Shown: in pieces, positions 1-64,000 of the stretch
Position numbering within the stretch: position 1 is the first letter of the stretch
How the letters are laid out: every line of letters begins with the position of its first letter
Assembly: GCA_963693055.1 (NCBI GenBank)
Contig: OY843751.1
Coordinates: 3,808,001 to 3,872,000 of the forward strand
Reading direction: 5' to 3'
Length of the DNA: 64,000 nucleotides
From: a bacterium
GTDB lineage: Bacteria; Zhuqueibacterota; Zhuqueibacteria; Residuimicrobiales; Krinioviventaceae
Notes under the pieces: generated by a model
Told to the model about the DNA's origin: nothing
Seen by the model: the letters and a program-made list of their open reading frames with translations, nothing else
Database searches by the model: none
Made by a program: the position numbers and the translations under genes

Positions 1-1269
1 GGGATCAAGAGTGATATCAAATGTATATGGTATAGCAAAACCTTTACGCTCCAGATAATATTTGTAATGCGAAATATAACCATAAGCGGCGTTCAAAGCC
101 CGTATATCAGAAAATGAGGTAAATCCCTCATCTATCCAGGGTTCTTCAAATTCGTTACTGGCAACCAGTCCATACCAGAATTGATGACCTGTTTCGTGCA
201 TAACCGTCCATTCAGGTGACATGTTGCGTTTGGATTCACTGCAAGACACTGCCACGGTAATCAATGTGGGATATTCCATACTGGCAGTCTTTGTACATGG
301 GGGTGTATCTATAATGGTAAGCTGTTTGTAGGGATATGGCGTGTACCACGTACCAAAATATGAGAGTGCGTTTTTAGCCGCATCCAGAAACCGGTCTGCG
401 AATTTTTCGTGCTCGGGCAGATACAACAGTTTAATTTCTACCGGGGGTAATCCATCGGATTCGAATTGAGCGATTTTTGTGAGGAAATTGGGGTAAGCAG
501 CAAAAGCAAAATCATGAATACAATCCTGGGTTACAGTATAAACCGTATGTTCACCAGATTGTTTTGGCTCTGACATTTCACCTGTTGCACCCACAACAAA
601 ACCATTCGGCACGGTCAATTCAACATGGTAACTGCCAAAATCCGCAAAATACTCGCTTGCCTGGTGATACTGATGACAGTTCCAACCCTGATCGGTTAAC
701 ACACCAATCTTGGGAAACCATTGCGACACCATATAGAAATCCTGTTTGTATCCGGCACGAATACCCAGATATGGGATTTTTGCAGTGAATTCAAAATCAA
801 ATTGTACTTTTTGCCCTTTCTGAACCGGTTCAGGTAGAGTTAAAATAAAAACCGTCATATCGGCTTTATTATCATCATCCGGTTGTACAAATTGCAATGT
901 AGGTAGTAAATCAGTCTTAAAGTAAAGATCGCTGCTGGTAGCAGATACAGCGCTAATATCAAGCGTGCCCCAGCCATTGTCAGGCCAATTGCTGTTAAAC
1001 ATTGAAAAAGGTCTGGGATCAGCATTGGCTTCACTGATAAATGTGCTGGAAGAATTTCGGAAAGCATTCAAATACGCGTGAAAATAGACCTCATGTACTG
1101 CATTATCAGACGTATTGGTCCATTCCAGTTGCATTTTACCGGTAACTGCGTTTTCGTCCGGCATGAGTTGTGCGGAAATATTGTAACGGACAATCTGTTC
1201 ACAAGGAACTTGTGGAAACACGGGAATTGTGAAAATCAAAAGTGCGACTAGAACCAGTAATCGTTTCAT
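1..1269 (-). CDS. M1 family zinc aminopeptidase, secreted (3' end runs off the window)
   Basis: Not in the ORF track; translated manually. ATG at 1269 with GGAG RBS, signal peptide MKRLLVLVALLIFTIPVFP, TASMEYPTLI (GAMEN-like) and MHETGHQFWYGLVASNEFEEPWIDEGFTSF (HExxH-x18-E). Confidence 0.9.
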   Translation of the reverse strand, partial: MKRLLVLVALLIFTIPVFPQVPCEQIVRYNISAQLMPDENAVTGKMQLEWTNTSDNAVHEVYFHAYLNAFRNSSSTFISEANADPRPFSMFNSNWPDNGWGTLDISAVSATSSDLYFKTDLLPTLQFVQPDDDNKADMTVFILTLPEPVQKGQKVQFDFEFTAKIPYLGIRAGYKQDFYMVSQWFPKIGVLTDQGWNCHQYHQASEYFADFGSYHVELTVPNGFVVGATGEMSEPKQSGEHTVYTVTQDCIHDFAFAAYPNFLTKIAQFESDGLPPVEIKLLYLPEHEKFADRFLDAAKNALSYFGTWYTPYPYKQLTIIDTPPCTKTASMEYPTLITVAVSCSESKRNMSPEWTVMHETGHQFWYGLVASNEFEEPWIDEGFTSFSDIRALNAAYGYISHYKYYLERKGFAIPYTFDITLDP

Positions 1270-1304
1270 GCTTCGCTCCAATTCAATTTTGGGTCCCATC
1301 CGAA

Positions 1305-2132
1305 TTAACGTTTTACAATTTTATATTCAATTTTGTATTGATCAATATATTTATGGGCGTATTGCATTGCTGTTTCACGGTCCTGGAAACGACCGATCCA
1401 AACAGCATAAAAAGTACGGTCTCGTACCTGTTTTTCACGAATTTCAACATAGTGGTCAGGTTGAAATTTCTCCTTAACCTTCACTGCGTTATCCTGAACG
1501 CTAAAAGCACCAATCTGAATAGAGTAATGATATACTTCCTGAGCTTGGGGAACAGGTTTGGGTTTGGGTTTGGGTTTAGGTTGTGCCGGTTTTTTATTTT
1601 TCTCCAATTCTTTCCACAGTTCAGGATTTTCCAAATCCATTACCGCCAAATTCACAAATGGAGAAGATTCGGCATTTTTAACAAAAGCCTGTAAAAACAT
1701 GTATGAAGAATCAATTTTGCCTTCGCCATAATAACACTGACAAAACAGATATTGAACACGATCAATGATACCAGATTGGGGATATTGCCGTATAAACTGT
1801 TGAAAGACTTGACGTGCAGTACTAAAATCACCTGTGGAATAATAATATTGGCCAATACGGAATAGAGATTCATCGGCAAATTGTGAATCCGGGAATTGTT
1901 TATGGACCTGCTCAAAACTATCGAGTGCGTTTAGGGCGTCTTGCTCAAATACGCCTTTAAAAAATAAAACAACAGGATGATTGGGGTAATCCCCTTCAAG
2001 ATCGGGAAGTAACACCTCAAGTTCATCCAATTGATCGTTATAAAACAATACCTGAGCGTTCTTGATAGCAGTTTGTCCCATCCCCAAAGATATTATACAA
2101 ATCAACAACAAGAGTATATTACGGATATGCAA
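1305..2132 (-). CDS. Periplasmic TPR (CpoB/BamD-like) + C-terminal SPOR domain protein
   Basis: Signal peptide, TPR motifs (QFPDSQFADESLFRIGQYYY), Pro/Lys linker, SPOR signature YSIQIGAFS...YAVWIGRF. Confidence 0.8.
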   Translation of the reverse strand: MHIRNILLLLICIISLGMGQTAIKNAQVLFYNDQLDELEVLLPDLEGDYPNHPVVLFFKGVFEQDALNALDSFEQVHKQFPDSQFADESLFRIGQYYYSTGDFSTARQVFQQFIRQYPQSGIIDRVQYLFCQCYYGEGKIDSSYMFLQAFVKNAESSPFVNLAVMDLENPELWKELEKNKKPAQPKPKPKPKPVPQAQEVYHYSIQIGAFSVQDNAVKVKEKFQPDHYVEIREKQVRDRTFYAVWIGRFQDRETAMQYAHKYIDQYKIEYKIVKR

Positions 2133-3282
2133 TTTTCACCCTTTTCGCTGAATTCCATGCCCTGCACTCAGGACAGTGCCAAAAATAATCATTTGACTGA
2201 TAGTTACATTCTGCACAAACAAAATTATGATGATCAGCAACAATTTCCTGAGCAAGCTTTTCTGCCAGGTTTGCGGCTTGGTCTTTCATACCCAGTTTGC
2301 TGCGCAAACGAATAAGCATAATTTTGAGCTCAAGACGAGAATCGTCTTTTTCCATCGCTTTTTTACAGACATCAATTGCCTGCAACAGCTCTCCTTTTTT
2401 CTCCAGCAGATCAGACAATCCAATATAAGCTTCAATCACATCAGGATTGGTTTTCATCAAATCCACATAAAGCCTTTCAATCTCGCTAAACTGCCCCATA
2501 TCAAACAAAACATGTTTTAATCTTGAAAAGGCAAGGTATGCCTGCTCGGGTGCGCGTTGTATCAATTGTTTTAGTGCAGCAAGTGCATCTTTTAACCGAT
2601 CTTCGCGTATATAACTGTCTGCCAGCTCCTGATAACCTCCGGCACAGGCTTTATCAAGCTTGATGGCTTCTCTAAAACAAAGTCTGGCTTCATGTTCTTT
2701 TTTCAGCGCAGCAAGTGATAACCCTTCTTCAACCTTGTAACATGCAAGAATTCTGTTTTTGTTATCCTTTGAATTCTTGTCGCTTTTCTTAAACAGTGCA
2801 AAAGCGTTTCGCCAGTCACCCATTTCTTCATAAACGGATAACAGCATATCTTTTGTCCATTGCGAATTTTTATTCATACTCAGCACCTGCTCGCAGGCAT
2901 CAACTGCCTGTGAATAGCTACCGAGTTGTTGATAATCAAGTGCCAGGGATTTGTAAATAGCAATACGCTTATGGTCTGACAATTCTTCACGCACCAGCAA
3001 ATCACGATGGACTTTGACAGCCTGGTCTGCATGGCCCTGTACTCTGAGTATATCTCCAATCTTGATATATGCATCAATTAAATCTGTATTTAATCTGACC
3101 GTTTTTCTGAGATGCTCAAGGGCTTTATCATTCTCGCCATTGATCATGTGATTCAGACCGGCAATATACTCCAAATGTGCCTGGTTCAATGGAGACATTT
3201 TGCGTTTGATCTTGATGATAATAAAACCTAACGCCAGAATAAATACAATTAGTGACAATGCAACAATATGGATTACCTCCAT
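2119..3282 (-). CDS. lapB: Lipopolysaccharide assembly protein B-like (TM + TPR + rubredoxin)
   Basis: N-terminal TM, TPR array, C-terminal CAEC...WHCPECRAWNS rubredoxin motif; directly follows lapA-like gene. Confidence 0.8.
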   Translation of the reverse strand: MEVIHIVALSLIVFILALGFIIIKIKRKMSPLNQAHLEYIAGLNHMINGENDKALEHLRKTVRLNTDLIDAYIKIGDILRVQGHADQAVKVHRDLLVREELSDHKRIAIYKSLALDYQQLGSYSQAVDACEQVLSMNKNSQWTKDMLLSVYEEMGDWRNAFALFKKSDKNSKDNKNRILACYKVEEGLSLAALKKEHEARLCFREAIKLDKACAGGYQELADSYIREDRLKDALAALKQLIQRAPEQAYLAFSRLKHVLFDMGQFSEIERLYVDLMKTNPDVIEAYIGLSDLLEKKGELLQAIDVCKKAMEKDDSRLELKIMLIRLRSKLGMKDQAANLAEKLAQEIVADHHNFVCAECNYQSNDYFWHCPECRAWNSAKRVKIAYP

Positions 3283-3286
3283 AAAA

Positions 3287-3655
3287 CTACTCCTTGCTGT
3301 TGCTGGTTGAATTACCGGTTGTTATTGCTTTGGGGGCTTCTTTGATTACTGCCTCTTCAACGGATACATTTCGCAGCCTGTTCAACTCATCTTTGAGTTT
3401 TTTCAATTCTTTTTTCACTTTACGGTTCTCATTCCGCATACCCAGCATTTGTATTATTGATATAACAACCCAGAACAACAAACCGGCCACAAAAGAAACA
3501 TACATGATCACCCAAAGCGGTAAATCTGTAGAGGTCTGCCATTTCAGGAATTTAACCGGAACAGATACATCTGTGTTTTGCATTGCAAAGCCAATAACAA
3601 AAATAACCATAATGGCTCCAACAATCCAGCGAATTACCCACATATTTGCCTCCAA
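3287..3655 (-). CDS. lapA: LapA family membrane protein
   Basis: Two TMs with FAMQN...LPLWVI motif and C-terminal coiled coil; upstream of lapB. Confidence 0.8.
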   Translation of the reverse strand: MEANMWVIRWIVGAIMVIFVIGFAMQNTDVSVPVKFLKWQTSTDLPLWVIMYVSFVAGLLFWVVISIIQMLGMRNENRKVKKELKKLKDELNRLRNVSVEEAVIKEAPKAITTGNSTSNSKE

Positions 3656-3717
3656 TAATTAACCTTATAAAAGGTATAATAATCGAATGATAAATCAAAA
3701 TTTTTTTTTGGTTCCAT

Positions 3718-3752
3718 AAAAAAAAGAGCCGGACAAACACTTGCCCGGCTCT
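3718..3752 (-). terminator. Intrinsic terminator after rpsA
   Basis: Minus strand AGAGCCGGGCAA-GTGT-TTGTCCGGCTCT followed by a T run. Confidence 0.8.
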
Positions 3753-3775
3753 GTATAATAATTCCGTAATACGGA

Positions 3776-5725
3776 TTATTCTTCTGTTTTTTCCTCAGCG
3801 GTTGCGTTTGCTTCAGGTTTTTCAGCTTTTGCTTCTGCTGTGGGTGCCGGTGCCGGTTTGGCTTCCGGTTTTGCTTTTTTTGGTTTTCTTCCACCATCCT
3901 GCATGGAAAGTTCGTTATCCATTTCTTCAGTATCAACTTTTTGAGAAAAATCGATGTCAGATTTTTCTGACAAGACGATTTTCTTGTTCTCTTTGTTGAA
4001 TTCGATAACGGTCAATTCCAAATCATCATCAATCTGGTAACCATCAGCAGGTTTGCTAATGTTTTCTTTAGCCAGTTGAGACATGGGTACAAAACCATCA
4101 ACACCTTGCGGCAATTCTGCCAACAAGCCTTTTTCAATCAAACGTACAACTTTACCAGGGATCTTTGTTCCTACTTTGTAGGTATTTTCAAATACATCCC
4201 AGGGATTGTCTTGGGTTTGTTTGAAACCGAGAGAGATACGACGGTTGTCTTTATCTACATTCAATACAACAACTTCGATCTCGTCTCCTTTTTTCACAAC
4301 TTCTCCCGGGTGGCGGATCTTTTTCGTCCAGGACAAGTCAGAAATGTGTATCAATCCGTCAATACCTTCTTCCAGTTCAACAAACGCACCAAAGTTGGTC
4401 AGGTTGCGAACTTTGCCGGTATGACGTGTGCCAACAGGATAACGTTCTGACAATGATTCCCATGGATCCGGTTCCAATTGTTTCAGACCCAGAGAGATCT
4501 TGCGGTCGTCTTTTTGGATACTCAGTACTTTGGCTTCAACCATTTCACCTACAGCAAGTATCTTTGACGGATGCTTGATGTGTTGTGTCCATGACATTTC
4601 GGAAATATGGATCAGACCTTCAACACCTTTTTCCAGTTCAACAAAGGCACCGTAATCGGAAATGCTGACAACTTTACCACGGACAACAGTGTCAACCGGG
4701 TATTTTTTCTCAACATCTTCCCATGGATGCGCTTGCAGTTGTTTCAATCCAAGAGAGATTCTGTCTTTATCATCATTAAAGTCGAGAATCACAACATTGA
4801 TTTTTTCATCAAGGGCAACAACTTCAGATGGGTGAGATACACGGCCCCATGACAAGTCGTTGATGTGAAGCAATCCGTCCACACCGCCCAAATCTATAAA
4901 TACACCAAAGTCGGTTATATTTTTAACAGTGCCTTCAAGCACCTGTCCACGTTCAAGTTCTTGCAGGATCTTTTCACGTTGTCCCTTCATTTCCTGTTCT
5001 ACCAGTACTCTGTGAGATACAACAATGTTTTTACGCGCATGGTTAACTTTGACAATTTTGAAATCCATCATACTGTCAATCAGTGAGTCAAAATCGCGAA
5101 TTGGGCGTACATCAATCTGAGAACCAGGCAAGAACGCATCCACACCACCAAGGTCAACAACAATACCACCTTTGATTCGGCGAACACATCTACCTTGCAG
5201 AATATCTCCGCGTTCATAAGATTCAATAACTTTTTCCCAAATGCGCATAAAGTCGGCTTTCTTTTTAGAAAGTACAAGATAGCCGTCGACATCTTCAATT
5301 TCATCAATAAAGACCTCGATATTGTCACCAACAACGATATCGTTGGGGTCCAGGAACTCTTCAACCAGAATAGTTCCTTCTGATTTAAAACCGATGTCAA
5401 TAGAAACTTCCTTGTCATTTACAGCAAGAACTTTACCGAAAACAACCTGGCCGGGTTTAAAGTCTACAAGTGTACCTTCATAGAGTTTTTCAAGATCTTT
5501 AAACTCTTGTTCAGTGTACTCTTGTTCCAGTCTATCCAGTTCTTCCAGGGTTGCTACAGCTGGTTTTGCTGCAGGCTCTGAAGCTTCCTTCACGGGTTCA
5601 GGTGCAGTTGCAGGTGCTTCAACTGTAGCCTGTTCCTCATTGGCCTTGGGTGTTGCTTGTTCACTTGATTCAACGCTATTATTAGCATCTTCTTCAAGTG
5701 GGTTAGGGTTTGTTTGTTCGTTCAT
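3776..5725 (-). CDS. rpsA: 30S ribosomal protein S1
   Basis: Six S1 repeats (FGVFIDLGGVDGLLHINDLSW, YGAFVELEKGVEGLIHISEMSW); follows cmk-ispH. Confidence 0.98.
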   Translation of the reverse strand: MNEQTNPNPLEEDANNSVESSEQATPKANEEQATVEAPATAPEPVKEASEPAAKPAVATLEELDRLEQEYTEQEFKDLEKLYEGTLVDFKPGQVVFGKVLAVNDKEVSIDIGFKSEGTILVEEFLDPNDIVVGDNIEVFIDEIEDVDGYLVLSKKKADFMRIWEKVIESYERGDILQGRCVRRIKGGIVVDLGGVDAFLPGSQIDVRPIRDFDSLIDSMMDFKIVKVNHARKNIVVSHRVLVEQEMKGQREKILQELERGQVLEGTVKNITDFGVFIDLGGVDGLLHINDLSWGRVSHPSEVVALDEKINVVILDFNDDKDRISLGLKQLQAHPWEDVEKKYPVDTVVRGKVVSISDYGAFVELEKGVEGLIHISEMSWTQHIKHPSKILAVGEMVEAKVLSIQKDDRKISLGLKQLEPDPWESLSERYPVGTRHTGKVRNLTNFGAFVELEEGIDGLIHISDLSWTKKIRHPGEVVKKGDEIEVVVLNVDKDNRRISLGFKQTQDNPWDVFENTYKVGTKIPGKVVRLIEKGLLAELPQGVDGFVPMSQLAKENISKPADGYQIDDDLELTVIEFNKENKKIVLSEKSDIDFSQKVDTEEMDNELSMQDGGRKPKKAKPEAKPAPAPTAEAKAEKPEANATAEEKTEE

Positions 5726-5751
5726 AATTAGATGAAACCTCCTTATTTATT

Positions 5752-6621
5752 TTATAACCCCTTTTCAGGGAGTTTTTCTAAAGCATGGGCAACTTTTTCA
5801 AGCTGCCAAACCGGTGTAGAGGCGCTGCCTGTTACACCAATTGTATCCGAATCTTTGAACCAGCTATTCTCAAGATCATCCGGCCCTTCAATACGATAGC
5901 TATTCGGATTATTTTTTTTGATCAGGTCAAATAAAATGCCGGTATTTGAACTCTGTTTGCCACCAACCATCAAACAAACATCAACAGATTTTGCAAACGA
6001 TTGCAAACGTTCATTTTTACGCTTGATATGTTTACATGTTGTGTCTTTGACCTTGATCTTTTTTACTAACAATTCCAAACGGTCTTGAATTTCCAAAAAC
6101 TTTTCAGGATCAAAGGTGGTCTGGGAAACCAGCAGGGTCTTTTTATCGGGATCGACTTTATCAAGGTCATCAATATTCCCAACAACAATGCCATTATCAT
6201 CACAATAGCCCATAATACCTTTCACTTCAGCATGACCATCTTTACCGGTAATCACAATCTGATAATTAAGTTTAAAATGGTCTTGAACCACCCGATGAAC
6301 ACGTTTTACAATTCCACATGTGCCATCAATCAGATCGACTTTGGCATCTCGCAGCAAGTTTTCGACACGAGGTGAAACACCATGACTGCGAATAAAAACC
6401 GTATTATTGAAAAAAGATTCGGGTATATTGCCAGCTTCTACAGTCTCTTGGGCTTCTACTATCAAGCCTTTATCACTTAATCTGATCAGTTCACGGTCAT
6501 TGTGAATGACAGGGCCTAGAGAAATCAAAGTGTTTTTTTGTTCAAGTGTTTCTTCTACTGTCTTTAATGCCCGGGTAACTCCGGGACAAGGTCCGGCATG
6601 ATTGTCAATGATCACTTTCAC
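5752..6621 (-). CDS. ispH: 4-hydroxy-3-methylbut-2-enyl diphosphate reductase
   Basis: Three Fe-S cysteines (GPCPGV, GTCGIV, DTTC), IHN, RSHG, HAEV, SQTT, SSN, GSASTP motifs. Confidence 0.95.
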   Translation of the reverse strand: MKVIIDNHAGPCPGVTRALKTVEETLEQKNTLISLGPVIHNDRELIRLSDKGLIVEAQETVEAGNIPESFFNNTVFIRSHGVSPRVENLLRDAKVDLIDGTCGIVKRVHRVVQDHFKLNYQIVITGKDGHAEVKGIMGYCDDNGIVVGNIDDLDKVDPDKKTLLVSQTTFDPEKFLEIQDRLELLVKKIKVKDTTCKHIKRKNERLQSFAKSVDVCLMVGGKQSSNTGILFDLIKKNNPNSYRIEGPDDLENSWFKDSDTIGVTGSASTPVWQLEKVAHALEKLPEKGL

Positions 6622-7298
6622 GCGGCAGCACCCAGCAAATGGGCTTGCTGCACTACAAAATCTACCTGTTCTTCTATGGTCATGGATGATGTATCGAGCT
6701 CAATGGCATCATCTGCTTTTGTCAACGGGTTAGCTTCGCGCTGGGTGTCTTGCTCATCGCGCTTGCGGATATCGTCCTGAATTTCCTGCATATCCACTTG
6801 CATACCCTTTTTCTGATATTCTTCATAACGGCGCCTGGCCCTTTCTTCAAGACCTGCAACCATAAAAATTTTCAAATCCGCTTGCGGAAAAACCTTGGTA
6901 CCAATATCACGTCCTTCAGCAACAATACCACCTTTTAGGGCCCATTGGCGCTGTTTTTCGATCAAAATTTCTCTGACCTTTGGGTTGGCAGCAATCGGTG
7001 CTACCGCATTGGTTACTTGCGGAGTGCGAATAGCCGCAGTTACATTCTCTTTGCCCAAAAAGACGTTTAGTTCATCCTGAATCCACTCAAAACCAATCAC
7101 TGTATGTCTGGCAATGTCTGCAACTTTATCCGCATCATATATATCTAAACCCTGATTCAATGCGTTCAGGGTAACCGTTCTATACATTGCACCGGAATCT
7201 AAATGGATATAATTCAACCGGCGCGCAACTTCTTTGGCTGTTGTGCTTTTGCCTGACCCTGCCGGGCCGTCTATGGCAATGATCAGATCATTTTTCAA
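6618..7298 (-). CDS. cmk: Cytidylate kinase
   Basis: IAIDGPAGSGKST P-loop, LDSGAMYR, EGRDIGT. Confidence 0.97.
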   Translation of the reverse strand: MKNDLIIAIDGPAGSGKSTTAKEVARRLNYIHLDSGAMYRTVTLNALNQGLDIYDADKVADIARHTVIGFEWIQDELNVFLGKENVTAAIRTPQVTNAVAPIAANPKVREILIEKQRQWALKGGIVAEGRDIGTKVFPQADLKIFMVAGLEERARRRYEEYQKKGMQVDMQEIQDDIRKRDEQDTQREANPLTKADDAIELDTSSMTIEEQVDFVVQQAHLLGAAA

Positions 7299-8031
7299 AG
7301 AATTTTCCAGATTTGTTTCTTTTTATCAAACCAGCGGCCATTTTTATTTGACGTACTTGATTGGAATTTAAAAAACGCCATTTGCCGCGATCCAGATTTT
7401 CAAGTGTTAACGGTCCATACTGCACACGTTTCAAAGTCACCACATCGTACCCCAAAGCCAGGAACATACGACGGACCTGATTTTTTCGACCTTCTTTCAG
7501 CTTGACTTCTACTCTGTCAGAACTGTTTGTATAAAATGAAGCCCGACATGGAGAGGTCATGCCATCATCCAACTCTATTCCCGATCTCAGGGCATCCAAT
7601 CCCCTGGGATCAAAATCTCTGTCCAATTTTACCCGATAAGTCTTGGTAACTTTGAAGCCGGGGTGCATTAACCTGTGCGCAAGCTCGCCATCATTGGTAA
7701 AGAGCAACAGGCCTTCGCTTTTAATATCCAAACGGCCAATGGGGAACACCCGTTCCCGAATATTAAACAATTCAAACACGGTCTTACGGCCGCGTTCATC
7801 ACTGGCTGTGGTAACAAACCCTTTGGGTTTGTGCAGCATTATATAAACTTTTTTAGTAACTGGTTTTACAGATTTACCGTCAACCGTTACCATGTCTTTT
7901 TCACCAACCTGAATGCCAAGCTCAGATACAACATTGCCGTTTATCTTCACCCGACCTTCCTGTACCAGAGTTTCTGAAGCACGCCGCGAGGCCACACCAC
8001 AACTGGCAAGATATTTATTTAGACGCATCAT
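7288..8031 (-). CDS. rluB: rRNA pseudouridine synthase (RluB/RsuA family)
   Basis: S4 domain MRLNKYLASCGVASRR, catalytic GRLD, EGRKNQVRRM; follows scpB. Confidence 0.9.
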   Translation of the reverse strand: MMRLNKYLASCGVASRRASETLVQEGRVKINGNVVSELGIQVGEKDMVTVDGKSVKPVTKKVYIMLHKPKGFVTTASDERGRKTVFELFNIRERVFPIGRLDIKSEGLLLFTNDGELAHRLMHPGFKVTKTYRVKLDRDFDPRGLDALRSGIELDDGMTSPCRASFYTNSSDRVEVKLKEGRKNQVRRMFLALGYDVVTLKRVQYGPLTLENLDRGKWRFLNSNQVRQIKMAAGLIKRNKSGKFFEK

Positions 8032-8830
8032 CAGATTCTACAGATTGCTCCACTGTATTTTTATTTTCTATCGGTTCAGAACCATTGACATCTTTACCAT
8101 TATCGGCCCCTTCATTTTGCTCCTGTTGGGGAGCAGAATCATCTGCGGGCTTTTCAGTATTTTCTACAGATGCATCAGCGGCCGATTCAGAAGATACATC
8201 TTTATTCTGCTCATTTTCATTTTTACTATTTTCAGCATTCTCTTCCTGCGCTTCTTCTTCAAACACTTCTTCGGGCAGGTCATTGAGCAGCTTGCCACCT
8301 TCACCTTCAGCTAGCAATTCTTCAATTTCTTTAGGACGCGGCAGATCAGCAATATCATTTAAATTAAAATACTGCAAAAACTCTTTAGTTGTTGAAAACA
8401 ACAAAGCACGGCCTTGTTCCTTGTCCCGGCCGGTGATGGTTATCAACTGACGTTCCAGTAAATTTTTAATAACACCATCAGAGTTTACACCACGAATAGC
8501 AGATACTTCGATACGGCTAATGGGTTGTTTAAACGCAATAATAGATAATGTTTCAAGCGAAGCCCGACTTAGACGATTACGTGCTTTGCTTTCATGCATG
8601 TGACTAATCCACTTGGAAAACTCGGGCTTTGTTGCAAATTGATAACCACCACCTACTTTATTTAAAAAGAAAGCACGATTATCGAGATCCTCTTCAAGCA
8701 AAGCAATTGCCTGCTCTATCTCTTCCTTGTCTGCTTCTTGAACAATAGTGGAAATCTGTCGCACAGACAATGGAGAGTCCGAAGCAAAGATCAGTGACTC
8801 TACAATATATACGAGTTGTTTAATATCCAT
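8015..8830 (-). CDS. scpB: SMC-Scp complex subunit ScpB
   Basis: LSRASLETLSIIAFKQPISRIEVSAIRGV, TTKEFLQYFNL; acidic C-terminal tail. Confidence 0.95.
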   Translation of the reverse strand: MDIKQLVYIVESLIFASDSPLSVRQISTIVQEADKEEIEQAIALLEEDLDNRAFFLNKVGGGYQFATKPEFSKWISHMHESKARNRLSRASLETLSIIAFKQPISRIEVSAIRGVNSDGVIKNLLERQLITITGRDKEQGRALLFSTTKEFLQYFNLNDIADLPRPKEIEELLAEGEGGKLLNDLPEEVFEEEAQEENAENSKNENEQNKDVSSESAADASVENTEKPADDSAPQQEQNEGADNGKDVNGSEPIENKNTVEQSVESDDASK

Positions 8831-9560
8831 TTATCAATTTCAAATTTATTTCACCAAATGTTTCCGATTGAATTGCGTCTATAACATTTTTCTTGATCAA
8901 AACAAGAATCGCCATAAAAGTAACGATCAATACCAGCTTATCATCAGTAGGATCAAAAAGATCAGAGAACTGTGATTCGCCATGGGTTTCTAAAAACGAG
9001 GTTACAAAATCTAATTTTTCATCCAGGCTCACATTGATCTCAACTACCCGGTGTATTGCAACCTTTTTATTTTTTTCTATAATGGTTTTAAATGCGGATA
9101 CCAGATCAAACAAAGATACATCGGGATGTTCAACCAGCTCATCCTGAAAACCATCAGATTCAATTTTAAAACTGCCACGAGAAAACAGTTTTCTGGCATA
9201 TTCTTCTTTATCAGCCAGATCAACCGCAACATCTTTGAAACGTTTGTACTCGAGCAGCCGGTAAACCAACTCCTGCCGCGGATCATCAACAATCTCTTCT
9301 TCCAGTTCAATGGAAGGCTTGGGCAGCAACATTTGTGCTTTAATCTGGATTAATGTAGATGCAAGCAGCACAAAATCACTGGCCGCTTCCAAATCAAGCA
9401 TTTGTATAATTTCTAAATATTCCAAATATTGATGTGTAATGATAGATATTGGAATATCATATATATCGAGCTCATTTTTTTTTATCAGAAACAGTAAAAG
9501 GTCTAATGGTCCTTCAAATGTATCTAATTTCACTTTATAAGACATAGAGTGCCAAATCAA
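8820..9560 (-). CDS. scpA: Segregation/condensation protein A (start probably MSYKV at 9545)
   Basis: FEGPLDLLLFLI, IKAQMLLP, DPRQELVYRLLEYKRFK. Confidence 0.95.
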   Translation of the reverse strand: MIWHSMSYKVKLDTFEGPLDLLLFLIKKNELDIYDIPISIITHQYLEYLEIIQMLDLEAASDFVLLASTLIQIKAQMLLPKPSIELEEEIVDDPRQELVYRLLEYKRFKDVAVDLADKEEYARKLFSRGSFKIESDGFQDELVEHPDVSLFDLVSAFKTIIEKNKKVAIHRVVEINVSLDEKLDFVTSFLETHGESQFSDLFDPTDDKLVLIVTFMAILVLIKKNVIDAIQSETFGEINLKLINGY

Positions 9561-9569
9561 TTAACTAAA

Positions 9570-9596
9570 CACAACAAAGGCCGTAAACATACGGCC
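9570..9596 (-). terminator. Possible weak terminator hairpin between HNH gene and scpA
   Basis: GGCCGTA-N4-TACGGCC inverted repeat followed by TTTGTTGTG on the minus strand. Confidence 0.45.
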
Positions 9597-9624
9597 AAAT
9601 TTCTCTACAATAAAAGCATATCTG

Positions 9625-10137
9625 TTAATTCATAAACAGATACGGCTTCCAGCACTCTTCCTGTATTCCTATAAAGTGCTGTATAAAAAACAAATAACTG
9701 GGACGTTTTGGTTTTTTGAGCAAAACCATATTGGCATGAGCCAACGGTGTGCTGCCTTTTTTATTATTACATTGCAAGCAGGCACATACCAGGTTTTCCC
9801 AGGAATCCATACCACCACTGACTTTGGGAACAATATGGTCTAGAGTAAAGGGCCCCTTTTTCGATGCGCAATATTGACATTGAAATCCATCACGACGAAA
9901 AATATTGTGACGCGTGAGTTCAACACGTTTTTTAGGGATTCGGATATAATTTACAAGCCGAATCACACTGGGCATTGGCCAAGAGTGGTATTGCGACCTT
10001 ACCAAAAGCTCTCGTTTTTCAATGATCTCAACTTTTTGCAGGCATACCAATATTAAAGCCTTTTTGGCATTAACTACACAAACAGGCTCATAATTCTGAT
10101 TCAACAAAAGAACTTTTTTGCTCATTGTTTCCATCAT
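9625..10137 (-). CDS. HNH endonuclease (McrA-like small family)
   Basis: VLLLNQNYEP N-terminus, RDGFQCQYC...TLDHIVP...WENLVCACLQCNNKKG. Confidence 0.92.
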   Translation of the reverse strand: MMETMSKKVLLLNQNYEPVCVVNAKKALILVCLQKVEIIEKRELLVRSQYHSWPMPSVIRLVNYIRIPKKRVELTRHNIFRRDGFQCQYCASKKGPFTLDHIVPKVSGGMDSWENLVCACLQCNNKKGSTPLAHANMVLLKKPKRPSYLFFIQHFIGIQEECWKPYLFMN

Positions 10138-10166
10138 CTGCCTTATAGCAAAAAGCCATAAACGAA

Positions 10167-10195
10167 AATTTATGATAAATAATCTAAAGAGTCAA
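10167..10195 (-). promoter_or_regulatory. Putative sigma70 promoter for HNH-scpA-scpB operon
   Basis: Minus strand TTGACT-N17-TAAATT upstream of 10137. Confidence 0.5.
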
Positions 10196-10237
10196 GACAA
10201 TTTATTAAAACATGGGTAATAAAGGTATGATTGCAGA

Positions 10238-11194
10238 TTATTCTTTCCAGGCCCCCATCTTGCCGAATTTTTCAACCCGCTGATCTAACAGTTCATTTAC
10301 CGGAATTTTCTCCAGCTCCGCCAGCTCTTCTTTAACAGCTGCTTTTACTATTGCCGCAACCTGATCATAATCGCCATGCGCACCGCCAACAGGCTCTTTG
10401 AGAACACGATCAATAACATTCATCTTTACCAGATCATCCGGCACAACCTTTAGTGACTCTGCCATAATATCTGCCTTTGATGAATCTTTGTACAAAATAG
10501 ACGCACAGCCTTCAGGAGAAATTACCGAATACCAGGTATTCTCTAACATGAGCACACGGTCACCCACACCTATGCCCAACGCTCCACCACTGGCACCCTC
10601 TCCAATAATAACAATAATAATGGGAACAGGTAAATGTGACATCTCAAAAAGATTCCGCGCAATAGCCTCTGCCTGACCACGCTCTTCTGCTCCCAATCCA
10701 GGATACGCTCCAATGGTATCAACAAGCGTTAAAATTGGACGATTAAACTTGGCGGCCATTTGCATTACCCGCAAAGCCTTACGATAACCTTCCGGGTGCG
10801 GCATACCAAAATTTCTGCGCAGTTTTTCTTTTGTCTCGCGGGCTTTTTGATGCCCAATAACTGCTATTGGTGTTCCATCCAGCTTGCCAATACCGGCAAC
10901 AATTGCAGGATCATCTCCATAGGCACGATCACCATGTAGCTCTATAAAATCGGTTAACATACGGTCCACATAATCCAGAGTATAAGGACGTTCCGGGTGC
11001 CGTGCCAACTGAACCCGCTGCCAGCGTGACAATTTGTTATATATATCAAGTTTTAATTTCTGTGCCTTGTTTTCAAGACGTTCAATTTCATTCTTAACTT
11101 CAAGATTCTCATTTACCGAATATTCTTTCAATTCGGCAATTTTTTGTTGAATCTCTACTATGGGACGTTCAAACTCTAATACAAATTTATTCAT
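10238..11194 (-). CDS. accA: Acetyl-CoA carboxylase carboxyltransferase alpha subunit
   Basis: ARHPERPYTLDY, RNFGMPHPEGYRKALR, AEERGQAEAIARNL, YSVISPEGCASIL. Confidence 0.98.
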   Translation of the reverse strand: MNKFVLEFERPIVEIQQKIAELKEYSVNENLEVKNEIERLENKAQKLKLDIYNKLSRWQRVQLARHPERPYTLDYVDRMLTDFIELHGDRAYGDDPAIVAGIGKLDGTPIAVIGHQKARETKEKLRRNFGMPHPEGYRKALRVMQMAAKFNRPILTLVDTIGAYPGLGAEERGQAEAIARNLFEMSHLPVPIIIVIIGEGASGGALGIGVGDRVLMLENTWYSVISPEGCASILYKDSSKADIMAESLKVVPDDLVKMNVIDRVLKEPVGGAHGDYDQVAAIVKAAVKEELAELEKIPVNELLDQRVEKFGKMGAWKE

Positions 11195-11205
11195 AGCCCA
11201 ACCAA

Positions 11206-13281
11206 TTATGGATGTTTGCGTTGTAACAAAGATTTTAATAAAATCTGCATATCAAAAACCATTGAATAATTTTTCAAATAATAAATATTATATTTATTAC
11301 GATCTTTATCGGTTTCCGAGTGGCGATTTATTTGTTCATATCCGGTTATACCGGGTTTCAAAGACAATACTACAGGATTATCCAAATCCGTTTTTCCAGC
11401 TTGAATATCACGCCCTACAAAGCTGATTGTTCCATTTAAAATAGAGCTTAGCCGGGGTAAATATTTCAATAAAATCTTTTTTTCATCATTAAAATGATAC
11501 AATGTATATTCACGATTTGCGGAATAGTAATGGGTTTCCGCAGTTAAACTTTTTCTATTTATCCAGCGCAGCCACGCATACAGTGGCGCGGTAATAATCA
11601 TGAGCAGCAATGCCAAAGTAAAATCAAAAACGCGTTTAACACCGCGATAAAAGTTAATGTGGAGCTTGTAGTCGATATCCACAAACGGTAAATCATCAAT
11701 ATAATCAATAGATGCTTTGCCTATGATCACATCCAGATTACTGGGGACCATTTTAAAACTTACGCCTCCGTTAGAGCCGGCGATTACTGAGAGCATCTTG
11801 TTATAATCGATACGATCAGTAGCAAAAATCACTTCCTGCACTTTTTCCCGACGAATGATCTCATTTATGTGCTGAAACGTTCCCAAAACGGGTAGTCCAG
11901 CAACCTCTTCATACTCCATCTGATTTGTGGTTAAAATTATACCGGTAATATGGTATGAATCCTGAAGATTGGCCTGTATACGATCAACCAGTGCCTTACT
12001 TGCCTGGGCATCTCCCACAATCACAGAACGACGATGCCAGATGGAATCTCCAATCTTGTTCATGACAGAACCAAAAGAACGTCTGGCAAACCACTTTAAC
12101 AGCACCCGCCATCCTGGTAAAAAGACCAGATTCAAGCCACCGGCAACCAGTACAACAAAACGGGAGAATCCCCACTGGTTCAGAAAAAAAGTAAGCGCGC
12201 TGTTTACAACCCATCCCAACAGAACAGCGGACGTACACTTGGAACCTGAATACTTGTATCGGAAATACACACCATGAGCGGTCATGCTGAATATCCAAAC
12301 CACAGTATATAACAAATGTACTTTGAGAAAAGGCAGCCAGGGAAATTCGGGATAAAAGCGAAACAGGATAGCCAGAGAAAGTGACAGGGTCAGGAAAAGG
12401 AAATCAATGCCGGGTAAGATCATATAGCGTATTAACGCACTGAAAAATGCGAGCATGGCCCGTGCTTTAATTGCAGAATTAAGGAACCATGATGGTAAAA
12501 TTGCGTTACTTCCAGAGAAATGCTTGTTAACAAATAAATTCATTGCCTCATAAAACAACTTGCGCTGTGCCAAAGGACTCTTTTTAGAGCTTTCTCCTTT
12601 AAAATGGATGATCTGGGTATCGGGAACATAGTAAATTTTGTATCCTCCCTGACGGATACGATAACACCAGTCCAAATCCTCTCCATACATGAAAAAGTCT
12701 TCATCAAAACCGCCTACCTTGTCAACGGTCTCTTTGCGTACCAGCATAAAAGAACCGGAGATGGCCTCTACCTCGTAAAATTTTTCAGGATCAAGATAGG
12801 TTAAATTGTAACGGCCGAACAACCGGCTTTGAGGGAACAGGTTTGCCAGCCCTGAAATCTTGGTAAAGGCTACCCACGGTGTGGGAAAGCTGCGTCTGCA
12901 GGCAAGTTGCAACGTACCATCAGGATTCAGGATCTTGCAGGTCAGCGCACCTGCATCCGGATATGTGTCAAAGAACGATAACAATGTTGTAAAGGTATCT
13001 TCCTGTACAATGGTATCGGGATTAATGACGCAAAGATAATCGCCCTTACTCTGTTGTATCGCCTGGTTATTGGCTTTACCAAAGCCAAAATTTTCAGTAT
13101 TGGCAATCAGCTTGACATCTGGAAACCGTTTTTCAACCAATTCAACCGTACCGTCAGAAGACGCATTATCAACAACGAAAATTTCGTGTTCAATATTTCG
13201 CAAAGCTTTTTTTAGAGAAGTAATTGCCTGCCCTAAAAAATCGCGTACATTGTAGCTGACTATAATAACTGAAAGTGTCAA
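11206..13281 (-). CDS. GT2 glycosyltransferase fused to membrane/CoA-binding-like and degenerate sugar-transferase domains
   Basis: SVIIVSYN, VVDNASSDGT, NPDT, FDEDFFMYGEDLDWC; TMs; C-terminal KRVFD...KPGITG...YYLKNYS. Confidence 0.85.
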   Translation of the reverse strand: MTLSVIIVSYNVRDFLGQAITSLKKALRNIEHEIFVVDNASSDGTVELVEKRFPDVKLIANTENFGFGKANNQAIQQSKGDYLCVINPDTIVQEDTFTTLLSFFDTYPDAGALTCKILNPDGTLQLACRRSFPTPWVAFTKISGLANLFPQSRLFGRYNLTYLDPEKFYEVEAISGSFMLVRKETVDKVGGFDEDFFMYGEDLDWCYRIRQGGYKIYYVPDTQIIHFKGESSKKSPLAQRKLFYEAMNLFVNKHFSGSNAILPSWFLNSAIKARAMLAFFSALIRYMILPGIDFLFLTLSLSLAILFRFYPEFPWLPFLKVHLLYTVVWIFSMTAHGVYFRYKYSGSKCTSAVLLGWVVNSALTFFLNQWGFSRFVVLVAGGLNLVFLPGWRVLLKWFARRSFGSVMNKIGDSIWHRRSVIVGDAQASKALVDRIQANLQDSYHITGIILTTNQMEYEEVAGLPVLGTFQHINEIIRREKVQEVIFATDRIDYNKMLSVIAGSNGGVSFKMVPSNLDVIIGKASIDYIDDLPFVDIDYKLHINFYRGVKRVFDFTLALLLMIITAPLYAWLRWINRKSLTAETHYYSANREYTLYHFNDEKKILLKYLPRLSSILNGTISFVGRDIQAGKTDLDNPVVLSLKPGITGYEQINRHSETDKDRNKYNIYYLKNYSMVFDMQILLKSLLQRKHP

Positions 13282-13593
13282 ATCAGTCCTGTCGGGTTTC
13301 CGTTTAAATCACAGTGTCAAACTTATTAAAAATAAAAAACAATACCAAACAATTTCTGAATGATTTTCATTTTTTGCATTCACTAATTTAGCATATATTG
13401 AGGTAAAATACAACCGTGGAATTGTAAAATTACAGTAAAGGGAAAAAGTGATAAATATAAAATCCAGATCTGTAATATAAAAAGGATTTGTATGTTTGCA
13501 CCATTTTCTTCTCGTTCCGGGGCTTTGACATGGTACGATCTTTTAATTCATGATCCCAAGGCTTTGCCTTGGGATCAATCATAAGAACATCTC

Positions 13594-16500
13594 TTATTTT
13601 AAATACAATGCTTTCTGAATCTGCTGAAACCCTTCCGTATCCATCTTTATGAAATAAGTTCCAGACGGATGGTCTTGCGCGTTCCACTGAATTTCATAAA
13701 CACCGGGATTACTTGAACCATTATAGAGCGTCTCAATCAATTGTCCATTTATATTATAGATAGAGATTGTGACATCTGCAACTCTCGGTACAGAATACCG
13801 GAAGCGGGTCTGCGGATTAAAGGGATTGGGATAATTTTGACTCAATTCAAATGATACAGGCACCAGATCATCCAGGATACGGGTAGCAGCAAAAGAGGTT
13901 CTGAATGCAAAGGGACGCTCACATAGCGTTCTTGCTCCTTCACTATCAATCGCTTCAACCTGCCAATAATAAAGAGAGTCTGCTATCAATCCGTCTTTGA
14001 CAGTATAAAACGTATCAACAAGCGTTTCATTTAAAACAATATTGGTAAAATCAAGATCATCTGAAAAAGATATTTTATAAATAACCGAATCTCCGTCAGC
14101 ATCGTTTGCGCGCTGCCAGTTAAATTGATAATTGAGGGTATCTAGCTGAATGTTATTAGCAGGATCCAACAAACTAAAGGAACCGGGTGCATGGTTAACA
14201 TCTGGCTCTAACGCAATATTGTGAACCAACACTTCATCTATTGTTCCCGGGAAAAAACTGCTGTAATACGCATTCGAGCCACCAATCACGACAGGACTTG
14301 AATTGGTAGAGAGCAAGCGATTTTCCCTGTAACTTGAATCCAGTTGGTTATTAATATAAATTTTCACATTATCATCATCAGCATCATAATCGTATGTAAC
14401 CATTATTTCATACCATTCCCCACTTACCCAGTATGATTGTTTGCTCTCAAAAATAGCAACACTGTTGTTTCCATATTGAATCATAAACCGCAAGCGTCCG
14501 TTCTCCCGGTTAAATCGTAATACATAGCCGCTCGTATTATCCGTTTTGGACAAGAGATCATAAAAGCTATAGCTACCTGTGGGTAAAATATCAGCCCGCA
14601 TTTTTACGGCCATTTTCAAAGTTAAACCTGTATTTAAACTCAACTCTGAACCGGCAAAGTCAGGTACAGAGACATAATCATTAGAACCATCAAACTTTAT
14701 TGCACTTCCCAGGTATCCATACTGTGTCCACCCACTAGTAGAGGTGGCGTCTTGCCAATCAAGATTATCAAACCTCATCAGTTGACCGTTGAATCTCGTA
14801 TCTCCCTGAAAATTCACAGCAACATCTCCACTGATTTCTTCAAATGGAAAATACAAGATAGCATTCACAAAATCCGGAGTTTCGATTTTAACAACATTAG
14901 ACAATGGCGAATATTGATCCACCTCATCTCTGACCTTGAGCGCAAAATAATAAATACTATTCGGTTGCAGGTCTGTAATTCGAACACTTTGCAATGTCCC
15001 TGGAGTAAGCGGGACAGGTAATGAATCTTTAACAGCTACGGCAGAGCTCCAATTTGCTTCGGTTATACTTTCTTTGAGATATCTGATTTCATATTCTTCG
15101 GCCACACCCTGGTCATCATTATCACCGGATGCGGTCCAGGTAAATGTAGCAAAAGTTGAAGCCGTGTTAACCGCCTCAAAATCATCCACAGCACCGGGAG
15201 CAACATTATCCGTCACGTTTAATGTTAATGGTACCACGATCTCAGAATTTTCCAAATCATTACTTGTAACGCTCAAATACCCTGTATGCTCGCCAGCATC
15301 TACTCGGGTAGCATCAATTGTCATGTTAACCTGATCCACCTGATTATTTTCAACCAGACCACCATTTGATTCAAGTGAACACCAGTATAATGACCCAAAG
15401 GCCGCATAATGAATTGCATTATATACAAACTGCATATCCTCAACATCAACATTTCCCGAATATGAATTAATTTCGGGTAAACTGGAATGGTAAACACGAT
15501 TTTGTTTAGTAATGACTGCGGTTCTCTTGTCAGTAGAAATAGCAAGCAATTCTCCATCAACAATAGCCGTTTCCCAATTTGTATCGGGATAGGGAGACAC
15601 CGTAGAGCCTGAATATGAAACAGCAAAGGGGGATTGTATATCTTTCCACAGCAGGTGAGAAGGATCACTGATATAAACCGGCCTTGGATTCGTGTTGCCC
15701 CAAATATACCCCAAAGAGGGATCAAGCCCTACAAGTGGAGCCAGGTACTGCACCTGGTATCGGGTAGCAGTCTCGTAATAATTATTAAATGTTGCTGCTG
15801 ATATATATAATCCATGGCCATTTTCAACATATTTAACAATTGCCTTGCATTCATTTTCAGTTAAAGTACCTCCATTACTCATATTAACAGAGACAATTAA
15901 AACATCTGCATCGAGTTGTTCCAAATCGGCAAAAGTAAATGCATTCCTCAAACTATTGTAATCTATGATGATTTCTTTGTCACCATAATTATTCCAGTTT
16001 TGATTTAAATGGTCCCAGCAACGGATTACATCAGAAAAATTTGTTCCACCACCTCTTACCACAGCAACACGAATGAGGTTATTATCATTTATTTCATTAT
16101 TATTAAAATCAAACACCTCTGGTTCTACAGGAGATAATTTTGATGGACTCTGGTTCAAAAGTGTTCCTGTCAATGTATTTCGCGCATCCAATTCGTATGC
16201 TGCATAGTTGTAATTTGCCTGTAAAATTTCTGATACAGAAAGATATGTAGGATATTGCCTTTCCACGTGTCCATTTATCCCGTTTTCGGAAGGAATTTGA
16301 GCTGAGAGTTTTAGACTGTAATCTAACATACCCGGACCGCTGTTGGTAATAGATATGGTTTCGGTTTTACTTGCCCCTTCGACCAAATCTACAGTCAATT
16401 CCTGGGGTTTGACTGAAATTGAGGGTCCCAGAACCGTTACCGTTGAGGGTATTACAAATTCCGGGGTATCAGGATCATTACTTCTCACAACAAGATCTGC

Positions 16501-17151
16501 TTTATGTTCCTGTATAGCCAAAGACGTTGCATCAAAAGTCACCTGGATAGTGTCGGATTGGCTGGCCGGCAATTCGCCTATCACTTTTGAAAAAGACATC
16601 CAGTCAGATGTACCGTTTGTTACCAAACGTACGGTATGTTTATTCATATAACCGGATCCCACACTTGAACTATTAATAATATAAATTATCAAAAATTCAT
16701 CTGCAGTATATCTTGCCATATCTTCTTTACTAATCGTTATTCTGTTTACAATATCAACACCGTCACCAGAATTGGGTTCCGGCAACTGTCCCCATAGTTC
16801 TCCATCCAGATATAACGTAGCAAATTCAGAGCTGCTGCCATAATCGCCATTAATGGTAATAATCAAAGTTGCCTCAACGTTAACAACTCCTAAATGAAAA
16901 TAATGAATAGTAGAATCTTGAGAAGCATTAAAGGTTTGAAAGCTTGTAGAATCATACCCCACAGGTAACTGCCATTCCAAATCAGCATCACCTTTGTTTT
17001 GAATAATCATGGACTTTTCCAATTCCTGGCCAAATGATATTTCTTCAACAAATTCCTTTGGCGTCACATCAATATCAGGTTCCTGACCAAACAATACATT
17101 TCCGGAAAACATTATTATTCCAACGAATATCAATAGGATGCGGTTTTTCAT
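13594..17151 (-). CDS. Large secreted multidomain protein (Ig-like, GATase-like, FN3, LamG, T9SS-type C-terminal sorting domain)
   Basis: Signal peptide, SNDPD Ig-like repeats, FN3 (TWTASGD...YYFALKVRDE), LamG (FDGSNDYV...FPGTIDEV), LSQNYPNPFNP C-terminus. Confidence 0.8.
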   Translation of the reverse strand: MKNRILLIFVGIIMFSGNVLFGQEPDIDVTPKEFVEEISFGQELEKSMIIQNKGDADLEWQLPVGYDSTSFQTFNASQDSTIHYFHLGVVNVEATLIITINGDYGSSSEFATLYLDGELWGQLPEPNSGDGVDIVNRITISKEDMARYTADEFLIIYIINSSSVGSGYMNKHTVRLVTNGTSDWMSFSKVIGELPASQSDTIQVTFDATSLAIQEHKADLVVRSNDPDTPEFVIPSTVTVLGPSISVKPQELTVDLVEGASKTETISITNSGPGMLDYSLKLSAQIPSENGINGHVERQYPTYLSVSEILQANYNYAAYELDARNTLTGTLLNQSPSKLSPVEPEVFDFNNNEINDNNLIRVAVVRGGGTNFSDVIRCWDHLNQNWNNYGDKEIIIDYNSLRNAFTFADLEQLDADVLIVSVNMSNGGTLTENECKAIVKYVENGHGLYISAATFNNYYETATRYQVQYLAPLVGLDPSLGYIWGNTNPRPVYISDPSHLLWKDIQSPFAVSYSGSTVSPYPDTNWETAIVDGELLAISTDKRTAVITKQNRVYHSSLPEINSYSGNVDVEDMQFVYNAIHYAAFGSLYWCSLESNGGLVENNQVDQVNMTIDATRVDAGEHTGYLSVTSNDLENSEIVVPLTLNVTDNVAPGAVDDFEAVNTASTFATFTWTASGDNDDQGVAEEYEIRYLKESITEANWSSAVAVKDSLPVPLTPGTLQSVRITDLQPNSIYYFALKVRDEVDQYSPLSNVVKIETPDFVNAILYFPFEEISGDVAVNFQGDTRFNGQLMRFDNLDWQDATSTSGWTQYGYLGSAIKFDGSNDYVSVPDFAGSELSLNTGLTLKMAVKMRADILPTGSYSFYDLLSKTDNTSGYVLRFNRENGRLRFMIQYGNNSVAIFESKQSYWVSGEWYEIMVTYDYDADDDNVKIYINNQLDSSYRENRLLSTNSSPVVIGGSNAYYSSFFPGTIDEVLVHNIALEPDVNHAPGSFSLLDPANNIQLDTLNYQFNWQRANDADGDSVIYKISFSDDLDFTNIVLNETLVDTFYTVKDGLIADSLYYWQVEAIDSEGARTLCERPFAFRTSFAATRILDDLVPVSFELSQNYPNPFNPQTRFRYSVPRVADVTISIYNINGQLIETLYNGSSNPGVYEIQWNAQDHPSGTYFIKMDTEGFQQIQKALYLK

Positions 17152-17367
17152 ACTCCCTCCTTTTCAGTTAAACCACTAGATATTATAAACTGCATCTTTT
17201 TAAAAATGGATTTAAAAATCAGGTATCCCCTTTTTTCCACCCATAGAATAAAGTTACAAAATCCTGACTCATAATGCAAGATTTATAAAAATCCCTATTT
17301 TTCAGATTTTGATAAAAAGATAGATGGAGATTCCCCCCCCTTAAAATGCGTATCCTCTATCTTTTTT

Positions 17368-17435
17368 CTCGTTCGCGAACTCTGACCTGGAACGATCTTT
17401 TAATTGTCGGCCCCAAGGCAGAGCCTTGGAACCAG
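17368..17435. repeat. Degenerate REP/REPIN-like pair of imperfect inverted palindromes
   Basis: CTCGTTCGCGAACTCTGACCTGGAACGA and an imperfect inverted partner containing perfect hairpin CCAAGGC-AGA-GCCTTGG. Confidence 0.45.
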
Positions 17436-17534
17436 AATAAAATCCAAACCTGTAATACAAAAATGATTTGCATATATGAGCCATTTTTAATATTATTAGC
17501 TTTCCCCTATTACATATTTCAGGACCAGACTATC

Positions 17535-20500
17535 ATGAATGAACATTTGAACCTGTATTTAACAAACATCAAAAAACGATATCAATCCGGCATTTCAACA
17601 GAGCACAGCTATAGAGGTGACCTGCAAACATTGATTGAAGCGCTAGTACCTGGTGTATTGGCAACCAACGAACCCACCCGTATTGCTTGCGGTGCGCCGG
17701 ACCTGATTATAACCCGCAAACAAATCCCCATAGGCTATATTGAAGCCAAAGATATTGGCAAACCGCTTGATAGTAAAGAATTCAAATCTCAATTTGACAG
17801 ATACCGCAAATCCCTCCCCAATTTGATAATAACCGATTATCTAGATTTCTGGTTATTTATCAATGGCGAACTGGTAACTACTGTACAAATTGGTTATGTA
17901 AGGGATAAAAAACTCTTTATCGAAACTGATAAACTGGACCGCTTTATAGACATAATGCAGGAATTTTGCACCCGTGAAGGCCAAACTATAACCTCTGCAT
18001 CAAAACTGTCAAAGATGATGGCGGCAAAGGCACGTTTATTGTCTCAGGTAATTGAAAACGCTTTAAACAGTGACGAAGAAAACAAACAGGACAGCTCACT
18101 CAAGGCGCAATTAAAGGCATTTCAAGACGTGCTGATTCATGACATTAACTCCAAAGAATTTGCAGATATTTACGCGCAAACTATTGCGTACGGCATGTTT
18201 GCCGCGCGCTTGCATGACCCCACACTGGAAGACTTTAGCAGACAAGAGGCCGCTGAACTAATACCCAAATCCAACCCCTTTTTGCGAAAACTGTTTCAAT
18301 ACATTGCCGGCTATGATCTGGATGACCGTATTAAATGGATTGTTGACGCACTTGCGGATATTTTCAGGGCAACAGATGTTGCAGCGCTGCTGAAAAATTT
18401 TGGCAAAACCACTCAGCAAAATGATCCCATGATCCATTTTTACGAGACGTTCCTGTCCGAATATGATCCCAAATTGCGTAAAAGCCGCGGTGTGTGGTAT
18501 ACTCCGGAACCGGTGGTAAACTTTATTGTAAGAGCGGTTGACGATATTTTAAAAACAGAATTTAACCTGCCGCAGGGACTTGCAGACACTTCTAAAACCA
18601 CCATTGAAGTAGACACGGATGTTAAAGATAAGCGCTCTTCTACCGGATACAAACGTGAAAAAGTAGAGGTGCACAAGGTACAGATACTGGACCCCGCCGC
18701 CGGTACGGGTACGTTTCTTGCCGAGGTCATTAAACAGATCTATAAAAAGTTTGAGGGCCAGCAGGGCATCTGGAGCAATTATGTGGATGACCACCTTATA
18801 CCCCGTGTGAATGGATTTGAACTGCTGATGGCCTCTTATGCTATGGCACATTTAAAACTGGAACTGCTGTTAAAAGAAACCGGGTATGTGGCTAAAAAAG
18901 AACAAAGATTACGGGTATTTCTCACCAATTCACTGGAAGAGCACCACCCCGATACCGGTACACTGTTTGCCAACTGGCTCTCTACCGAAGCCAACGAAGC
19001 CAATTATATCAAACGCGATACCCCGGTGATGGTGGTTTTGGGAAACCCGCCGTATAGTGGAGAAAGCCAAAACAAAGGTGACTGGATTATGCACCTGATG
19101 CAAGATTATAAAAAAGAACCTGGTGGTAAAGAAAAACTAAAGGAAAAAAATCCAAAGTGGCTAAATGATGATTATGTAAAGTTTATAAGATACAGTCAAT
19201 ACTTTATTGAAAAAAATGGAGAAGGTATTCTAGCATTTATCAATCCACATGGATTTTTGGACAATCCAACCTTTAGAGGGATGCGTTGGAATTTATTAAA
19301 AGCCTATGATACAATTTATACTATTGATCTTCATGGAAATAGTAAAAAAAAGGAAATTTCTCCAAATGGTTCCCCAGATGTAAATATTTTTGATATACAA
19401 CAAGGTGTCTCAATTAATATATTCATAAAAACAGGAAAGAAAAAACCAAATGAATTAGCAAAAATTTATCATAAGGATCTGTATGGGGAAAGAGATTTTA
19501 AATATAACTATTTATGGCAAAATTCATTAAAAACCATACTTTTTCAGGCATTACAACATAAAGAACCTATGTACTTTATGACAAAAAAAGATTTAAAAAC
19601 TGAAACAATCTATAGAAATGGATTCTCCATTTATAATCTTTTCAAACTATGTAGTGTTGGAATTGTTACTGCTAGGGATAAATTCACAATACACGATACT
19701 CAAAAAGAAGTTGAAGAAACAATACGAGAATTTCAAAAACTTGCAGATGAAGAAGCACGGGAAAAATTTAAATTAGGAAAAGATGTTAGAGATTGGAAAG
19801 TAGAATATGCTAGAAAAGATTTAACAACAAATTACCCTAAAAAAGGGAAATTTGTTAAAATAGCTTATCGTCCATTTGAAACTAAGTGGACTTTTTACAC
19901 GGGAAAATCAAAAGGATTTCATTGTTATCCTAGGAACGATATAATGAAACATTTCTTAATTAAAGAAAACATTGGTTTAGTATTCAGCAAACAAATTAAA
20001 GCTTTTAATAATTATCAACATTGCTTTATTGTAAAAAGTATTTTTGAATCGACAATTGTGTCAAATAAAACAAGTGAAATATCATATGGTTTCCCTTTAT
20101 TTCGATATGAAACAAATAATAATGAACTTTTTGGTACAGATAAATCAGACAACTTTAATAAAAACATTCTAGAGGAATTTCAAAATAGAATAAAACTAGA
20201 TTATGAAATAAATAAAACAATAAAAAATAATACTTTTACTCCTTTAGATATTCTTGACTATATCTATGCCGTTCTTCACTCCCCCGCCTATCGCGAAAAG
20301 TATAAAGAATTTTTGAAAATTGATTTCCCCCGTGTGCCCTACCCAAAAGACAAAGATACGTTTTGGGCGCTGGTCAAGCTGGGTAGTGTATTACGTGGTC
20401 TGCATTTAATGGAATCTCCTGTTTTAGATAAATTTATTACCGGGTATCCGGTTGACGGCAGCAACACGGTCACGCGCCGTATAACTCGAAAAGATTATGA

Positions 20501-20741
20501 ACTGGATGAACAATCTCAATCAGGCCGGGTTTGGATCAATGATGAACAATATTTTGAAGGTGTTCCGCTTTTGGCGTGGGAGTTTTACATTGGCGGTTAC
20601 CAACCGGCTCAGAAATGGCTCAAAGACAGACACGGCAGAACGTTGACCTTTGATGACATACAACATTATCAAAAGATCATAGTCGCCCTGACAGAAACCC
20701 ATCGCATAATGCAGGAAATTGACAAGATAGATTTTATGTAA
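17535..20741 (+). CDS. Fused restriction endonuclease / N6-adenine methyltransferase / TRD (Type IIG/IIL-like with ISP-type specificity domain)
   Basis: N-terminal PD...EAK nuclease (GAPDLIITRKQIPIGYIEAKD), motif I ILDPAAGTGTFL, motif IV GNPPY, C-terminal YIYAVLHSPAYREKY...DFPRVP and IGGYQPAQKWLKDR. Start placed at MNEHL rather than 17346. Confidence 0.85.
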   Translation: MNEHLNLYLTNIKKRYQSGISTEHSYRGDLQTLIEALVPGVLATNEPTRIACGAPDLIITRKQIPIGYIEAKDIGKPLDSKEFKSQFDRYRKSLPNLIITDYLDFWLFINGELVTTVQIGYVRDKKLFIETDKLDRFIDIMQEFCTREGQTITSASKLSKMMAAKARLLSQVIENALNSDEENKQDSSLKAQLKAFQDVLIHDINSKEFADIYAQTIAYGMFAARLHDPTLEDFSRQEAAELIPKSNPFLRKLFQYIAGYDLDDRIKWIVDALADIFRATDVAALLKNFGKTTQQNDPMIHFYETFLSEYDPKLRKSRGVWYTPEPVVNFIVRAVDDILKTEFNLPQGLADTSKTTIEVDTDVKDKRSSTGYKREKVEVHKVQILDPAAGTGTFLAEVIKQIYKKFEGQQGIWSNYVDDHLIPRVNGFELLMASYAMAHLKLELLLKETGYVAKKEQRLRVFLTNSLEEHHPDTGTLFANWLSTEANEANYIKRDTPVMVVLGNPPYSGESQNKGDWIMHLMQDYKKEPGGKEKLKEKNPKWLNDDYVKFIRYSQYFIEKNGEGILAFINPHGFLDNPTFRGMRWNLLKAYDTIYTIDLHGNSKKKEISPNGSPDVNIFDIQQGVSINIFIKTGKKKPNELAKIYHKDLYGERDFKYNYLWQNSLKTILFQALQHKEPMYFMTKKDLKTETIYRNGFSIYNLFKLCSVGIVTARDKFTIHDTQKEVEETIREFQKLADEEAREKFKLGKDVRDWKVEYARKDLTTNYPKKGKFVKIAYRPFETKWTFYTGKSKGFHCYPRNDIMKHFLIKENIGLVFSKQIKAFNNYQHCFIVKSIFESTIVSNKTSEISYGFPLFRYETNNNELFGTDKSDNFNKNILEEFQNRIKLDYEINKTIKNNTFTPLDILDYIYAVLHSPAYREKYKEFLKIDFPRVPYPKDKDTFWALVKLGSVLRGLHLMESPVLDKFITGYPVDGSNTVTRRITRKDYELDEQSQSGRVWINDEQYFEGVPLLAWEFYIGGYQPAQKWLKDRHGRTLTFDDIQHYQKIIVALTETHRIMQEIDKIDFM

Positions 20742-20840
20742 TTCATATACCAAACTCTTTTGGTTCAAGTATTCAATTATTTTAAAAAAGTCACTATTCA
20801 TTCACAAATACGATACGACTAAAACAGACATGGAGACGCT

Positions 20841-21962
20841 ATGATTAACATTAATGACTTTATTATTGAAAAATACTATTCACTTTTTAAAGAATTCATC
20901 AAATCCAAAGATGACAAAGAATTTGATTCATTTGCAAATTCAAATTATATAAAAAAACAAGAATTTTATAAATATGAACTTTTAGATCATGCTCACAAGA
21001 CGCTTGACATTGAAAATTTTGATATAGAAAGTGGACAATTAATCAATAAAATAATTGAATTAATTGAAGATCCCAATAACAATCTTGCATGGAACGACAG
21101 ACAGCACGCTAAACCTCACAACATTTTATTTGAAATTCATAAAAACCGATCAAAGAAAAATACTTTAGAACAATTACTCTATAATTTTTTCAATAATCAT
21201 CAAGATGATGAAATTGTGTTTAATAAACTGGTTAAAGAAATTGGAAAAAAATACAGCGTACTTGCCTATCTGTTTTTCATCAAAGATCCAAATAAATATC
21301 TGCCCATTGCACCCAGAAATTTTGACAAGGCTTTTGTGAAATTAAAAATTGATTTTGCAACAAGTAACAAGTGTTCCTGGGACAATTATACAACTTTTAT
21401 TGAAATACTAGTCCAAATTCAAGCATTTCTTAACACCAAACTTGATGAGAATGTTTCATTGGTTGATGCACATTCTTTTTTATGGATTTTAGTTAAACAA
21501 ATGGAATATGATGGAATTGATCTGGATAACCAATCTAAATCAGCGATTGATAAATTCAACAATCTCCCCCAAAAAGATAGAGAAACTGTAACAAAATCAA
21601 GAGTAGGGCAAGGAAAATTTCGTCTGGATGTTATTAAATACTGGGAAAATTGTGCAGTGACCCATTGCCCCGAAGAAAAACTATTGATTGCGTCGCATAT
21701 TAAACCATGGAACGCTTGCGATCCGCTTGAAGCAATGGACCCATTTAACGGTATTTTACTTTCCCCCAATATCGATAAAGCTTTTGACAAGGGTTATATC
21801 TCTTTTAACGACAAAGGGTCAATCCTTATCTCAAAAGAACATTCAAATGACCTGCAAATTCTTGGGATAAATACTAACATGAAACTTGGTAAACTCGCCC
21901 CCAAGCATGAAAAATACTTGCAATATCACAGACAACATATCTTTAAAAAAGAAAATATTTAA
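20841..21962 (+). CDS. HNH endonuclease with unknown N-terminal domain (Type IV restriction-like)
   Basis: C-terminal RVGQGKFR...CAVT...LIASHIKPW...NGILLSPNIDKAFDKGYISF; GGAG RBS; very AT-rich. Confidence 0.85.
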   Translation: MININDFIIEKYYSLFKEFIKSKDDKEFDSFANSNYIKKQEFYKYELLDHAHKTLDIENFDIESGQLINKIIELIEDPNNNLAWNDRQHAKPHNILFEIHKNRSKKNTLEQLLYNFFNNHQDDEIVFNKLVKEIGKKYSVLAYLFFIKDPNKYLPIAPRNFDKAFVKLKIDFATSNKCSWDNYTTFIEILVQIQAFLNTKLDENVSLVDAHSFLWILVKQMEYDGIDLDNQSKSAIDKFNNLPQKDRETVTKSRVGQGKFRLDVIKYWENCAVTHCPEEKLLIASHIKPWNACDPLEAMDPFNGILLSPNIDKAFDKGYISFNDKGSILISKEHSNDLQILGINTNMKLGKLAPKHEKYLQYHRQHIFKKENI

Positions 21963-21971
21963 GCAACATTA

Positions 21972-22002
21972 TAAAACCTTCCCGGCAATTCATCCGGGAA
22001 GG
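21972..22002. terminator. Terminator hairpin between convergent genes
   Basis: CCTTCCCGG-N8-CCGGGAAGG perfect 9-bp stem; T run on the minus strand. Confidence 0.7.
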
Positions 22003-22015
22003 CTATTCAATATAC

Positions 22016-24628
22016 TTAACTACTCTCTCCTGCCAGTGTAACCTCTACCTTGTTCTTTGCGGTTACATTACCGTTCATATCCTCGACTTTGACTACCAGC
22101 TCGTATGTGCCGGGTTTGACATTACCCAGATCCAGATTGACATACACCGGCTCGTCCCGCGAGGCACCCTGGTACTCAAATGACGTACCCGTAATACCCT
22201 TGTCCCGTCTCATGATCGTATTGAACAATCCGTGCAAAACGGTAGGAGGTTCATCAATACCAATATTTTGTATTGTACAAGTCACACGATACTTTGTCTG
22301 GTCATTTTGTCCGTAAAGCAGGTTATAGATTTCAAAATAGAGCCCTACCATCTGCCCCTTGGAAAAAGCATTAAACATATGAGGATAATAATAAACCTCA
22401 CCTTTTTTAAATTTCTCGCCTTGACCTTCGCCGCCTATTTCTGCGGAAAGTAAAATATCACTGATTTCCAGTTGGTTGTTGCTGTAATCTTTGATCTTTA
22501 ACGTATCACGAAAGACAGCACGACGTTTGGAGACCTGGTCATAGACCTGCATCTCGTAATTATAAGTTGCAGGATCAAGATCAAAGCGTTCCACATCCAC
22601 AATATTGCTCTTTGCCCAGCGATTCATATCCATTTGTACATCAAGAATGGTATTTTCGTTAACGCGTTCAACTTCGTTCCAGTTGCTGTCATAAAAATTG
22701 TAATAATTGGCGAGTTTTATTATGCTTAAACCATGCGTTGTATCCAGCTGCACATTTTGTCCATCTACACTGTAATACAACTCGGTTTCAGTTTTGCCGT
22801 CGTCTCCCTTGAAACTGAGATAAGTAAAAGGAACGGTCATGGGGTCTTCAGCAAATTGATATTTACTGGATTCGGTCTGCAATGCAGCTTTAACTGATTC
22901 TATTGATTCTTCTTTGATTGTATTGGTATACTGTTGAATTACGCTTGCTACCGGCTGCATACTATTAAATGATTCTTCACCCAGGCGTTGATAAATGGGA
23001 TCCAGAAACTCGCGATTCGCAACAGTATAGGGTACGGCTTCAATAATCCAGCCGCTTTTACCGGTATATTTCTTGAAATGGAATGTCATTACATCGTGAT
23101 CATCTGTGGCATAATACTGCCAGGAAATATTCATGGGCATATTGTGAAAAAAGCCATTAGACGCAAGCGATTCGCCATTAAAGGGTTGAGGAACTTTGAA
23201 ATGACGACTCGCGGTAATCATATTTCCATCTACACCGGAACCCGACGAGGTAACGCCGGTTGCCTCTGTCATGCTGGTATATTGCGTACCGCCAAAACCG
23301 CTTGTACCCTGGTTGCCCAATTCCGCTTTTTCATTGAGGTAGGGTTGACCATTAACAACTGTATTTGCAGCAGCAGAAGGATGATAATAAACGGGAATTC
23401 CATCACCGGAAGTGACTTTATTATCGGGAGCGCCATGACGCATAAAAATCACACCCATATCATCAAGCTGCCGGTCACGTGGTAAGGCAACAATATTACA
23501 ATATTCTCGTAACAGCTTGTCACCTTCAATATTGAATTGAGAATAGGGATGCATGGTAGAGTGAACCATATACATCTTGTCTATATCATCTTGTGAGAAA
23601 TAACGGATAAAGTATTTATGCGCAAAATCCAAACGATCATAATACTCGGCAATAAACTCGTTATTCGATGTACTCAGATTGGGATCACGCTTGTTCCAAA
23701 ACCGTTTATAAAATGCGAACAAATCAAACAGGTCCGTTTTTTGATACTCGGCATATTCATCATTATCCATCAAATAACACACTTCATTAAACAGAGTATT
23801 AATAGAGACACTGTCTTTTAAAGCCTTTAAAGCTGTCCAATAATAATTTTCAGCAATTTTGGGGCGATCGAGTTGGAAATAGTTTTTAGCGCTTAGCAGG
23901 TTGATATCAAATTGTGAAACATCAGGGAAATTTTGGCGCATTGCATCCAAACGTTTCAGGCTTTCTTTAAATTTATCCTGATAAAACTCCATCTTTGCCA
24001 TTCCCAACTGAAGCTCGTAATACTCGGGATTGTCTTTTACCAGCTTTTCAAAAATGGATAAACAATCATCATATTTCTGATAAATGATTGAAATATCAAT
24101 TAACGATTCGATCAATCTTGAATTATCAGGATTTTTCTTGATACCATCCTCTAACGCACCAATAGCTTCACCAACCCATTCCACCTCTACATGCAATTTG
24201 GCAATTTCAAGATAAGCATCAATAAGGTGCTCGTCACGTCGAACAGCTTTTTTCAAATTATCCAGCGCTTTGAGATTACCGTTTTCCATGTACTTGTATG
24301 TCATACCGATCTGATAATACGCCATTGCGTAATTTTTATCATAACGGATGGCACGTTCAAATTTATCTATAGCGTCATCAGGTTCACCCTGGGCACGCTT
24401 TAAAAGTCCCATTCCATACCAAGCCTGGGGCAGCTTTTTGTTCTTGTTGAGCAGAGACTGCAATACAGTTTCAGCTTTATTATAATCCTGGTTTTCAATA
24501 AAATTCAGGGCTTGTTTATAGTCACTTTTCCAGGCTGTATCAGATTCGTTTTGAGCAAGTAGAGCAATAGAGAAAACCATAACAAGAGCAAAAATTAAAA
24601 ACACATTAAATCTTTTTAATTCATACAT
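22016..24628 (-). CDS. TPR + GWxTD-domain protein
   Basis: Signal peptide, TPRs, FWNKRDPNLST..NEFIAEYYDRLDFAHKYF and DDMGVIFMRHGAPD (GWxTD-like), C-terminal ISDILL...LYFEIYNL...PGTYELVVKVED. Confidence 0.8.
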   Translation of the reverse strand: MYELKRFNVFLIFALVMVFSIALLAQNESDTAWKSDYKQALNFIENQDYNKAETVLQSLLNKNKKLPQAWYGMGLLKRAQGEPDDAIDKFERAIRYDKNYAMAYYQIGMTYKYMENGNLKALDNLKKAVRRDEHLIDAYLEIAKLHVEVEWVGEAIGALEDGIKKNPDNSRLIESLIDISIIYQKYDDCLSIFEKLVKDNPEYYELQLGMAKMEFYQDKFKESLKRLDAMRQNFPDVSQFDINLLSAKNYFQLDRPKIAENYYWTALKALKDSVSINTLFNEVCYLMDNDEYAEYQKTDLFDLFAFYKRFWNKRDPNLSTSNNEFIAEYYDRLDFAHKYFIRYFSQDDIDKMYMVHSTMHPYSQFNIEGDKLLREYCNIVALPRDRQLDDMGVIFMRHGAPDNKVTSGDGIPVYYHPSAAANTVVNGQPYLNEKAELGNQGTSGFGGTQYTSMTEATGVTSSGSGVDGNMITASRHFKVPQPFNGESLASNGFFHNMPMNISWQYYATDDHDVMTFHFKKYTGKSGWIIEAVPYTVANREFLDPIYQRLGEESFNSMQPVASVIQQYTNTIKEESIESVKAALQTESSKYQFAEDPMTVPFTYLSFKGDDGKTETELYYSVDGQNVQLDTTHGLSIIKLANYYNFYDSNWNEVERVNENTILDVQMDMNRWAKSNIVDVERFDLDPATYNYEMQVYDQVSKRRAVFRDTLKIKDYSNNQLEISDILLSAEIGGEGQGEKFKKGEVYYYPHMFNAFSKGQMVGLYFEIYNLLYGQNDQTKYRVTCTIQNIGIDEPPTVLHGLFNTIMRRDKGITGTSFEYQGASRDEPVYVNLDLGNVKPGTYELVVKVEDMNGNVTAKNKVEVTLAGESS

Positions 24629-24966
24629 AGTTGTTACTCCATGGTTTACATTATGTTACTAGTATAACGATTTAGAATTGAAAATGTTTACATATTTCTC
24701 ACAACTTTTTAAAAAGCATTATATAATTCCATATTACGCAATTACACTATATTTGACAAACAAGCATAATACTGCATTCCCAAAAAATTTCAAATAATAT
24801 CAGAACTTGCTTATAATACAAAGGTTAATATAAAAAAAGCAATTGTAACTTGATCCTCGTTTTATAAATAATTATGTTGAATACGCTTCAGATTAAAATC
24901 ATATTTTTTTATTTTGCCGCAATGTTTCCATACGTAAAATTGTTATGTAAACACTTAAACTAGTAA

Positions 24967-25872
24967 ATGGGGTATTCAATGGAAAGTAAGGCTGGTCAAG
25001 AAATTCGTGCGTTTCATATCTTTCTAGTTATTTTATACATACTCTCTTTTATTTCAATCATATACTTTTTTTATAAAGGCTGGGATTATTATTCAACCCC
25101 CTTTCCTGAAAGACCCCGCCATGATGGTTACACACTCTTGAAACCCGGTGGAAATTACGGACATGGATTTGGCATTATTGGGTCCCTCATGATGCTTATT
25201 ATGTTATTGTACTCTATACGCAAGCGTGCACAAATATTTTACAAGTTGGGAAATATTACCAAATGGCTGGATATACATATCTATCTTGGCATTTTTGGTC
25301 CTTTGTTAATTATACTGCACAGTTCTTTCAAAGTAAACGGCCTGGTTGCAATCAGCTTTTACTCTATGCTGGCGGTTGCGCTTAGTGGTATAATTGGTCG
25401 TTATCTGTATTTACAAATCCCCCGTAACATACAAGGGCATGAGCTATCATTACTTGAACTCAAAAACATGGATGCTCAACTCTCTAAAAAATTAAAAAAT
25501 GAGTTTGATTTTTCAGATGACATGATTTCAAAACTGGAGCATTTGACCAAAAGCAGCCACCTCGAATCCCAAAATTCAATGGTTTTTCTGGTTAAATTGT
25601 TATTGGATGATATTTACAGAGCCAGAGTTTTTCGCACATTTAAAAAAGAAAATGCTTTTATAAAGAAATTGCCACCCAAACAGGTAAAAGATCTTTTAAA
25701 AATAGCTCGCAATAAAGTGATTCTTCACCGTAGAATTCTTGCATTGAATAAAATACAACAGCTCTTTCACTATTGGCACGTTATTCATAAACCTTTTGCA
25801 ATCATTATGATTATTATCATGTTTGTTCATATTGCAATTGCAATTACATTTGGATATAAATGGATATTCTAA
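24967..25872 (+). CDS. His-rich polytopic membrane protein, putative heme b / ferric-reductase-like TM subunit
   Basis: About 5-6 TMs with histidines HGFG, WLDIHIYLG, ILHSSFK, YWHVIHKPF, FVHIA; first gene of the cytochrome operon. Confidence 0.65.
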   Translation: MGYSMESKAGQEIRAFHIFLVILYILSFISIIYFFYKGWDYYSTPFPERPRHDGYTLLKPGGNYGHGFGIIGSLMMLIMLLYSIRKRAQIFYKLGNITKWLDIHIYLGIFGPLLIILHSSFKVNGLVAISFYSMLAVALSGIIGRYLYLQIPRNIQGHELSLLELKNMDAQLSKKLKNEFDFSDDMISKLEHLTKSSHLESQNSMVFLVKLLLDDIYRARVFRTFKKENAFIKKLPPKQVKDLLKIARNKVILHRRILALNKIQQLFHYWHVIHKPFAIIMIIIMFVHIAIAITFGYKWIF

Positions 25873-25873
25873 A

Positions 25874-27553
25874 ATGAAAGCACAATTCTTTGTTGTACTG
25901 ATCCTGCTTTTATCACTGCCCGCATTTGCGCAATTGTCCCCGGGAAAACTGCACCAATCCCATGCGGATCTTGAAGGTTTGGAAAACTGTTCCAATTGTC
26001 ATCAATTCAAAAGAAAAATCAGTGCTGACAATTGTCTGGATTGTCACATGATTTTAAACAATAGAATTGCATCCGGCAGGGGGCTGCATGCAAATGACGA
26101 GTATAATGAATGTGAAAAATGCCACATAGAACATCAGGGGCGAGATTATGATCTGATATACTGGCCAGATGGAAAAGACAATTTTAAACATGAGCTCACA
26201 GGCTATCATCTTGAAGGCAAGCATTCTCAGCTGAATTGCAGTCAGTGTCATCAATCCCAAAATATAACCAACAAAGCACTGTTTCTTGAAAAGAAAAAGG
26301 ATCTCAATAAAACCCTGCTGGGCCTTGATGAAGATTGCCTTTCATGCCACCATGATGAACATCGTTCCCAATTCACTCAGGAATGCATCACCTGCCATAC
26401 GATGGAAGGTTGGAAGCCTGCAAAAAAGTTTAATCATCAAAACACCCATTTTAGTTTAACCGGCAAACATCAACAAGTAGATTGTGTAAAATGCCATCCA
26501 CAAATCACCGATAATAAATACAATGCACATCCTTCTTTTTCAAAATATAGCAATCTCGAGTATCAAAATTGCATCAACTGCCATCAGGATGTGCATAATA
26601 ATAAATTTGGTTCCAATTGCGAATCCTGCCACAACACATCAGGATGGAAAACTGTGAACCATAACCAGTTTGATCACAACCGTACATCCTTCCCATTAAA
26701 AGGGAAACACATCACAACGGCTTGTGAACAGTGCCATTTACCCGGCAGACCCATTAAAATTAACAAATATGACAGGTGTGCTGATTGTCATACGGATTAC
26801 CATAAAAACCAATTCACCAAAACCGAACATATTGGCAATTGTGAACAATGCCATACCGAACAGGGCTTTACTCCATCGCTATTTACAATTGAAAAGCATA
26901 ATAACCTGGATTTCCATCTGGAAGGTAGTCACAAAGCCGTTCCGTGTATTGCCTGCCACAAAAAAATCAATACGGGCACCAGTTATGAAACCATTCAATT
27001 CCATTATCCAGATAAAAAATGCAGTTCCTGTCACAAAGATCCACATAATGGTCAAGTCAATAAATTCACCTCACAACAGGGATGTGAAGCATGCCACTCT
27101 GTTGCAAGCTGGTACACAATCAATTTTGATCACAATCAGACAAAATTCCCTCTTGAGGGTCGCCATAAAAATGTTTCATGCGCACAATGTCACGTGGAAG
27201 AGGATCTGTCAAAGAACAAGACCTATGCCTTTGTTAATCTTGTTTCAGATTGCCAGTCATGTCACAATGATGTTCATCTGGGGCAATTCCGGGAAGACCA
27301 ACTTGTAAACGGAAATAACCATACCAACTGTGATAGATGCCATACTCCCGCAAACTGGATTGCTGAAAAGTTTGAACATAATAGAGACGCCTCATTCAAA
27401 CTTGATGGTGCTCACCAGTCAGTCCCATGTAATGACTGCCATAAAGAATTATCATTAAAAGGCAACAAGTTTAGATTATATAAACCCCTGCGCTCGGATT
27501 GTAAATTCTGTCATACCCCTTCAAAAAAAACTAACGATACCAGGTCAAACTAA
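25874..27553 (+). CDS. Multiheme c-type cytochrome, 20 CxxCH
   Basis: Signal peptide MKAQFF...AFAQ, LSPGKLH start, 20 CxxCH counted, repeated F(D/N)H..T.FPL.G.H triheme modules. Confidence 0.92.
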   Translation: MKAQFFVVLILLLSLPAFAQLSPGKLHQSHADLEGLENCSNCHQFKRKISADNCLDCHMILNNRIASGRGLHANDEYNECEKCHIEHQGRDYDLIYWPDGKDNFKHELTGYHLEGKHSQLNCSQCHQSQNITNKALFLEKKKDLNKTLLGLDEDCLSCHHDEHRSQFTQECITCHTMEGWKPAKKFNHQNTHFSLTGKHQQVDCVKCHPQITDNKYNAHPSFSKYSNLEYQNCINCHQDVHNNKFGSNCESCHNTSGWKTVNHNQFDHNRTSFPLKGKHITTACEQCHLPGRPIKINKYDRCADCHTDYHKNQFTKTEHIGNCEQCHTEQGFTPSLFTIEKHNNLDFHLEGSHKAVPCIACHKKINTGTSYETIQFHYPDKKCSSCHKDPHNGQVNKFTSQQGCEACHSVASWYTINFDHNQTKFPLEGRHKNVSCAQCHVEEDLSKNKTYAFVNLVSDCQSCHNDVHLGQFREDQLVNGNNHTNCDRCHTPANWIAEKFEHNRDASFKLDGAHQSVPCNDCHKELSLKGNKFRLYKPLRSDCKFCHTPSKKTNDTRSN

Positions 27554-29664
27554 TGAAAGCCGTATCTATGAAATATTTATTATTTCTACTTTTACTGCTG
27601 AATTCAATATTATTAGCAGTAACCAGTCCTCATGGGGATATAAAAATACCCTGCGAAACCTGTCATACTCCGGCTAACTGGCAGGTTAACAGAGAAACCT
27701 TAAAATTTGATCATAACAGCACCGGGTATCCGTTAACAGGTGTGCATAGCCAGATAGATTGCAAAGACTGCCATGAGAGTCTGGTTTTTCATCAAACTGG
27801 TGTGCAATGTATGGATTGCCATACAGATATTCACCAGGGACAGTTGGGCAAAGAATGCGAAACCTGTCATACCCCCTTAAACTGGGAAAACCGGCAGAAT
27901 ATGCTAAAAGACCATTCTCTTTTACGCTTTCCCTTGTATGGTGCACATGAACGCATTGATTGCGACGACTGTCACCATGCCGGCTTGACAGAATATGCCA
28001 ACACCCCTGTTGAATGTATCTATTGCCATGCGGATGACTATAACTCAACCCAAAATCCTGATCATAAAGAAGCACAATTCCCCACAACCTGTGATGACTG
28101 CCACCCCATACAATCTCTTACCTGGCAAACCCGTGAATTTGATCATTCATTTTACCCATTGACCGGTGCGCATCAAAATGTAACCTGTGCAGATTGCCAC
28201 CACGGTACCTATACCAACACGCCCAATACATGTTATGGATGCCATAACACAGACTATGCGGCTACTATCGATCCCAATCATCAGGCATTTGGGTTCGATA
28301 CAGACTGTTCACAATGTCACACTACTGATACATGGACCCGGACTGCGTTCGATCACTATCAAGCATCCGGCTTTGAATTGATTGGTGCGCACCAGACATT
28401 ACAATGCAGTCAATGCCACATCAACAATCAGGGAACCGGATTACAAAGAGATTGTTATGGCTGTCATTTAACAGATTACAATTCCGTCAAAGAACCTGAC
28501 CATCAACTTGGTCAATATCCTCACGAATGTACAATGTGCCACAATGTGAACAATTGGAGCCCTGCCGACTTTGATCATAACCAGACCGGATTTCCCCTTA
28601 CAGGCGCTCACCAGGCTGTTGAATGTTCGGATTGTCACGAAAATAATGTTTATGCCGGAACTCCATCGGATTGCTACTCGTGTCACGAACCGGATTTCAA
28701 GTCCGTGACAGAACCCAATCACGTCACCGGTAATTTTGATCACGTATGTACCATCTGTCATTCCACAACCACATGGACACCAGCAACCTTTGATCATAAT
28801 AATACCGGTTTTCCGCTTACCGGAGCACATACAACAGCAACATGTCTGGATTGCCATGTTAATGGATATACCAATACGCCATCAGATTGCTACTCGTGCC
28901 ACGAACCGGATTTCAAGTCCGTGACAGAGCCCAATCACGTCACCAGTAATTTTGATCATGTGTGCACTATCTGCCACTCTACAACCGCTTGGACACCCGC
29001 AACCTTTGATCATAATAATACCGGTTTTCCGCTTACCGGAGCACATACAACAGCAACATGTCTGGATTGCCATGTTAATGGATATACTAATACGCCGTCA
29101 GATTGCTATTCGTGCCACGAACCGGATTTCAAGTCCGTGACAGAGCCCAATCACGTCACCGGTAATTTTGATCACGTTTGCACTATCTGCCACTCCACAA
29201 CCGCATGGACACCAGCAACCTTTGATCATAATAATACCGGTTTTCCGCTTACCGGAGCACATACAACAGCAACATGTCTGGATTGCCATGTTAATGGATA
29301 TACCAATACACCAGCGGATTGTTTTTTCTGTCATGAAAACGAGTACAATAATACAACAGATCCCAATCATAAAGCTTCTCAATTCCCGGTTACCTGTCAG
29401 GATTGTCACAATACCAACAACTGGGAGCAAACCACCTGGGACCATGATGCCCGCTATTTCCCCATTTATTCCGGCGAGCATCGCGGAGAATGGGATGCAT
29501 GTTCTGATTGTCACACCAACGCATCAAATTATACCGTATTTGAATGTATCAACTGTCATGAGCATCAAAAATCTGAAATGGACAACGAACATGATGAAGT
29601 AAGAAACTATCAGTACCTGAGTACGGCTTGTTATAATTGTCACCCAAATGGGAAAGAAGATTAA
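27553..29664 (+). CDS. Multiheme c-type cytochrome, 28 CxxCH
   Basis: Signal peptide, 28 CxxCH counted, ~72-aa triheme modules; TAATG coupling to both neighbours. Confidence 0.92.
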   Translation: MKAVSMKYLLFLLLLLNSILLAVTSPHGDIKIPCETCHTPANWQVNRETLKFDHNSTGYPLTGVHSQIDCKDCHESLVFHQTGVQCMDCHTDIHQGQLGKECETCHTPLNWENRQNMLKDHSLLRFPLYGAHERIDCDDCHHAGLTEYANTPVECIYCHADDYNSTQNPDHKEAQFPTTCDDCHPIQSLTWQTREFDHSFYPLTGAHQNVTCADCHHGTYTNTPNTCYGCHNTDYAATIDPNHQAFGFDTDCSQCHTTDTWTRTAFDHYQASGFELIGAHQTLQCSQCHINNQGTGLQRDCYGCHLTDYNSVKEPDHQLGQYPHECTMCHNVNNWSPADFDHNQTGFPLTGAHQAVECSDCHENNVYAGTPSDCYSCHEPDFKSVTEPNHVTGNFDHVCTICHSTTTWTPATFDHNNTGFPLTGAHTTATCLDCHVNGYTNTPSDCYSCHEPDFKSVTEPNHVTSNFDHVCTICHSTTAWTPATFDHNNTGFPLTGAHTTATCLDCHVNGYTNTPSDCYSCHEPDFKSVTEPNHVTGNFDHVCTICHSTTAWTPATFDHNNTGFPLTGAHTTATCLDCHVNGYTNTPADCFFCHENEYNNTTDPNHKASQFPVTCQDCHNTNNWEQTTWDHDARYFPIYSGEHRGEWDACSDCHTNASNYTVFECINCHEHQKSEMDNEHDEVRNYQYLSTACYNCHPNGKED
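28660..29307 (+). repeat. Intragenic tandem repeat 3 x 216 bp (72-aa triheme module)
   Basis: Units start at 28660, 28876 and 29092 (TPSDCYSCH...CTICH...CLDCHVNGYTN); near-identical DNA. Confidence 0.95.
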
Positions 29665-30467
29665 TGAAAACAGCATTTAAAATCTTGATTTTTCTCAGTA
29701 TCTCTACAGCATTTTTTATCAATTATGTATACTCGAAAGACATACCCCACAAGCAATTGAAACTGGAATGTAACAGTTGTCACCTGACAGAAAACTGGAA
29801 TACTATTACGTTTGACCACAAGTCAACACAATTTCCACTGGATGGCAGGCACCATAACCTGGAATGCGTTGACTGCCACAATCTTGAAGATTTTTCTCAA
29901 ATCAGGATGGAATGCAAACAATGTCATCTTGATATTCACCAGGGGAAATTAACATATCCCTGTGACCAATGCCATACAACCAGTGGGTGGCAGGTCAAAG
30001 ATATTTTCAAGGTCCATGCCAATACAACATTCCCGGTACTGGGCGCGCACAGTCGGTTGGATTGCGATGCCTGCCATATATCAGAAATTGTGGGTGAATT
30101 TGCCCGCATTCAATCAGATTGTTATACCTGTCATGAACAGGATTACAAAAACACGACTGATCCCTCACACCAGGATTTTGGATTTAATCACAGATGCGAA
30201 GATTGCCACAGTATGCTCGCATGGTTTCCGGCAATGTTTGCCGAGCACGAATCCCGCTTCCCCATCTCTTCCGGAGCGCATGCAGGTGAATGGGAAAATT
30301 GCAATATCTGTCATACCAATCCCGGTAATTTCCAGATATTCAGTTGTCTCAACTGTCATGAGCATAATCAATCGAGTATGGTTGGAGAACATGACGAAAT
30401 AAGTGGATTTAGCTACAACAGTGATGCGTGTTACCGTTGTCATCATGATGGCAAAGCGGAGGATTAA
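29664..30467 (+). CDS. Decaheme c-type cytochrome, short paralog of the 28-heme protein
   Basis: Signal peptide MKTAFK..., 10 CxxCH; C-terminus (FPISSGAHAGEW...CLNCHEH...CYRCHHDGKAED) matches the upstream cytochrome. Confidence 0.9.
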   Translation: MKTAFKILIFLSISTAFFINYVYSKDIPHKQLKLECNSCHLTENWNTITFDHKSTQFPLDGRHHNLECVDCHNLEDFSQIRMECKQCHLDIHQGKLTYPCDQCHTTSGWQVKDIFKVHANTTFPVLGAHSRLDCDACHISEIVGEFARIQSDCYTCHEQDYKNTTDPSHQDFGFNHRCEDCHSMLAWFPAMFAEHESRFPISSGAHAGEWENCNICHTNPGNFQIFSCLNCHEHNQSSMVGEHDEISGFSYNSDACYRCHHDGKAED

Positions 30468-30469
30468 TT

Positions 30470-32068
30470 ATGAACTTTATAAAAAATAGTATTTTCATCC
30501 TGATTTTGATTTCTATTTCGAGTATTTCCGCACAAGAATCTGCTAAAGATTTTACCATTAAATATATCTCGAATGAAAACATTTATATTGATGGCGGCAG
30601 CATAGATGGACTTGCAGTTGGAGATACAATAATCGTAATGCGTAAAAACACTCGTATTGCGGTAATGACGATTAATTACACAGCAGATCATTCAGCGGCA
30701 TGTACAATTGTATCGCAAAGCATGCAAGTTCAACCGGGAGATTTGGCAAGGCCTTTGGTGCTTCGTCAGCAGGAAAAATTCGAAACCGTGTCTTCTCCAC
30801 TGAAAACAAGAAAAACCATACTACGCCAAAAGACCCAAACAAAACAGAATGATATGAAAATCAGGGGCAGCGTTTCTTTGCAATGGTACCATTTTGAAGA
30901 CATGTCTGAAGGAAATTTCAGTTTTGATCAACCGGGTGGACGATTGAATCTAAGAATGAAGAATGTGTTTACCAAAAACCTGAATTTCAGGATCAAAACC
31001 AAAAGCCGGTATAACAAACGGATGACGCATCTAAGCGGTACTACAGCCAGAAACGAATGGCGCAACCGCATTTATACCGTCAGTCTGAGTTTTGATGATG
31101 ATAATGCAGCAATAAATTATAAACTGGGACGTATTATCTCGAACAAATTCAGCGGCATTGGTTATATTGACGGTGCTTTAATACAACACAATACAACCGA
31201 AAATTTACGATACGGTGTTTTTGCCGGTACGCAACCCCAATGGCAGTATGCCGATTTCCAGACATCCATACAAAAATATGGCGCCTATATTAATTATTTA
31301 CAAGGCCAATATGGAGGCAAGCGGTTTGAATCTACCCTGGCCGCTGCCGGAGAATATCATGGTGCTGAGGTAAGCCGCGAATTTGTCTATCTGCAAAACA
31401 GCTTTTCTTCACAACAATTTAATCTCTATAGCAGTGCAGAACTCGATGTAAACCGTGACTGGCGCAAAGATAAAAGCGGCGAAAATATATCTCTTACCAA
31501 TCTTTATCTCAACTTTTCTTATGCTATTACCCGGAGCATTACAACAGGATTAAGTTTTGACGATCGGAAAAATTATTATACATACGAAATCCGTTCTGTT
31601 GCAGACAGCCTGTTTGATGATGCCATGCGTTATGGAGCTCGCTGGAATCTGAACCTCCGTTTGCCGGGCAACTATCGGGTGTATGCTAACGCGGGTATAC
31701 GTGCCAGAGAAACCGATACGGAAAACACATATTCCGGGGCATTGGGCGTCAGTAAAAACAATATTACTGATCACAACCTGTATGTAAATTTTTATGGATC
31801 AGGATTTCAAAATTATTTTTCAACAGGATTTAATGCATCTTTAAGAATGGGCAAATACTTTAGGGCTGGGCATAATGTAAACATGAGTTATGGTAACTAT
31901 TCGTATGTGTTGAGCACAACCAATACCACCCGTTCTAACCACTGGTTACGTTTAAACGGAAATTTACAGATTTTTAGACACATCTATCTCGATGAGAATT
32001 ACGAATATATCTGGGGATCGGACTCGCCAGGGCACCGGATATATATTGAAATGGGTTACCGGTTCTAG
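30470..32068 (+). CDS. Outer-membrane beta-barrel protein with N-terminal soluble domain (putative cytochrome-associated porin)
   Basis: Signal peptide, alternating aromatic beta-strands, terminal YIEMGYRF signature. Confidence 0.7.
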   Translation: MNFIKNSIFILILISISSISAQESAKDFTIKYISNENIYIDGGSIDGLAVGDTIIVMRKNTRIAVMTINYTADHSAACTIVSQSMQVQPGDLARPLVLRQQEKFETVSSPLKTRKTILRQKTQTKQNDMKIRGSVSLQWYHFEDMSEGNFSFDQPGGRLNLRMKNVFTKNLNFRIKTKSRYNKRMTHLSGTTARNEWRNRIYTVSLSFDDDNAAINYKLGRIISNKFSGIGYIDGALIQHNTTENLRYGVFAGTQPQWQYADFQTSIQKYGAYINYLQGQYGGKRFESTLAAAGEYHGAEVSREFVYLQNSFSSQQFNLYSSAELDVNRDWRKDKSGENISLTNLYLNFSYAITRSITTGLSFDDRKNYYTYEIRSVADSLFDDAMRYGARWNLNLRLPGNYRVYANAGIRARETDTENTYSGALGVSKNNITDHNLYVNFYGSGFQNYFSTGFNASLRMGKYFRAGHNVNMSYGNYSYVLSTTNTTRSNHWLRLNGNLQIFRHIYLDENYEYIWGSDSPGHRIYIEMGYRF

Positions 32069-32102
32069 TTTTTTACGTAGATTATTAATCAGGATGCACA
32101 CT

Positions 32103-33422
32103 ATGGAATCACTTTTTATATGGATAGCAGCAATACTTTTAATGGGGTTTGTCTTTATCCCTTATTTTATAAAATTCCGTAAGCAACAAAAAGCGGACTT
32201 TGACAGGCACCAGGAAGCGGTTTCTTTGGGAGCAGATAAACCCATAGCGCAATTCCCGCAAATTGATCTCATGCGATGCTTTGGATGCGGTTCTTGTGTA
32301 AGAGCATGCCCCGAAGGTGATGTGTTGGGCGTTGTTATGGGTAAATCCACTGTAATTAACGGATTGAAATGCGTGGGGCACGCGCGTTGCGCCGAAGCGT
32401 GCCCGGTCAATGCCATAACCGTAGGTTTGGGAGATATCAAACAGCGGGACGATATACCGGTGATGGATGAGTACAATGAAACATCCATTCCGGGGATTTT
32501 TATTGCCGGCGAACTGGGTGGATTGGCACTGATTAAAAACGCAATAGGCCAAGGTAAAAAAGTAGTCGACCGGATCGCTGCATCCATTTCAAAACGTGAT
32601 GATCTTTATGATGTAATCATTATCGGTGCGGGCCCGGCAGGCATCAGCGCCGCGCTAACAGCCATTCAGCACAAACTCTCGTATCTGGTCCTTGACCAGC
32701 AGGGATTTGGCGGTACCATTTTACAATATCCCCGCAAAAAAGTGGTCATGACCCATCCCGTAGAAATACCACTTTACGGCTGGTTAAATAACAGTGAATA
32801 TACCAAGGAAGAACTGCTTGCAATCTGGGATGACATTCATCAGCAGCACCATTTAAATATAAAAATTGGTGAAAAACTGGAAAAAGTAACAAAACAAGAC
32901 GATTTATTGAGTATCAAAACACAAAACAGCCTCTATAAAAGCCAAAGTTTAATATTGGCACTGGGACGCCGTGGCACTCCCAGAAAACTGGGTGTCCCCG
33001 GAGAAGAGTTGTCCAAAGTCATGTACAAACTGGTTGATGCCGAAAGCTTTCAAAACAATCACATTTTGGTTGTGGGTGGTGGTGACAGTGCGATTGAGGC
33101 TGCTGTAGGCCTTGCCATGCAGCCCGGCAATACCGTAACAATTTCTTATCGCAAATCTAAATTTTTCCGATTAAAAAAGAAAAACCAATACAATATTGAT
33201 GAGCTCGTTAATGACGGCAAAGTTAATATAATCTTTGATTCAAATGTAAAAGAAATTAATACAGATTCTGTACTCTTGCAAACGGATAAAGAAACGATGA
33301 AGCTTCCCAATGATTATATATTAATATTTGCCGGCGGCGAACCACCGTTCAAGCTGTTAAAAGATATGGGCATCACCTTTGGCGGCAGCGAAAAGACAGA
33401 GGTTTTGCAAGAGATTTCGTAA
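32103..33422 (+). CDS. Membrane-anchored 4Fe-4S ferredoxin + FAD/NAD(P)H TrxB/YpdA-like oxidoreductase
   Basis: N-terminal TM, CFGCGSCVRACP and CVGHARCAEACP, IIGAGPAG, VVGGGDSAIEAA; start placed at MESLF. Confidence 0.85.
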   Translation: MESLFIWIAAILLMGFVFIPYFIKFRKQQKADFDRHQEAVSLGADKPIAQFPQIDLMRCFGCGSCVRACPEGDVLGVVMGKSTVINGLKCVGHARCAEACPVNAITVGLGDIKQRDDIPVMDEYNETSIPGIFIAGELGGLALIKNAIGQGKKVVDRIAASISKRDDLYDVIIIGAGPAGISAALTAIQHKLSYLVLDQQGFGGTILQYPRKKVVMTHPVEIPLYGWLNNSEYTKEELLAIWDDIHQQHHLNIKIGEKLEKVTKQDDLLSIKTQNSLYKSQSLILALGRRGTPRKLGVPGEELSKVMYKLVDAESFQNNHILVVGGGDSAIEAAVGLAMQPGNTVTISYRKSKFFRLKKKNQYNIDELVNDGKVNIIFDSNVKEINTDSVLLQTDKETMKLPNDYILIFAGGEPPFKLLKDMGITFGGSEKTEVLQEIS

Positions 33423-34099
33423 ATGGAAAAAGTGAATTCAATATTATATCTTTGGGCTATTTGATAACCGTGCTTTTAGCTGACTCCCGGCCACTGATAA
33501 CTGATAACTTGAACCGGCCCTTTTGACACGCCAGTCCATCTTCCGGCCGCCAGGCTCCCCTACTCCATTCCTAACCACAAAAATAACAATAAAGCTTGGT
33601 AGCTTTTTTTATTTATCGTCCTATAGCATAGTTAGCTATCTGAATTGTAGCGATTATCCTGAAAAGCATTTATTTTTTCACTCTCTGGATATATTTTATT
33701 TTATACTTTGATTTTTACGAGTGTTGTTTACACAATGCCACAAAAGAGATAAAAAAAGGACACTATCTCGATAGAAATCCAATTCTACAATGTTCCTAAA
33801 ATTATTATTGATATAGTATTAAAACAGGGTTCTTTGACTATATTTGGTTTTTCGATGAAGTGCCGGAGCTTTGAGTGCAAAATTTTAGTATATCCATTAT
33901 CAAAACACATAGAGAATAGATATTGAATGGTGCTTATTCTGAAATTATCACTTTTTTATTCAGGAATAAAAAGTGTTATAAATAAAACCCGGTGTCTTAA
34001 CAATACATATTAGCTTTTTTTATACTCTCAAATTGTATAAATAAGTATATATTTAGTCAAAAGTGCAGATAATCGTATATAGGATCAAATATTTGAAAA

Positions 34100-34336
34100 T
34101 TAAAGAGATGCAGCTTTGGAATAAAATGTTACATTTCGAATATATTTGATCTCAATAGGAATATCCTGATAGTATTCATCAATCTGCGGATCTTTTTGAT
34201 ATGACGGATCCACATATACAACCAGAATAGGTTTACCAGCCTCGTTCCGGGATATACTTATCCCCTTGAAAAAACTATATTTTTCTAATTTATCTCTCAA
34301 GTGAACTTTGGCGGTGTTAATTTTAGTCATTTTCAT
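34100..34336 (-). CDS. Small protein resembling the N-terminal prodomain of the adjacent protease
   Basis: 78 aa, overlaps the protease stop by 14 nt; KGISISRNEAGKPILVVYV...IPIEIKYIRNVTF pattern. Confidence 0.65.
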   Translation of the reverse strand: MKMTKINTAKVHLRDKLEKYSFFKGISISRNEAGKPILVVYVDPSYQKDPQIDEYYQDIPIEIKYIRNVTFYSKAASL

Positions 34337-35438
34337 ACCATTTATAGGTTATGTTCGGATCATTTATTACGTTCTTTAATGTGTAACATAAACTTATTGG
34401 TTTATATTCACTTCCTTCAAAACCGGCTGTTTCTGCACCTGCAAATACTATACCGATAGCATAAAATTCACTATTATTTCGGTAAAAAACCAGACTACCA
34501 GAATCTCCAGCTTTGGAAAACGGTTCGTCAACTTTAATAGAATATACTTCAAAAATATCATTAAAGGAAAAGGTTTTTGTTTTATCATTTATATTATCCA
34601 TTTCAATTTTAATACCATCCATTGATGCTGATTTAACAGCCCCACGTGAATGACCAGTAGTTCTACCAAACTTTTCTACTTCTGTACCAATAACTACTGC
34701 TTCAGTATTGGGAGGATGGATATATTGCCCCTTAAAATCACCTTCAGGTATAACATTTCCTTTTATACGTATCTTACTTTTAAGCTTAGCAAAAGCTGCA
34801 TCATATTGCTTTGCATTTTCAGTACTCAAATGGTAATATTTTTCCAGATACCCAATAATATTATCCGAAGTACAACTGCTGTCAACACTGCCGGGATGAA
34901 ATATAGGATCACCTTCTTCTGCCGTATTGCACAATGCGAGAACGTGATTACAACTCAGTATCAATTTATTCTGGTTGTCAGGATCTATAAAAAAAGCGCC
35001 TAAAGTTCCGCTTCCGCCGTTACTATGCCCTATAGACAGTCCTATGGATAACGTCTTATTTTTCGTGCAAAACGGAGGATACCCGGTAAAGTTGTAATTT
35101 GATTGGCTTTTTGCAAGTTTCTCACATTCAGCAGGGCTGTCTGGTATTTTAATATTTCTTAATATTTTGATATTTACATCATCTTTTAATGTATCACGAA
35201 TTCTACAAGCCAATTCTGCTGCTTTACCGTTTTTTGATTTAACGCGTAATTCAAGCGAATAGTTTCCTGCTTTCTTTTTGGCATAGCCTACAGCTAACAT
35301 CCTTTGTGTAGAGTCTCTATAATCTTTAAAAAAATTTTGAAATTTTGGTTCAAGCTGTTTTACCTGATGAATTCCATTTAAATTTTTAATAATTTCTGAT
35401 TTAAGCAGTCTTACTTTTTCCAGTTCCAACCTTGCCAA
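34323..35438 (-). CDS. Cytoplasmic trypsin-like (S1, Nal1-like) serine protease
   Basis: GTLG, LSCNHVLA (His), YDAA (Asp), KFGRTTGHSRG, FSKAGDSGSLV (Ser), GIVFAG; no signal peptide; TTG start. Confidence 0.85.
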   Translation of the reverse strand: MARLELEKVRLLKSEIIKNLNGIHQVKQLEPKFQNFFKDYRDSTQRMLAVGYAKKKAGNYSLELRVKSKNGKAAELACRIRDTLKDDVNIKILRNIKIPDSPAECEKLAKSQSNYNFTGYPPFCTKNKTLSIGLSIGHSNGGSGTLGAFFIDPDNQNKLILSCNHVLALCNTAEEGDPIFHPGSVDSSCTSDNIIGYLEKYYHLSTENAKQYDAAFAKLKSKIRIKGNVIPEGDFKGQYIHPPNTEAVVIGTEVEKFGRTTGHSRGAVKSASMDGIKIEMDNINDKTKTFSFNDIFEVYSIKVDEPFSKAGDSGSLVFYRNNSEFYAIGIVFAGAETAGFEGSEYKPISLCYTLKNVINDPNITYKWYEND

Positions 35439-35910
35439 CCTTCCTGATTTTGTAGAATAATTGATTCAATAGCTCAAAAAATGTTGATATAATCAGAGCT
35501 ATAAAACTAAATAAAATCCGGTATTCATTGGATTCAAAAAAGGGGGCTCCATTTATTGCCAAACCCCATACTGCAAAAGCCAGGGTTGCAGCAAAAAGTT
35601 CCCACCAAGGGAAAACGGTACCCTCTGTTTTTTCAATTTTATACACAATAAGAACAAACAAAGGTGTACATGCTAAACAAAACCAATATATAATTGGCGC
35701 AAACAAAGGTATCTGACTCTTTAAGATGGGAATAAGAGACAAACCGGTTATATAAATTGTTATCGATTCAGTCGGTACATATTTTGTTAATGTGCCCAAA
35801 TCAATTTGGGGATTATTATTACTACCTGTTGTTGATTGAGCTCTATATCTGCTTGATGTTTTCTTACTACTTTCCCGCACCAAAGCGTATAAACTCATAA
35901 AACATCTCAT
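35401..35910 (-). CDS. Hypothetical 4-TM membrane protein
   Basis: LTKYVPTESITIY, CTPLFV, ATLAFAVWGLAINGAPF hydrophobic segments; overlaps the protease start by 38 nt. Confidence 0.75.
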   Translation of the reverse strand: MRCFMSLYALVRESSKKTSSRYRAQSTTGSNNNPQIDLGTLTKYVPTESITIYITGLSLIPILKSQIPLFAPIIYWFCLACTPLFVLIVYKIEKTEGTVFPWWELFAATLAFAVWGLAINGAPFFESNEYRILFSFIALIISTFFELLNQLFYKIRKVGKVGTGKSKTA

Positions 35911-36069
35911 TTTAATTGTTATTTGGAATAATTTATTAATATAACAATGAATTCAATAAAATCAAGATAATTGTGGTAAAAAATCTCAAAATAACTCAAT
36001 TTTGTTCTCATTATACACCCCAAACACAAAATGACAACCTTTTTTGCAAAACCTACTGGAAAATTCTCC

Positions 36070-38163
36070 TTATTTTAACAACAGACACTTTTGTGTTTTA
36101 TGAAAATTGTCTGCAGTCATTCTTATAAAATATATTCCGGAAGGATGTGCAGAAGCGCTCCACATTATATTATAAAATCCGGCAGGTGTCTCGCTATCAT
36201 AGATCGTTTCAACAAATTGTCCCTGGATATTATAAATTGTTATTTTTACGTCAGATAATTTTGGAACTGAAAAACGGATATGGGTCTCAGGATTGAATGG
36301 GTTCGGGTAATTGTTACCCAAAGCATATTCTGATGGAAAATTATCACTTTTCTCACTTACAGATACAATCACTTCAGGCAAAGGGCGTTTCCAAACCCCG
36401 CCATACTGAGTTCCAGCATAAAGAAATGTATCAGCTATTGTCAGAGATTGGACGCCTTGTCTAATAAATCCTGTACCGGTTGTAATATCCATCCAGGATT
36501 GCCCGAAATCCGTAGAAAGGAAAACACCTACAGGTGTTCCTGCAAAGAGATTTGTTCCTGATACTGCAAACGCATTAATATAATAGTCGGTTAATCCTTC
36601 ATTCACTTTGGTCCAGGTTTCACCCTTGTCATCAGAACGATATACACCCCCTCCATCATCCGTCCCGGCAAAAATATATGTTTTTAAAACTTTTAATGAT
36701 GTAATTTTTTTATCAAGTAAACCTGAATTCATTTCTAACCAGGTTTCTCCCTTGTCTGTTGTTAACAGTACCCCTCCTCCATCTGTACCCACAAAAAGAT
36801 GTGAATCCATAACAGCAAATGTGGTAACAAAATAATTTGTCATACCTGAACTTACGTTTTCCCAGGTATTACCATTATTCAAAGAAAGATGAACACCCGT
36901 GCCACTGGCTCCTGCAAATAGAATCGAATCCATGAATACTATGGATTGAATATCAGAAGACTTTAAACCTTTGTTCAAATTTTCCCATGTTGAACCATAA
37001 TTTGTTGATCGATAAATAAATCCCCCACTAGTCGCAGCAAACAGATTTGAATCCCTAACAACAAAGTCAGTAATTTTCATCCAATCCAGTCCTGTACTTG
37101 ATTCTTCCCAAAACGCTCCTTCATCGGAGGAGCGAAAGATGCCTCCGCCATCGGATCCGGCAAAAAGAAATGAATCAGTTGCAGTAAGGGCCTGCACGCT
37201 TGACATTTGCAAGCCCTGATTAACAGGTTGCCAGGAATTACCTTTATCAGTGGAAAGAAAAACACCTTTATTTTCAGTTCCGGCTAACAAATTGGTATCG
37301 ATAACAGCAAGTGCCTGAATTTTATCATACACTAATCCTGAATCCAGGGTTGTCCAGGAATCTCCATTATTCATCGACGACAAAATTTTCCCTCTGGCTG
37401 TACCGGCAAAAAGGGTAGAATCCATAATTACCATACACTCTACAGATGGTTTCATTGTCCCTGAATGCAATGCGTTCCAGGATGCACCATTGTCTGTGGA
37501 ACGAAAAACACCTTCCCATGTTCCTGCAAAAATTGTTGTATCAGAGATTGCAAAGCAACGTATATGATCAGCCCATATGCCATTGTTCGAATTTTCCCAG
37601 GAATTACCATTGTCCATTGACATAAAGATACCATTGCCGTGACTGCCAGCAAAAATAATAGTATCCAGAACTGCAATCGTATTAATCCGGGTATTGGTTA
37701 ATCCTGTATTCACCTCTTCCCAGGAATTCCCCTTATCCGTAGAACGAAAAATGCCCCCTCCATAGGTTCCTGCAAATAACATTGTATCATACACTGCAAG
37801 CGTACGAACATCGAGCTCAGTCAGTCCTGAGCTTGCAGGAATCCAGGATTCACCAAAATCCGGTAAAAAGTACACTCCATCACCATAGGTGCCTGCAAAA
37901 AGGAGGCTATCCATAAAAATAAGCGTATTCACAAACTGTATTTGATAATCAGGACTAGTCTTGCTCCAGGTTTTTGCGTTATTTGTAGACAGGAAAACAC
38001 CGTCACCATGAGTGCCGACAAAAATGTTTGTATCGGAAACAGCAAAGGCCATTACATCTCCACCAAAGGGTCCGTTTGTCTGCAGCCATTGAGAATAGCT
38101 GTTATTGATGAAAATTATAAAAAATGACAGAATGTAAAAAATTAAAATATATAATTTATGCAT
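36070..38163 (-). CDS. Secreted BNR/Asp-box beta-propeller repeat protein with T9SS-type C-terminal domain
   Basis: Many ~42-aa LFAGT.GGGIFRSTD.G.SW...N.GL repeats; NYPNPFNP...TQKCLLLK; start placed at MHKLY. Confidence 0.85.
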   Translation of the reverse strand: MHKLYILIFYILSFFIIFINNSYSQWLQTNGPFGGDVMAFAVSDTNIFVGTHGDGVFLSTNNAKTWSKTSPDYQIQFVNTLIFMDSLLFAGTYGDGVYFLPDFGESWIPASSGLTELDVRTLAVYDTMLFAGTYGGGIFRSTDKGNSWEEVNTGLTNTRINTIAVLDTIIFAGSHGNGIFMSMDNGNSWENSNNGIWADHIRCFAISDTTIFAGTWEGVFRSTDNGASWNALHSGTMKPSVECMVIMDSTLFAGTARGKILSSMNNGDSWTTLDSGLVYDKIQALAVIDTNLLAGTENKGVFLSTDKGNSWQPVNQGLQMSSVQALTATDSFLFAGSDGGGIFRSSDEGAFWEESSTGLDWMKITDFVVRDSNLFAATSGGFIYRSTNYGSTWENLNKGLKSSDIQSIVFMDSILFAGASGTGVHLSLNNGNTWENVSSGMTNYFVTTFAVMDSHLFVGTDGGGVLLTTDKGETWLEMNSGLLDKKITSLKVLKTYIFAGTDDGGGVYRSDDKGETWTKVNEGLTDYYINAFAVSGTNLFAGTPVGVFLSTDFGQSWMDITTGTGFIRQGVQSLTIADTFLYAGTQYGGVWKRPLPEVIVSVSEKSDNFPSEYALGNNYPNPFNPETHIRFSVPKLSDVKITIYNIQGQFVETIYDSETPAGFYNIMWSASAHPSGIYFIRMTADNFHKTQKCLLLK

Positions 38164-38318
38164 TAAAACACCCAACAAGTAAAAATTACTAAAACTTTTG
38201 TTGTATAATTACAACAAAAATATTCAAACCAGGTATTTCATATAATAAAAGATAAAAGGCAAGAGTTTGAATTCAAAGAATAATTATCAGGTTTAACCTG
38301 TGGATATGGGTGGGCATT

Positions 38319-38379
38319 AAACGCAAAAAGGCCCCGTTTCCGGCAGCCTCAAGATCTCATGATGTTGAATTGTCGAACC
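38319..38379 (-). repeat. Isolated degenerate copy of the tRNA-Glu-linked repeat unit
   Basis: AAACGCAAAAAGGCC (15-nt exact match to array units), GGCAGCCT, then GTCGAACC at near-identical spacing; hairpin retained. Confidence 0.75.
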
Positions 38380-38728
38380 TTTTTTATAAAGACTTTAAAC
38401 AACTACTTGATTTAACATGATTAAAGACAGAGATGTAACTAATCAGAAAAAAAAACGCTGAAAATGTTTTTCAATCAATATTTCATTAATCCAATTATTT
38501 TATCGATCAGTTCAAAAAAACTAGTATTTCTCCGGCCGAATACAAAAGCGCGAGTATTTTGGATTTCAAATTATATTCCGGAATTAATGTATATAATTTT
38601 TTGTATATTGATATATACCAAAGGGCTAAACACGAATTTTCACACTGGACGTCAATTTTGCATTGCAGGATTGTATTGCCGTTCGCGCCTGTTACCATTC
38701 ATGTTATATAGTTGAATCAAAAAATCTT

Positions 38729-39289
38729 ATGAAACTATACATTAAATACATGGTAAGCTTGCGATGCAAGATGATGGTAGAAGAAGAGTTGAAAAAACTT
38801 GGACTACATCACTCAAAAATTGAATTGGGTATGGTTGAAATTATAGAAAACCTATCTATAGAACAACGTGAGCAATTTAAAAAAAACTTGTCAAGATCAG
38901 GGCTTGAGCTGCTGGATGATAAAAAAAGTATCCTGATTGAAAAAATAAAAAATGTAATTATTGAAATGATTCATCATTCAAATGAATTACCCAAAATGAA
39001 TTATTCGGATTATATCAGTGAACAATTAGGCTATGATTATACTTATCTGGCAAACACATTTTCAGAGGTCAAGGGCATAACCATTCAGCAGTACATTATC
39101 AATCATAAAATCGAAAAGGTCAAAGAATTACTTTTATATGACGAGTTGAATCTTACGGAAATTTCCTATAAACTACATTATAGCAGTGTTGCCCATTTGT
39201 CCAATCAATTCAAAAAAGTAACGGGTCTATCTCCTTCCTTTTACAAACAATTGAAGCAAAAACGTAAGAAAAACCTGGAAAACATGTGA
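38729..39289 (+). CDS. AraC family transcriptional regulator (Bacteroidota-type)
   Basis: MKLYIKYMVSLRCK N-terminus; YDYTYLANTFSE...LNLTEISYKLHYSSVAHLSNQFKKVTGLSPS HTH. Confidence 0.9.
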   Translation: MKLYIKYMVSLRCKMMVEEELKKLGLHHSKIELGMVEIIENLSIEQREQFKKNLSRSGLELLDDKKSILIEKIKNVIIEMIHHSNELPKMNYSDYISEQLGYDYTYLANTFSEVKGITIQQYIINHKIEKVKELLLYDELNLTEISYKLHYSSVAHLSNQFKKVTGLSPSFYKQLKQKRKKNLENM

Positions 39290-39291
39290 TA

Positions 39292-39321
39292 TATGTAACA
39301 TTTAGCCATTTTTATGTAACA
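39292..39321 (+). promoter_or_regulatory. Putative AraC-type tandem operator
   Basis: TATGTAACA direct repeat at 39292 and 39313 (21-bp period) between the AraC gene and the DUF1611 operon. Confidence 0.5.
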
Positions 39322-39574
39322 CAATAACGGTTTGACAAGCCTACATTCCTATACAAGTATTTCTTGTTTATCTCAACAAAATCAGATTGTTTGGAACCTC
39401 TCGTATTGTTATGTGTTCCTGTTTTTATTTCTTTTACAATAACAGCTAATCTTGGGTTTATTAATCAATCCATATACCTTATCGCAACCCAACCACATGA
39501 AGCTACAAGTAAATACTGCAAAATACGTATATTCAATTATGAATACTGGTATTAACCTAATCAAAAGGTAACCA

Positions 39575-40669
39575 ATGAAAACAAAAGCGATTGTTTATAG
39601 TGAAAATGAATTCGGCAAGCTGGATGGTAAAGTTGCTAATGGACTGGCCAGACAATCAGAAAAATATGATATTCTTGGTATAATCGATAGTTCCAAAGCA
39701 GGGCTTGATGCCGGAGAGTATCTTGATGGAATAAAGAACGGAATTCCAATCTTTAAAAGTATTAAAGATTCGATTAAAAAGCTGGGGTTTGTTCCCGAAT
39801 CTTTAATTTATGGCATTGCCCCTCTCTCAACATTGCTTGATGATGACCAGAGGAATATATTATTTGACGCTATGAAAACAGGCATGAACATTATAAGCGG
39901 ACTGCCTGAATACTTTACTGATGATGAAGAATTTATACAGAAAGCGCAAAAATATAATGTAAAAATAGTCGATGTCAGAAAACCCCCGGCACGTAAAGAC
40001 TTGCATTTATTCTCTGGACGTATTATTAATGTCAATGTACCGGTCATTACTGTATTGGGCACAGATTGTGCCGTTGGCAAGAGGACTACCGCACTCAAAA
40101 TTGTTGAAGCCTTGAGACAAAATGGCTTAAATGCCTCATTTGTAACAACAGGTCAAACCGGTTTGCTTCAGGGATCAAAGTTTGGTATAGCAGTAGATGT
40201 TTTAACAACTGGATACTCTACCGGAGAAGTAGAAAATGCAGTTGTCAATGCTTATGAACAAGAAAATCCGGATATAATTGTCGTCGAAGGCCAGGGCTCT
40301 CTGGGGCATCCGGCATTTACCTCTTCAGTTGCAATTATAAGGGGATCTATGCCAAATGCAATTATACTTCAGCATCCGCCTAAAAGAAAAAAACGGTGCG
40401 ATTTTTCCAGCTTTAATATGCCCACACTTGAAAGTGAGATTGAACTCTTGCAAGTATTTTCTAAATCAAAAGTCATTGCCATTACAATCAATCATGAAGA
40501 CATGACTGACAGTGAAGTGAGTAATAAAATTAAAGAATATGAATATAGATTTGAAATCCCTGCAACTGATGTTTTAAAATTCGGATGTGATAAAATTGTT
40601 GAACAGTTATTTAACACTTTTCCGGAATTACAGGAAAGCGCACCGCTGGTATGTCAACTCCAAGATTAG
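39575..40669 (+). CDS. DUF1611 / DgcN-like (D-glutamate N-acetyltransferase-like) P-loop protein
   Basis: GTDCAVGKRTT, TGQTG, VEGQGSLGHP motifs. Confidence 0.85.
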   Translation: MKTKAIVYSENEFGKLDGKVANGLARQSEKYDILGIIDSSKAGLDAGEYLDGIKNGIPIFKSIKDSIKKLGFVPESLIYGIAPLSTLLDDDQRNILFDAMKTGMNIISGLPEYFTDDEEFIQKAQKYNVKIVDVRKPPARKDLHLFSGRIINVNVPVITVLGTDCAVGKRTTALKIVEALRQNGLNASFVTTGQTGLLQGSKFGIAVDVLTTGYSTGEVENAVVNAYEQENPDIIVVEGQGSLGHPAFTSSVAIIRGSMPNAIILQHPPKRKKRCDFSSFNMPTLESEIELLQVFSKSKVIAITINHEDMTDSEVSNKIKEYEYRFEIPATDVLKFGCDKIVEQLFNTFPELQESAPLVCQLQD

Positions 40670-41715
40670 AAATAGATCTCAAAAAAATTACCCATAATGC
40701 AACATTGCTGAAAGAGTTGTATGGATCAAAAGGGGTTGATGTTATTGGGGTGACAAAAGCCATTTGTGGAGAACCTGTTATTGCTGATGCTTTACTACAA
40801 GCAGGTATAAACATCCTTGCTGATTCAAGGATAGACAATATCATAAAAATGCGCAATTCAGGAATAGATGCCAAGTTTATGCTTCTAAGGACGCCCTGCC
40901 TCAGTCAGTCCAAAAGTGTTGTAAAATTTGCGGACATTAGTCTGAATTCTGAACTCATTGTGATTCAAAAACTTTCACATTTTGCAATAGAATCTCAAAC
41001 CACGCATCAAATCATTTTAATGGTTGAACTTGGAGATTTAAGAGAAGGTATCATGCCAAAGGATTTAGATCGTACTGTTCAACAGGTATTAAAGCTTGAA
41101 GGCATTGAGCTTGTAGGTTTAGGGACAAATCTGGCCTGTTTTGGCGGCATTAAACCTGATAATGAAAAAATGGCAATGCTGTCATCTATTGCAATGGATG
41201 TTGAAAAAAAATTTAGCCTCATATTGGAATTCATTTCCGGTGGCAACTCGGCCAATTATAATTGGTTCATTTCAGCTACAAATGTAGGAAAAATTAACAA
41301 CCTGCGGCTTGGAGAATCAATTTATTTGGGATGTGAGACACTTGACAGGGAACCCATTTCCGGATTGTTTACTGACGCGTTTACCCTGGTAGTAGAAGTT
41401 ATTGAATCTAAAATAAAACCCTCTCTTCCCTATGGAAAAACGGGTCAGGATGCCTTTGGAAACACCCCTGAATTTCAAGACCAAGGTTCTATGAGGAGAG
41501 CTATATTGGGGATTGGTTTGCAGGATATTCCGGTTTCCGGATTAACTCCCAGAATGGATATTGATATCCTGGGAGCAAGCAGTGATCACATGATCATTAA
41601 CGCAAAAAACATAAAACTACAGGTGGGAGACGAATTGAAATTTAATTTAAATTATGGAGCTTTGCTTGCAGCAATGACTTCGTCATACGTATTTAAAGAG
41701 ATTAAAAGCATATGA
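40651..41715 (+). CDS. Alanine/ornithine racemase family PLP-dependent enzyme (fold III)
   Basis: GVTKAICG (PLP Lys), ADSRIDNI, MVELGDLREG, TNLACFGG, SGGNS, LRLGES, GASSDH. Confidence 0.88.
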   Translation: MSTPRLEIDLKKITHNATLLKELYGSKGVDVIGVTKAICGEPVIADALLQAGINILADSRIDNIIKMRNSGIDAKFMLLRTPCLSQSKSVVKFADISLNSELIVIQKLSHFAIESQTTHQIILMVELGDLREGIMPKDLDRTVQQVLKLEGIELVGLGTNLACFGGIKPDNEKMAMLSSIAMDVEKKFSLILEFISGGNSANYNWFISATNVGKINNLRLGESIYLGCETLDREPISGLFTDAFTLVVEVIESKIKPSLPYGKTGQDAFGNTPEFQDQGSMRRAILGIGLQDIPVSGLTPRMDIDILGASSDHMIINAKNIKLQVGDELKFNLNYGALLAAMTSSYVFKEIKSI

Positions 41716-42386
41716 ATACTCGAGAATATTGCATAAAAGCTGAACAAAAAGAAAAAAGGATCAAACAGCTTTATCCCACTTTTCCCGTCAAAGATGACAA
41801 TTCACCACTGGTTAGTCTAAAAGATTCGGGATTTAGTTTAATGTTTGAGCCCACAATTATAGAAAATTATCAATATTTAGTAAGAGAAGCTGTTTATGAA
41901 AAAATTGGTCGCATAAGTAAAATACTGGTCCAGGACGATAAAGAATTGATCATTCGTTCAGCCTGGAGATCTTTTGAACATCAGCGTTTTTTATGGGAAA
42001 ATAAAGTTGTCTTTATGCAACAAACACATCCGGACAAATCATTGGAAGAAATAGCAGAAATCGTTTCTTTTTATATCGCTCCTGATACCTTGTCGATGCA
42101 CGCAACCGGTGGCGCTGTGGATGCGTTGATATTTGATTTGAAGAACAATTGTGTTATGGATTTTGGAACGAATGAGGGTTTAAAAATAGACCTGAATGAA
42201 AGATGTTACCCCTACCATCCGGATATATCATTCAATGCCCAAAAGAACAGAAAATTATTAATTGATCTGTTTGAAAATGAAGATTTTGTCGTTGATGTTA
42301 TAGAATACTGGCATTTCAACTATGGCAATGCCTGTTGGGCAATAGAAACAGGAAATGAAGCTATATATGATGTTATTAATCCATAA
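41712..42386 (+). CDS. D-alanyl-D-alanine dipeptidase (M15, VanX/DdpX-like)
   Basis: SAWRSFEHQ, SMHATGGAVD (SxHxxGxAxD), EYWHFNYG. Confidence 0.85.
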   Translation: MNTREYCIKAEQKEKRIKQLYPTFPVKDDNSPLVSLKDSGFSLMFEPTIIENYQYLVREAVYEKIGRISKILVQDDKELIIRSAWRSFEHQRFLWENKVVFMQQTHPDKSLEEIAEIVSFYIAPDTLSMHATGGAVDALIFDLKNNCVMDFGTNEGLKIDLNERCYPYHPDISFNAQKNRKLLIDLFENEDFVVDVIEYWHFNYGNACWAIETGNEAIYDVINP

Positions 42387-42477
42387 ATAATTTCCCCTCC
42401 TTTTAATCATTCTGATTATTTACATAAAAATATATTCAATTGTGTGACACCTTTTCCAATTCAAAAACGCCATTAAT

Positions 42478-43317
42478 GCATTCCGAAGGCGAGGTGGCCT
42501 CTTGTTGCGGGAATGATAAAATACGAGTCTGAACCACTGGACGATACTCTAATACCCCAAAACGCAAAAAGGCCGCCTAACTTGGCAGCCTTTAAAGCAT
42601 CCCCTGGGGGAGTCGAACCCCTGTTGCGGGAATGATAAAATACGAGTCCAAACCACTGGACGATACTCTAATACCCCAAAACGCAAAAAGGCCGCCTAAC
42701 TTGGCAGCCTTTAAAGCATCCCCTGGGGCGGGTTAAATCCCTGTTGCGGGAATGATAAAACCAGAGTCGGGATCACTGGACGATACTCTAATACCCCAAA
42801 ACGCAAAAAGGCCGCCTAACTTGGCAGCCTTTAAAGCATCCCCTAGGGCGGGTTAAATCCCTGTTGCGGGAATGATAAAATACGAGTCCGAACCACTGGA
42901 CGATACTCTAATACCCCAAAACGCAAAAAGGCAGCCATTCTTGGCAGCCTTTAAAGCATCCCCTAGGGCGGGTTAAATCCCTGTTGCGGGAATGATAAAA
43001 TACGAGTCCGAACCACTGGACGATACTCTAATACCCCAAAACGCAAAAAGGCAGCCATTCTTGGCAGCCTTTAAAGCATCCCCTGGGGGAGTCGAACCCC
43101 TGTTGCGGGAATGATAAAACCAGAGTCGGTACCACTGGACGATACTTGATACTCTTAAACGCAAAAAGGCTATCATTTCTGATAGCCTTTTAAAAGCATC
43201 CCCTGGGGCGGGTCGAACCCCTGTTGCGGGAATGATAAAACCAGAGTCGGTACCACTGGACGATACTTGATACTCTTAAACGCAAAAAGGCTATCATTTC
43301 TGATAGCCTTTTAAAAG
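42478..43317 (-). repeat. Tandem array of seven ~120-bp units: terminator hairpin + degenerate tRNA-Glu copy
   Basis: ACGCAAAAAGG recurs at 42562, 42681, 42801, 42921, 43041, 43159, 43280; tRNA-like segments start at 42478, 42597, 42716, 42836, 42956, 43076, 43196 and align with tRNA-Glu 43318-43389. Confidence 0.95.
43279..43314 (-). terminator. Intrinsic terminator of the tRNA-His/tRNA-Glu transcript (first array hairpin)
   Basis: Minus strand AAAAGGCTATCA-GAAA-TGATAGCCTTTTTGCG immediately after tRNA-Glu. Confidence 0.8.
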
Positions 43318-43389
43318 CATCCCCTAGGGGAGTCGAACCCCTGTTGCAGGAATGAAAATCCTGAGTCCTAACCACTAGACGAAGGGGAC
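43318..43389 (-). tRNA. tRNA-Glu (TTC), CCA not encoded
   Basis: GTCCCCT/AGGGGAT acceptor, D-loop AGTGGTTA, CAGGA-TTTTCAT-TCCTG anticodon arm, AGGGG-TTCGACT-CCCCT T-arm. Confidence 0.95.
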
Positions 43390-43416
43390 GTCTAAGTATT
43401 TTTTGGTGTAAATCAG

Positions 43417-43490
43417 GGTGAGTGACGGGACTTGAACCCGCGACGACCAGGACCACAACCTAGCGCTCTACCAACTGAGCTACACCCACC
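43417..43490 (-). tRNA. tRNA-His (GTG) with G-1, CCA not encoded
   Basis: G-GTGGGTG/CACTCAC-C acceptor, CTAGG-TTGTGGT-CCTGG anticodon arm, GCGGG-TTCAAGT-CCCGT T-arm. Confidence 0.95.
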
Positions 43491-43527
43491 ATATTGCTGA
43501 GCAGAAAGCTCTCGTACATAGCTATAT

Positions 43528-43556
43528 AATATATAGCTTTTTTTATTTCTAGTCAA
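43528..43556 (-). promoter_or_regulatory. sigma70 promoter of the tRNA operon
   Basis: Minus strand TTGACT-N17-TATATT about 40 bp upstream of tRNA-His; the -10 lies within palindrome AGCTATATA-A-TATATAGCT (43520-43538). Confidence 0.7.
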
Positions 43557-44287
43557 GTATTTTTTGTATTTTTTAATAAATTTTTTACACGGTCCGGATA
43601 ATTGCTTATAATTGCCTCCACTCCACTTTCAATCAAGGGCTGTATCTCTGTTTCTGTATTGGGTGTCCACGTCCAGATGCGCTTTTGCATACTATTCCAA
43701 AGGGTTACATTCTTTTCAGTAATCAACGTAAATTTTGGACAAACATAATCAAAACGACTGGTATCTGCTTTTTCAAAATCGTTCATTTTTGAAAAAATCA
43801 ATCCCACAGCAATATGCGGGGCCAAATCTTTAATCCTGTACAAAATTGTATCTGAAAAGGAGGTTATTATAAAGTCGTTAAACCGGGTCCGTTCCAGCAA
43901 TTGCAGCAAAGGTTTTACAATATTCAGATCAGCGGGAGTATGATATTTCACCTCTATATCCAGCAGCATTTTGTCTTTGACCTGTTCAATCACATTATCA
44001 AACAAGGGTACGGTCTCATCTCCAAATTCCGGTGAAAACCAGCTACCCGCATCGCCCTGTTTCAACTGCTCCAGCGTAAACTCACTCAAATGGCCCGTGA
44101 GGTTGGTAGTACGGTTTAATTTTTCATCATGCATCACTACAATGCGATTATCGGAGGTGAGCTGTACATCCAGTTCAATACCATCCGCACCCATTTCAAT
44201 GGCCTTTTCAAAAGCGGCATGAGTATTTTCCGGAGCGTATCCGGATGCGCCCCGATGAGCAATGTTCAATAGATCATGATTCGACAT
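43553..44287 (-). CDS. Glycerophosphodiester phosphodiesterase
   Basis: IAHRGASGYAPENT, IELDVQLTSD, VMHD, DIEVK, WTWTPN, ISNYPD. Confidence 0.93.
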   Translation of the reverse strand: MSNHDLLNIAHRGASGYAPENTHAAFEKAIEMGADGIELDVQLTSDNRIVVMHDEKLNRTTNLTGHLSEFTLEQLKQGDAGSWFSPEFGDETVPLFDNVIEQVKDKMLLDIEVKYHTPADLNIVKPLLQLLERTRFNDFIITSFSDTILYRIKDLAPHIAVGLIFSKMNDFEKADTSRFDYVCPKFTLITEKNVTLWNSMQKRIWTWTPNTETEIQPLIESGVEAIISNYPDRVKNLLKNTKNT

Positions 44288-44639
44288 ATATTCTCTTGTC
44301 CATGAAATAAGCGATTGCCAATCCTATGGCATAAAACAAAAAATCCAACACATCAAATTGTGAACCCAAAATCCAGATAAATGGAGCAGGTAAATTCATC
44401 GCTTTAGGAATACCCGAAAGTTGAAAACACTCTACAAATACTGCAACAGCAGCTATAATAATCAATTTATTAAAAGGCTTTAAACGGGTAAAAAAGGCGC
44501 CAATGACAAAATATAAACAGGCCACTATGCCTACATCCCCTACCCAGGCATCAACCGCTGATCGAAAAGGACCGGTATATAGTTTAGAGGCAACAGCAAA
44601 TGCCAGAAATAATCCTGCCCACAACAAGTAGCGTTTCAT
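44274..44639 (-). CDS. DUF2809-like small membrane protein
   Basis: Four TMs, GDV...LY, VECFQL, ILGSQFDVLDFLFY; start placed at MKRYLL. Confidence 0.7.
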   Translation of the reverse strand: MKRYLLWAGLFLAFAVASKLYTGPFRSAVDAWVGDVGIVACLYFVIGAFFTRLKPFNKLIIIAAVAVFVECFQLSGIPKAMNLPAPFIWILGSQFDVLDFLFYAIGLAIAYFMDKRIYVES

Positions 44640-44649
44640 CAATACAGCT

Positions 44650-45882
44650 CTATTCAACCTGCCACATGTGAATATACGCATTGGTAGATCTGTCGCTAAA
44701 GGCATAAACAAATCCATAGCCATAATAGACCATTCTGTCCCCTCTCATGGCTCCAACAGATAATATATTCAAACCCGGCACACCATTCACTGTTCCCTCG
44801 GCAAAACCATTACTGATAGCTAAATTCTGTTCTGATATCGTGGAATAGAATTGGTCCCATAGCTCCCGAATATTGCCCCAATTCAGGGCCGCGGTAGTAT
44901 CTGAACTGTAAAAAATCCTGTCCATTCTGGAATACACATCCTGCCAGATTTCATTCTCATAAAAATGAGACGACAGTTCCTCAGATGTCAAATTTTTTAT
45001 GGTATCCGATTCCACCATAATATTTGCATCCAGCACTCCAACACGTACCAGATCAAATTCTTCATACTGCATTGAGGTTTTTATAACCAGCTCGTCAATA
45101 TATCCATTTAAATAATTTCCAACGCCAAAACTGCCAGTAGTACCCGCCCCAATAGTCAGGTTAGAACTGGAAACGTTGAGGTTAATTCTGTCAGATTCGA
45201 ACGTAAAAGTAGTGTCAACCGCATTGGTAATCTGCAAATAAGGCGGACTGGGGGAAAACTGTCCGCGTAAAGAGTACCATTGGTTTGGATTTAATGCGGA
45301 ATTCGATGTAATGCGTGTTGCAACATTGTCTTTACTGATTTCAAAATAAGGTACCCTGTCAATTAACCCCATTCGGTAACCGTCACCTTTGTAATCAATT
45401 TTATCAACAATGATTTGATGTGCAAGCTGTGAATCAAATACATTTAACACAACATCTACGGATACACCGTATACTCCGCTCAATTGATAATAATAATCAT
45501 AAATTTGTCCATACGAGTTTAATCCGGACAATGCCACAGTTCGTCGGACTTTATCACCATCGCTTGAAACATCCCATTCCGTATTCGTGAGATAGGCATT
45601 ATTCTCAAATCCCGATTCGTCATGCGCGGTTTCGCCGATATTTTCATCAAAATTTAAAACTACAACGGGCAATTCAATAATTGCATTTGCCTTGTTCAAC
45701 ATTGAACCGGTTGCCTGAACGGTATTTCCGTCCAAAGAAGCGCCAAAAGGTGCATTATGAAACTCGAGTTCAAGAGCAAGTTCCGGTTTGGAAGCCACAG
45801 GAGTATTGGGAGATTTCACACATCCAATCCCAATGATGATCAATATGAGTATACTAAAAATTATCCCAGTATATTTAGACAT
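44650..45882 (-). CDS. Lipoprotein with LamG/concanavalin-like domain
   Basis: Lipobox IGIGC; LNFDENIGETAHDESG, NQWY, YLNGYIDELVI. Confidence 0.7.
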   Translation of the reverse strand: MSKYTGIIFSILILIIIGIGCVKSPNTPVASKPELALELEFHNAPFGASLDGNTVQATGSMLNKANAIIELPVVVLNFDENIGETAHDESGFENNAYLTNTEWDVSSDGDKVRRTVALSGLNSYGQIYDYYYQLSGVYGVSVDVVLNVFDSQLAHQIIVDKIDYKGDGYRMGLIDRVPYFEISKDNVATRITSNSALNPNQWYSLRGQFSPSPPYLQITNAVDTTFTFESDRINLNVSSSNLTIGAGTTGSFGVGNYLNGYIDELVIKTSMQYEEFDLVRVGVLDANIMVESDTIKNLTSEELSSHFYENEIWQDVYSRMDRIFYSSDTTAALNWGNIRELWDQFYSTISEQNLAISNGFAEGTVNGVPGLNILSVGAMRGDRMVYYGYGFVYAFSDRSTNAYIHMWQVE

Positions 45883-45900
45883 ATATTACCTCAGCAAAGA

Positions 45901-47007
45901 TTACATATAAAATTTAAAACCACCAAGCGCCTGAAATCCGCTCAGGCCCACACTTTCTGTTGCGGCATTAATAGAACCAAAATAATAGCGCAGATCCACA
46001 TCAATATAAAACCGGTCAGTCAATCTGCGATCGCCTCCACCACCCAATCCGAATATGGTTGCACCGCCAATATCATACGCATTGTTTGAATAAATTCTGG
46101 ATTCAATCACACCGGTTACCCGCGTAGCAGGATTTAGTTTATAAAGTCCGGTTGCACTCAGCTCAAACTCGTTTCCATTACTGTTTTGCCGCTCAGGGAT
46201 CAATTCTCCCGAGCCTGCCTGATTTTTACCCTGAATTCGGTTGCGAGCAAGAAAAACCCATGATAAAAACTCGCGTTCCATAACCCACAAAGCCTGCAAT
46301 GTTAAACGATTTCCGGATTTAAACACCTGAATATCGTTTGCCTGGTCTTTACCATAAATAGTATAACTGACATCTATCATCAACTTGTCATCACGGCTCA
46401 CGAAATAATCAACACCACCGGAAATAGAAAATTCATCACCCGGATTATAATTAAAATCATAATCGCTGAACGGTTCATAAGAGCCCCGGTAAAGAAAACC
46501 GGCCCCAAAACCAAGCACCAGATCATTCCAGTTTTGCACCATAACAAAACCCGTACTTACATCCAGTCCCTGCCCTAACAAGGGTGATTGAAAATTTAAA
46601 GCATGGGTAGCAAGAATATTTGCTACAGTATATTCTTCCTGATCCAGAGAGCTCTTGCCTAAAGGCAGGTTTACGCCAAAGGTCAACAGCATTACCTCGT
46701 TATTAAACAGATATGAACCTCTTATGCGGGTATCAGACATCCCTCCCAGTTTGGTTTCGGTTTGTGTAATCAAGGTACTGAATGCAGGAGATGTAATAAC
46801 ATCCAGTTTCAATTGATCATTAACAGAATACGCAAACGTAACCGGAATTGACATTTGTTCCACCTGGTCATCTCCGGCATTCCAGTATTGATATCCAACT
46901 TTGGCAGAAAGTGTACGATACTGCTGAAAAGATTGAATACCCACCTGTGAAAAAGTAACAGAGCAGGGAAAGAGAAAAATCATCAATATATAAAACCATC
47001 TATTCAT
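45901..47007 (-). CDS. Outer-membrane beta-barrel protein
   Basis: Signal peptide, GMSDTRIRGSY, YNPGDEFSISGGVDY, terminal LGGFKFYM. Confidence 0.7.
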   Translation of the reverse strand: MNRWFYILMIFLFPCSVTFSQVGIQSFQQYRTLSAKVGYQYWNAGDDQVEQMSIPVTFAYSVNDQLKLDVITSPAFSTLITQTETKLGGMSDTRIRGSYLFNNEVMLLTFGVNLPLGKSSLDQEEYTVANILATHALNFQSPLLGQGLDVSTGFVMVQNWNDLVLGFGAGFLYRGSYEPFSDYDFNYNPGDEFSISGGVDYFVSRDDKLMIDVSYTIYGKDQANDIQVFKSGNRLTLQALWVMEREFLSWVFLARNRIQGKNQAGSGELIPERQNSNGNEFELSATGLYKLNPATRVTGVIESRIYSNNAYDIGGATIFGLGGGGDRRLTDRFYIDVDLRYYFGSINAATESVGLSGFQALGGFKFYM

Positions 47008-47023
47008 CACATCAACTCTCAAA

Positions 47024-48433
47024 TTAAGGTTGCACTACAGGAATTGGTATTTTTATTGTTATAGGTGCCGAAGAACCGAATGTTGAAGCATTTTCTTCGG
47101 TTGTGGCTTCACGTGATTCAACACCCGGTAAAAATCCGGATGAAACACTCAAAGCAGTACGGTCCAGACGGCTCCCTAAAGCGTCTGTAACTGAAGCATC
47201 AGCCCCGGTATTAACAGAGGATGTATTCCTTTTTCCCGTTACAGACTTTTTAGATTGAGATCCTTTACCTCCTCGACCTCCACCAGCAGTCACTTTTGCA
47301 TAATTCGGTTTTTGAGTACCTGCTGTTTTTTTATAATTTGAATATGCCCTGGATCGTTCAATTCCCTGGGTAGCAGCAGTAAAGCCGGGATCTTTGGCCA
47401 ATGCAGCTTTATAGGTCAACTCGGCCTGATCATACAGCCCTCTGTCCTCCTGATCGAGTGCTTTACAATAATACATATAGGCGACCAGATTTTTTGTTGG
47501 AACACGTTCAATGGCCCTGCGTTCCTGTGGGCTGATCTTGATTCCCATTTCATCGATTATATTAAAAACCATGTCTTTTTCAAGTTTAAACAGATCCCGC
47601 AAACTGCCGGCTGCGTTGGTGGTGGTTGTTAAACCACCGCCTTTGATATTGGTAATTCCGGCATCTACACGTAACTGGTTATTATCCAGTTGTGTCAAGG
47701 TACCCTGAACAACTTTGGAAGCACCCAGCAACTTGCCAAACCGGGCTGCTGTGGCCTCGTCAACAACACCTGCTTGGCTCATCCCCATCTCTTCCATTAA
47801 AGTTTGAAGACGCGCGCGTTCAACAACAGTAAGCCCTTCAATTTGAGACAAGTCGGTTATCAACATCTCAGTTAAACCTTTTTGCAGCGGAGTTAATGCA
47901 CCGGATTTATTCATGTTCAGAAAATACAAAACCGCAATAGCATTGTCTGGTATGGAAGCTATCTCAAGCAGACTTTCCTGGGTCAATGTCTTTTGCAGCT
48001 CCTGCTTGAGTCTCAGTTTAACCAGCGCAACCAGCCTTTGTTCAAGCTGCTGACGAAATGGATTCAAGGGCGATAGATTTACATAATTTTTATAAAGCGA
48101 AATGGCTTCTTTTAATTGGCCAGCGTCTTCATAAACCTGACCAAGATAATAAGACACAACAGGATCGTCAGGATTTTTCAGTGCAGCAATCTTGAGCAAA
48201 CGCAAAGCTATCTTGCTGTTTCCCTTGTGATACAATGCAATACCCAGATCTCGTATAGCATCCAGATTTTTGGGATTCTCTCCAACCGCTTGTTTCAGCT
48301 CCCGAATGGCCTGATTATAATTTTCATCTTTTAATGCCTGTTGGCCCCGAGAATAATATGAGGAAGCACAACCGGATAAAAATACTAGCAAGAGCAGTAA
48401 TAATACATATTTTAAATATTTACATTTCTTCAT
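47024..48433 (-). CDS. Lipoprotein: TPR + CsgG/HfaB(FlgO)-like domain
   Basis: Lipobox FLSGC; TPRs; IAVLYFLN...GLTEMLITDLS...VVERARLQTLMEE...GKLLGA. Confidence 0.8.
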   Translation of the reverse strand: MKKCKYLKYVLLLLLLVFLSGCASSYYSRGQQALKDENYNQAIRELKQAVGENPKNLDAIRDLGIALYHKGNSKIALRLLKIAALKNPDDPVVSYYLGQVYEDAGQLKEAISLYKNYVNLSPLNPFRQQLEQRLVALVKLRLKQELQKTLTQESLLEIASIPDNAIAVLYFLNMNKSGALTPLQKGLTEMLITDLSQIEGLTVVERARLQTLMEEMGMSQAGVVDEATAARFGKLLGASKVVQGTLTQLDNNQLRVDAGITNIKGGGLTTTTNAAGSLRDLFKLEKDMVFNIIDEMGIKISPQERRAIERVPTKNLVAYMYYCKALDQEDRGLYDQAELTYKAALAKDPGFTAATQGIERSRAYSNYKKTAGTQKPNYAKVTAGGGRGGKGSQSKKSVTGKRNTSSVNTGADASVTDALGSRLDRTALSVSSGFLPGVESREATTEENASTFGSSAPITIKIPIPVVQP

Positions 48434-48438
48434 GTTAA

Positions 48439-49128
48439 TCACTTGGCTTTCAATTCCTGAATTTTTTGAGCAGCTTTAGAAAACTGTTTATTCTTTTTCA
48501 GCGCGCGTTCATACATCTTTATCGCGTTTTTCACATCACCCGCATCTTCGTATTCAAGCCCTCGGGCATAAAACAACGATGCTTCAAAATTGGTGTTATC
48601 TACATCGCGTAATTTTGCAATTTCTGCCTTGGAAATACGAACATCCAGATCTTTGATCACTTTGGCAACCAAACGAGTAACCAGCTTGTACAAATCTTTG
48701 GGCTTGCCGGTTTCTTCTTCGGCTTTGATGGTAATGCCGGTTTCAACTTCTACAATACGTACATCAATACGCATTTTGCCGTCAAACATGTGCATAAAAG
48801 AACCAAGCACCAGATTCCGGGCTCCCAGCAGTTTACCTACCTGCTGCGCGGAATTGGGATCAAGCATCCCGCTTTGTCCCAAAGACATTTCCTGAAACAA
48901 CTGTTCCAATTGCCCACGCTCTACCATCTGAAACTGTTCAATTTTCGAAAACTCTGTAGTAAACATGTCTGCCAACCCCTTTTTCAAGGGATCCATTTCT
49001 TCACGTTTATCCAGGCTATTGTTTTCAAAATACAAAACTGCCATGGTACGTTTTCCGGTAGTTTGCCCCAAAACCGGCAATGAACACAGCAAAACCAAAA
49101 TCAAAAAAGAAACTGCAAACTTTTTCAT
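48439..49128 (-). CDS. Periplasmic CsgG/HfaB(FlgO)-like + TPR protein
   Basis: Signal peptide; MAVLYFEN...GLADMFTTEFS...VERGQLE...VGKLLGA...RIVEVETG. Confidence 0.8.
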   Translation of the reverse strand: MKKFAVSFLILVLLCSLPVLGQTTGKRTMAVLYFENNSLDKREEMDPLKKGLADMFTTEFSKIEQFQMVERGQLEQLFQEMSLGQSGMLDPNSAQQVGKLLGARNLVLGSFMHMFDGKMRIDVRIVEVETGITIKAEEETGKPKDLYKLVTRLVAKVIKDLDVRISKAEIAKLRDVDNTNFEASLFYARGLEYEDAGDVKNAIKMYERALKKNKQFSKAAQKIQELKAK

Positions 49129-49144
49129 AAACTACGTTCCTATC

Positions 49145-50200
49145 TTAAACAAGATTCTTCAATTTCTGAATTTGTTTATCATTGCCCAAAGACAACAATT
49201 TATCATTTTTATCTAAAACAGTATATCCCGGAGGATTAATCTCCATGGTTCTGTCTTTTTTTTCTATACCAATAATCATGGCGCCATCCGTATCCCGTTT
49301 GATATAAGATTCGTCAAGACGTTTTCCAACCAGCTGGCTGTTTTCCGATATGGTCAATTTTTCCAGTCGCAAACCATAATCTGCAGCCTGGTTAAATGAA
49401 TCCATAAACTCTACCACATCAGGATTAATCAACAACGAAGCCATTCGCCTTCCACCAATTTCAAACGGCGAAACGACCTTGTCTGCCCCCGCAAGAACCA
49501 TCTTTTTACGAGAGGCTTCATCTACACCACGGGCAATAATACGTATTTTTGAATTCAATGCCCGAGCGGTCAATACCAGGTACACATTGGCAGCATCATC
49601 AGAGATGGCGCTAATGAGTCCACTGGCATTCTGAATGCCACTTTTTAATAAAATATCATCATCTGTAGCTTCTCCAACGGCGGCTATATACCCCATACCC
49701 AAAGCCGTGTCAATTTTATCATCATCTGTATCAATAACAATAAACTCTTTATTAGCGTTTATCAATTGTTCGCATACAGATCGCCCGATTTTACCAAAAC
49801 CGCAGACAATAATATGTTTTTCTAATCCTGTTATTGCTCTAACCATTTGTCTTCCTTTTAATAAATCTAAAAGGTGCCCTTGCACAAAAAAAGCTGCTAT
49901 ATTACCTATTGCATACCCACCAATACCAATACCCAGAAAAATCATCAGCATGGTAAACAAACGACCGCCATCACTCAGTTCCACAACTTCGTGAAATCCT
50001 ACCGTAGCAATGGTGATAACCGTCATATACAACGCATCCAGCAGCGGAATTTTTTCAATGATCCGATACCCAACTGTGCCAGTGATCAAAACAGTCAAAA
50101 TCAGAAAAGCCGCATAGATCAAACGTCTGAATGTTTCATGGCTCAGCAATGCTGATTTTGAAAGTGAAGAAAATGAGCGAATATGACGGGGACTATTCAT
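49145..50200 (-). CDS. MthK-like potassium channel (2TM + RCK-N + RCK-C)
   Basis: DALYMTVITIATVGF pore helix, HIIVCGFGKIG, GADKVVSP. Confidence 0.9.
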   Translation of the reverse strand: MNSPRHIRSFSSLSKSALLSHETFRRLIYAAFLILTVLITGTVGYRIIEKIPLLDALYMTVITIATVGFHEVVELSDGGRLFTMLMIFLGIGIGGYAIGNIAAFFVQGHLLDLLKGRQMVRAITGLEKHIIVCGFGKIGRSVCEQLINANKEFIVIDTDDDKIDTALGMGYIAAVGEATDDDILLKSGIQNASGLISAISDDAANVYLVLTARALNSKIRIIARGVDEASRKKMVLAGADKVVSPFEIGGRRMASLLINPDVVEFMDSFNQAADYGLRLEKLTISENSQLVGKRLDESYIKRDTDGAMIIGIEKKDRTMEINPPGYTVLDKNDKLLSLGNDKQIQKLKNLV

Positions 50201-50297
50201 AGCAATCTTTTTTATACAAAATTATTTTCAAAGATATGTATATTATTGGTTTAGCACAATATTTTTTTTCAATATAATGCAAGATCAATCAAGCTGC

Positions 50298-51533
50298 TCA
50301 GCCTTGACGTCTTTTGGGGAACAGTAAGTGTGTACGCATCTCTTTATTTAACTTAAGCTTACCCGTCATTTGTTCATAATACGGCGCATTCCACACATTT
50401 GCGGAACGTCGCAACAATAAAAATAATCCTTCAGCATTGGTATCAATATAGTGCTCTATTCCACCCAGTTGTTCAAATTTCCAGGGTCCGCCATTTAATG
50501 GGCGTAATAAATAATCCATTGCTTTGCGCATAGAGCGTCCGTCTTGAGAATAATTCCACAAATCCACCCCAACTTTATCTCCCATAGATGCCAGTTCAAA
50601 CATACCTCTCAAATTCATCACACTATAGCTATAGGATTTTGTTCTATCAAGCTCATGGGGCTGACTGCCGTCTGGTTCTATATGTTTGGCAATACGGCGT
50701 TCTTTGGCTTCCTCAAGAATTGCAATTGCCAAGCTATCCTGCCCGGTATACAATGCCATACTTACGGCCTGAACATCCCACCAGGTTCCATGATTATTGA
50801 AATAATAATGCTCATCTTTACCTTTATCACTATTCAGCAGCCAATCCAGATAATTTTTAAACCATGCCTGCATACCCGCATCATCTTTTGCGGTCCATAC
50901 TTTAGTGGTCTTGAGCATACATATAGCATCAATACAATTCATCAGATTTCGGGTACCAATAATACCAATGCCACGTCCTTTAACCCGTCCGGGTATGGCC
51001 TGCCCAAACTCGAGATGGGGATTCATTCGGGTAGAATCATCAAGAAAGAACACTCGCAACAAATGAGCAGCTTTTTCAGCGTAAATATCATTATCAGAGA
51101 AAAATGCTGCCAAAGCAAGTGTTTCTACTGTATTTATCAATTTGTTAAGAGTAGGTGCATCAGAACGACTGTCACGACTTGCGGGATTCACCTCTCCATC
51201 TCTGCGAATAAATGGCAGACCGTCCGGCTTTTCCGGATCAGGCCACCAGTAAGGGCCATAACTCATAAAATCATGTTTATCACCACTGGGAGGAACAATG
51301 CTCTTGTTTATGACTGTTAAATCAGGGCACTCTAATGCAGCATCAGCATCTGCCAGTAATGCATTAAAAGCAGGGATATACTCCGGGTCTTTTGCAACAA
51401 TCCGTTCTTTGACAGAGTTCAGATCAATGGGATCCAGACGAAACGTGTTCAAAGAATTATCCAGCGCTTTATTATTCTGATAGCAATTAAAAAACATTAG
51501 CAAAAACAAAAACGCAAACAAACGCTTATACAT
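50298..51533 (-). CDS. Alginate-lyase-family polysaccharide lyase
   Basis: PPSGDKHDFMSYGPYWWPD, RRDGEVNP, NNHGTW, DGSQPHELDRT. Confidence 0.85.
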   Translation of the reverse strand: MYKRLFAFLFLLMFFNCYQNNKALDNSLNTFRLDPIDLNSVKERIVAKDPEYIPAFNALLADADAALECPDLTVINKSIVPPSGDKHDFMSYGPYWWPDPEKPDGLPFIRRDGEVNPASRDSRSDAPTLNKLINTVETLALAAFFSDNDIYAEKAAHLLRVFFLDDSTRMNPHLEFGQAIPGRVKGRGIGIIGTRNLMNCIDAICMLKTTKVWTAKDDAGMQAWFKNYLDWLLNSDKGKDEHYYFNNHGTWWDVQAVSMALYTGQDSLAIAILEEAKERRIAKHIEPDGSQPHELDRTKSYSYSVMNLRGMFELASMGDKVGVDLWNYSQDGRSMRKAMDYLLRPLNGGPWKFEQLGGIEHYIDTNAEGLFLLLRRSANVWNAPYYEQMTGKLKLNKEMRTHLLFPKRRQG

Positions 51534-51754
51534 GGCTGCTCCTGTAAATTACAAGTATTTATAGTATAATCAAAATTTTAGAGGAATGCAAAACCAATTC
51601 ATTGCTGCTTGTAAAAATGGCTTGCATTTCAAAAAATCTATTATAAATTTATAATACAATTCTTTGGGTAGATGTTTTAGGGTAAATTTTTATAGCAGAA
51701 AAAACGGGGACGATCAATCAGGAGCGCATTTTCTGTTAGAAAGGGGTAACAAAA

Positions 51755-52669
51755 ATGATTTTTCTGGTTGAAGATGAACCAATTTATCAAAAATTAATCG
51801 CCAGTGCATTACAACCTCTGCATTGTGAAATTGACATTGCAAATGATGGCTATTCGGCTATTGAAAAATTTAAACCAGACATTCACAAACTCGCAATAAT
51901 TGATCTGGTTTTACCGGGCCCCATGAACGGCATTGAAGTGATCCGTAAACTGTTACAGTTAAAACCTGACCTAACTGTACTGGTTTGCTCTGGCTATGGT
52001 AACCATACAATTCAAACTAAAATCAAAAAAGCCGGCGCCCGCGATTTTATCTATAAACCCTTTACTCCGGACCAAATGCTTGAAAAAGTTACCGCATACC
52101 TGAATTTAAAAAAAACAGACCCCCATCAACAGTCAGAAAAAACTAAAAACAGTCAGATTGAGAACATTAATCGAAATACAGAACCATCGCCCCATACTCC
52201 CAATATAGAAACGAAAGAACCAACCACTCGAATGACTTTTCCTCAAATCTTTGATAAATTCCCCACACCGGTCATCAAAGAAATCTTTAAAATTGGTACT
52301 CAACTACGTCTGCTAAAGCAATGCAGAGATACAATCAACTATACAGAGTCTATAATAACGGTTACATCAGGACGATTAAGGTGTTACCGTCAGAACCAGA
52401 TAATAGGTATACTGGAAGCCGGCCAAAGTCTGGGCTTTGAATCTCTAACCAAAGAATATGATTCTTATTGTAACCTTGAAATTGAAGCATTAACAACAAC
52501 TACTTTATTAATTATCCCTAAAATCCATTTTTTACAATTCTTTTGTAATCATAGTGAGAATCTGCTTGCTCAGTTGGAACAAAATCTTAAACTAGCAATG
52601 CCACAAAATTTGTTATACAACGCGGGGATGCTGAATCAGAAAAATAGCCAAATAAAAATACTCCACTAG
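51755..52669 (+). CDS. Response regulator: REC + linker + cNMP-binding-like domain
   Basis: LVEDE, IIDLVLPGPMNG, SGY, KPF; C-terminal SGRLRCY...IGILEAGQSLGFESL. Confidence 0.8.
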   Translation: MIFLVEDEPIYQKLIASALQPLHCEIDIANDGYSAIEKFKPDIHKLAIIDLVLPGPMNGIEVIRKLLQLKPDLTVLVCSGYGNHTIQTKIKKAGARDFIYKPFTPDQMLEKVTAYLNLKKTDPHQQSEKTKNSQIENINRNTEPSPHTPNIETKEPTTRMTFPQIFDKFPTPVIKEIFKIGTQLRLLKQCRDTINYTESIITVTSGRLRCYRQNQIIGILEAGQSLGFESLTKEYDSYCNLEIEALTTTTLLIIPKIHFLQFFCNHSENLLAQLEQNLKLAMPQNLLYNAGMLNQKNSQIKILH

Positions 52670-52781
52670 TATCAAAAAGCTTTCTCTGAATCAACCGGCA
52701 TGAAAATTATTTCTTGATAAATGTTTTAAAAATTGTATATTAGGTTTGTTGTAATTTAGAATTGGTTGAATTGGTGATGGA

Positions 52782-53765
52782 ATGATCCTAATTGTTGAAG
52801 ATGAAGCCTTGTTCAGTCAAGCAATTGCAGAAATGCTTGATGGATTTGGTAAAAGAGTCATAATAGCTACCGATGGCGACCAGGCTCTTGAAAAAATGGA
52901 AAAATATCATTACTCTCTTGCCGTTATTGATTTGGTTTTACCGGGACCAATGAATGGATTAGAAGTGATTAAAAAGATCAAACTTCATACTCCAAGTACC
53001 CGTGTGATTGCCATTTCAGGTTATGGGAACCAATCCCTCATCCAAAAAACATACAAAGCCGGCGCAGATGTCTTTATAGCAAAACCATTCAAACCGGTTG
53101 AATTGATTGATCATGTTGAAAAGCTGTTATTCAAACGTAAAGCCGTTGAAACAGAAGAACCTCTGCCAGACATGGAAAAACCCACAACTCCGACCTCTGT
53201 AGCACCAGAGCCAGTGGCAATGCCAGTCATGTCCCCACAACCTCAACCTGTTGTCAATCAACCTGAACCTGCAAGAGCAACTGGCAATACCATACCGGAA
53301 CTGTTTAGAAATTTTCCTCAAAAATCTTTGGTCGAATTGGTTAAATTGGGTAAAGTTACCAAAATTAACCAGGGACAAAGACTTAAAATCAATTACACTG
53401 AAAATATTGTTATTATTGCCGGGGGTATGGTAGGATGCTCAAGAGATAATGTGCATGTGGGCATGTTGAACGTACGAGAATCCATAGGGCAAGAGTCACT
53501 CACACAAGATATTGATCCCAATGCCTGGGTTATCATTGAAACAACCGTTCCCAGCAAGCTCTTTATTATCCCCAAAGTACAACTGTTACGCTACCTCAGC
53601 AACCATTCCGAACTGCTTTTAGAAACATTCAAGGCCAATTTAAAAGATTCGTTAAAACACAATATCATTCTCAAAACGGCCCGGCATATGGATTCACCCG
53701 AAGAACCTGGCCTATCAGAAAATTCCAGTGAAAACCGGAACCCACAGGACGATTTAATAATATAA
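52782..53765 (+). CDS. Response regulator paralog: REC + Pro-rich linker + cNMP-binding-like domain
   Basis: IVEDE, VIDLVLPGPMNG, SGY, KPF; VGMLNVRESIGQESL. Confidence 0.8.
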   Translation: MILIVEDEALFSQAIAEMLDGFGKRVIIATDGDQALEKMEKYHYSLAVIDLVLPGPMNGLEVIKKIKLHTPSTRVIAISGYGNQSLIQKTYKAGADVFIAKPFKPVELIDHVEKLLFKRKAVETEEPLPDMEKPTTPTSVAPEPVAMPVMSPQPQPVVNQPEPARATGNTIPELFRNFPQKSLVELVKLGKVTKINQGQRLKINYTENIVIIAGGMVGCSRDNVHVGMLNVRESIGQESLTQDIDPNAWVIIETTVPSKLFIIPKVQLLRYLSNHSELLLETFKANLKDSLKHNIILKTARHMDSPEEPGLSENSSENRNPQDDLII

Positions 53766-53814
53766 AATTATTTACTCCAAATCAACAGACACAAATACTA
53801 AAACAGAGGAAACT

Positions 53815-54672
53815 ATGAAGAAGATTTTGTTTATAGTCGCAATAGTTTTTATAGCCCTGCCCGCTTTTTCAGCAAGTAATTCCGAAACACAAAACATTAT
53901 GACCTTTAATTTACGGTTCAACAACCCCAATGATGGTGAAAATGCATGGCCTCTAAGGAAAGATAATGCCGTTAGCATGATTCGGTTTTATGATGCAGAT
54001 ATTGTAGGCTGCCAGGAAGCGCTAATTGACCAGGTAGAATATCTGGATGATAAACTGAACGATTATTCCTGGTATGGATTGGGTAGAGATGATGGTAAAA
54101 AAGACGGTGAGATTATGGCTGTTTTTTACAAATCCGCCAGGTACAATGTACTGATGGATTCTACAATCTGGCTTTCTCAAACACCTACCCAACCGGGAAA
54201 AGGTTGGGATGCCGCTTGTAACCGCACAATTACCGTATTGAAATTCCAAGACAAGAATAGCCAAGAGATCTTTTATCTGTTCAATACACATTTTGACCAC
54301 AGAGGCCAGGAAGCACGCCGACAAAGCGCGCATTTGTTAATCAAATCGGTCAAGGAAATTGCAGGTAAAACCCCATTTGTGGTCACTGGTGATTTTAATA
54401 TGGTACCCGAGAGTGAACCTTATCAAATTATTACCAGTAGTAAATCACCCCAAATTATTGACGCAAAAAAAATCACAAAGCTTCCACATCATGGACCGAC
54501 GGGTACCTCTACCGGATTTAAAATAGAAAATATTGATAGAAAGAAACGTATCGATTACATATTCACAGGTGTAGGCATTCAGGTATTGAGGCATGGTACG
54601 CTTTCAGATACCTTTGACGGGAAACTTCCCTCGGACCATTTTCCGGTATTGGCAGAAATTAAACTACCATAA
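53815..54672 (+). CDS. Endonuclease/exonuclease/phosphatase family protein, secreted
   Basis: MTFNLR, GCQE, NTHFDH, GDFN, IDYIF, SDHFPV. Confidence 0.92.
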   Translation: MKKILFIVAIVFIALPAFSASNSETQNIMTFNLRFNNPNDGENAWPLRKDNAVSMIRFYDADIVGCQEALIDQVEYLDDKLNDYSWYGLGRDDGKKDGEIMAVFYKSARYNVLMDSTIWLSQTPTQPGKGWDAACNRTITVLKFQDKNSQEIFYLFNTHFDHRGQEARRQSAHLLIKSVKEIAGKTPFVVTGDFNMVPESEPYQIITSSKSPQIIDAKKITKLPHHGPTGTSTGFKIENIDRKKRIDYIFTGVGIQVLRHGTLSDTFDGKLPSDHFPVLAEIKLP

Positions 54673-54697
54673 ATAAATTGATCAAAAAGGAGCAGAT

Positions 54698-55717
54698 ATG
54701 AAAAAAGTTTTAACAGTATTACTTTCCTTGCTTTTTTTCCTGGTTGCGTGCAGTACCCAAAATGCAGATAAACCTGCTGAAACAATTGTAAAACAACAAT
54801 TTATTTTTTCAATGGAATATCCACCAACTCCGGAATGCCATGCATCTACACTTGAAGAAACACCGGAAGGCCTTATTGCAGCATGGTTTGCAGGTACCAG
54901 GGAAAAAAATCCGGATGTTGGAATATGGACATCTCATTACACCAAAGCAAATGGCTGGTCAGCTCCGGTTGAAGTAATTGATGATCCCACCTACCCATGT
55001 TGGAATCCTGTGCTGTTTCAGCCTTCCAGCGGCCCACTGCTTCTTTTCTACAAAGTCGGCCCAACTCCACGTGATTGGTGGGGAATGGTTCTCAAATCAA
55101 ACGATAATGGTAAAACCTGGAGCGAACCGGAAAGACTGCCGGATGGATTTCTGGGTCCCATCAAAAACAAACCCATTGAAACCAAACCGGGTATGGTCTT
55201 GTGCCCAACAAGTACAGAAGATAATGGTTGGGTAGTACACTTTGAAATTTTGGACCTGTCCGATTGGAGCTGGTGGAAAACTGGTCGTTTAAATGATGCT
55301 GAAAAATATGGTGCTATACAACCCACTCTTTTGACTTATCCCGATGGAAAAATTCAGGCTTTGAATCGTAGTCGTCAAAAGGTTATTACTGAATTATGGT
55401 CAAGCGATGGCGGAAGGACCTGGAGCGAAATGACTGATACCATGCTGCCAAACCCCAACTCGGGTATTGACGGCGTTACATTAAAAGATGGTCGTCAGGT
55501 ATTGATCTATAATCATACTCCCAAAGGTCGTTCACCCATCAACCTGGCAGTATCCAAAGACGGTAAAAACTGGACACCCGTTCTTGAACTGGAAACCATT
55601 GAAGGTGAATTTTCTTATCCTGCGGTAATTCAAAGTTCAGATGGTATGGTGCAGGTACTTTACACATATAAACGCAAAACAATCAAACACGTAATTGTAG
55701 ACCCCTCTACATTTTAG
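54698..55717 (+). CDS. Sialidase-like BNR_2 repeat lipoprotein
   Basis: Lipobox LVAC; CHASTL, CWNPVL, SNDNGKTWS, GPIKNKP, SSDGGRTWS, EFSYPAVI. Confidence 0.85.
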   Translation: MKKVLTVLLSLLFFLVACSTQNADKPAETIVKQQFIFSMEYPPTPECHASTLEETPEGLIAAWFAGTREKNPDVGIWTSHYTKANGWSAPVEVIDDPTYPCWNPVLFQPSSGPLLLFYKVGPTPRDWWGMVLKSNDNGKTWSEPERLPDGFLGPIKNKPIETKPGMVLCPTSTEDNGWVVHFEILDLSDWSWWKTGRLNDAEKYGAIQPTLLTYPDGKIQALNRSRQKVITELWSSDGGRTWSEMTDTMLPNPNSGIDGVTLKDGRQVLIYNHTPKGRSPINLAVSKDGKNWTPVLELETIEGEFSYPAVIQSSDGMVQVLYTYKRKTIKHVIVDPSTF

Positions 55718-55720
55718 CAT

Positions 55721-55754
55721 AAAAAAAGCCCCTGGACTCATTATCCAGGGGCTT
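55721..55754. terminator. Terminator between convergent genes
   Basis: AAGCCCCTGGA-N7-TCCAGGGGCTT perfect stem; T run on the minus strand. Confidence 0.8.
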
Positions 55755-55776
55755 GATGCCTGCAAATAAAAAAATC

Positions 55777-56619
55777 TTATAACATCGACAACACACCTTT
55801 AATATAACCAATAGATTCAGCAGCACCTGCTAAAGGATCATCTCCGTCTTTTTCATATTCAAGAGAAACTTTGCCTTTATAGCCCAAATCAACAAGCGTT
55901 TTGAGGAATCCGGGGATATCAATTACACCCCGCCCTACTTGCAGGGTACTTCCCTTTTCTGTAGATTCAGTAACGTCTTTAATGTGCACATCAAATAAAC
56001 GATCAAAGTATTTTTTAGATTCACCCGCGGGATCAAGACCAATACGTTGTGTATGACCAATATCCATACACAAGCCAAAACGTTTATCAAGGTTTTTTAT
56101 GCGGTCATATGCATCACTGGGTGCAGGATATCGTTTATCACCAGGGCCATGGTTATGAATTGCAACCATAATATCATATTCTTTTATCTTTTCATTAACC
56201 AGCTCTAACAGATTGTGTTCAGGAACACCAATAATCATTTTCATTCCGGCAGCTTTTGCATATTCAAATGCCTGGATGACCTGCGCTTCATTCTCCATAT
56301 AAACCACACCGCATCCATACAGATTCAAGCCTGCAGCTTTAGTCTTTTCAACAGTTTCTTTGATCTTTTCCGGGGAAGAGTCAAGTGGTAAATGCATACT
56401 TTTAAAAGCAATATTTTTCACACCCACCTTATTGGTCATTTCCAGAGTTTCTTCAAGACTGAATTTACGAAAAGTATAAGATGCCATACCTAACTCTAAT
56501 GGGCATTCTTTGCTCTTTTTATCATATCCGGCGCCATACACTGAAGAAGCCAATGCACCCGCAGCAGCAACACCAATACCCGCGGTTTTGAAAAAATCTC
56601 TTCTTGACTGATGAGACAT
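55777..56619 (-). CDS. Tat-exported sugar phosphate isomerase/epimerase (TIM barrel)
   Basis: SRRDFFK twin-arginine signal; IHNHGP, DIGH, HIKD, LEYE. Confidence 0.88.
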   Translation of the reverse strand: MSHQSRRDFFKTAGIGVAAAGALASSVYGAGYDKKSKECPLELGMASYTFRKFSLEETLEMTNKVGVKNIAFKSMHLPLDSSPEKIKETVEKTKAAGLNLYGCGVVYMENEAQVIQAFEYAKAAGMKMIIGVPEHNLLELVNEKIKEYDIMVAIHNHGPGDKRYPAPSDAYDRIKNLDKRFGLCMDIGHTQRIGLDPAGESKKYFDRLFDVHIKDVTESTEKGSTLQVGRGVIDIPGFLKTLVDLGYKGKVSLEYEKDGDDPLAGAAESIGYIKGVLSML

Positions 56620-56694
56620 TTTTGAACCTCCATTTTTTTGAATGGCATAAAGTAACATGAAATTCATGAAATGTCAATATATATTTGAACCGGT

Positions 56695-57144
56695 TCAAAT
56701 TATTTGTTTTTCAGGTTTATCACTCACCATATATATCAATGCATCGCCTTCAACACAAACAGTACCATCCTGTTTTTCACATAAAAGCTTTAATGTTACA
56801 ATGGGTTTATCTTGCCTCAGGTGAGATACTGTAGCAGAAGCGGTAATAGTATCACCAATAAATACGGGGGCTTTCATATCAAAATTATAATTGAGCGAAA
56901 CACCTCCGGGTGTAGTCAAAGCGCTGGTACAGTTTTGAACAAGGGATGCGGTTAAAAATCCATGTGCAATACGCTGACCAAACTGGGTAGTTTTGGCATA
57001 AGTATCATCAACGTGTATACGATTAAAATCACCTGTAATGCCTGCAAATAAATATATATCACTTTCTGAAAGCGTTTTTACAAACTCGTGCCGTAAACCT
57101 ATATACATATCAGACATGTGTTTTTCGGCAATATCTTTAGACAT
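56695..57144 (-). CDS. MaoC/PhaJ family hot-dog dehydratase
   Basis: FAGITGDFNRIHVD...FGQRIAHG, APVFIGDTI. Confidence 0.9.
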   Translation of the reverse strand: MSKDIAEKHMSDMYIGLRHEFVKTLSESDIYLFAGITGDFNRIHVDDTYAKTTQFGQRIAHGFLTASLVQNCTSALTTPGGVSLNYNFDMKAPVFIGDTITASATVSHLRQDKPIVTLKLLCEKQDGTVCVEGDALIYMVSDKPEKQII

Positions 57145-57272
57145 TATAACCTCCTAATACACCAAAAATAATCAGGTTGCAATAAACAAGAATTTAATGT
57201 ATACTATACAAAATTGCACAATCAAAAACAATCAAGTAATTATAGCTGTTATTCCCAATAAACTGGAGAAGC

Positions 57273-58535
57273 ATGATGAAAAAAATTGCAGCAATATTAT
57301 TATTGATAGTAACATTGGCCGTATCCCAGGAAGCAAATTACGACGAATCCCTTGTACCTGATTATACACTTCCGGAACTTTTCAAAATGCAAGACGGCAC
57401 ACTGGTAAAAACAGTTAAAGACTGGGAGCAAAAACGTCGCCCCGAAATTCTGGCATTATTTGAAAAAGAAGTATATGGAAAATCTCCAGAGGCCCCCAAA
57501 AATCTGCGCTATAAAGTATTGGAGCAAAGTGACAAGGCAATAGACGGCAAAGCCACCCGTAAACAGGTTCGGGTCTTTTTCAGCGACAATGAAAATCCGC
57601 ATATGGATATACTGATCTATATCCCCAACAAGGTATCAAAACCCGCACCTGGTTTTCTCACACTCAACTTTTACGGCAATCATACTGTCAGTAACGATCC
57701 TGAAATCATTATATCAGATTCATGGTCACGCAACAATGAGGATTTTCATATTGAAAACAACAAGCTGGATGAACGTTCTCGCGGAGTACGAACAAACCGC
57801 TGGGCTGTAGAAAAAATAATTGATCGCGGTTACATGCTGTCTACAATCTATTACGGAGATATTGACCCTGATTTTAATGATTTCAACAATGGCATACATC
57901 CACTCTTTTATAAAAATGACCAAACGCAACCCGGGCCCGACGAATGGGGCGCAATTGCTGCATGGGCCTGGGGTCTCTCGAGAGCCATGGATTATTTTGA
58001 AAAAGATAATCAAATCGATCAAAATAATATTGCAGTTATGGGTCACTCTAGATTGGGTAAAACATCATTATGGGCAGGTGCTACTGATCCCCGTATTGCG
58101 ATTACAATTTCAAATTGTTCAGGATGCGGTGGAGCCGCAATTTCCCGCAGAAAATTTGGAGAAACCGTCAAACGTATCAATACCTCTTTTCCCCATTGGT
58201 TTTGCGATAATTTCCTGCAATACAATGATAACGAAGACAATCTGCCCATAGATCAGCACATGTTGATTGCTTTAATGGCCCCCCGCCCTGTTTACATAGC
58301 AAGCGCGGAAAAAGACCGTTGGGCTGATCCTAAAGGTGAATTTTTGTCCGGTAAATTCGCCAGCCCTGTCTTTGAATTATATGGATTTGAAGCAATGCAG
58401 GCAGATGAATGGCCGCCTGTAAACACCCCGGTCAAGGGTATCATTGGTTATCATGTACGTACTGGTAAACATGATGTAACTGAATACGATTGGGAACAAT
58501 ATTTAGAGTTTGCAGATAAATATTTAAAAAATTAA
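57273..58535 (+). CDS. CE15 glucuronoyl esterase-like carbohydrate esterase
   Basis: NYDESLVPDYTLP, WGAIAAWAWG, GHSRLGK, SGCGG, DQHMLIALMAPRP, WADPKGE. Confidence 0.88.
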   Translation: MMKKIAAILLLIVTLAVSQEANYDESLVPDYTLPELFKMQDGTLVKTVKDWEQKRRPEILALFEKEVYGKSPEAPKNLRYKVLEQSDKAIDGKATRKQVRVFFSDNENPHMDILIYIPNKVSKPAPGFLTLNFYGNHTVSNDPEIIISDSWSRNNEDFHIENNKLDERSRGVRTNRWAVEKIIDRGYMLSTIYYGDIDPDFNDFNNGIHPLFYKNDQTQPGPDEWGAIAAWAWGLSRAMDYFEKDNQIDQNNIAVMGHSRLGKTSLWAGATDPRIAITISNCSGCGGAAISRRKFGETVKRINTSFPHWFCDNFLQYNDNEDNLPIDQHMLIALMAPRPVYIASAEKDRWADPKGEFLSGKFASPVFELYGFEAMQADEWPPVNTPVKGIIGYHVRTGKHDVTEYDWEQYLEFADKYLKN

Positions 58536-58551
58536 TTATTATTCATCATTC

Positions 58552-58595
58552 AAATCCCCTCTGGCAAAAACCCTATTGTCAAGGGGATTTGTTTT
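58552..58595 (+). terminator. Terminator-like hairpin after CE15 gene; IS insertion target
   Basis: AAATCCCCT...AGGGGATTT stem followed by GTTTT. Confidence 0.55.
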
Positions 58596-60026
58596 CAGGA
58601 CACCCCCGAAAAATCACAAATCATATTACTGTAAGTAATAAAAAATAATGGAGATAGAAGCAAAAAAAGCTTGTAAAAATAAAAAAAGGTTGCCTCATTA
58701 TAGTTGACAGACCATAATATAGGAGGCAACCCATGGACATCACAAAACGAGTCCAAGTAAAACTTAATCAAGTGACAGCGAAATATCAAGCAGAATTCAA
58801 CCGACCGGACTATAAATTTATCAGAGACATGCATTATGGGATACTTTGCTCCGGGCATGTACATTTAAATAAAATCGCATCAACCCTAAAGGAAGAGACG
58901 AGCCTAAAAAAGACAACAGAACGAATGTCTAGCCACTTGGGCCGCCCAGGATTTGACAGAGAATTAACCATTAGTCATCTGAAAATAAACAAAAGAAGGT
59001 TTTCGGATTCGAAATACTTGATAGCAGATATGAGTGATATAATCAAGCCTTATGCGGAAAAGATGGAAGGGCTTGATCGTGTTTATGATGGTAGTACCAA
59101 AGAACTAGGGAATGGATACTGGCAACTGAATATCATTGGAGTTGATAAAACCGGTACATCCATCATGCCGCTGGTGAGTACGCTTTGGGCGACGGATCAG
59201 GAAGAAGGCAAAGGTATTTCAGAGAACAAGAAAATCCTCGAATCCGTGGACACGATTCGAGAACATATTCATGGAGAACAGATAGTTGTTTATGATCGCG
59301 GAGGTGATCGTAGCAAACTGATGAACAAATGGATTAAGCAAAAACAACACTTTATAATACGGCAAACCGGGTACCGGGATATATTTGTTCAAGGAGTAAA
59401 GAAGAATTTAAAGAAATATGCCGAAAAAATCCGTCCCAGTACTGAAATTACCGTGCAGAAAAAACGCCGGAACAGGCTGATAAAGCGATGTTTTCAATGC
59501 GGTGCCCGTAAGGTATATCTGCCAAAGCAGTATGGGGATGGCCCAATGAACACCGGATTATGGCTGATTTCAGTCACTGAACCTGGCAAAGGCAAAAGCT
59601 GGTTTTTAAGCTTTATACCGGCAGAGACTGAACGTGAGGCCATAGAGATTACCATGGAAGGCTATGGTTACCGGTGGAAAATTGAAGAGGTACATCGTCA
59701 AATAAAAAATGATTATCATCTTGAAGACATTTGCCTTAAAAGGTATGTTGCGCTAAAAAATTTTAATGCCCTGTTTTGGAATGTCATGAGTTTTATCTAT
59801 TGTCATTTGGATAATATTTGTTTACATATTTTAGATCAATCTCAAGCTCCGTTGGTGTATAGAAGGAAATTAAACGAGTTTATTGGGTTTGTTTATTATA
59901 AACTGGCAAAGGCATTAAGGATCATTTTACCCAATATAAAGCTCAGAAAATTAAAGTGTAATAATCATGCCGGTGACAAAAATCAATTATTTTTGGCCCT
60001 CGAATAAAAAAATCGGGGGTACCCTG
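58596..60026 (+). mobile_element. Complete IS4-family insertion sequence (1431 bp) with 10-bp target duplication
   Basis: IRL CAGGACACCCCCGA, IRR (revcomp) CAGGGTACCCCCGA, 12/14 match; GATTTGTTTT at 58586-58595 and 60027-60036. Confidence 0.92.
58733..60007 (+). CDS. IS4-family DDE transposase
   Basis: IADMSD, VYDRGGD, YGYRWKIEEVHRQIK (YREK signature); AGGAGG RBS. Confidence 0.9.
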   Translation: MDITKRVQVKLNQVTAKYQAEFNRPDYKFIRDMHYGILCSGHVHLNKIASTLKEETSLKKTTERMSSHLGRPGFDRELTISHLKINKRRFSDSKYLIADMSDIIKPYAEKMEGLDRVYDGSTKELGNGYWQLNIIGVDKTGTSIMPLVSTLWATDQEEGKGISENKKILESVDTIREHIHGEQIVVYDRGGDRSKLMNKWIKQKQHFIIRQTGYRDIFVQGVKKNLKKYAEKIRPSTEITVQKKRRNRLIKRCFQCGARKVYLPKQYGDGPMNTGLWLISVTEPGKGKSWFLSFIPAETEREAIEITMEGYGYRWKIEEVHRQIKNDYHLEDICLKRYVALKNFNALFWNVMSFIYCHLDNICLHILDQSQAPLVYRRKLNEFIGFVYYKLAKALRIILPNIKLRKLKCNNHAGDKNQLFLALE

Positions 60027-60150
60027 GATTTGTTTTATCTCAAACATCTCATCTCAAATATATCACTGTTTTAGTATTGCGTTACATCTTTTTTTTCTGT
60101 ATTTTATTTGAAATTTTTTCTCACAAAGATGAATTCTATTCAGAGATTGT

Positions 60151-61077
60151 ATGCAAAAAGATCAAAAATGGGGTTTTATCGTTAATCCGGTAGCGGGAAA
60201 TGGGCTTGCAAAAACCTATCTGCCAGTTATTGAAAAACACGCAAAAACCAGAAACCTGAATTATGATATTGTTTTAACAGAATATCACAATCATGCAGTG
60301 GAACTTGCGCATGATTTTGCCGTAAAAGGTTACAAGTACATCATTGCAGTGGGTGGTGACGGCACAATTCATGAAGCTGCAACAGGTTTGCTGCAGCATG
60401 ATCATGATGCAACGTTAGGTGCCATTCCGGCAGGATCAGGTAACGATATTATCCCCATGCTGGGCTTCCCACATCATTTTACAGACAAAGATTGGGATGT
60501 GTTCTTTAATTGCAATACTGTGCATTCTGATGTGGGTGTTTGTAATGGACACTATTTTGTTAATGGGATGGGTCTGGGTATAGATGCTCAGATAGCCGTT
60601 TCGAAAACACAAGCAGAAGAGGATATTAATAAAAAGCACACATCTTATTTCAGTCATATAATTAAAACAATTTTGTCATTTAAAGAAGAACCCTTTACCC
60701 TTATTTTAGGGGAAGAAGAAACCAATGTACACTGTTTAATATATACCATAGGAAACGGCAGACGTTTTGGTGGTGGATATTATTTGACACCTGAAGCTAT
60801 AGCTAACGACAGTACCTTTGACATTTGTTTTGCAGATAAATTATCTATTTTGGAAAGAATTTTATTATTGGCCAAAGTGCCAAGTGGTACACATATAAAA
60901 AATAAAAAAGTAATGTATTCACAAGCGGACCGAATATTGCTGCAATTTAATACAAAAGTGCCTTATCATCTGGATGGAGAAATTTATTACGATGAACAAT
61001 TCATTGTCAATATTCTCCCCAAAAAATTAAAGCTCTTGTACAATCCTGAAGGAGATCACTATTTTGGCAGCAACTGA
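60151..61077 (+). CDS. Diacylglycerol kinase family lipid kinase (YegS/BmrU-like)
   Basis: VNPVAG, VGGDGTIHE, PAGSGND, GLGIDA, NGRRFGGG, HLDGE. Confidence 0.92.
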   Translation: MQKDQKWGFIVNPVAGNGLAKTYLPVIEKHAKTRNLNYDIVLTEYHNHAVELAHDFAVKGYKYIIAVGGDGTIHEAATGLLQHDHDATLGAIPAGSGNDIIPMLGFPHHFTDKDWDVFFNCNTVHSDVGVCNGHYFVNGMGLGIDAQIAVSKTQAEEDINKKHTSYFSHIIKTILSFKEEPFTLILGEEETNVHCLIYTIGNGRRFGGGYYLTPEAIANDSTFDICFADKLSILERILLLAKVPSGTHIKNKKVMYSQADRILLQFNTKVPYHLDGEIYYDEQFIVNILPKKLKLLYNPEGDHYFGSN

Positions 61078-61729
61078 TAAAAATTATATAGCGCTTTTTG
61101 ATCTGGATCATACAATATTAAACGACAGTAGTGGAAAGATCTTGGCTTTGCAAGCCTTAAAAAAAGACATATTGAAACGAAGAGACATAATGGAAGGACT
61201 GTTTCTATCTTTTTTGTATAAACTGGGTTTAATGGATGGAGACAAGATCCTTGCACGCATGTCACATTGGATGCATGGCATGTCTGAAAAATGGATCAAC
61301 AATTTCATTGATGAAATGATGAACATGGCCATGAAACCCGCGATACGTGATAATGCCCTTCGCGAGATTGAATATCATTTAAAGAATAATGCACTGACAG
61401 TTATCTTGTCGGCATCTGTTACACATATATGTAAACCTATTCAAGATCACTTGGGAATGGATGATATTATATGTTCAACCCTTGAAGTTTCCGATGGAAA
61501 ATTTACAGGAACTACCGTTGGTCCCTATTGCTATGGCATAGAAAAATTGAATCGTGCTTTTGATTATTGCAAAAACCACGGTTTTGCACTGGATAATGCA
61601 TGGTTTTATACGGATTCTGTTTCTGACCTGCCCATGTTAGAGGCGGTTGGAAATCCTATCTGTGTTACTCCGGACAGAAAGTTGCAAAACATTGCCCGGG
61701 AAAAAGGATGGCCCATTAACTGGTGGTAA
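61064..61729 (+). CDS. HAD-IB family hydrolase
   Basis: ALFDLDHTI, LSAS, GIEK, YTDSVSDLPMLEAVGNP. Confidence 0.9.
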   Translation: MAATDKNYIALFDLDHTILNDSSGKILALQALKKDILKRRDIMEGLFLSFLYKLGLMDGDKILARMSHWMHGMSEKWINNFIDEMMNMAMKPAIRDNALREIEYHLKNNALTVILSASVTHICKPIQDHLGMDDIICSTLEVSDGKFTGTTVGPYCYGIEKLNRAFDYCKNHGFALDNAWFYTDSVSDLPMLEAVGNPICVTPDRKLQNIAREKGWPINWW

Positions 61730-61747
61730 TCTTGATTAGGGGGATAA

Positions 61748-61981
61748 TTGTCTGCGTTAACACATTTTTTAAAATTATTCTTGTACATTCCTGAAATATT
61801 GCTGTTTTTTATGGCAGGAATTTTCATTCTTAAAACCGGCAGTTTTACAAATCCTTTTATTTATAAAAAACAGGTATATGGACCCATGTCATATATAGTT
61901 GCTGCTATATTGTTAATGCTAGCTATTTTGTACCTGATAGGATTTGTAATGGCGTTTAAATATTCTCTTCAAAATTATTAA
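61748..61981 (+). CDS. Small 2-TM hypothetical protein
   Basis: Hydrophobic segments flanking KTGSFTNPF; GGGG RBS-like site upstream; similar to the next ORF. Confidence 0.55.
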   Translation: MSALTHFLKLFLYIPEILLFFMAGIFILKTGSFTNPFIYKKQVYGPMSYIVAAILLMLAILYLIGFVMAFKYSLQNY

Positions 61982-62254
61982 TTGATTACCATATTGGGTA
62001 TACCCGTGTTTAATTCAACTTTTTTTCCACACTATATACTATTCCTAGGATTTGTATTTACAACATTTAACAGCATATTCATATTTAAAACCGGCTGCTT
62101 TACCCACCCCCTTGACCGCAAAAAAAACATAGAAGGCTTGCCCGCATATTTAGCGGCCGTTTTTTTACTGGTCTTTGGTTTATGGTGTCTGGCTACTCTC
62201 CTTCTTGCATCGAACATGAGCATATCAAGTCTTGCCAGATATTTCCAGCGTTAA
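61982..62254 (+). CDS. Small 2-TM hypothetical protein, paralog of the previous ORF
   Basis: FKTGCFTHPL...KNIEGLPAYLAAVFLL aligns with LKTGSFTNPF...KQVYGPMSYIVAAILL. Confidence 0.55.
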   Translation: MITILGIPVFNSTFFPHYILFLGFVFTTFNSIFIFKTGCFTHPLDRKKNIEGLPAYLAAVFLLVFGLWCLATLLLASNMSISSLARYFQR

Positions 62255-62347
62255 TTTATAATCATGAGAAGAAATAAATATTGACCCAATACCATAAATT
62301 ATTATATTTATATAGGGAGATTCATATCAAATACTAAGGGGATTCTC

Positions 62348-64000
62348 ATGAGAAAATGGTACGTGACATTCTGTATTCATCTTTGCATCTTGCTCAATTC
62401 TTTTGCTGCCACTCTAACCGTACCCGATGATTTGGAAACCATTCAAAGCGCCATTGATTCATCCAGTATTGGGGATACAATAGTGGTTAAACCGGGGAAT
62501 TATTATGAAAATCTGGCAATAATCAATAAAAATATAAAACTCTTTTCATTGTACGAGATAGACGGTGATACAGCCCATATCAGCAATACAATCATTGATG
62601 GGGGAAATACAAATTCAGTAATTTCCATCCAATCCGGGATCGATACTACTTGTATAATATCGGGTTTGACTATTACAAATGGATATCACTGGAGCGCGGG
62701 TGCCGGTATCAATCTGGTGAATGCCAGCCCTGTTATTAGAAATTGTATTTTGACAAACAATGGTGATGATTCTGACACCAACCCAACAGGCATTGGTGGA
62801 ATATCTTGTTATCTGGCGAATCCTCAAATTCAATCTCTGAAAATCACTCAAAATTACGGATCAGGGCTTACGGCAGTATACTCGAAACCTATAGTAACAG
62901 ATTGCATCATCTCTAAAAATGTGGGCAGTGGAATAAATTTGTCAGGAACTTCACAACTTACATGCTCAAAAACAATTATTGCAAATAACAAGGGCTTGAG
63001 AGGTGGAGGGATTTACAGTACAAATTCAACAATGAGGCTGGACAATACTACAATTTGCAATAATGCAGCCAGTTATGGTGGAGGTATGTTTTTCACAGAG
63101 GATGCAAACATTGAATCATCAAACAATGTCAATATTTATCTCAATAAAGCCTATTCCGATGGTAATGATCTGTTAGTATGGCAGTCCTCAATTTACGATA
63201 CAGTTATTACCCCGATTGAAATCAATATTGATACTTTTACAGTCAAAAATCCGGATGATTACTTTATAGCACCCAATTATGGATTTACTTTAAATATTAA
63301 AAATGAAAAAGTAGAAAAAGTCAATCATGACCTGTATGTTTCTCCAAATGGCAGCAATATAAATTCAGGACAAGATGCAGACCATGCATTAAAAAGTTTG
63401 GAATTCGCTCTGTTAAAAACCAATGCAGATAGCCTGAATCCGCAAACCATTTATTTGTCATCAGGAAAATACAGCAGTTCAACAACAGGAGAACAATTTC
63501 CTGTCAGATTACGCTCATATGTAACACTTGAAGGAGAATCAGATTCTACAACAATTCTGGATATTGAAAACCAATGGGAAACTGGAATTGTAGCTATTAA
63601 TTGTGATTCCATCAGTATCTCGAATATGACAGTGCAAAATGGCTTTGAACATGGGGGAATATCTATTAAAGGATCATCTATCAAGATGAACAATCTACTT
63701 GTTCAAAACAATACTGGTCATACAGGTGGCGGCATTTATTTTGTAAACAGCCATCTGGAGGTTAAAGATTTAGTATTGATGAATAATAGTAGAGTCGTTA
63801 CCGGCTGCGGAGGTATAAAAATAGATAATTGTACCGGGTATTTAAAGAACATTTTGTTTGATTCAAATGTTGGCGGTAACCAAAATGAAGAAGGTGGCGG
63901 CATGGCAGTCTTTAATTCTGCTATGAAAATGGACAGTCTTGAATTCATCAATAACATTAGCGGCACCAATGGTGGTGGTATTTATATGTATGATTCAGAT
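62348..64000 (+). CDS. Secreted right-handed beta-helix (pectin-lyase-like / DUF1565) protein, runs off the window
   Basis: Not in the ORF track; translated manually. MRKWYV signal, VPDDLETIQSAID...GDTIVVKPGNYYEN, TIIDGG, N...GGGI repeats, LYVSPNGSN...GEQFP. Confidence 0.85.
   Translation, partial: MRKWYVTFCIHLCILLNSFAATLTVPDDLETIQSAIDSSSIGDTIVVKPGNYYENLAIINKNIKLFSLYEIDGDTAHISNTIIDGGNTNSVISIQSGIDTTCIISGLTITNGYHWSAGAGINLVNASPVIRNCILTNNGDDSDTNPTGIGGISCYLANPQIQSLKITQNYGSGLTAVYSKPIVTDCIISKNVGSGINLSGTSQLTCSKTIIANNKGLRGGGIYSTNSTMRLDNTTICNNAASYGGGMFFTEDANIESSNNVNIYLNKAYSDGNDLLVWQSSIYDTVITPIEINIDTFTVKNPDDYFIAPNYGFTLNIKNEKVEKVNHDLYVSPNGSNINSGQDADHALKSLEFALLKTNADSLNPQTIYLSSGKYSSSTTGEQFPVRLRSYVTLEGESDSTTILDIENQWETGIVAINCDSISISNMTVQNGFEHGGISIKGSSIKMNNLLVQNNTGHTGGGIYFVNSHLEVKDLVLMNNSRVVTGCGGIKIDNCTGYLKNILFDSNVGGNQNEEGGGMAVFNSAMKMDSLEFINNISGTNGGGIYMYDSD

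Follow-up and report, generated by a model that had tools for sequence, protein, structure and literature searches.

The stretch of DNA analyzed here, referred to as the window, covers 64,000 nucleotides of a Calditrichota genome (contig OY843751.1 of GenBank assembly GCA_963693055.1, positions 3,808,001 to 3,872,000), and feature positions are counted from its first letter. The ORF reading of the window places six co-oriented plus-strand genes, termed A to F, at positions 24967 to 33422 (Table 1). The starts of B, D, and F were moved from the opening of the ORF to the ATG codons listed, because these fit the signal peptides as well as the lengths of the relatives. After this correction, the intergenic gaps measure 1 base between A and B, -1 between B and C and between C and D, 2 between D and E, and 25 between E and F. 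Signal-peptide-like N termini are found in B, C, D, and E. The three cytochromes contain 20, 28, and 10 CxxCH sites, 58 in all, with zero CxxxCH, CxxxxCH, and CxxCK variants in the motif count, and modules of the FDH..TGFPL.GAH type are readable in each of them. A first-pass annotation made from the letters of this DNA had described just such a tight six-gene operon with 58 haem sites and cytochromes built from trihaem modules. It had also stated that cytochrome c maturation genes are absent from the window, which agrees with the distribution of PF01578 (CcmC/CcmF/CcsA type): the genome's three matches map to 5.51, 5.51, and 1.25 Mb and therefore outside the window at 3.808 to 3.872 Mb, which has none.

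Table 1. Genes and repeat of the cluster, with positions in the window
Feature	Position	Strand	Description
A	24967..25872	+	301-aa inner-membrane protein, PCC3 "IMP", predicted di-haem b cytochrome
B	25874..27553	+	exported 20-haem cytochrome c, 559 aa; ORF opens at 25823
C	27553..29664	+	exported 28-haem Thr-rich repeat cytochrome, 703 aa
Tandem repeat in C	28663..29321	+	216-bp unit (72 aa, 3 haem sites), 3.1 copies, 93% matches
D	29664..30467	+	exported decahaem cytochrome, 267 aa; ORF opens at 29637
E	30470..32068	+	532-aa outer-membrane protein, predicted 22-strand barrel
F	32094..33422	+	442-aa TM-anchored ferredoxin-flavoprotein; ORF opens at 31992

The His-rich inner-membrane protein noticed in the annotation, A, contains 13 His residues and shows five membrane helices in the AlphaFold2 model, in agreement with the hydropathy segments, as well as a cytoplasmic helical insert at about residues 150 to 265. 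Two WxxxHx13H motifs are present, WLDIH...H at residues 100 to 118 on TM3 and WHVIH...H at residues 270 to 288 on TM5, together with an SGxxG motif (SGIIG) at residue 140 on TM4. Across 27 orthologs, no substitution occurs at W100, H104, H118, G141, G144, W270, H274, or H288, and conservation of S140 reaches 90% or more. H104, H118, H274, and H288 are also invariant in six distant A paralogs with 17 to 21% identity, whereas His268 and His271 are not. The pairs H104/H118 and H274/H288, each 13 residues apart on one of two TM helices, correspond to the placement of two stacked b haems, and A is predicted from these conserved pairs to be a di-haem b cytochrome. An inability of the membrane histidines to ligate haem had been named as grounds for giving up the proposal, and the invariance of four His in two H-x13-H helices down to 17% identity is in keeping with the predicted ligation. 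A reaches no Pfam gathering threshold (DUF4405, 20.6 versus 26.7 bits; Ni_hydr_CYTB, 22.8 versus 30.1 bits). Sub-threshold matches to DUF4405 occur in 12 of the 27 members and to Ferric_reduct in 2, and structure comparison of the model of A yields no convincing neighbor. A purified DUF4405 protein binds haem b, according to a preprint (10.1101/2024.03.13.584918).

The cytochrome B matches Cytochrome_C7 (7e-22) with 27.9 aa per haem, and its relatives have 20 CxxCH sites in most loci holding the gene whole; it corresponds to the "periplasmic MHC" of PCC3. C contains 12.8% Thr and 25.1 aa per haem, with repeat copies beginning at residues 374, 446, and 518 of the protein. The number of CxxCH sites in its relatives ranges from about 16 to 67, and C corresponds to the large "extracellular MHC" of PCC3. 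Its last ∼230 aa form a decahaem module like D, the two being 40% identical along 240 aa. Such a module terminates the cytochrome gene immediately upstream of the barrel gene in 44 of 51 loci. D is a candidate for the wire inserted into the barrel, its module being always beside the barrel gene. None of the cytochromes of the operon carries a lipoprotein signal or a T9SS tail, and their surface exposure is therefore a prediction. The window holds two D-like modules, the C terminus of C and D itself, which compete for one barrel.

An MtrA-family identity of the cytochromes was rejected, as B and C score only 39.0 and 46.4 bits against the 192.2 bits of DmsE/MtrA (TIGR03508) and D has no match; the impression of the first reading, formed by eye, that these proteins are unlike MtrA is thereby confirmed at the HMM level. 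OmcA/MtrC was rejected likewise (TIGR03507; B, 28.1 versus 209.3 bits). The ExtN family score is 30 against a cutoff of 200, and D lies below the cutoff of every NCBIfam cytochrome family.

E consists of a signal peptide, a small β domain (residues 28 to 97), a disordered linker (residues 101 to 124), and a barrel (residues 130 to 531), ending at the C terminus in ...GYRF with an aromatic last residue. The barrel is modeled by AlphaFold2 with 22 strands (pLDDT, 86), and its best structural matches among those listed are 22-strand TonB-dependent transporter barrels, with Z scores of 18 to 20 over 350 to 373 residues. In these transporters, a barrel of this size holds the plug domain. The assignment of the 532-aa protein as a barrel is thus supported by a model of TonB-dependent-transporter size. 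Searches of Pfam and NCBIfam give no match to E, and neither they nor the AlphaFold2 model reveal a transporter plug or transporter family signature. MtrB, the barrel of which has 26 strands, is absent among the 50 matches listed for E by Foldseek or VIA-align, which are led by the 22-strand transporter barrels. The relatives of E (n = 316) are all unnamed, and Caldithrix abyssi possesses a homolog.

Transporters and porins as structural neighbors, with MtrB missing from the listed matches, would also suit an ordinary channel. The 58 haems might then act as an electron store within the envelope or reduce a soluble substrate entering via E. For PCC3, the haems have been suggested to work as a capacitor (PMC9900912), and the cytochromes bear no lipoprotein or T9SS mark of surface exposure. 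This reading is improbable, however, given that the barrel gene is fixed beside the conserved decahaem module in the 44 of 51 loci, that a giant cytochrome and a barrel alone make up the minimal system, and that E is without the plug and family signature of a transporter.

F begins with a TM helix followed by KFRKQQK and continues with a ferredoxin domain (Fer4_10, 6.8e-10; 39.2 versus 25.5 bits) and Pyr_redox_3 (1.5e-46), which bears out its description as a membrane-anchored Fe-S flavoprotein. The ferredoxin domain is of the 2x[4Fe-4S] type. The relatives mostly measure 431 to 446 aa. The ferredoxin domain consists of a complete CxxCxxCxxxCP motif and a second motif, CxxHxxCxxxCP, in which His replaces one Cys, invariantly among 46 sequences; in 45 sequences, all seven Cys and His130 (ORF numbering) are 93 to 100% conserved. 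The nearest solved structures are YpdA/Bdr, TrxR, and TrxR-type FNR. All seven Cys lie in the ferredoxin domain and none in the FAD/NAD(P)H domain, and an identity as a disulfide reductase (TrxR or YpdA Bdr) was rejected on this ground; the corresponding equivalogs are also missed (TIGR04018, 180 versus 339.9 bits; TIGR01292, 101 versus 343 bits). This arrangement of residues indicates a design of F for electron transfer from NAD(P)H to Fe-S, as opposed to thiol chemistry. A search for A-F fusion proteins found none.

Loss of joint conservation had likewise been named as grounds for abandoning the proposal, but the genes co-occur across related loci and Calditrichota genomes. Among 49 related loci with at least 1.5 kb beyond the barrel gene, F lies directly downstream of that gene in 42, follows A immediately in 2, and is absent in 5. 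Where 1 kb or more of upstream sequence is available (29 loci), A is present upstream in 27, and the 2 loci without A are also without F. Of 167 Calditrichota genomes, 46 contain A (E ≤ 1e-30), 45 contain E, 43 contain full-length F, 39 contain all three, and 49 contain any of the three. Four gene orders are found: A-B-C-(D)-E-F as in the window, A-F-B-C-E (L063 and L065), F-A-B-C-E (e.g., G103:C52), and F-A divergent from B-C-E (L102 and L103). The locus L065 belongs to a MAG labeled Alphaproteobacteria by its depositor and shows homologs of all five components with 29 to 58% identity. F stays with A through these orders, as expected from the linkage of flavoprotein and membrane protein first proposed, and in 32 other genomes of the Calditrichota it immediately precedes A, with both genes on one strand. 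The distant A paralogs (17 to 21% identity) again adjoin Fe-S proteins and flavoproteins; one independent A-like paralog, encoded next to decahaem cytochromes, has as its neighbors a cNMP-binding 2x[4Fe-4S] protein and a Pyr_redox_3-FHA-Fer2 flavoprotein. The outer part of the system does not need A and F, since a paralogous pair of a 49-haem cytochrome and a barrel occurs in the same genome without them, and 5 of the 49 loci also do without; the minimal form is a giant cytochrome plus a barrel only.

The linkage of F to A bears on the role of quinones. On a reading that follows the published PCC3 scheme, A would be a quinone-reactive di-haem cytochrome b connecting the menaquinone pool with the cytochrome wire in either direction, and F would be an accessory input, such as a further NAD(P)H:quinone-type feed via A, or would regulate or protect the redox state of A. 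He et al. proposed a quinone-reactive IMP in 2017, likening it to the cytochromes b found in bc1 and in [NiFe]-hydrogenase (PMC5566968), and the sub-threshold hints for A include Ni_hydr_CYTB. Quinol-type EET cytochromes occur in the phylum (Table 1 of PMC6295460) and also in this genome, which encodes elsewhere CbcL-like proteins (7 haems plus cytochrome b) and 19-haem proteins with cytochrome b that could feed periplasmic cytochromes from quinol. Against this reading, 41 of the 46 Calditrichota genomes with A also contain F, which stays adjacent through the four gene orders, and the distant A paralog keeps cytoplasmic Fe-S and flavoprotein partners, of which a quinol oxidase needs none. MsrQ binds quinone as a cofactor, but Fre-MsrQ-MsrP brings electrons from NAD(P)H to the periplasm, and the authors of that work argue against any donor role of quinones (PMC12525009). 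Coupling to the quinone pool is considered unlikely, though it keeps a real share of the weight.

The preferred reading, held with roughly even confidence, is that of a Calditrichota PCC3-type porin-multihaem cluster acting as an outward electron route that starts at cytoplasmic NAD(P)H, with a split entry module resembling NOX or MsrQ-Fre. What the analysis shows is the genes with their motifs and haem sites, the modeled folds, and the joint conservation of the set; each cofactor, each contact, the direction, and the acceptor are inferred. F, held by its TM helix at the inner face of the membrane, would oxidize NAD(P)H on FAD and pass single electrons via two Fe-S clusters, the second with the invariant His in place of one Cys. 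A would receive them at a b haem near the cytoplasm (His104/His274) and move them through the membrane to a second b haem near the periplasm (His118/His288). The 20-haem cytochrome B would then conduct them across the periplasm to C with its repeats, to the decahaem cytochrome D, or to both, and one D-like module would occupy the interior of the predicted 22-strand barrel, E, and reach the outside. The route may be self-contained and independent of quinones, and A could hold a quinone site. Outward flow from about -320 mV runs downhill, with the membrane potential in its favor, and the route would therefore dispose of reducing power. The cluster would in this case serve a fermenter as a NOX-like "electron vent," a route that by itself conserves no energy.

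The same parts could run inward, from an external strong reductant (a cathode, Fe(0), a syntroph, or reduced minerals) through E, D/C, B, and A to F, which would reduce NAD(P)+ and offer a direct way of making reductant. FNR-type enzymes work reversibly. By standard bioenergetics, however, the membrane potential opposes inward flow, and with NAD(P)+ near -320 mV, a donor would have to lie far below this value to drive it. PCC3 is found in Fe(II) oxidizers and is modeled there as an uptake route (PMC5566968), and the PCC3 inner-membrane gene rose in iron-oxidizing cells of Sideroxydans CL21 (10.1101/2025.02.27.639646), but the Calditrichota studied are fermenters and nitrate reducers (PMC5317091). 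Inward uptake is accordingly given little credence compared with outward disposal from NAD(P)H.

Clusters of this kind are already in print. PCC3 is a porin-cytochrome cluster predicted bioinformatically by He, Barco, Emerson, and Roden in 2017 (PMC5566968) and treated again in the Gallionellaceae pangenome (PMC9900912); the Sideroxydans CL21 preprint (10.1101/2025.02.27.639646) calls it functionally unverified. The likeness is one of architecture and motifs, the named proteobacterial type members of PCC3 being Sideroxydans ES-1 and Leptothrix, and the present cluster shows every architectural feature of the published prediction. The IMP is defined by ∼300 aa and five TM helices, of which TM3 and TM5 each bear a WxxxHx13H motif and TM4 bears SGxxG (PMC5566968), and A, with 301 aa, has all of these at the same helices. 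The "periplasmic" cytochrome has ∼21 haems compared to 20 in B, the giant, repeat- and Thr-rich cytochrome with a low aa-per-haem ratio is matched by C (28 haems; ∼25 aa per haem), and the porin gene is matched by E. The host is a member of the Calditrichota in contrast to the Proteobacteria in which PCC3 was defined, a free-standing decahaem cytochrome, D, is added, and the barrel has 22 strands by AlphaFold2 compared to up to 42 "transmembrane regions" by the predictor of the PCC3 paper. Above all, the conserved TM-anchored ferredoxin-flavoprotein F sets the cluster apart from PCC3 as described: the words flavoprotein, FAD, and ferredoxin are absent from the main text of PMC5566968, and later PCC3 papers give four genes (PMC9900912; 10.1101/2025.02.27.639646). 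He et al. proposed a quinone-active cytochrome b and let electrons move inward, with Fe(II) as the source and the quinone pool as the sink (PMC5566968), whereas the direction read here is from NAD(P)H to the outside.

MtrCAB and MtoAB of Shewanella and Sideroxydans and the Pcc/Ext systems of Geobacter follow the same logic of a periplasmic decahaem-type wire in an outer-membrane barrel with cytochromes on either side. Unlike these systems, the present cluster has no lipoprotein cytochrome, its inner-membrane entry is a b-haem protein with a flavoprotein instead of CymA, ImcH, or CbcL, and its predicted 22-strand barrel is nearest, among the matches listed, to TonB-dependent transporter barrels.

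The proposed step from F to A is paralleled by NOX/ferric-reductase-domain proteins and by Fre-MsrQ-MsrP (PMC12525009), in which a b-haem membrane protein with His pairs on TM3 and TM5, as in A, receives electrons from an NAD(P)H flavoenzyme of the cytoplasm and passes them, bypassing the quinone pool, to an acceptor in the periplasm or outside, as proposed for the present cluster. A differs from the NOX/MsrQ type by five TM helices instead of six, by a cytoplasmic insert of 115 aa, and by its sub-threshold scores for Ferric_reduct and DUF4405. F is predicted to have two Fe-S clusters and a TrxR-like fold compared to the flavin reductase of the FNR/Fre type, and the acceptor would be a multihaem wire instead of O2 (NOX) or MsrP. 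The likeness of A and F to these systems would lie in the working principle. A further, paralogous system is represented by the ptdABCDEFG operon (10.1101/2023.11.21.568154) and PCC4 (PMC5566968), where a distant A-like "ferric reductase-like" membrane protein is joined by an FAD/NAD(P) oxidoreductase, a cNMP-binding 2x[4Fe-4S] protein, and a decahaem cytochrome. A gene set of this type is absent from the window and from this genome and is present in Calditrichota relatives. The flavoprotein of this set contains FHA and [2Fe-2S] domains and no TM anchor, by which F is distinguished from it, and the cytochromes of the two systems differ as well.

A compact cluster of six forward-strand genes, in the order A-B-C-D-E-F, encodes an inner-membrane protein (A), three exported cytochromes (B, C, and D), a predicted outer-membrane barrel (E), and a ferredoxin-flavoprotein with a transmembrane (TM) anchor (F). 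The source genome is complete, with 6.54 Mb in one contig, and the window covers its positions 3,808,001 to 3,872,000. The starts of B, D, and F were shifted to the ATG codons matching the signal peptides and lengths in relatives (see the table), after which the intergenic gaps from A to F are, in order, 1, -1, -1, 2, and 25 bases; A to F therefore looks like a single translationally coupled operon. The 20, 28, and 10 CxxCH sites of B, C, and D bear out the six-gene, 58-haem description in the first-pass annotation, and variant haem motifs are absent. Cytochrome c maturation genes are missing from the window, as had also been noted: all three whole-genome matches to PF01578 (cytochrome c assembly) lie outside it, at 5.51 and 1.25 Mb. 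Neither the promoter scan (42 sites; 36 expected) nor the terminator scan (6 sites; 8.4 expected) is informative, and the sequencing runs looked up, three of DNA type from one study and one added, include none listed as RNA type. The TPR protein encoded divergently from the operon matches the CcmH/CycH TPR domain below threshold (28 bits versus a cutoff of 42), and a part in cytochrome maturation is only a thought. Other neighbors are a restriction-modification region of low GC content and two large secreted proteins.

Coordinates of the operon, its internal features, its neighbors, and related loci
Feature	Location	Strand	Description
Operon A-F	window 24967-33422	+	filled by six ORFs
B, shifted start	window 25874	+	ATG
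Tandem repeat in C	window 28663-29321	+	216-bp unit (72 aa, three haems) x 3.1, 93% identity
D, shifted start	window 29664	+	ATG
E, small beta domain	window about 30551-30760	+	residues 28-97, conserved, VKYIS..Y.D.G...G..VGD motif, no family match
F, shifted start	window 32094	+	ATG
TPR protein	window 22016-24628	-	870 aa
Type ISP restriction-modification enzyme, then HNH_2 endonuclease gene	window 17346-21962		1131 aa, Type_ISP_C 1e-90; GC 0.33-0.37
Two secreted proteins	window 13594-17151 and 36070-38178	-	T9SS C-terminal sorting domains (Por_Secre_tail); one with Laminin_G_3 domain, the other Sortilin/BNR-like
Cytochrome-barrel pair, own genome	G000:C1:2004136-2009383	-	outside the window; 1239-aa cytochrome with 49 CxxCH directly upstream of E paralog
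L106, own genome	G000:C1:5904991-5912750		inner-membrane-type cytochromes, Omp85-family protein
L108, own genome	G000:C1:1143326-1147643		third porin-cytochrome-like set
L105, relative	G111:C87:1318-8769		A after a 36-haem cytochrome; shorter E-like protein (424 aa, E 9.5e-23); 248-aa Fer4-type protein; full F absent
F, A, and E of a relative	G103:C52: F 13178-14467, A 14466-15353, E 19630-21234		
Distant A-like set (e.g., L098)	L098:1670-14437		

In its model (pLDDT 83), the membrane protein A (301 residues) has five TM helices, and a helical insert on the cytoplasmic side spans roughly residues 150 to 265. A carries two WxxxHx13H motifs, at positions 100 to 118 and 270 to 288, and an SGxxG motif at position 140. 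The residues His104, His118, His274, and His288 are invariant across 27 orthologs and also in six paralogs with 17 to 21% identity, in which His268 and His271 are not retained. Pfam returns only DUF4405 and Ni_hydr_CYTB for A, both below threshold, and among 27 members of the family sub-threshold matches occur to DUF4405 in 12 and to Ferric_reduct in 2. In a preprint (10.1101/2024.03.13.584918), haem b binding is shown for a purified DUF4405 protein, whose four central histidines are likened to MsrQ. A Foldseek search of the PDB with the A model gives no match at an E value of ≤0.001, and the wide VIA-align search yields generic helical matches only, with cytochrome b561 (4o6y) at rank 10 and a Z score of 7.9, within the stated noise band of the tool. 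Among longer proteins containing A, no redox fusion to F or to a cytochrome is found; the single match bears DUF6572 as an N-terminal extension.

The flavoprotein F (442 residues) opens with a TM helix and the sequence KFRKQQK; next comes a ferredoxin domain and then a Pyr_redox_3 domain (1.5e-46). The ferredoxin domain contains the motifs CxxCxxCxxxCP and CxxHxxCxxxCP, whose seven cysteines and one histidine are each conserved at 93 to 100%. The solved structures nearest to the flavin domain are YpdA/Bdr, thioredoxin reductases, and ferredoxin-NADP reductases of the TrxR type. This domain contains no cysteine, and F therefore cannot be a disulfide reductase, which rules out a role as a thiol or cytochrome-maturation reductase. 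Its make-up suggests that F is an NAD(P)H-to-Fe-S enzyme anchored at the inner face of the membrane. Complex prediction for A (27-row alignment) with F (46 rows), run without controls, gives scores of 0.06 and 0.05 (mark, 0.32) and speaks neither for nor against an association.

The cytochromes B, C, and D are all exported, of the c7/c3 multihaem type, with 25 to 28 residues per haem. None of them reaches the NCBIfam cutoffs for MtrA/DmsE, OmcA/MtrC, ExtN, or HmcA, in keeping with the earlier impression that they are unlike MtrA. C contains 12.8% threonine and shares 40% identity with D over its last ∼230 residues. Homologues of C in relatives hold about 16 to 67 haem sites; together with the tandem repeat in C, this range makes it seem that the length of the wire evolves by gain and loss of repeat units. 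In phmmer searches of PDB sequences, C has no match and D has one weak match (3oue; E value of 0.0016). None of the three carries a lipoprotein or T9SS signal, which counts against the proposed route to the outside.

The 532-residue protein E is modeled with a signal peptide ahead of a small beta domain, from which a disordered linker leads to a 22-strand barrel at residues 130 to 531 that ends in GYRF. The model, built with 46 aligned homologs, has a pLDDT of 86 and upholds the earlier assignment of this protein as a barrel. E has no family match. The best structural matches listed are the 22-strand barrels of TonB-dependent transporters (Z scores of 18 to 20 over 350 to 373 aligned residues), and the lumen of E is thus sized like those that house a plug domain; the Foldseek matches listed are generic barrels only. 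The small beta domain may be a periplasmic docking piece. Going by the names that depositors gave to the closest homologs of E, the source genome belongs to Calditrichota. A barrel homolog is present in Caldithrix abyssi, which represents this phylum in culture.

Alignment of the barrel against one genome per species gives 53 loci, of which depositors label 34 as Calditrichota type, 4 as Zixibacteria, 1 as KSB1, 10 simply as "bacterium," and one each as Cytophagia, Actinomycetota, Alphaproteobacteria, and Deferribacteres, the last with an isolate name bearing KSB1. Neighboring genes were counted by ORF calling and a BLAST script. In the 49 loci whose sequence runs on for 1.5 kb or more past the barrel gene, F follows that gene directly in 42, comes directly after A in 2 (L063 and L065), and is missing in 5 (L027, L035, L041, L047, and L049). 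Where 1 kb or more precedes the first cytochrome ORF (29 loci), A is present in 27, and both loci without A (L027 and L049) also lack F. In 32 genomes F is immediately upstream of A on the same strand, as in G103 (see the table), and in one family (L102 and L103) an F-A pair is divergent from B-C-E. Thus, F stays with A through four gene orders. Of 167 Calditrichota genomes, 46 contain A (E value of ≤1e-30), 45 contain E, and 43 contain a full-length ortholog of F; all three occur in 39 genomes and any of them in 49, so that the expectation of genes conserved together is borne out. At least 6 of the 10 genomes with a partial set are incomplete assemblies, with completeness of 67% (G138), 73% (G009), 74% (G094), 80% (G101), 85% (G110), and 86% (G012). 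The B-type gene has 20 CxxCH sites in most loci holding the whole gene, and in 44 of 51 loci a D-like decahaem module closes the cytochrome gene that immediately precedes the barrel gene. In the 28 loci with both A and F, adding up the raw CxxCH counts of the ORFs gives 17 to 88 sites, some totals being inflated by overlapping ORFs and others cut by frameshifts. L105 shows a variant arrangement of such genes (see the table).

More distant matches to A (E values of 1e-11 to 1e-15) lie within another conserved gene set of relatives (L096 to L101). This set comprises a membrane protein that resembles A and shares its four histidines, a cNMP-binding 2x[4Fe-4S] protein, a decahaem cytochrome with a TM anchor, an FHA protein, a decahaem/LVIVD protein of 1160 to 1250 residues, and a Pyr_redox_3-FHA-[2Fe-2S] (Fer2) flavoprotein of ∼780 residues. 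It gives independent support that such membrane proteins work with cytoplasmic Fe-S proteins and flavoproteins. A PP2C phosphatase and a Ser/Thr kinase are encoded beside it, which suggests a phospho-regulated electron route. The gene list agrees with that of the ptd operon given in a preprint (10.1101/2023.11.21.568154) and recalls PCC4, for which an Fe-S gene upstream of the inner-membrane protein is mentioned in a passage of PMC5566968.

The best-supported reading of the operon is a conduit fed by NAD(P)H, as the first-pass annotation proposed; its additional claims of quinone independence and self-containment stay conjectural. In F, electrons from NAD(P)H would reach FAD and then two Fe-S clusters; they would go on to a cytoplasm-side haem b of A (His104/His274) and a periplasm-side haem b (His118/His288), from A to B and on to C and/or D, and finally through a D-like module within barrel E to the outside. 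For this route in its entirety, the balance between right and wrong is about even. Somewhat more doubtful is the proposal that F together with A is a NOX-like NAD(P)H:multihaem oxidoreductase split over two proteins, which would feed a wire of 50 to 90 haems and the barrel and bypass quinones and the respiratory chain. As working analogues of the proposed F-A route, NOX enzymes come closest, together with the Fre-MsrQ-MsrP chain, for which PMC12525009 argues from potentials against quinones as the donor. Set against feeding by NAD(P)H are a possible quinone site in A and the existence of the outer module without A and F in related loci.

The genome itself holds three further loci with multihaem cytochromes. 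In the cytochrome-barrel pair, the barrel is 43 to 46% identical to E, the 49-haem cytochrome ends in a D-like decahaem module, and no homolog of A or F is found nearby; the outer module can therefore stand alone. L106 encodes a CbcL-like protein of 512 residues (7 CxxCH and a cytochrome b domain like that of thiosulfate reductase/FdnI), a 933-residue protein (19 CxxCH and a b domain like that of the formate dehydrogenase gamma subunit), and an NrfH-like protein of 521 residues (6 CxxCH). These proteins could feed periplasmic cytochromes from quinol, which likewise speaks against the NAD(P)H reading. L108 contains 9-haem and 12-haem cytochromes, a lipoprotein-like protein with two rhodanese domains, and an unannotated exported protein of 403 residues; the rhodanese partner presumably recalls the ExtH-type clusters of Geobacter.

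For the NAD(P)H-fed conduit, the direction of flow can be considered from energetics. By textbook bioenergetics, an electron that starts in the cytoplasm at about -320 mV would run downhill on its way out, with the membrane potential behind it, and outward flow is therefore the easy direction. Such flow would dissipate energy rather than conserve it, as suits a fermenter that has reducing power to shed. For inward flow, the donor of electrons to NAD(P)+ would have to lie well below -320 mV. To our knowledge, the known routes of extracellular electron transfer start at quinol oxidases (CymA, ImcH, and CbcL); entry at NAD(P)H via a flavoprotein and a two-haem membrane protein would, if true, be a different entry principle. 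The operon would then be a dedicated "electron vent": fermentative sediment bacteria of several phyla could use minerals, humics, or partner cells to re-oxidize NAD(P)H. Compact and possibly portable, it would offer a cassette through which cell metabolism could be wired to electrodes. It would also reverse the published reading of the porin-cytochrome gene cluster PCC3, Fe(II) oxidation into the quinone pool, and explain why PCC3-type clusters occur in many organisms other than iron oxidizers.

He et al. (2017; PMC5566968) describe PCC3 as a porin, an "extracellular" multihaem cytochrome (median of 34 haems, with repeats and rich in Thr/Ser/Ala/Gly), a "periplasmic" multihaem cytochrome (median of 21 haems), and an inner-membrane protein of ∼300 residues with five TM helices, SGXXG on TM4, and WX3HX13H on TM3 and TM5. 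Those authors liken the latter to the ferric-reductase domain and propose a quinone-active cytochrome b for Fe(II) oxidation. Counterparts of the porin and the two multihaem cytochromes, as well as an inner-membrane protein with this size, helix number, and motifs, are all present in the cluster of the window. The terms flavoprotein, FAD, ferredoxin, and pyridine nucleotide do not occur in the main text of PMC5566968, its supplements perhaps listing neighboring genes; within those bounds, the flavoprotein partner has not been published. Likewise, the main text of a peat preprint contains none of the terms flavoprotein, NADH, FAD, or cytochrome b. Later papers present PCC3 as four genes of unverified function (PMC9900912; 10.1101/2025.02.27.639646). 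Fortney et al. (PMC6137239) give no detail on the "pcc-like" system that they note for C. abyssi and a Caldithrix MAG, and a term search in the accessible text of the C. abyssi genome paper (PMC5317091) returns no passage on such a cluster. The "Mtr-like" cluster of Zixibacteria RBG-1 contains PetAB and monohaem cytochromes (PMC3903129). The cluster of the window is a new member, from Calditrichota, of the known, predicted PCC3 kind, and it is a variant in that a conserved Fe-S flavoprotein of the NAD(P)H type and an extra decahaem cytochrome belong to it.

Follow-up and report, generated by a model that had tools for sequence, protein, structure and literature searches.

The question raised by this locus is how unrelated gene modules came to stand in a row behind a tRNA-Glu gene, with tRNA-derived repeats beside some of them. 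A sequence-only reading had proposed that foreign modules were inserted serially at or between these repeats, reminiscent of an integron-like array or tandem island accretion, with decay increasing away from the tRNA. The window (the whole stretch of DNA analysed, 64,000 nt) was compared with other genomes, labelled G000 for the genome under study, G001 for its sister species, G005 for another genus and G158 for another class. The locus is best read as a tRNA-Glu hotspot with integrase-less (CIME-like) islets and an independently expanding tRNA-linked repeat array, and it is likely a record of site-specific insertion of the ordinary kind, with a tRNA as target, and not an array of integron type.

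The tRNA-Glu gene and its pseudo-tRNA array

43416..43489, minus strand: tRNA-His(GTG), upstream partner of tRNA-Glu (ARAGORN, Rfam)
43317..43389, minus strand: intact tRNA-Glu(TTC), anchor of the locus (ARAGORN, Rfam; cloverleaf fold)
43267..43316, minus strand: own terminator (type A) and tail of tRNA-Glu
42548..43266, minus strand: six complete units of 119-121 nt, each a pseudo-tRNA-Glu with terminator and tail
42469..42547, minus strand: seventh unit, proximal border of the AraC module, with a homogenised 5' half, a decayed 3' half and no hairpin

The array behind tRNA-Glu, previously counted as seven units, is real and has a period of 120 nt across 42503-43382, but only six units are complete and the seventh is half decayed. 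The complete units run from nt 8 of tRNA-Glu, without the 5' acceptor strand and with an altered anticodon loop, and were identical to tRNA-Glu at 20-21 of 28 positions in the 5' part and 33-37 of 40 in the 3' part; none was called as a tRNA by ARAGORN or Rfam. The 3' half of the seventh unit matched unit 6 at 21 of 34 positions and is present in the same degenerate form in G001. The terminators of the six complete units were of types A, B, B, C, C and C, and with that of the tRNA itself the array has seven, in the order A,A,B,B,C,C,C in G000 versus C,A,C,A,A in G001, the terminator on the live tRNA-Glu itself also differing between the two species.

With its 120-nt period, the array is a tRNA-linked repeat (TLR) in its own right and specific to the genus, its tandem units lying downstream of the tRNA and ending in its 3' end. 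It is confined to this genus, and a class-wide pattern search found pseudo-copies in 2 of 125 genomes, where fragmented assemblies may collapse repeats; the single match from a metagenome pattern scan for further array-bearing strains lay in a coding region and was discarded as chance. An Rfam scan for homology to enterobacterial RtT/TLR, taken to an E-value of 5, returned only the two tRNAs of the locus as significant. The Glu unit is restricted to the tRNA-Glu locus and so lacks the genome-wide dispersal of REP/BIME elements, the only dispersed part being the CTGAG..TATCGAAG insert of the G001 long units (29 matches versus 5-9 in shuffles). A link between this REP-like family and a RAYT/Y1 transposase was rejected, with the nearest copy 7.9 kb away. 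The array would likely grow and reshuffle by unequal recombination across ~40 nt of near identity.

tRNA-Glu as an insertion hotspot

38729..42386, plus strand: module 1, with an AraC regulator, DUF1611, an alanine-racemase-fold protein and an M15/VanY D-Ala-D-Ala dipeptidase (Pfam)
36070..38178, minus strand: module 2, a secreted BNR/sortilin-repeat protein with a Por secretion tail (Pfam)
34100..35910, minus strand: module 3, with a hydrophobic 169-aa protein, a trypsin/Nal1-like protease (371 aa) and a 78-aa ORF
13282..33422, no strand assigned: remaining accreted zone, with a LamG/fn3 secreted protein, a type IIG/ISP R-M enzyme, HNH, a TPR protein and a multiheme cytochrome cluster
11206..13281, minus strand: GT2 glycosyltransferase, a core gene and the distal limit of the accreted zone (locus comparison with relatives)

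The minus-strand order of genes and modules given earlier was confirmed, and the tRNA-Glu locus of relatives, to which the sequence-only reading had pointed, shows an insertion hotspot. The GT2 gene lies directly behind tRNA-Glu, at 115-218 nt, in four of the eight same-family loci examined, and in G000 it is ~30 kb away, with DNA accumulated from 13.3 to 43.3 kb. Inserts behind tRNA-Glu measured 1.5 kb (G004), 4.6 kb (G014) and 4.9 kb (G005), G003 carries other genes, and the G014 insert encodes a protein 69% identical to that at 17535-20741 of the window. Neither a tRNA fragment nor the edge motif described below was found in the G004 and G014 inserts. Synteny between G000 and its kin breaks at the tRNA-Glu 3' end, as in tRNA-integrated islands and CIMEs. 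Of the proposed serial insertion of foreign modules, accretion at the tRNA 3' end was borne out, but a unit between every cassette was not: the accreted DNA is mostly without detectable units, and none was detected at the junctions within 13282..33422, which makes up 20 of the 30 kb.

Module 1 was 93-99% identical to G001 at the amino acid level, with differences at 55 of 400 4-fold sites (0.14), and module 2 was 71% identical to its G001 orthologue, with differences at 101 of 236 (0.43), the value for core genes of the two genomes being 0.27. These divergences support different histories for the modules. The AraC module is less diverged than the core genes despite its decayed borders, a combination that would need later allele exchange or a slower rate. 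Module 3 is absent from G001, its closest homologues are at most 39% identical, and no family was assigned to it by PADLOC or ESM Atlas. The BNR, protease and more distal modules may be older insertions with eroded junctions.

As had been noted for the window, no integrase is present in cis. The G000 genome holds seven tyrosine and one serine recombinase matches, the nearest more than 500 kb from the locus, and none was found near tRNA-Glu in G000 or G001 or on the tRNA-Glu contigs of G003, G004, G005 and G014. The 22.5-kb insert at tRNA-Asp of G001, where an integrase adjoins the displaced fragment and terminator, is the canonical tRNA-island form. No circular junction was found in four of six listed runs, all of which consist of contigs, none spanning the array. 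These runs are not independent, since X1/X2 possibly stem from the source sample and X4/X5 are similar to G001.

The 38.3-kb junction and the sites beyond it

38400..38412, minus strand: weak site which we take to resemble the IHF consensus, 21 nt inside the cassette edge
38361..38379, minus strand: 19-nt cassette-edge motif GGTTCGAYAATTCAACATC
38352..38360, minus strand: copy, now decayed, of the final 9 nt of tRNA-Glu (acceptor 3' strand and discriminator), placed by comparison with G005 and G158
38318..38349, minus strand: hairpin and tail of an orphan terminator, likely displaced from the tRNA

The segment 38319-38379 had been described as a copy of the array unit. Its letters are as reported and the site is real, but it is composed of the edge motif, a tRNA end and a terminator and is not simply an array unit. 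The 14-mer AAACGCAAAAAGGC occurs nine times in the genome, eight of them in the window. The site stands above genome background, its alignment score of 46.5 being reached by 1 of 3000 intergenic windows, namely tRNA-Gln and its terminator. An nhmmer search with the terminator profile gave E=0.022 genome-wide, where the site was the second non-array match after an unrelated terminator at C1:5878759, and E=4.8e-5 within the 29 kb downstream. The minus-strand hairpin with a GAAA loop seen earlier does fold as RNA, at -12.5 kcal/mol with one bulge, and was not called by the terminator scan. Blastn found no tRNA fragment in 13282-42400; the displaced 3' fragment is perfect in G005, and the copy at 38.3 kb, matching at 5 of 9 positions, was recognised via the adjacent motif. 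The distance of GGTTCGAC from the terminator is that seen in the tRNA itself, but its distance from the acceptor strand is 11 nt, not 6 nt; the sequence is part of the cassette-edge motif and not an in-register T arm. The IHF-like pattern was present in 444 of 30979 AT-rich 60-nt windows and absent at the equivalent junctions of G001, G005 and G158. A Xer/dif-like site was rejected after comparison by eye with the consensus, which revealed no XerD arm.

The motif GGTTCGAYAATTCAACATC was exact in two of 167 phylum genomes (G000 and G005) and present in four when the decayed copy of G001 is included. The G005 cassette, three R-M genes in 4.9 kb behind tRNA-Glu, has no integrase, carries the motif at its end and is cleanly bounded by a 57-nt repeat (100% identical) composed of the tRNA end, terminator and tail. 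G158 has the motif followed by AGGGGAGGC and a terminator, and since tRNA-Glu(TTC) was not found in that genome the anchor of this site is putative. A profile built from G005 and G158 alone placed 38379 at the top of all G000 matches (23/28, against 21 for the runner-up), and its best match in 40 kb of G001 was the orthologous site (20/28). This G001 site, a decayed long unit of 142 nt (61.7 bits), matches the array long unit on both sides of the REP-like core, with a score of 27 versus at most 9.5 for 26 other copies. Among 28 phylum matches with up to two mismatches, 25 had neither of these elements, tRNA end and terminator, beside them and were discounted as chance. Three matches in viral contigs likewise had neither and the longer pattern gave none, and matches in phages and plasmids reached only E values of at least 0.07.

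It had been foreseen that the distal matches might be members of a genome-wide terminator family with no relation to the tRNA. Similar terminators do occur elsewhere, one of them unrelated and above the 38.3-kb site on a terminator-only profile (20.1 versus 17.4 bits). Neither the edge motif nor the 142-nt G001 orthologue depends on the terminator, and together they refute this for 38.3 kb, where it was dropped after the orthologous unit, the flank test and the motif profile; it stands, and is probably true, for 36.0 kb. As an account of the distal matches together it is highly improbable.

36010..36046, minus strand: supposed weak unit, a sigma70-like promoter match of module 3
33480..33610, minus strand: decayed element of REP-like type with a terminator-like remnant, bordering module 3 on its other side

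The weak copy reported near 36.0 kb does match at 19 of 24 positions, but is no better than background: its score of 33.0 was attained by 26 of 3000 windows and reached at four other places in the window, one of them inside the protease ORF (38.0). The nhmmer E value was 0.096 in 29 kb, no hairpin was formed (-1.4 kcal/mol), and there is overlap with a sigma70-like match (TTGTCA-16-TATAAT, 11/12) that ranks among the top two of the region. The site sits at the edge of the protease segment that G001 lacks and is possibly a half-deleted terminator, although not significantly so. The 33.6-kb site scored 29.5, a value reached by 85 of 3000 windows, and was negative in the flank test. The G001 BNR-FAD spacer and window 33.5-33.6 kb were rejected as decayed long units (scores 22.5 and 29.5), their flank scores of 3 and 5.5 being within the range of ordinary REP-like copies. 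The junction in which the AraC module ends is a genuine, decayed one, and the 36.0- and 33.6-kb sites are at background. The suggested gradient of decay with distance was not borne out, with one significant distal site only and the nearest remnant, the 3' half of unit 7, about as decayed.

Mechanism and comparison with known systems

Integrons hold unrelated gene modules in a row with repeats between them, and feature IntI and the attC fold. A dedicated capture platform of this kind, with each unit a recombination site and each module a cassette, would be consistent with unrelated modules in a row, repeats between some of them, and module 3, which is present or absent between genomes and has its edges near 36.0 and 33.5 kb. 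Most units of the B/C type can form a single long top-strand hairpin in which the tail pairs with the tRNA 3' end; for 7 of 12 units, between 3 and 19 of 300 tail shuffles reached the same stability, but 5 of 12 had no advantage from folding back. The best IntI match (TIGR02249) in G000 and G001 reached 81.4 bits against a cut-off of 265. The attC pattern RYYYAAC..GTTRRRY matched once at 38.3 kb, with short overlaps in the array and none at 36.0 or 33.6 kb, and no attC fold rose above shuffles (z -0.5 and +0.8). The edge motif is missing from the units, junctions in 20 of the 30 kb are without a unit, and the 36.0- and 33.6-kb sites were rejected as a direct repeat around module 3 (141 of 1000 shuffles scored as well). 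Instead of the co-oriented, mostly single-gene cassettes, each with a site, of an integron or CALIN, the modules are multi-gene operons with their own promoters in both orientations. The integron-like proposal is largely refuted and very unlikely.

The comparisons show that accessory DNA, ~30 kb of it, has gathered at the tRNA-Glu(TTC) 3' end as a hotspot; they also show the make-up of the 38.3-kb junction, its motif on a cleanly bounded cassette of another genus, and no recombinase in cis. The explanation that we consider reasonably probable is that this decayed junction was left by insertion of the AraC-DUF1611-racemase-dipeptidase module. The recombinase would have acted in trans or since been lost, and crossover at the T-stem/acceptor-stem junction (J subsite; sublocation terms follow those given in PMC4383910) would push the old tRNA 3' end and terminator downstream, which would make the AraC module a CIME-like relic. 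It has no integrase of its own, in agreement with the CIME form, in which att sites are kept without one; given its decay, the 38.3-kb site is unlikely to function as an att site. The array predates the AraC module, because the displaced copy of G001 runs on into a pseudo-tRNA 5' half. The array units are without the edge motif, so the array seems to grow by one process and cassettes to be inserted by another. The duplicated host-like terminator exceeds the needs of a recombinase core and could stem from homologous recombination.

It is also conceivable, if unlikely, that no site-specific enzyme was involved and that the tRNA-linked repeats served as homology tracts, with modules gained, swapped or lost by RecA-type recombination or by tandem duplication and random loss. 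The 57-nt repeat of G005 takes in the whole terminator, units are mosaics reordered between species, no integrase lies in cis, and G000-G001 homology falls ~150 nt inside the junction rather than at it. This leaves unexplained a 19-nt non-tRNA motif kept across genera and classes exactly at the T/acceptor junction.

In another account, which we regard as quite improbable, the units are nuclease-gene-less relics of small GIY-YIG cassettes in tRNA 3' ends, and a trans nuclease nicks hairpins and drives array growth and cassette capture. The tRNA-Asp of G000 has the same terminator tail and repeated tRNA ends with an 87-aa GIY-YIG gene between them, and a gene-less form exists at G001 tRNA-Asp. 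A tRNA lay within 1.5 kb at 11 of 30 homologue loci, in several of which a pseudo-tRNA starts in the D arm and a GGGG tail precedes the start codon. None of the 30 was at tRNA-Glu, no such gene was found behind tRNA-Glu in four loci of a genome-collection scan, and none of the five PF01541 matches of the genome is in the window. The Glu units also have no counterpart of the hairpin that is inserted into the pseudo-tRNA of a GIY-YIG cassette, and the SRM hairpin motif, with ten matches in G000, had none in 13-44 kb or in 40 kb of G001.

A broader reading, also distinctly unlikely, is a phylum-wide family of integrase-free cassettes sharing the 19-nt motif, inserted at the tRNA-Glu T/acceptor junction with a terminator copy and stacking there into a capture platform anchored on the tRNA, the pseudo-tRNA array providing spare landing sites. 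Its enzyme, host-encoded or tRNA-linked, would act in trans. Such a platform, if true, would be integron-like in effect and unrelated in parts.

Accretion at tRNA genes and tRNA-linked repeats are both already known, and the locus is overall unsurprising. What is new is a 19-nt edge motif that cassettes of unrelated cargo, all without an integrase, share across three lineages of an uncultured phylum; G005 is a fresh example that fixes the junction to the base. With this motif as a defined substrate, one can ask what enzyme carries islets that lack an integrase into tRNA genes.

CIMEs and IMEs are described as accreting in tandem at tRNA 3' ends (PMC5704250), and the Dehalococcoides ssrA genomic islands (ssrA-GIs) as having a conserved 15-bp non-tRNA motif just upstream of the repeat (PMC3146451). 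As in those accounts, modules here are stacked behind a tDNA, bounded by short 3'-end copies and often without integration genes, and a non-tRNA motif, 19 nt in this case, lies just upstream of the repeat. Unlike in the systems described there, none of the cassettes here yielded an integration module, the repeat is 9 nt of tRNA plus a whole terminator, and the window has one demonstrable junction and a pseudo-tRNA array between tRNA and cassettes. The tDNA islands of Islander, as presented in PMC4383910, similarly have a duplicated tRNA part that starts at the J subsite and a fragment displaced downstream in the same orientation, but they bear integrases, and the module here has none and a decayed fragment. 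With Ssn/SsnA GIY-YIG nucleases and SRM repeats, as outlined in PMC11893778, G000 shares small GIY-YIG genes between tRNA-end repeats, at tRNA-Asp and a tRNA-Met fragment with a similar terminator tail; the tRNA-Glu locus differs in having no nuclease gene, SRM match or inserted hairpin. The array resembles the E. coli TLRs, including tyrT rtT, in the description of PMC8144298, as tandem, terminator-associated non-coding units 3' of a tRNA whose own 3' end is copied at the end of each unit. It differs from them in keeping 65 nt of tRNA, from nt 8 onward, rather than 18-19 nt of homology, and in having 6-7 units of unrelated sequence (no Rfam match). At this locus, the appearance of a TLR-type array and the insertion of a cassette can be ordered in time.

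The tRNA-Glu(TTC) gene and its tandem array

The features referred to below are as follows:
43489-43317, minus strand, tRNA-His and tRNA-Glu(TTC)
38729-42386, plus strand, AraC-DUF1611-racemase-dipeptidase (AraC) module
36070-38178, minus strand, secreted BNR protein gene
34100-35910, minus strand, protease module

The tandem array that the sequence-only reading had described behind tRNA-Glu(TTC) was confirmed as 120-nt units 3' of the gene, six of which are complete in the window while the 3' half of the seventh has decayed (21/34). Each unit is a copy of tRNA-Glu from nucleotide 8 on and therefore lacks the 5' acceptor strand, with identities to the gene of 20-21/28 in the 5' part and 33-37/40 in the 3' part, and closes with one of three terminators (types A, B and C) and a tail. 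Most B- and C-type units (42548-43145) have a tail complementary to the tRNA 3' end, so that the terminator becomes a long, imperfect hairpin. With A/T flanks on either side, the array terminators might also end transcription of the convergent AraC operon.

Pseudo-tRNA-Glu copies were found in two of the 125 genomes of the class, the genome of the window (G000) and its sister species (G001). The G001 array has four complete units and the same half-decayed final unit, with a different terminator order, and the anticodon stem is preserved in its units via an A-T to T-A change. Two G001 units carry an insert of ~53 nt from a dispersed REP-like family, which had 29 matches in G000 versus 5-9 in shuffles. 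This family (CCGG..CTGAG-variable hairpin-GTATCGAAG-GGCCGG; ~25 copies genome-wide, e.g. G000:C1:278732 and 279357) has inner hairpins similar to those of GIY-YIG cassettes, and neither a Y1 transposase nor a GIY-YIG gene adjoins its copies. Intact tRNA-Glu in tandem duplicate was seen in locus L014 of genome G047, where each copy has its own terminator, and at G101:C62:24578-24911; the array may have started from such a duplicate.

Junction anatomy at 38.3 kb and the 36.0-kb match

Two copies of the array unit had been proposed between the modules, a strong one at 38.3 kb and a weak one at 36.0 kb. At 38.3 kb the letters were as described and the site is a decayed junction, but its terminator alone is a good match rather than a unique one, ranking second genome-wide to one unrelated terminator in a profile search (E=0.022) with a score equalled by 1/3000 intergenic windows. 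The nature of the site was settled by two independent lines, the orthologous spacer in G001 and a cassette in G005, a genome of another genus. The G001 spacer contains 142 nt that match the array's long unit as a decayed copy (61.7 bits), and on both flanks of the REP-like core this copy fits the unit far better than 26 other copies (27 versus <=9.5). Because the copy extends into the pseudo-tRNA 5' half, the array probably predates the arrival of the AraC module.

The G005 cassette (4.9 kb) lies immediately 3' of tRNA-Glu, carries three restriction-modification genes and no integrase, and is bordered by a perfect 57-nt repeat consisting of the last 9 nt of the tRNA, the terminator and the tail. 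The duplicated 9 nt start where the T-stem meets the acceptor-stem, termed the J subsite in PMC4383910. Immediately 5' of the repeat the distal edge reads GGTTCGATAATTCAACATC, which window positions 38379-38361 match apart from one change. Among 167 genomes of the phylum two had the 19-mer edge motif exactly, and it had 28 matches at <=2 mismatches, one further of which, in G158 of another class, has a tRNA-Glu-like end and a terminator behind it; the tRNA-Glu(TTC) of G158 was looked for and not found. Over the whole 6.5-Mb genome, a junction profile built from G005 and G158 alone gave 38379 the highest score (23/28, against 21 for the runner-up), and within 40 kb of G001 the orthologous site came out on top; array units were absent among the profile's matches. 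The end of the G005 contig matches, by eye, the start of the glycosyltransferase-type GT2 gene of comparison genome G014.

The weak copy at 36.0 kb is correct as a 19/24 match, but its score is at background and folding gave no hairpin. The score was equalled by 26/3000 background windows and attained at four other places within the window. In favor of a unit, the site was the second-best match in 29 kb downstream (E=0.096) and coincides with the right edge of the protease module, which is missing from G001; the same module-less join occurs in one contig of X4, a sequencing run resembling G001 and not independent of it. A sigma70-like match (11/12) lying 5' of the protease module overlaps the site, which is a putative promoter, possibly recruited from an eroded array unit. 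A candidate partner at 33.6 kb was weaker (equalled by 85/3000 windows), and the pair was rejected as a direct repeat since 141/1000 shuffles scored equally.

The accreted zone and the locus in relatives

The tRNA-Glu gene is an insertion hotspot. Comparison with relatives placed a GT2 gene 115-218 nt 3' of tRNA-Glu in 4/8 same-family loci versus 30 kb away in the window (11206-13281), and the accreted zone exceeds the extent of the original finding. Inserts behind tRNA-Glu measured 1.5 kb in G004 and 4.6 kb in G014, the latter encoding a 69% identical relative of the restriction-modification enzyme at 17535-20741, and neither a tRNA fragment nor the edge motif was detected in these two inserts. 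Different genes follow tRNA-Glu in G003. G000 and G001 differ at 55 of 400 4-fold sites in the AraC module, 259 of 955 in flanking genes and 101 of 236 in the BNR gene. With each site taken as independent, Fisher tests gave p values of 5e-8 and 6e-6, so the modules differ in their histories.

Support for the proposed units between cassettes did not extend to 36.0 kb, which is at background, or to 13.3-33.4 kb, where no array unit was detected at junctions and two junctions bear a different palindromic repeat. This repeat (CCAAGGC..GCCTTGG, then GAACGAG; 13540-13580 and 17375-17440) lies on both sides of a LamG/fn3 gene missing from G001, and a regular-expression search of G000 returned just these two copies; related copies occur at two G001 junctions. 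Other contents of the zone include a Type IIG/ISP restriction-modification enzyme and HNH nuclease (17346-21962), both missing from G001, and a TPR gene (22016-24628) with two copies in G001 (L031:1-1600 and L032), one just 76% identical. A multiheme cytochrome, outer-membrane protein and FAD-ferredoxin oxidoreductase cluster occupies 24967-33422, the oxidoreductase having matches at E<=1e-60 in 11/61 genomes. Within the 703-aa multiheme cytochrome gene is a 216-nt tandem repeat of 3.1 copies (28663-29321), and the G001 counterpart is shorter by 71 aa.

Recombinases, GIY-YIG cassettes and the proposed mechanism

No recombinase is present locally. As the sequence-only reading had noted, no integrase is visible in the window, and the seven tyrosine recombinase matches and one resolvase of G000 are all >500 kb from the locus. 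Two matches on the tRNA-Glu contig of G001 are likewise >500 kb off, and the tRNA-Glu contigs of G003, G004, G005 and G014 had none. None of the G000 matches passed the integron-integrase cut-off, and the suggested integron-like reading is very unlikely.

Array units could be related to small GIY-YIG cassettes at tRNA ends, whose loci resemble in layout an array unit with an inserted gene. The G000 tRNA-Asp locus combines an 87-aa GIY-YIG gene with repeated tRNA ends that share the terminator tail, and 11/30 GIY-YIG homologue loci contain a tRNA, in 0/30 tRNA-Glu. The tRNA-Glu units lack the inserted hairpin of these cassettes and the SRM motif of PMC11893778, and the GIY-YIG relationship therefore stays a less likely rival.

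Three other tRNA loci of G000 were noted. At tRNA-Asp GTC (L043:1243-6600, G000:C1:5147242 onward) the last 7-10 nt of the gene recur downstream five times with terminator (+83, +535, +627, +2989 and +5168); the GIY-YIG gene lies between two of these copies, and later copies have RHS-like toxin/immunity fragments between them. In G001 a 22.5-kb island with an integrase occupies tRNA-Asp, where the cassette also occurs in a gene-less form. A 30-kb tRNA-Met island has at its distal end (G000:C1:2551600-2552400, minus strand) an integrase, a tRNA-Met fragment and then two small GIY-YIG genes in tandem, the second truncated, with a tRNA fragment bearing an inserted hairpin between them. At tRNA-Pro TGG (L046, G000:C1:3672754) the tRNA 3' end and terminator are duplicated once as a 116-nt copy (hairpin CCGCC..GGCGG), which is followed by a TA-like pair similar to that behind tRNA-Glu in G004.

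We moderately favor insertion by a trans-acting or lost recombinase at the tRNA-Glu J subsite, leaving a relic of the integrase-less CIME type, with separate growth of an array like tRNA-linked repeats (TLRs). Such an insertion would have been site-specific, displacing the old tRNA 3' end and terminator, and the element would then have decayed, while the array may have expanded and been reshuffled by unequal recombination. The crossover chemistry, the enzyme and the order of events we infer. Accretion at tRNAs and TLRs are already known; the addition here is the shared edge motif, and a search of openly available full-text papers found no published account of the 19-mer or the locus. The proposed decay of the inserted module follows that described for CIMEs in PMC5704250 and for ssrA islands in PMC3146451, and the tRNA-Glu array is likened to the TLRs of PMC8144298.

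What the first reader, a model, noticed from the sequence alone, without database searches (positions are those of the whole stretch)
42478..43389. Array of seven pseudo-tRNA-Glu + terminator units downstream of the real tRNA-Glu
Seen: each 118-121 bp unit holds a terminator-like hairpin with a T tract, a short spacer and a tRNA-Glu-derived segment. That segment keeps D-arm, variable-loop, T-arm and 3' acceptor sequence. It has lost the 5' acceptor strand (GTCCCCT) and anticodon-stem pairing, and the loop reads TTTTATCAT instead of TTTTCAT. All seven copies share these changes, so one diverged unit was amplified. Established: tRNA-linked repeats exist (e.g. the 178-bp repeats after E. coli tyrT), but those carry only a short tRNA 3' piece, whereas these span most of the tRNA. 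Inference: the array could be (a) a bank of spare or decoy attB sites for tRNA-Glu-targeting integrases, (b) a source of processed tRNA-like small RNAs, for example decoys for anticodon nucleases, or (c) neutral amplification.
Basis: partly seen in the sequence, partly recalled or inferred. Interest (0 to 1): 0.85.

Follow-up and report, generated by a model that had tools for sequence, protein, structure and literature searches.

The report
Dead tRNA-Glu copies with terminators
Behind this bacterium's glutamate tRNA gene lies a real, recombining row of broken tRNA copies separated by transcription-stop hairpins; it is likely the gene-less by-product of a small nuclease-and-hairpin selfish DNA system that lodges at tRNA genes across this phylum, not a new working RNA.

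Summary
The array is real. It has a 119-121-bp period, with six full pseudo-tRNA-Glu copies (gene positions 8-73), a seventh whose 3' half has decayed, and seven terminators.

It also occurs, rearranged, in the only other genome of the genus, and at none of 58 other loci from the phylum. The copies have lost tRNA pairing, while the terminators keep pairing through compensatory changes. Genome-specific bases fixed across all copies point to concerted evolution.

The same tRNA-terminator-pseudo-tRNA design surrounds small GIY-YIG nuclease genes at other tRNAs of these genomes and across the phylum (26 of 48 loci). In the sister genome the Glu units carry a hairpin that also flanks a GIY-YIG gene. 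However, no tRNA-Glu locus has the nuclease gene, and these copies lack the cassette's internal hairpin, so membership is not shown.

Best reading (0.5): a gene-less, nuclease-and-hairpin-derived repeat kept by unequal recombination. Main rival (0.3): plain tRNA-linked duplication. Decoy attB and decoy RNA are unsupported. Decayed units also border blocks of acquired genes, without an integrase.

This scan noted the cassette family on other DNA before; I found no paper on it.

The parts
43528..43556 (-). sigma-70-like promoter (TTGACT-17-TATATT) upstream of tRNA-His/tRNA-Glu
   Evidence: 10 of 12 matches; consensus match only
43416..43489 (-). tRNA-His(GTG), intact
43317..43389 (-). tRNA-Glu(TTC), intact; the genome's only TTC gene
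43281..43311 (-). terminator of the real gene (variant A, -14.8 kcal/mol)
43196..43263 (-). pseudo-tRNA copy 1 (positions 8-73)
43160..43190 (-). terminator, variant A
43076..43142 (-). pseudo-tRNA copy 2
43042..43072 (-). terminator, variant B (-13.3 kcal/mol)
43021..43041 (-). spacer of type B, ending in AGAGTATCG: same letters as the arm of the dispersed hairpin element, joined to the tRNA at a shared TCG
   Evidence: origin from the hairpin is inferred
42956..43023 (-). pseudo-tRNA copy 3 (T loop damaged)
42922..42952 (-). terminator, variant B
42836..42903 (-). pseudo-tRNA copy 4 (identical to copy 3)
42802..42832 (-). terminator, variant C (-16.5 kcal/mol)
42716..42783 (-). pseudo-tRNA copy 5 (T loop and G18 changed)
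42682..42712 (-). terminator, variant C
42597..42663 (-). pseudo-tRNA copy 6
42563..42593 (-). terminator, variant C
42465..42544 (-). copy 7: positions 8-48 intact to 42503, then decayed 3' half, no terminator; orthologous to the last copy in G001
38663..42386 (+). gene block (AraC regulator, DUF1611, alanine racemase, D-Ala-D-Ala dipeptidase) lying between the array and a decayed unit
38319..38349 (-). decayed array-type terminator; in G001 the matching place holds a whole decayed unit with hairpin
   Evidence: G001 score 111, best of 300 shuffles 35; 0 of 300 shuffles
33560..33608 (-). possible second decayed terminator and tail at the next gene-block boundary (weak)
   Evidence: 1 of 300 shuffles; one of eight comparisons in that call
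11206..13281 (-). glycosyltransferase gene that directly follows tRNA-Glu in several relatives; marks about 29 kb of added DNA in this genome

Best explanation
The array is a row of non-functional tRNA-Glu copies plus terminators that is reshuffled between genomes, and it is likely a gene-less product of the small GIY-YIG nuclease/hairpin elements that lodge behind tRNA genes in this phylum. Shown: the unit design; loss of tRNA pairing; conserved terminators; genome-specific homogenisation; different copy number and order in the sister genome; a GIY-YIG-associated hairpin in the sister genome's spacers; the same design around nuclease genes at other tRNAs. Inferred step 1 (origin): a nick or break at the hairpin behind the terminator was repaired by joining the hairpin arm (..GAGAGTATCG) to the tRNA gene at the shared TCG (positions 8-10), giving the first unit. 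Inferred step 2 (growth): unequal recombination among units, and with the real gene, expands and mixes them. Only crossovers that leave the real tRNA intact survive, so shared damage collects in positions 13-42 while 43-73 and the terminator are refreshed. Inferred step 3: most transcription would stop at the first terminator, so the units act as DNA, not RNA. Nicking in trans by a GIY-YIG protein would drive or speed steps 1-2; this is untested.
For: Fold eroded: acceptor 1 of 7 pairs in all 10 full copies of both genomes, anticodon stem 2-4 of 5; T loop or T stem damaged in most. Terminator 97.7% paired with two compensated pairs, against 67-84% for the tRNA arms. Position 42 is C in 7 of 7 G000 copies, A in 5 of 5 G001 copies and T in both real genes, even in the orthologous last copies. 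The real gene is followed by terminator A in G000 but C in G001. Positions changed in all 10 full copies are 13, 21, 28, 31 and 42; none lies in 43-73. G001 spacers hold a CCTTCGATAC..ACTCAGG hairpin: 15 exact copies in G000, 45 in G001, 0-4 in the 17 other genomes of the family, controls 0-1. Three copies flank a 93-aa GIY-YIG gene in G001, and one lies about 400 bp from a GIY-YIG gene in G034. Of 48 distinct small-GIY-YIG loci examined, 30 have an intact tRNA within 700 bp upstream and 26 have tRNA-derived pieces after the gene; in L076, L078, L080 and L104 these start at positions 8-10. Gene-less units sit among gene-bearing ones at G001 tRNA-Met and G000 tRNA-Asp; wholly gene-less hairpin units follow tRNA-Pro in both genomes.
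Against: No GIY-YIG gene or remnant at any of 60 tRNA-Glu(TTC) loci fetched, nor in the window's spacers or relics. The short GC hairpin that replaces part of a tRNA arm in 24 of 26 cassette pseudo-tRNAs (pattern drawn from those same loci) is absent from all Glu copies. The nucleases cluster by tRNA type (12 label changes against 28.3 shuffled) and no Glu clade was seen. G000's two intact small GIY-YIG genes belong to Asp and Met loci, and the hairpin-flanked gene of G001 is missing from G000. The hairpin is a genome-wide element and may have inserted later. The junction match is only 9-10 nt, and the same letters also resemble an inverted copy of the tRNA 3' end or tRNA-Gln. The 48 loci were ranked by a search seeded with two tRNA-linked proteins (50 of 208 matches fetched), which inflates the tRNA share. 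Array and hairpin expansion co-occur in one genus only, which is a single event.
Confidence: 0.5

Rival explanations
1. Ordinary tRNA-linked repeat: a spontaneous microhomology duplication of most of the tRNA gene plus terminator, amplified and homogenised by host recombination; the hairpin is a later passenger and no nuclease is involved.
For: No nuclease gene or cassette hairpin at the locus. E. coli has 22 such repeats at ten tRNA/rRNA loci (PMC8144298 passages). Between-genome difference of the copies (10.2 of about 68 columns) is within the 10-30% seen at four-fold sites of six neighbouring genes. Two relatives carry tandem intact tRNA-Glu genes (L028, L029).
Against: The other pseudo-tRNA repeats seen in these two genomes (Asp, Met, Pro, Lys, Gln) carry GIY-YIG genes or GC hairpins. 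The oldest, decayed unit in G001 already holds the hairpin, and the unit's 5' junction matches the hairpin arm.
Confidence: 0.3
2. Functional RNA or selected terminator stack: read-through transcripts are processed into ~80-nt RNAs closed by a substitute helix (AGUAUC:GAUGCU), acting as decoys or regulators; or the stacked terminators insulate the downstream antisense genes from the strong tRNA promoter.
For: The substitute helix is predicted with probability 0.3-0.99 in isolated 88-nt windows of all six full copies. Pair 28-42 shows two different compensated states. Terminators are conserved with covariation. E. coli rrn repeats are transcribed by read-through and bind Hfq/CsrA (PMC8144298).
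Against: The helix drops to 0-0.07 in 160-nt context, never varies, and the unit folds no better than shuffles (z -1.40). Copy number and sequence differ between sister genomes, and 58 other loci lack the array. Terminator variants may simply come from real terminators swapped in by recombination.
Confidence: 0.1
3. Integrase scars or a bank of spare attB sites for elements that target tRNA-Glu.
For: About 29 kb of added genes, including a type ISP restriction enzyme and an HNH nuclease, lie between the tRNA and its usual neighbour. Decayed units border gene blocks. Other tRNAs of this genome do host integrase islands.
Against: 0 of the genome's 7 PF00589 matches lie in the window. Units are 120 bp with nothing inside. 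Fragments start at position 8, whereas island crossovers fall in the anticodon loop, T loop or T/acceptor junction (PMC4383910 passages). The anticodon loop is altered in all copies.
Confidence: 0.08

Closest known systems
E. coli tRNA-linked repeats (TLR; tyrT/rtT and rrn repeats; PMC8144298, passages read)
   Same: Tandem non-coding repeats downstream of a stable-RNA gene, ending in that gene's own 3' end, associated with terminators.
   Different: TLRs share 18-19 bp; these share 66-68 nt including damaged D, anticodon and T arms, have a terminator in every unit, carry a mobile hairpin in the sister genome, and have relics bordering gene blocks.
Ssn nucleases with NTS/SRM hairpins (PMC11893778; outline, Results part 1, sections 10 and 12 read)
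   Same: Single-domain ~90-aa GIY-YIG genes flanked by their own dispersed hairpin repeat (seen here at G001 L101; that hairpin is in the G001 units).
   Different: The paper's main text never mentions tRNA. Cleavage and cd10448 membership were not tested. The array itself holds no gene.
Phage SegB-driven segmental amplification of tRNA genes (PMC13096335; abstract and passages read)
   Same: A GIY-YIG nuclease makes breaks that homologous recombination turns into tandem repeats of a tRNA locus, also in trans.
   Different: SegB is a phage homing endonuclease that amplifies intact tRNA genes under selection; here the copies are dead, chromosomal and long-lived, and no cut has been shown.
tRNA-targeted genomic islands and their tandem arrays (Islander; PMC4383910, passages read)
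   Same: A tRNA gene and a downstream fragment of it with foreign genes between (relic beyond the 4-kb block; G001 tRNA-Gln).
   Different: No integrase, 120-bp empty units, and a fragment extending to position 8 with a scrambled 5' half.

Membership tests
Functional tRNA gene | Paired acceptor stem, four-arm cloverleaf, 7-nt anticodon loop | tested here: not met
   Acceptor 1 of 7 pairs; no ARAGORN default call and no Rfam tRNA hit
tRNA-linked repeats (TLR) | Tandem repeats downstream of a tRNA gene ending in that gene's 3' end | tested here: met
tRNA-linked repeats (TLR) | Identity limited to 18-19 bp of the 3' end | tested here: not met
   Homology spans positions 8-73
tRNA-linked repeats (TLR) | Transcribed by read-through and processed | not testable with these tools
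   No RNA run holds this organism's array
tRNA-lodged GIY-YIG/hairpin cassette (not found in print; defined) | tRNA - terminator - pseudo-tRNA lacking the 5' acceptor strand - terminator, in tandem | tested here: met
tRNA-lodged GIY-YIG/hairpin cassette (not found in print; defined) | Small GIY-YIG gene inside at least one unit | tested here: not met
   0 of 60 Glu loci; no remnant in the window regions scanned
tRNA-lodged GIY-YIG/hairpin cassette (not found in print; defined) | Short GC hairpin replacing part of a tRNA arm | tested here: not met
   0 matches in both Glu arrays; present at the Pro and Gln loci
tRNA-lodged GIY-YIG/hairpin cassette (not found in print; defined) | GIY-YIG-associated hairpin elsewhere in the unit | tested here: inconclusive
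   Full hairpin in 2 G001 spacers and its relic; only a 7-9-nt arm match in G000
Ssn/SRM system | Single-domain GIY-YIG gene flanked by its hairpin repeat | tested here: not met
   Met at G001 L101, not at this locus, and that gene is absent from G000
Ssn/SRM system | cd10448 membership and sequence-specific ssDNA cleavage | not testable with these tools
   No CDD library; Pfam gives only PF01541, NCBIfam nothing over cut-off
tRNA-targeted genomic island (Islander) | Tyrosine integrase within the interval | tested here: not met
tRNA-targeted genomic island (Islander) | Fragment begins at an anticodon-loop, T-loop or junction crossover | tested here: not met
   Begins at position 8 (sites)

The most novel reading that the evidence does not exclude
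Pseudo-tRNA-plus-terminator units are the junction modules of an integrase-free gene-capture system at tRNA 3' ends. A small GIY-YIG nuclease nicks the hairpin, incoming DNA that ends in such a unit recombines in behind the tRNA, and the array is a stack of empty, ready junctions. The evidence is the decayed units between successive gene blocks downstream of tRNA-Glu, and the filled (G001, about 1.7 kb cargo closed by a hairpin-bearing pseudo-tRNA-Gln) versus empty (G000) tRNA-Gln site, with no integrase-sized ORF in the cargo.
Probability: 0.2. Interest if true: 0.85.

Novelty: new variant of a known kind. Interest (0 to 1): 0.5.

Why it matters
If the link holds, long pseudo-tRNA repeats in bacteria are footprints of a widespread selfish system of tiny nucleases and hairpins that I could not find in print. 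That would also offer a testable origin for tRNA-linked repeats, which have had no known function since 1978 (PMC8144298). The filled and empty pair at tRNA-Gln gives a direct test of integrase-free gene capture. If the rival is right, this is a long but ordinary tRNA-linked repeat.

Tried and rejected
Exact unit motif in GTDB genomes: 1 locus, the sister genome. Metagenome scan: 32 matches, all chance, none in a tRNA context.

RNA runs X15 and X22 cover only the tRNA genes, with other organisms' contigs; they say nothing on expression. Runs X5/X6 show the G001-type arrangement and are probably not a third strain.

The SD-like G run after the terminators is not diagnostic: 4 of 30 nuclease loci, 3 of 60 Glu tails, 3 of 44 G000 tRNAs. 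A suspected GIY-YIG C-terminal remnant at the G001 tRNA-Gln locus is not supported by a 29-sequence HMM; no GIY-YIG gene at 31 Gln(CTG) loci.

The 5' part of the relic as a real-tRNA-type sequence is not significant (101 of 500 shuffles). A Gln/Glu chimera for the unit's 5' half is possible but unresolved. ARAGORN at a lowered threshold gives 207 spurious calls and is uninformative. A loose hairpin pattern gave 32 hits against 19.6 shuffled and was replaced by a strict one (23 against 0). In one search my T-stem brackets were one pair short and one pair fell in a gap column, so T-arm counts are better taken. Rfam at E<=10 gave only sub-threshold hits.

Literature searches found no paper on GIY-YIG/pseudo-tRNA cassettes in bacterial chromosomes. 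The library lacks most subscription journals, and I opened no supplements; those of PMC11893778 could list tRNA-adjacent genes.

Full report
OBSERVATION. On the minus strand a promoter-like site precedes tRNA-His (43416-43489) and tRNA-Glu(TTC) (43317-43389). A tandem array follows, period 119-121 bp, 7.3 copies. Each period holds a terminator (three variants, -13.3 to -16.5 kcal/mol), a short spacer and a tRNA-Glu copy from gene position 8. Six copies run to position 73. The seventh matches to position 48, then has a decayed 3' half (6 of 500 shuffles) and no terminator. The unit occurs nowhere else in the 6.5-Mb genome. Short-read contigs of the matching sample cover 29-30 of 30 bins, but none spans the array, so copy number rests on the assembly.

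DISTRIBUTION. The only other genome of the genus (G001) has the same locus with five copies in another order, two spacers carrying a 54-bp insert. 141 of 167 phylum genomes matched the tRNA query, and I fetched 60 of these loci. ARAGORN found the Glu gene in 59, one of them with no downstream sequence, and pseudo-copies were seen only in G000 and G001. The exact motif hit one GTDB locus, G001, and only chance sites in metagenomes. Most relatives are fragmented assemblies, in which repeats can be lost. The lineage is not named by any search.

WHAT IS CONSERVED. In all 10 full copies of both genomes the acceptor keeps 1 of 7 pairs and the anticodon stem 2-4 of 5; the T loop is changed in 5 of 10. 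The terminator is 97.7% paired with two compensated pairs, the tRNA arms 67-84% (which includes the two real genes). One anticodon-stem pair (28-42) shows compensated states, which counts slightly the other way. Position 42 is C in 7 of 7 G000 copies, A in 5 of 5 G001 copies and T in both real genes, including the orthologous last copies. The terminator next to the real gene is variant A in G000 and C in G001. Changes shared by all copies lie at positions 13-42 only. This is the pattern of concerted evolution by unequal recombination, in which the real gene must stay intact (inference). Copies differ between genomes by about 15%, within the 10-30% at four-fold sites of six neighbouring genes. 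A substitute closing helix is predicted in isolated 88-nt windows but vanishes in 160-nt context, and the unit folds no better than shuffles.

LINK TO HAIRPINS AND SMALL NUCLEASES. Earlier scan notes pointed to GIY-YIG cassettes, which I then tested. G000 has two intact 85-87-aa GIY-YIG genes and one fragment, at tRNA-Asp and at the displaced 3' piece of tRNA-Met. Each is set among terminator-plus-pseudo-tRNA units; tRNA-Pro has gene-less units with a GC hairpin. In the phylum I examined 48 distinct loci out of 208 matches (the 30 best plus 20 I picked, 2 duplicates dropped). 30 have an intact tRNA within 700 bp upstream, 26 have tRNA pieces after the gene, and 24 of these have a short GC hairpin. 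The seed proteins were tRNA-linked and the hairpin pattern was drawn from these loci, so both shares are biased upward. The proteins cluster by tRNA type. The insert in the G001 Glu units is a dispersed hairpin with 15 exact copies in G000, 45 in G001 and 0-4 in the other 17 genomes of the family; it is also expanded in G105 and G138 of other families. Three copies flank a 93-aa GIY-YIG gene in G001 that G000 lacks at the syntenic place, and one lies about 400 bp from a GIY-YIG gene in G034. This is the layout described for Ssn nucleases (PMC11893778). The letters just before most pseudo-tRNA copies (AGAGTATCG; AAGTATCG in copies 1 and 2) match the arm of that hairpin and overlap the tRNA at TCG.

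AGAINST THE LINK. No GIY-YIG gene or remnant was found at 60 Glu loci, 31 Gln loci or the window's spacers and relics, with a 2-sequence and a 29-sequence HMM. The Glu copies lack the internal GC hairpin, and no Glu-type nuclease clade appeared. The junction match is short and has other possible sources. The array therefore fails membership of the cassette class on two defining features. It is filed as a long tRNA-linked repeat that likely arose and is maintained like the gene-less units of that class.

SURROUNDINGS. The glycosyltransferase gene that follows tRNA-Glu in several relatives lies 29 kb away here. Beyond the first gene block (AraC, DUF1611, racemase, dipeptidase) G001 has a whole decayed unit with hairpin (score 111, best of 300 shuffles 35). 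G000 has its terminator at that place (0 of 300). Weaker relics mark the next boundary. No tyrosine integrase lies in the window. At tRNA-Gln(CTG), G001 has about 1.7 kb of genes closed by a hairpin-bearing pseudo-tRNA-Gln and terminator, while G000 has the empty site. That locus shares the 14-nt terminator tail found only there, in the array and in the relic. This is the basis of the novel case, though ordinary insertion and deletion between direct repeats would look the same.

MECHANISM AND ODDS. Best (0.5): a gene-less, nuclease-and-hairpin-derived repeat. Origin by repair at the hairpin and in-trans nicking are inferred; the recombination pattern is shown. Precedent for GIY-YIG breaks giving tandem tRNA-locus repeats, also in trans, is phage SegB (PMC13096335). 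Rivals: plain duplication (0.3), functional RNA or terminator stack (0.1), integrase scars or decoy attB (0.08). The first two agree that the copies are not working RNAs.

KNOWN AND NEW. Closest described are the E. coli tRNA-linked repeats (PMC8144298 passages), Ssn/SRM, SegB amplification and Islander arrays (PMC4383910 passages). PMC2330249 and PMC3399842 were seen as search listings only. Eight searches found no description of chromosomal GIY-YIG/pseudo-tRNA cassettes; this scan noted them on other DNA. Verdict: real, a new variant of a known kind, interest 0.5.

Noticed in passing
G000 C1:5147242-5148050 (L022/L068): tRNA-Asp followed by repeated terminator units, hairpin pseudo-T arms and an intact 87-aa GIY-YIG gene; G001 lacks this arrangement directly after its tRNA-Asp (L153).
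   Followed up: partly
G000 C1:2551600-2552171 (L023); G001 L069: tRNA-Met cassette array: displaced about 30 kb by an integrase island in G000; directly behind the tRNA in G001 with two nuclease genes, a fragment and gene-less units.
   Followed up: partly
L172:3012-5150 (G001 C3) versus G000 C1:5984597: Filled versus empty tRNA-Gln(CTG) site: two cargo ORFs closed by a hairpin-bearing pseudo-tRNA-Gln whose anticodon arm matches other genera's allele; no integrase-sized ORF in the cargo.
   Followed up: partly
G000 C1:3672754-3673020; L152: Gene-less 116-bp pseudo-tRNA-Pro(TGG) units with a GC hairpin in both genomes.
   Followed up: partly
L088, L094, L109, L111, L113 (also L110, L114, L117): A separate clade of small GIY-YIG genes bounded by inverted TTCACCCYGTGARATA ends; in L088, L094, L109 and L113 the flanks look by eye like an interrupted tyrosine-integrase gene (not tested).
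   Followed up: no
L028 (G141) and L029 (G139): Two intact tRNA-Glu(TTC) genes in tandem, each with its own terminator.
   Followed up: no
L098 (G159 C90): tRNA-Pro flanked on both sides by hairpin-bearing pseudo-copies and a GIY-YIG gene, just upstream of the Arg-His-Glu cluster.
   Followed up: partly
window 24967-33422: Cluster of multiheme cytochrome c genes with a 216-bp internal repeat (28663-29321) and a flavin/4Fe-4S oxidoreductase, inside the added region.
   Followed up: no
window 17346-21962: Type ISP restriction-modification gene and an HNH nuclease at the far end of the added region.
   Followed up: no
G105, G138: The same dispersed hairpin is independently expanded (53 and 55 copies) in two distant genomes.
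   Followed up: no
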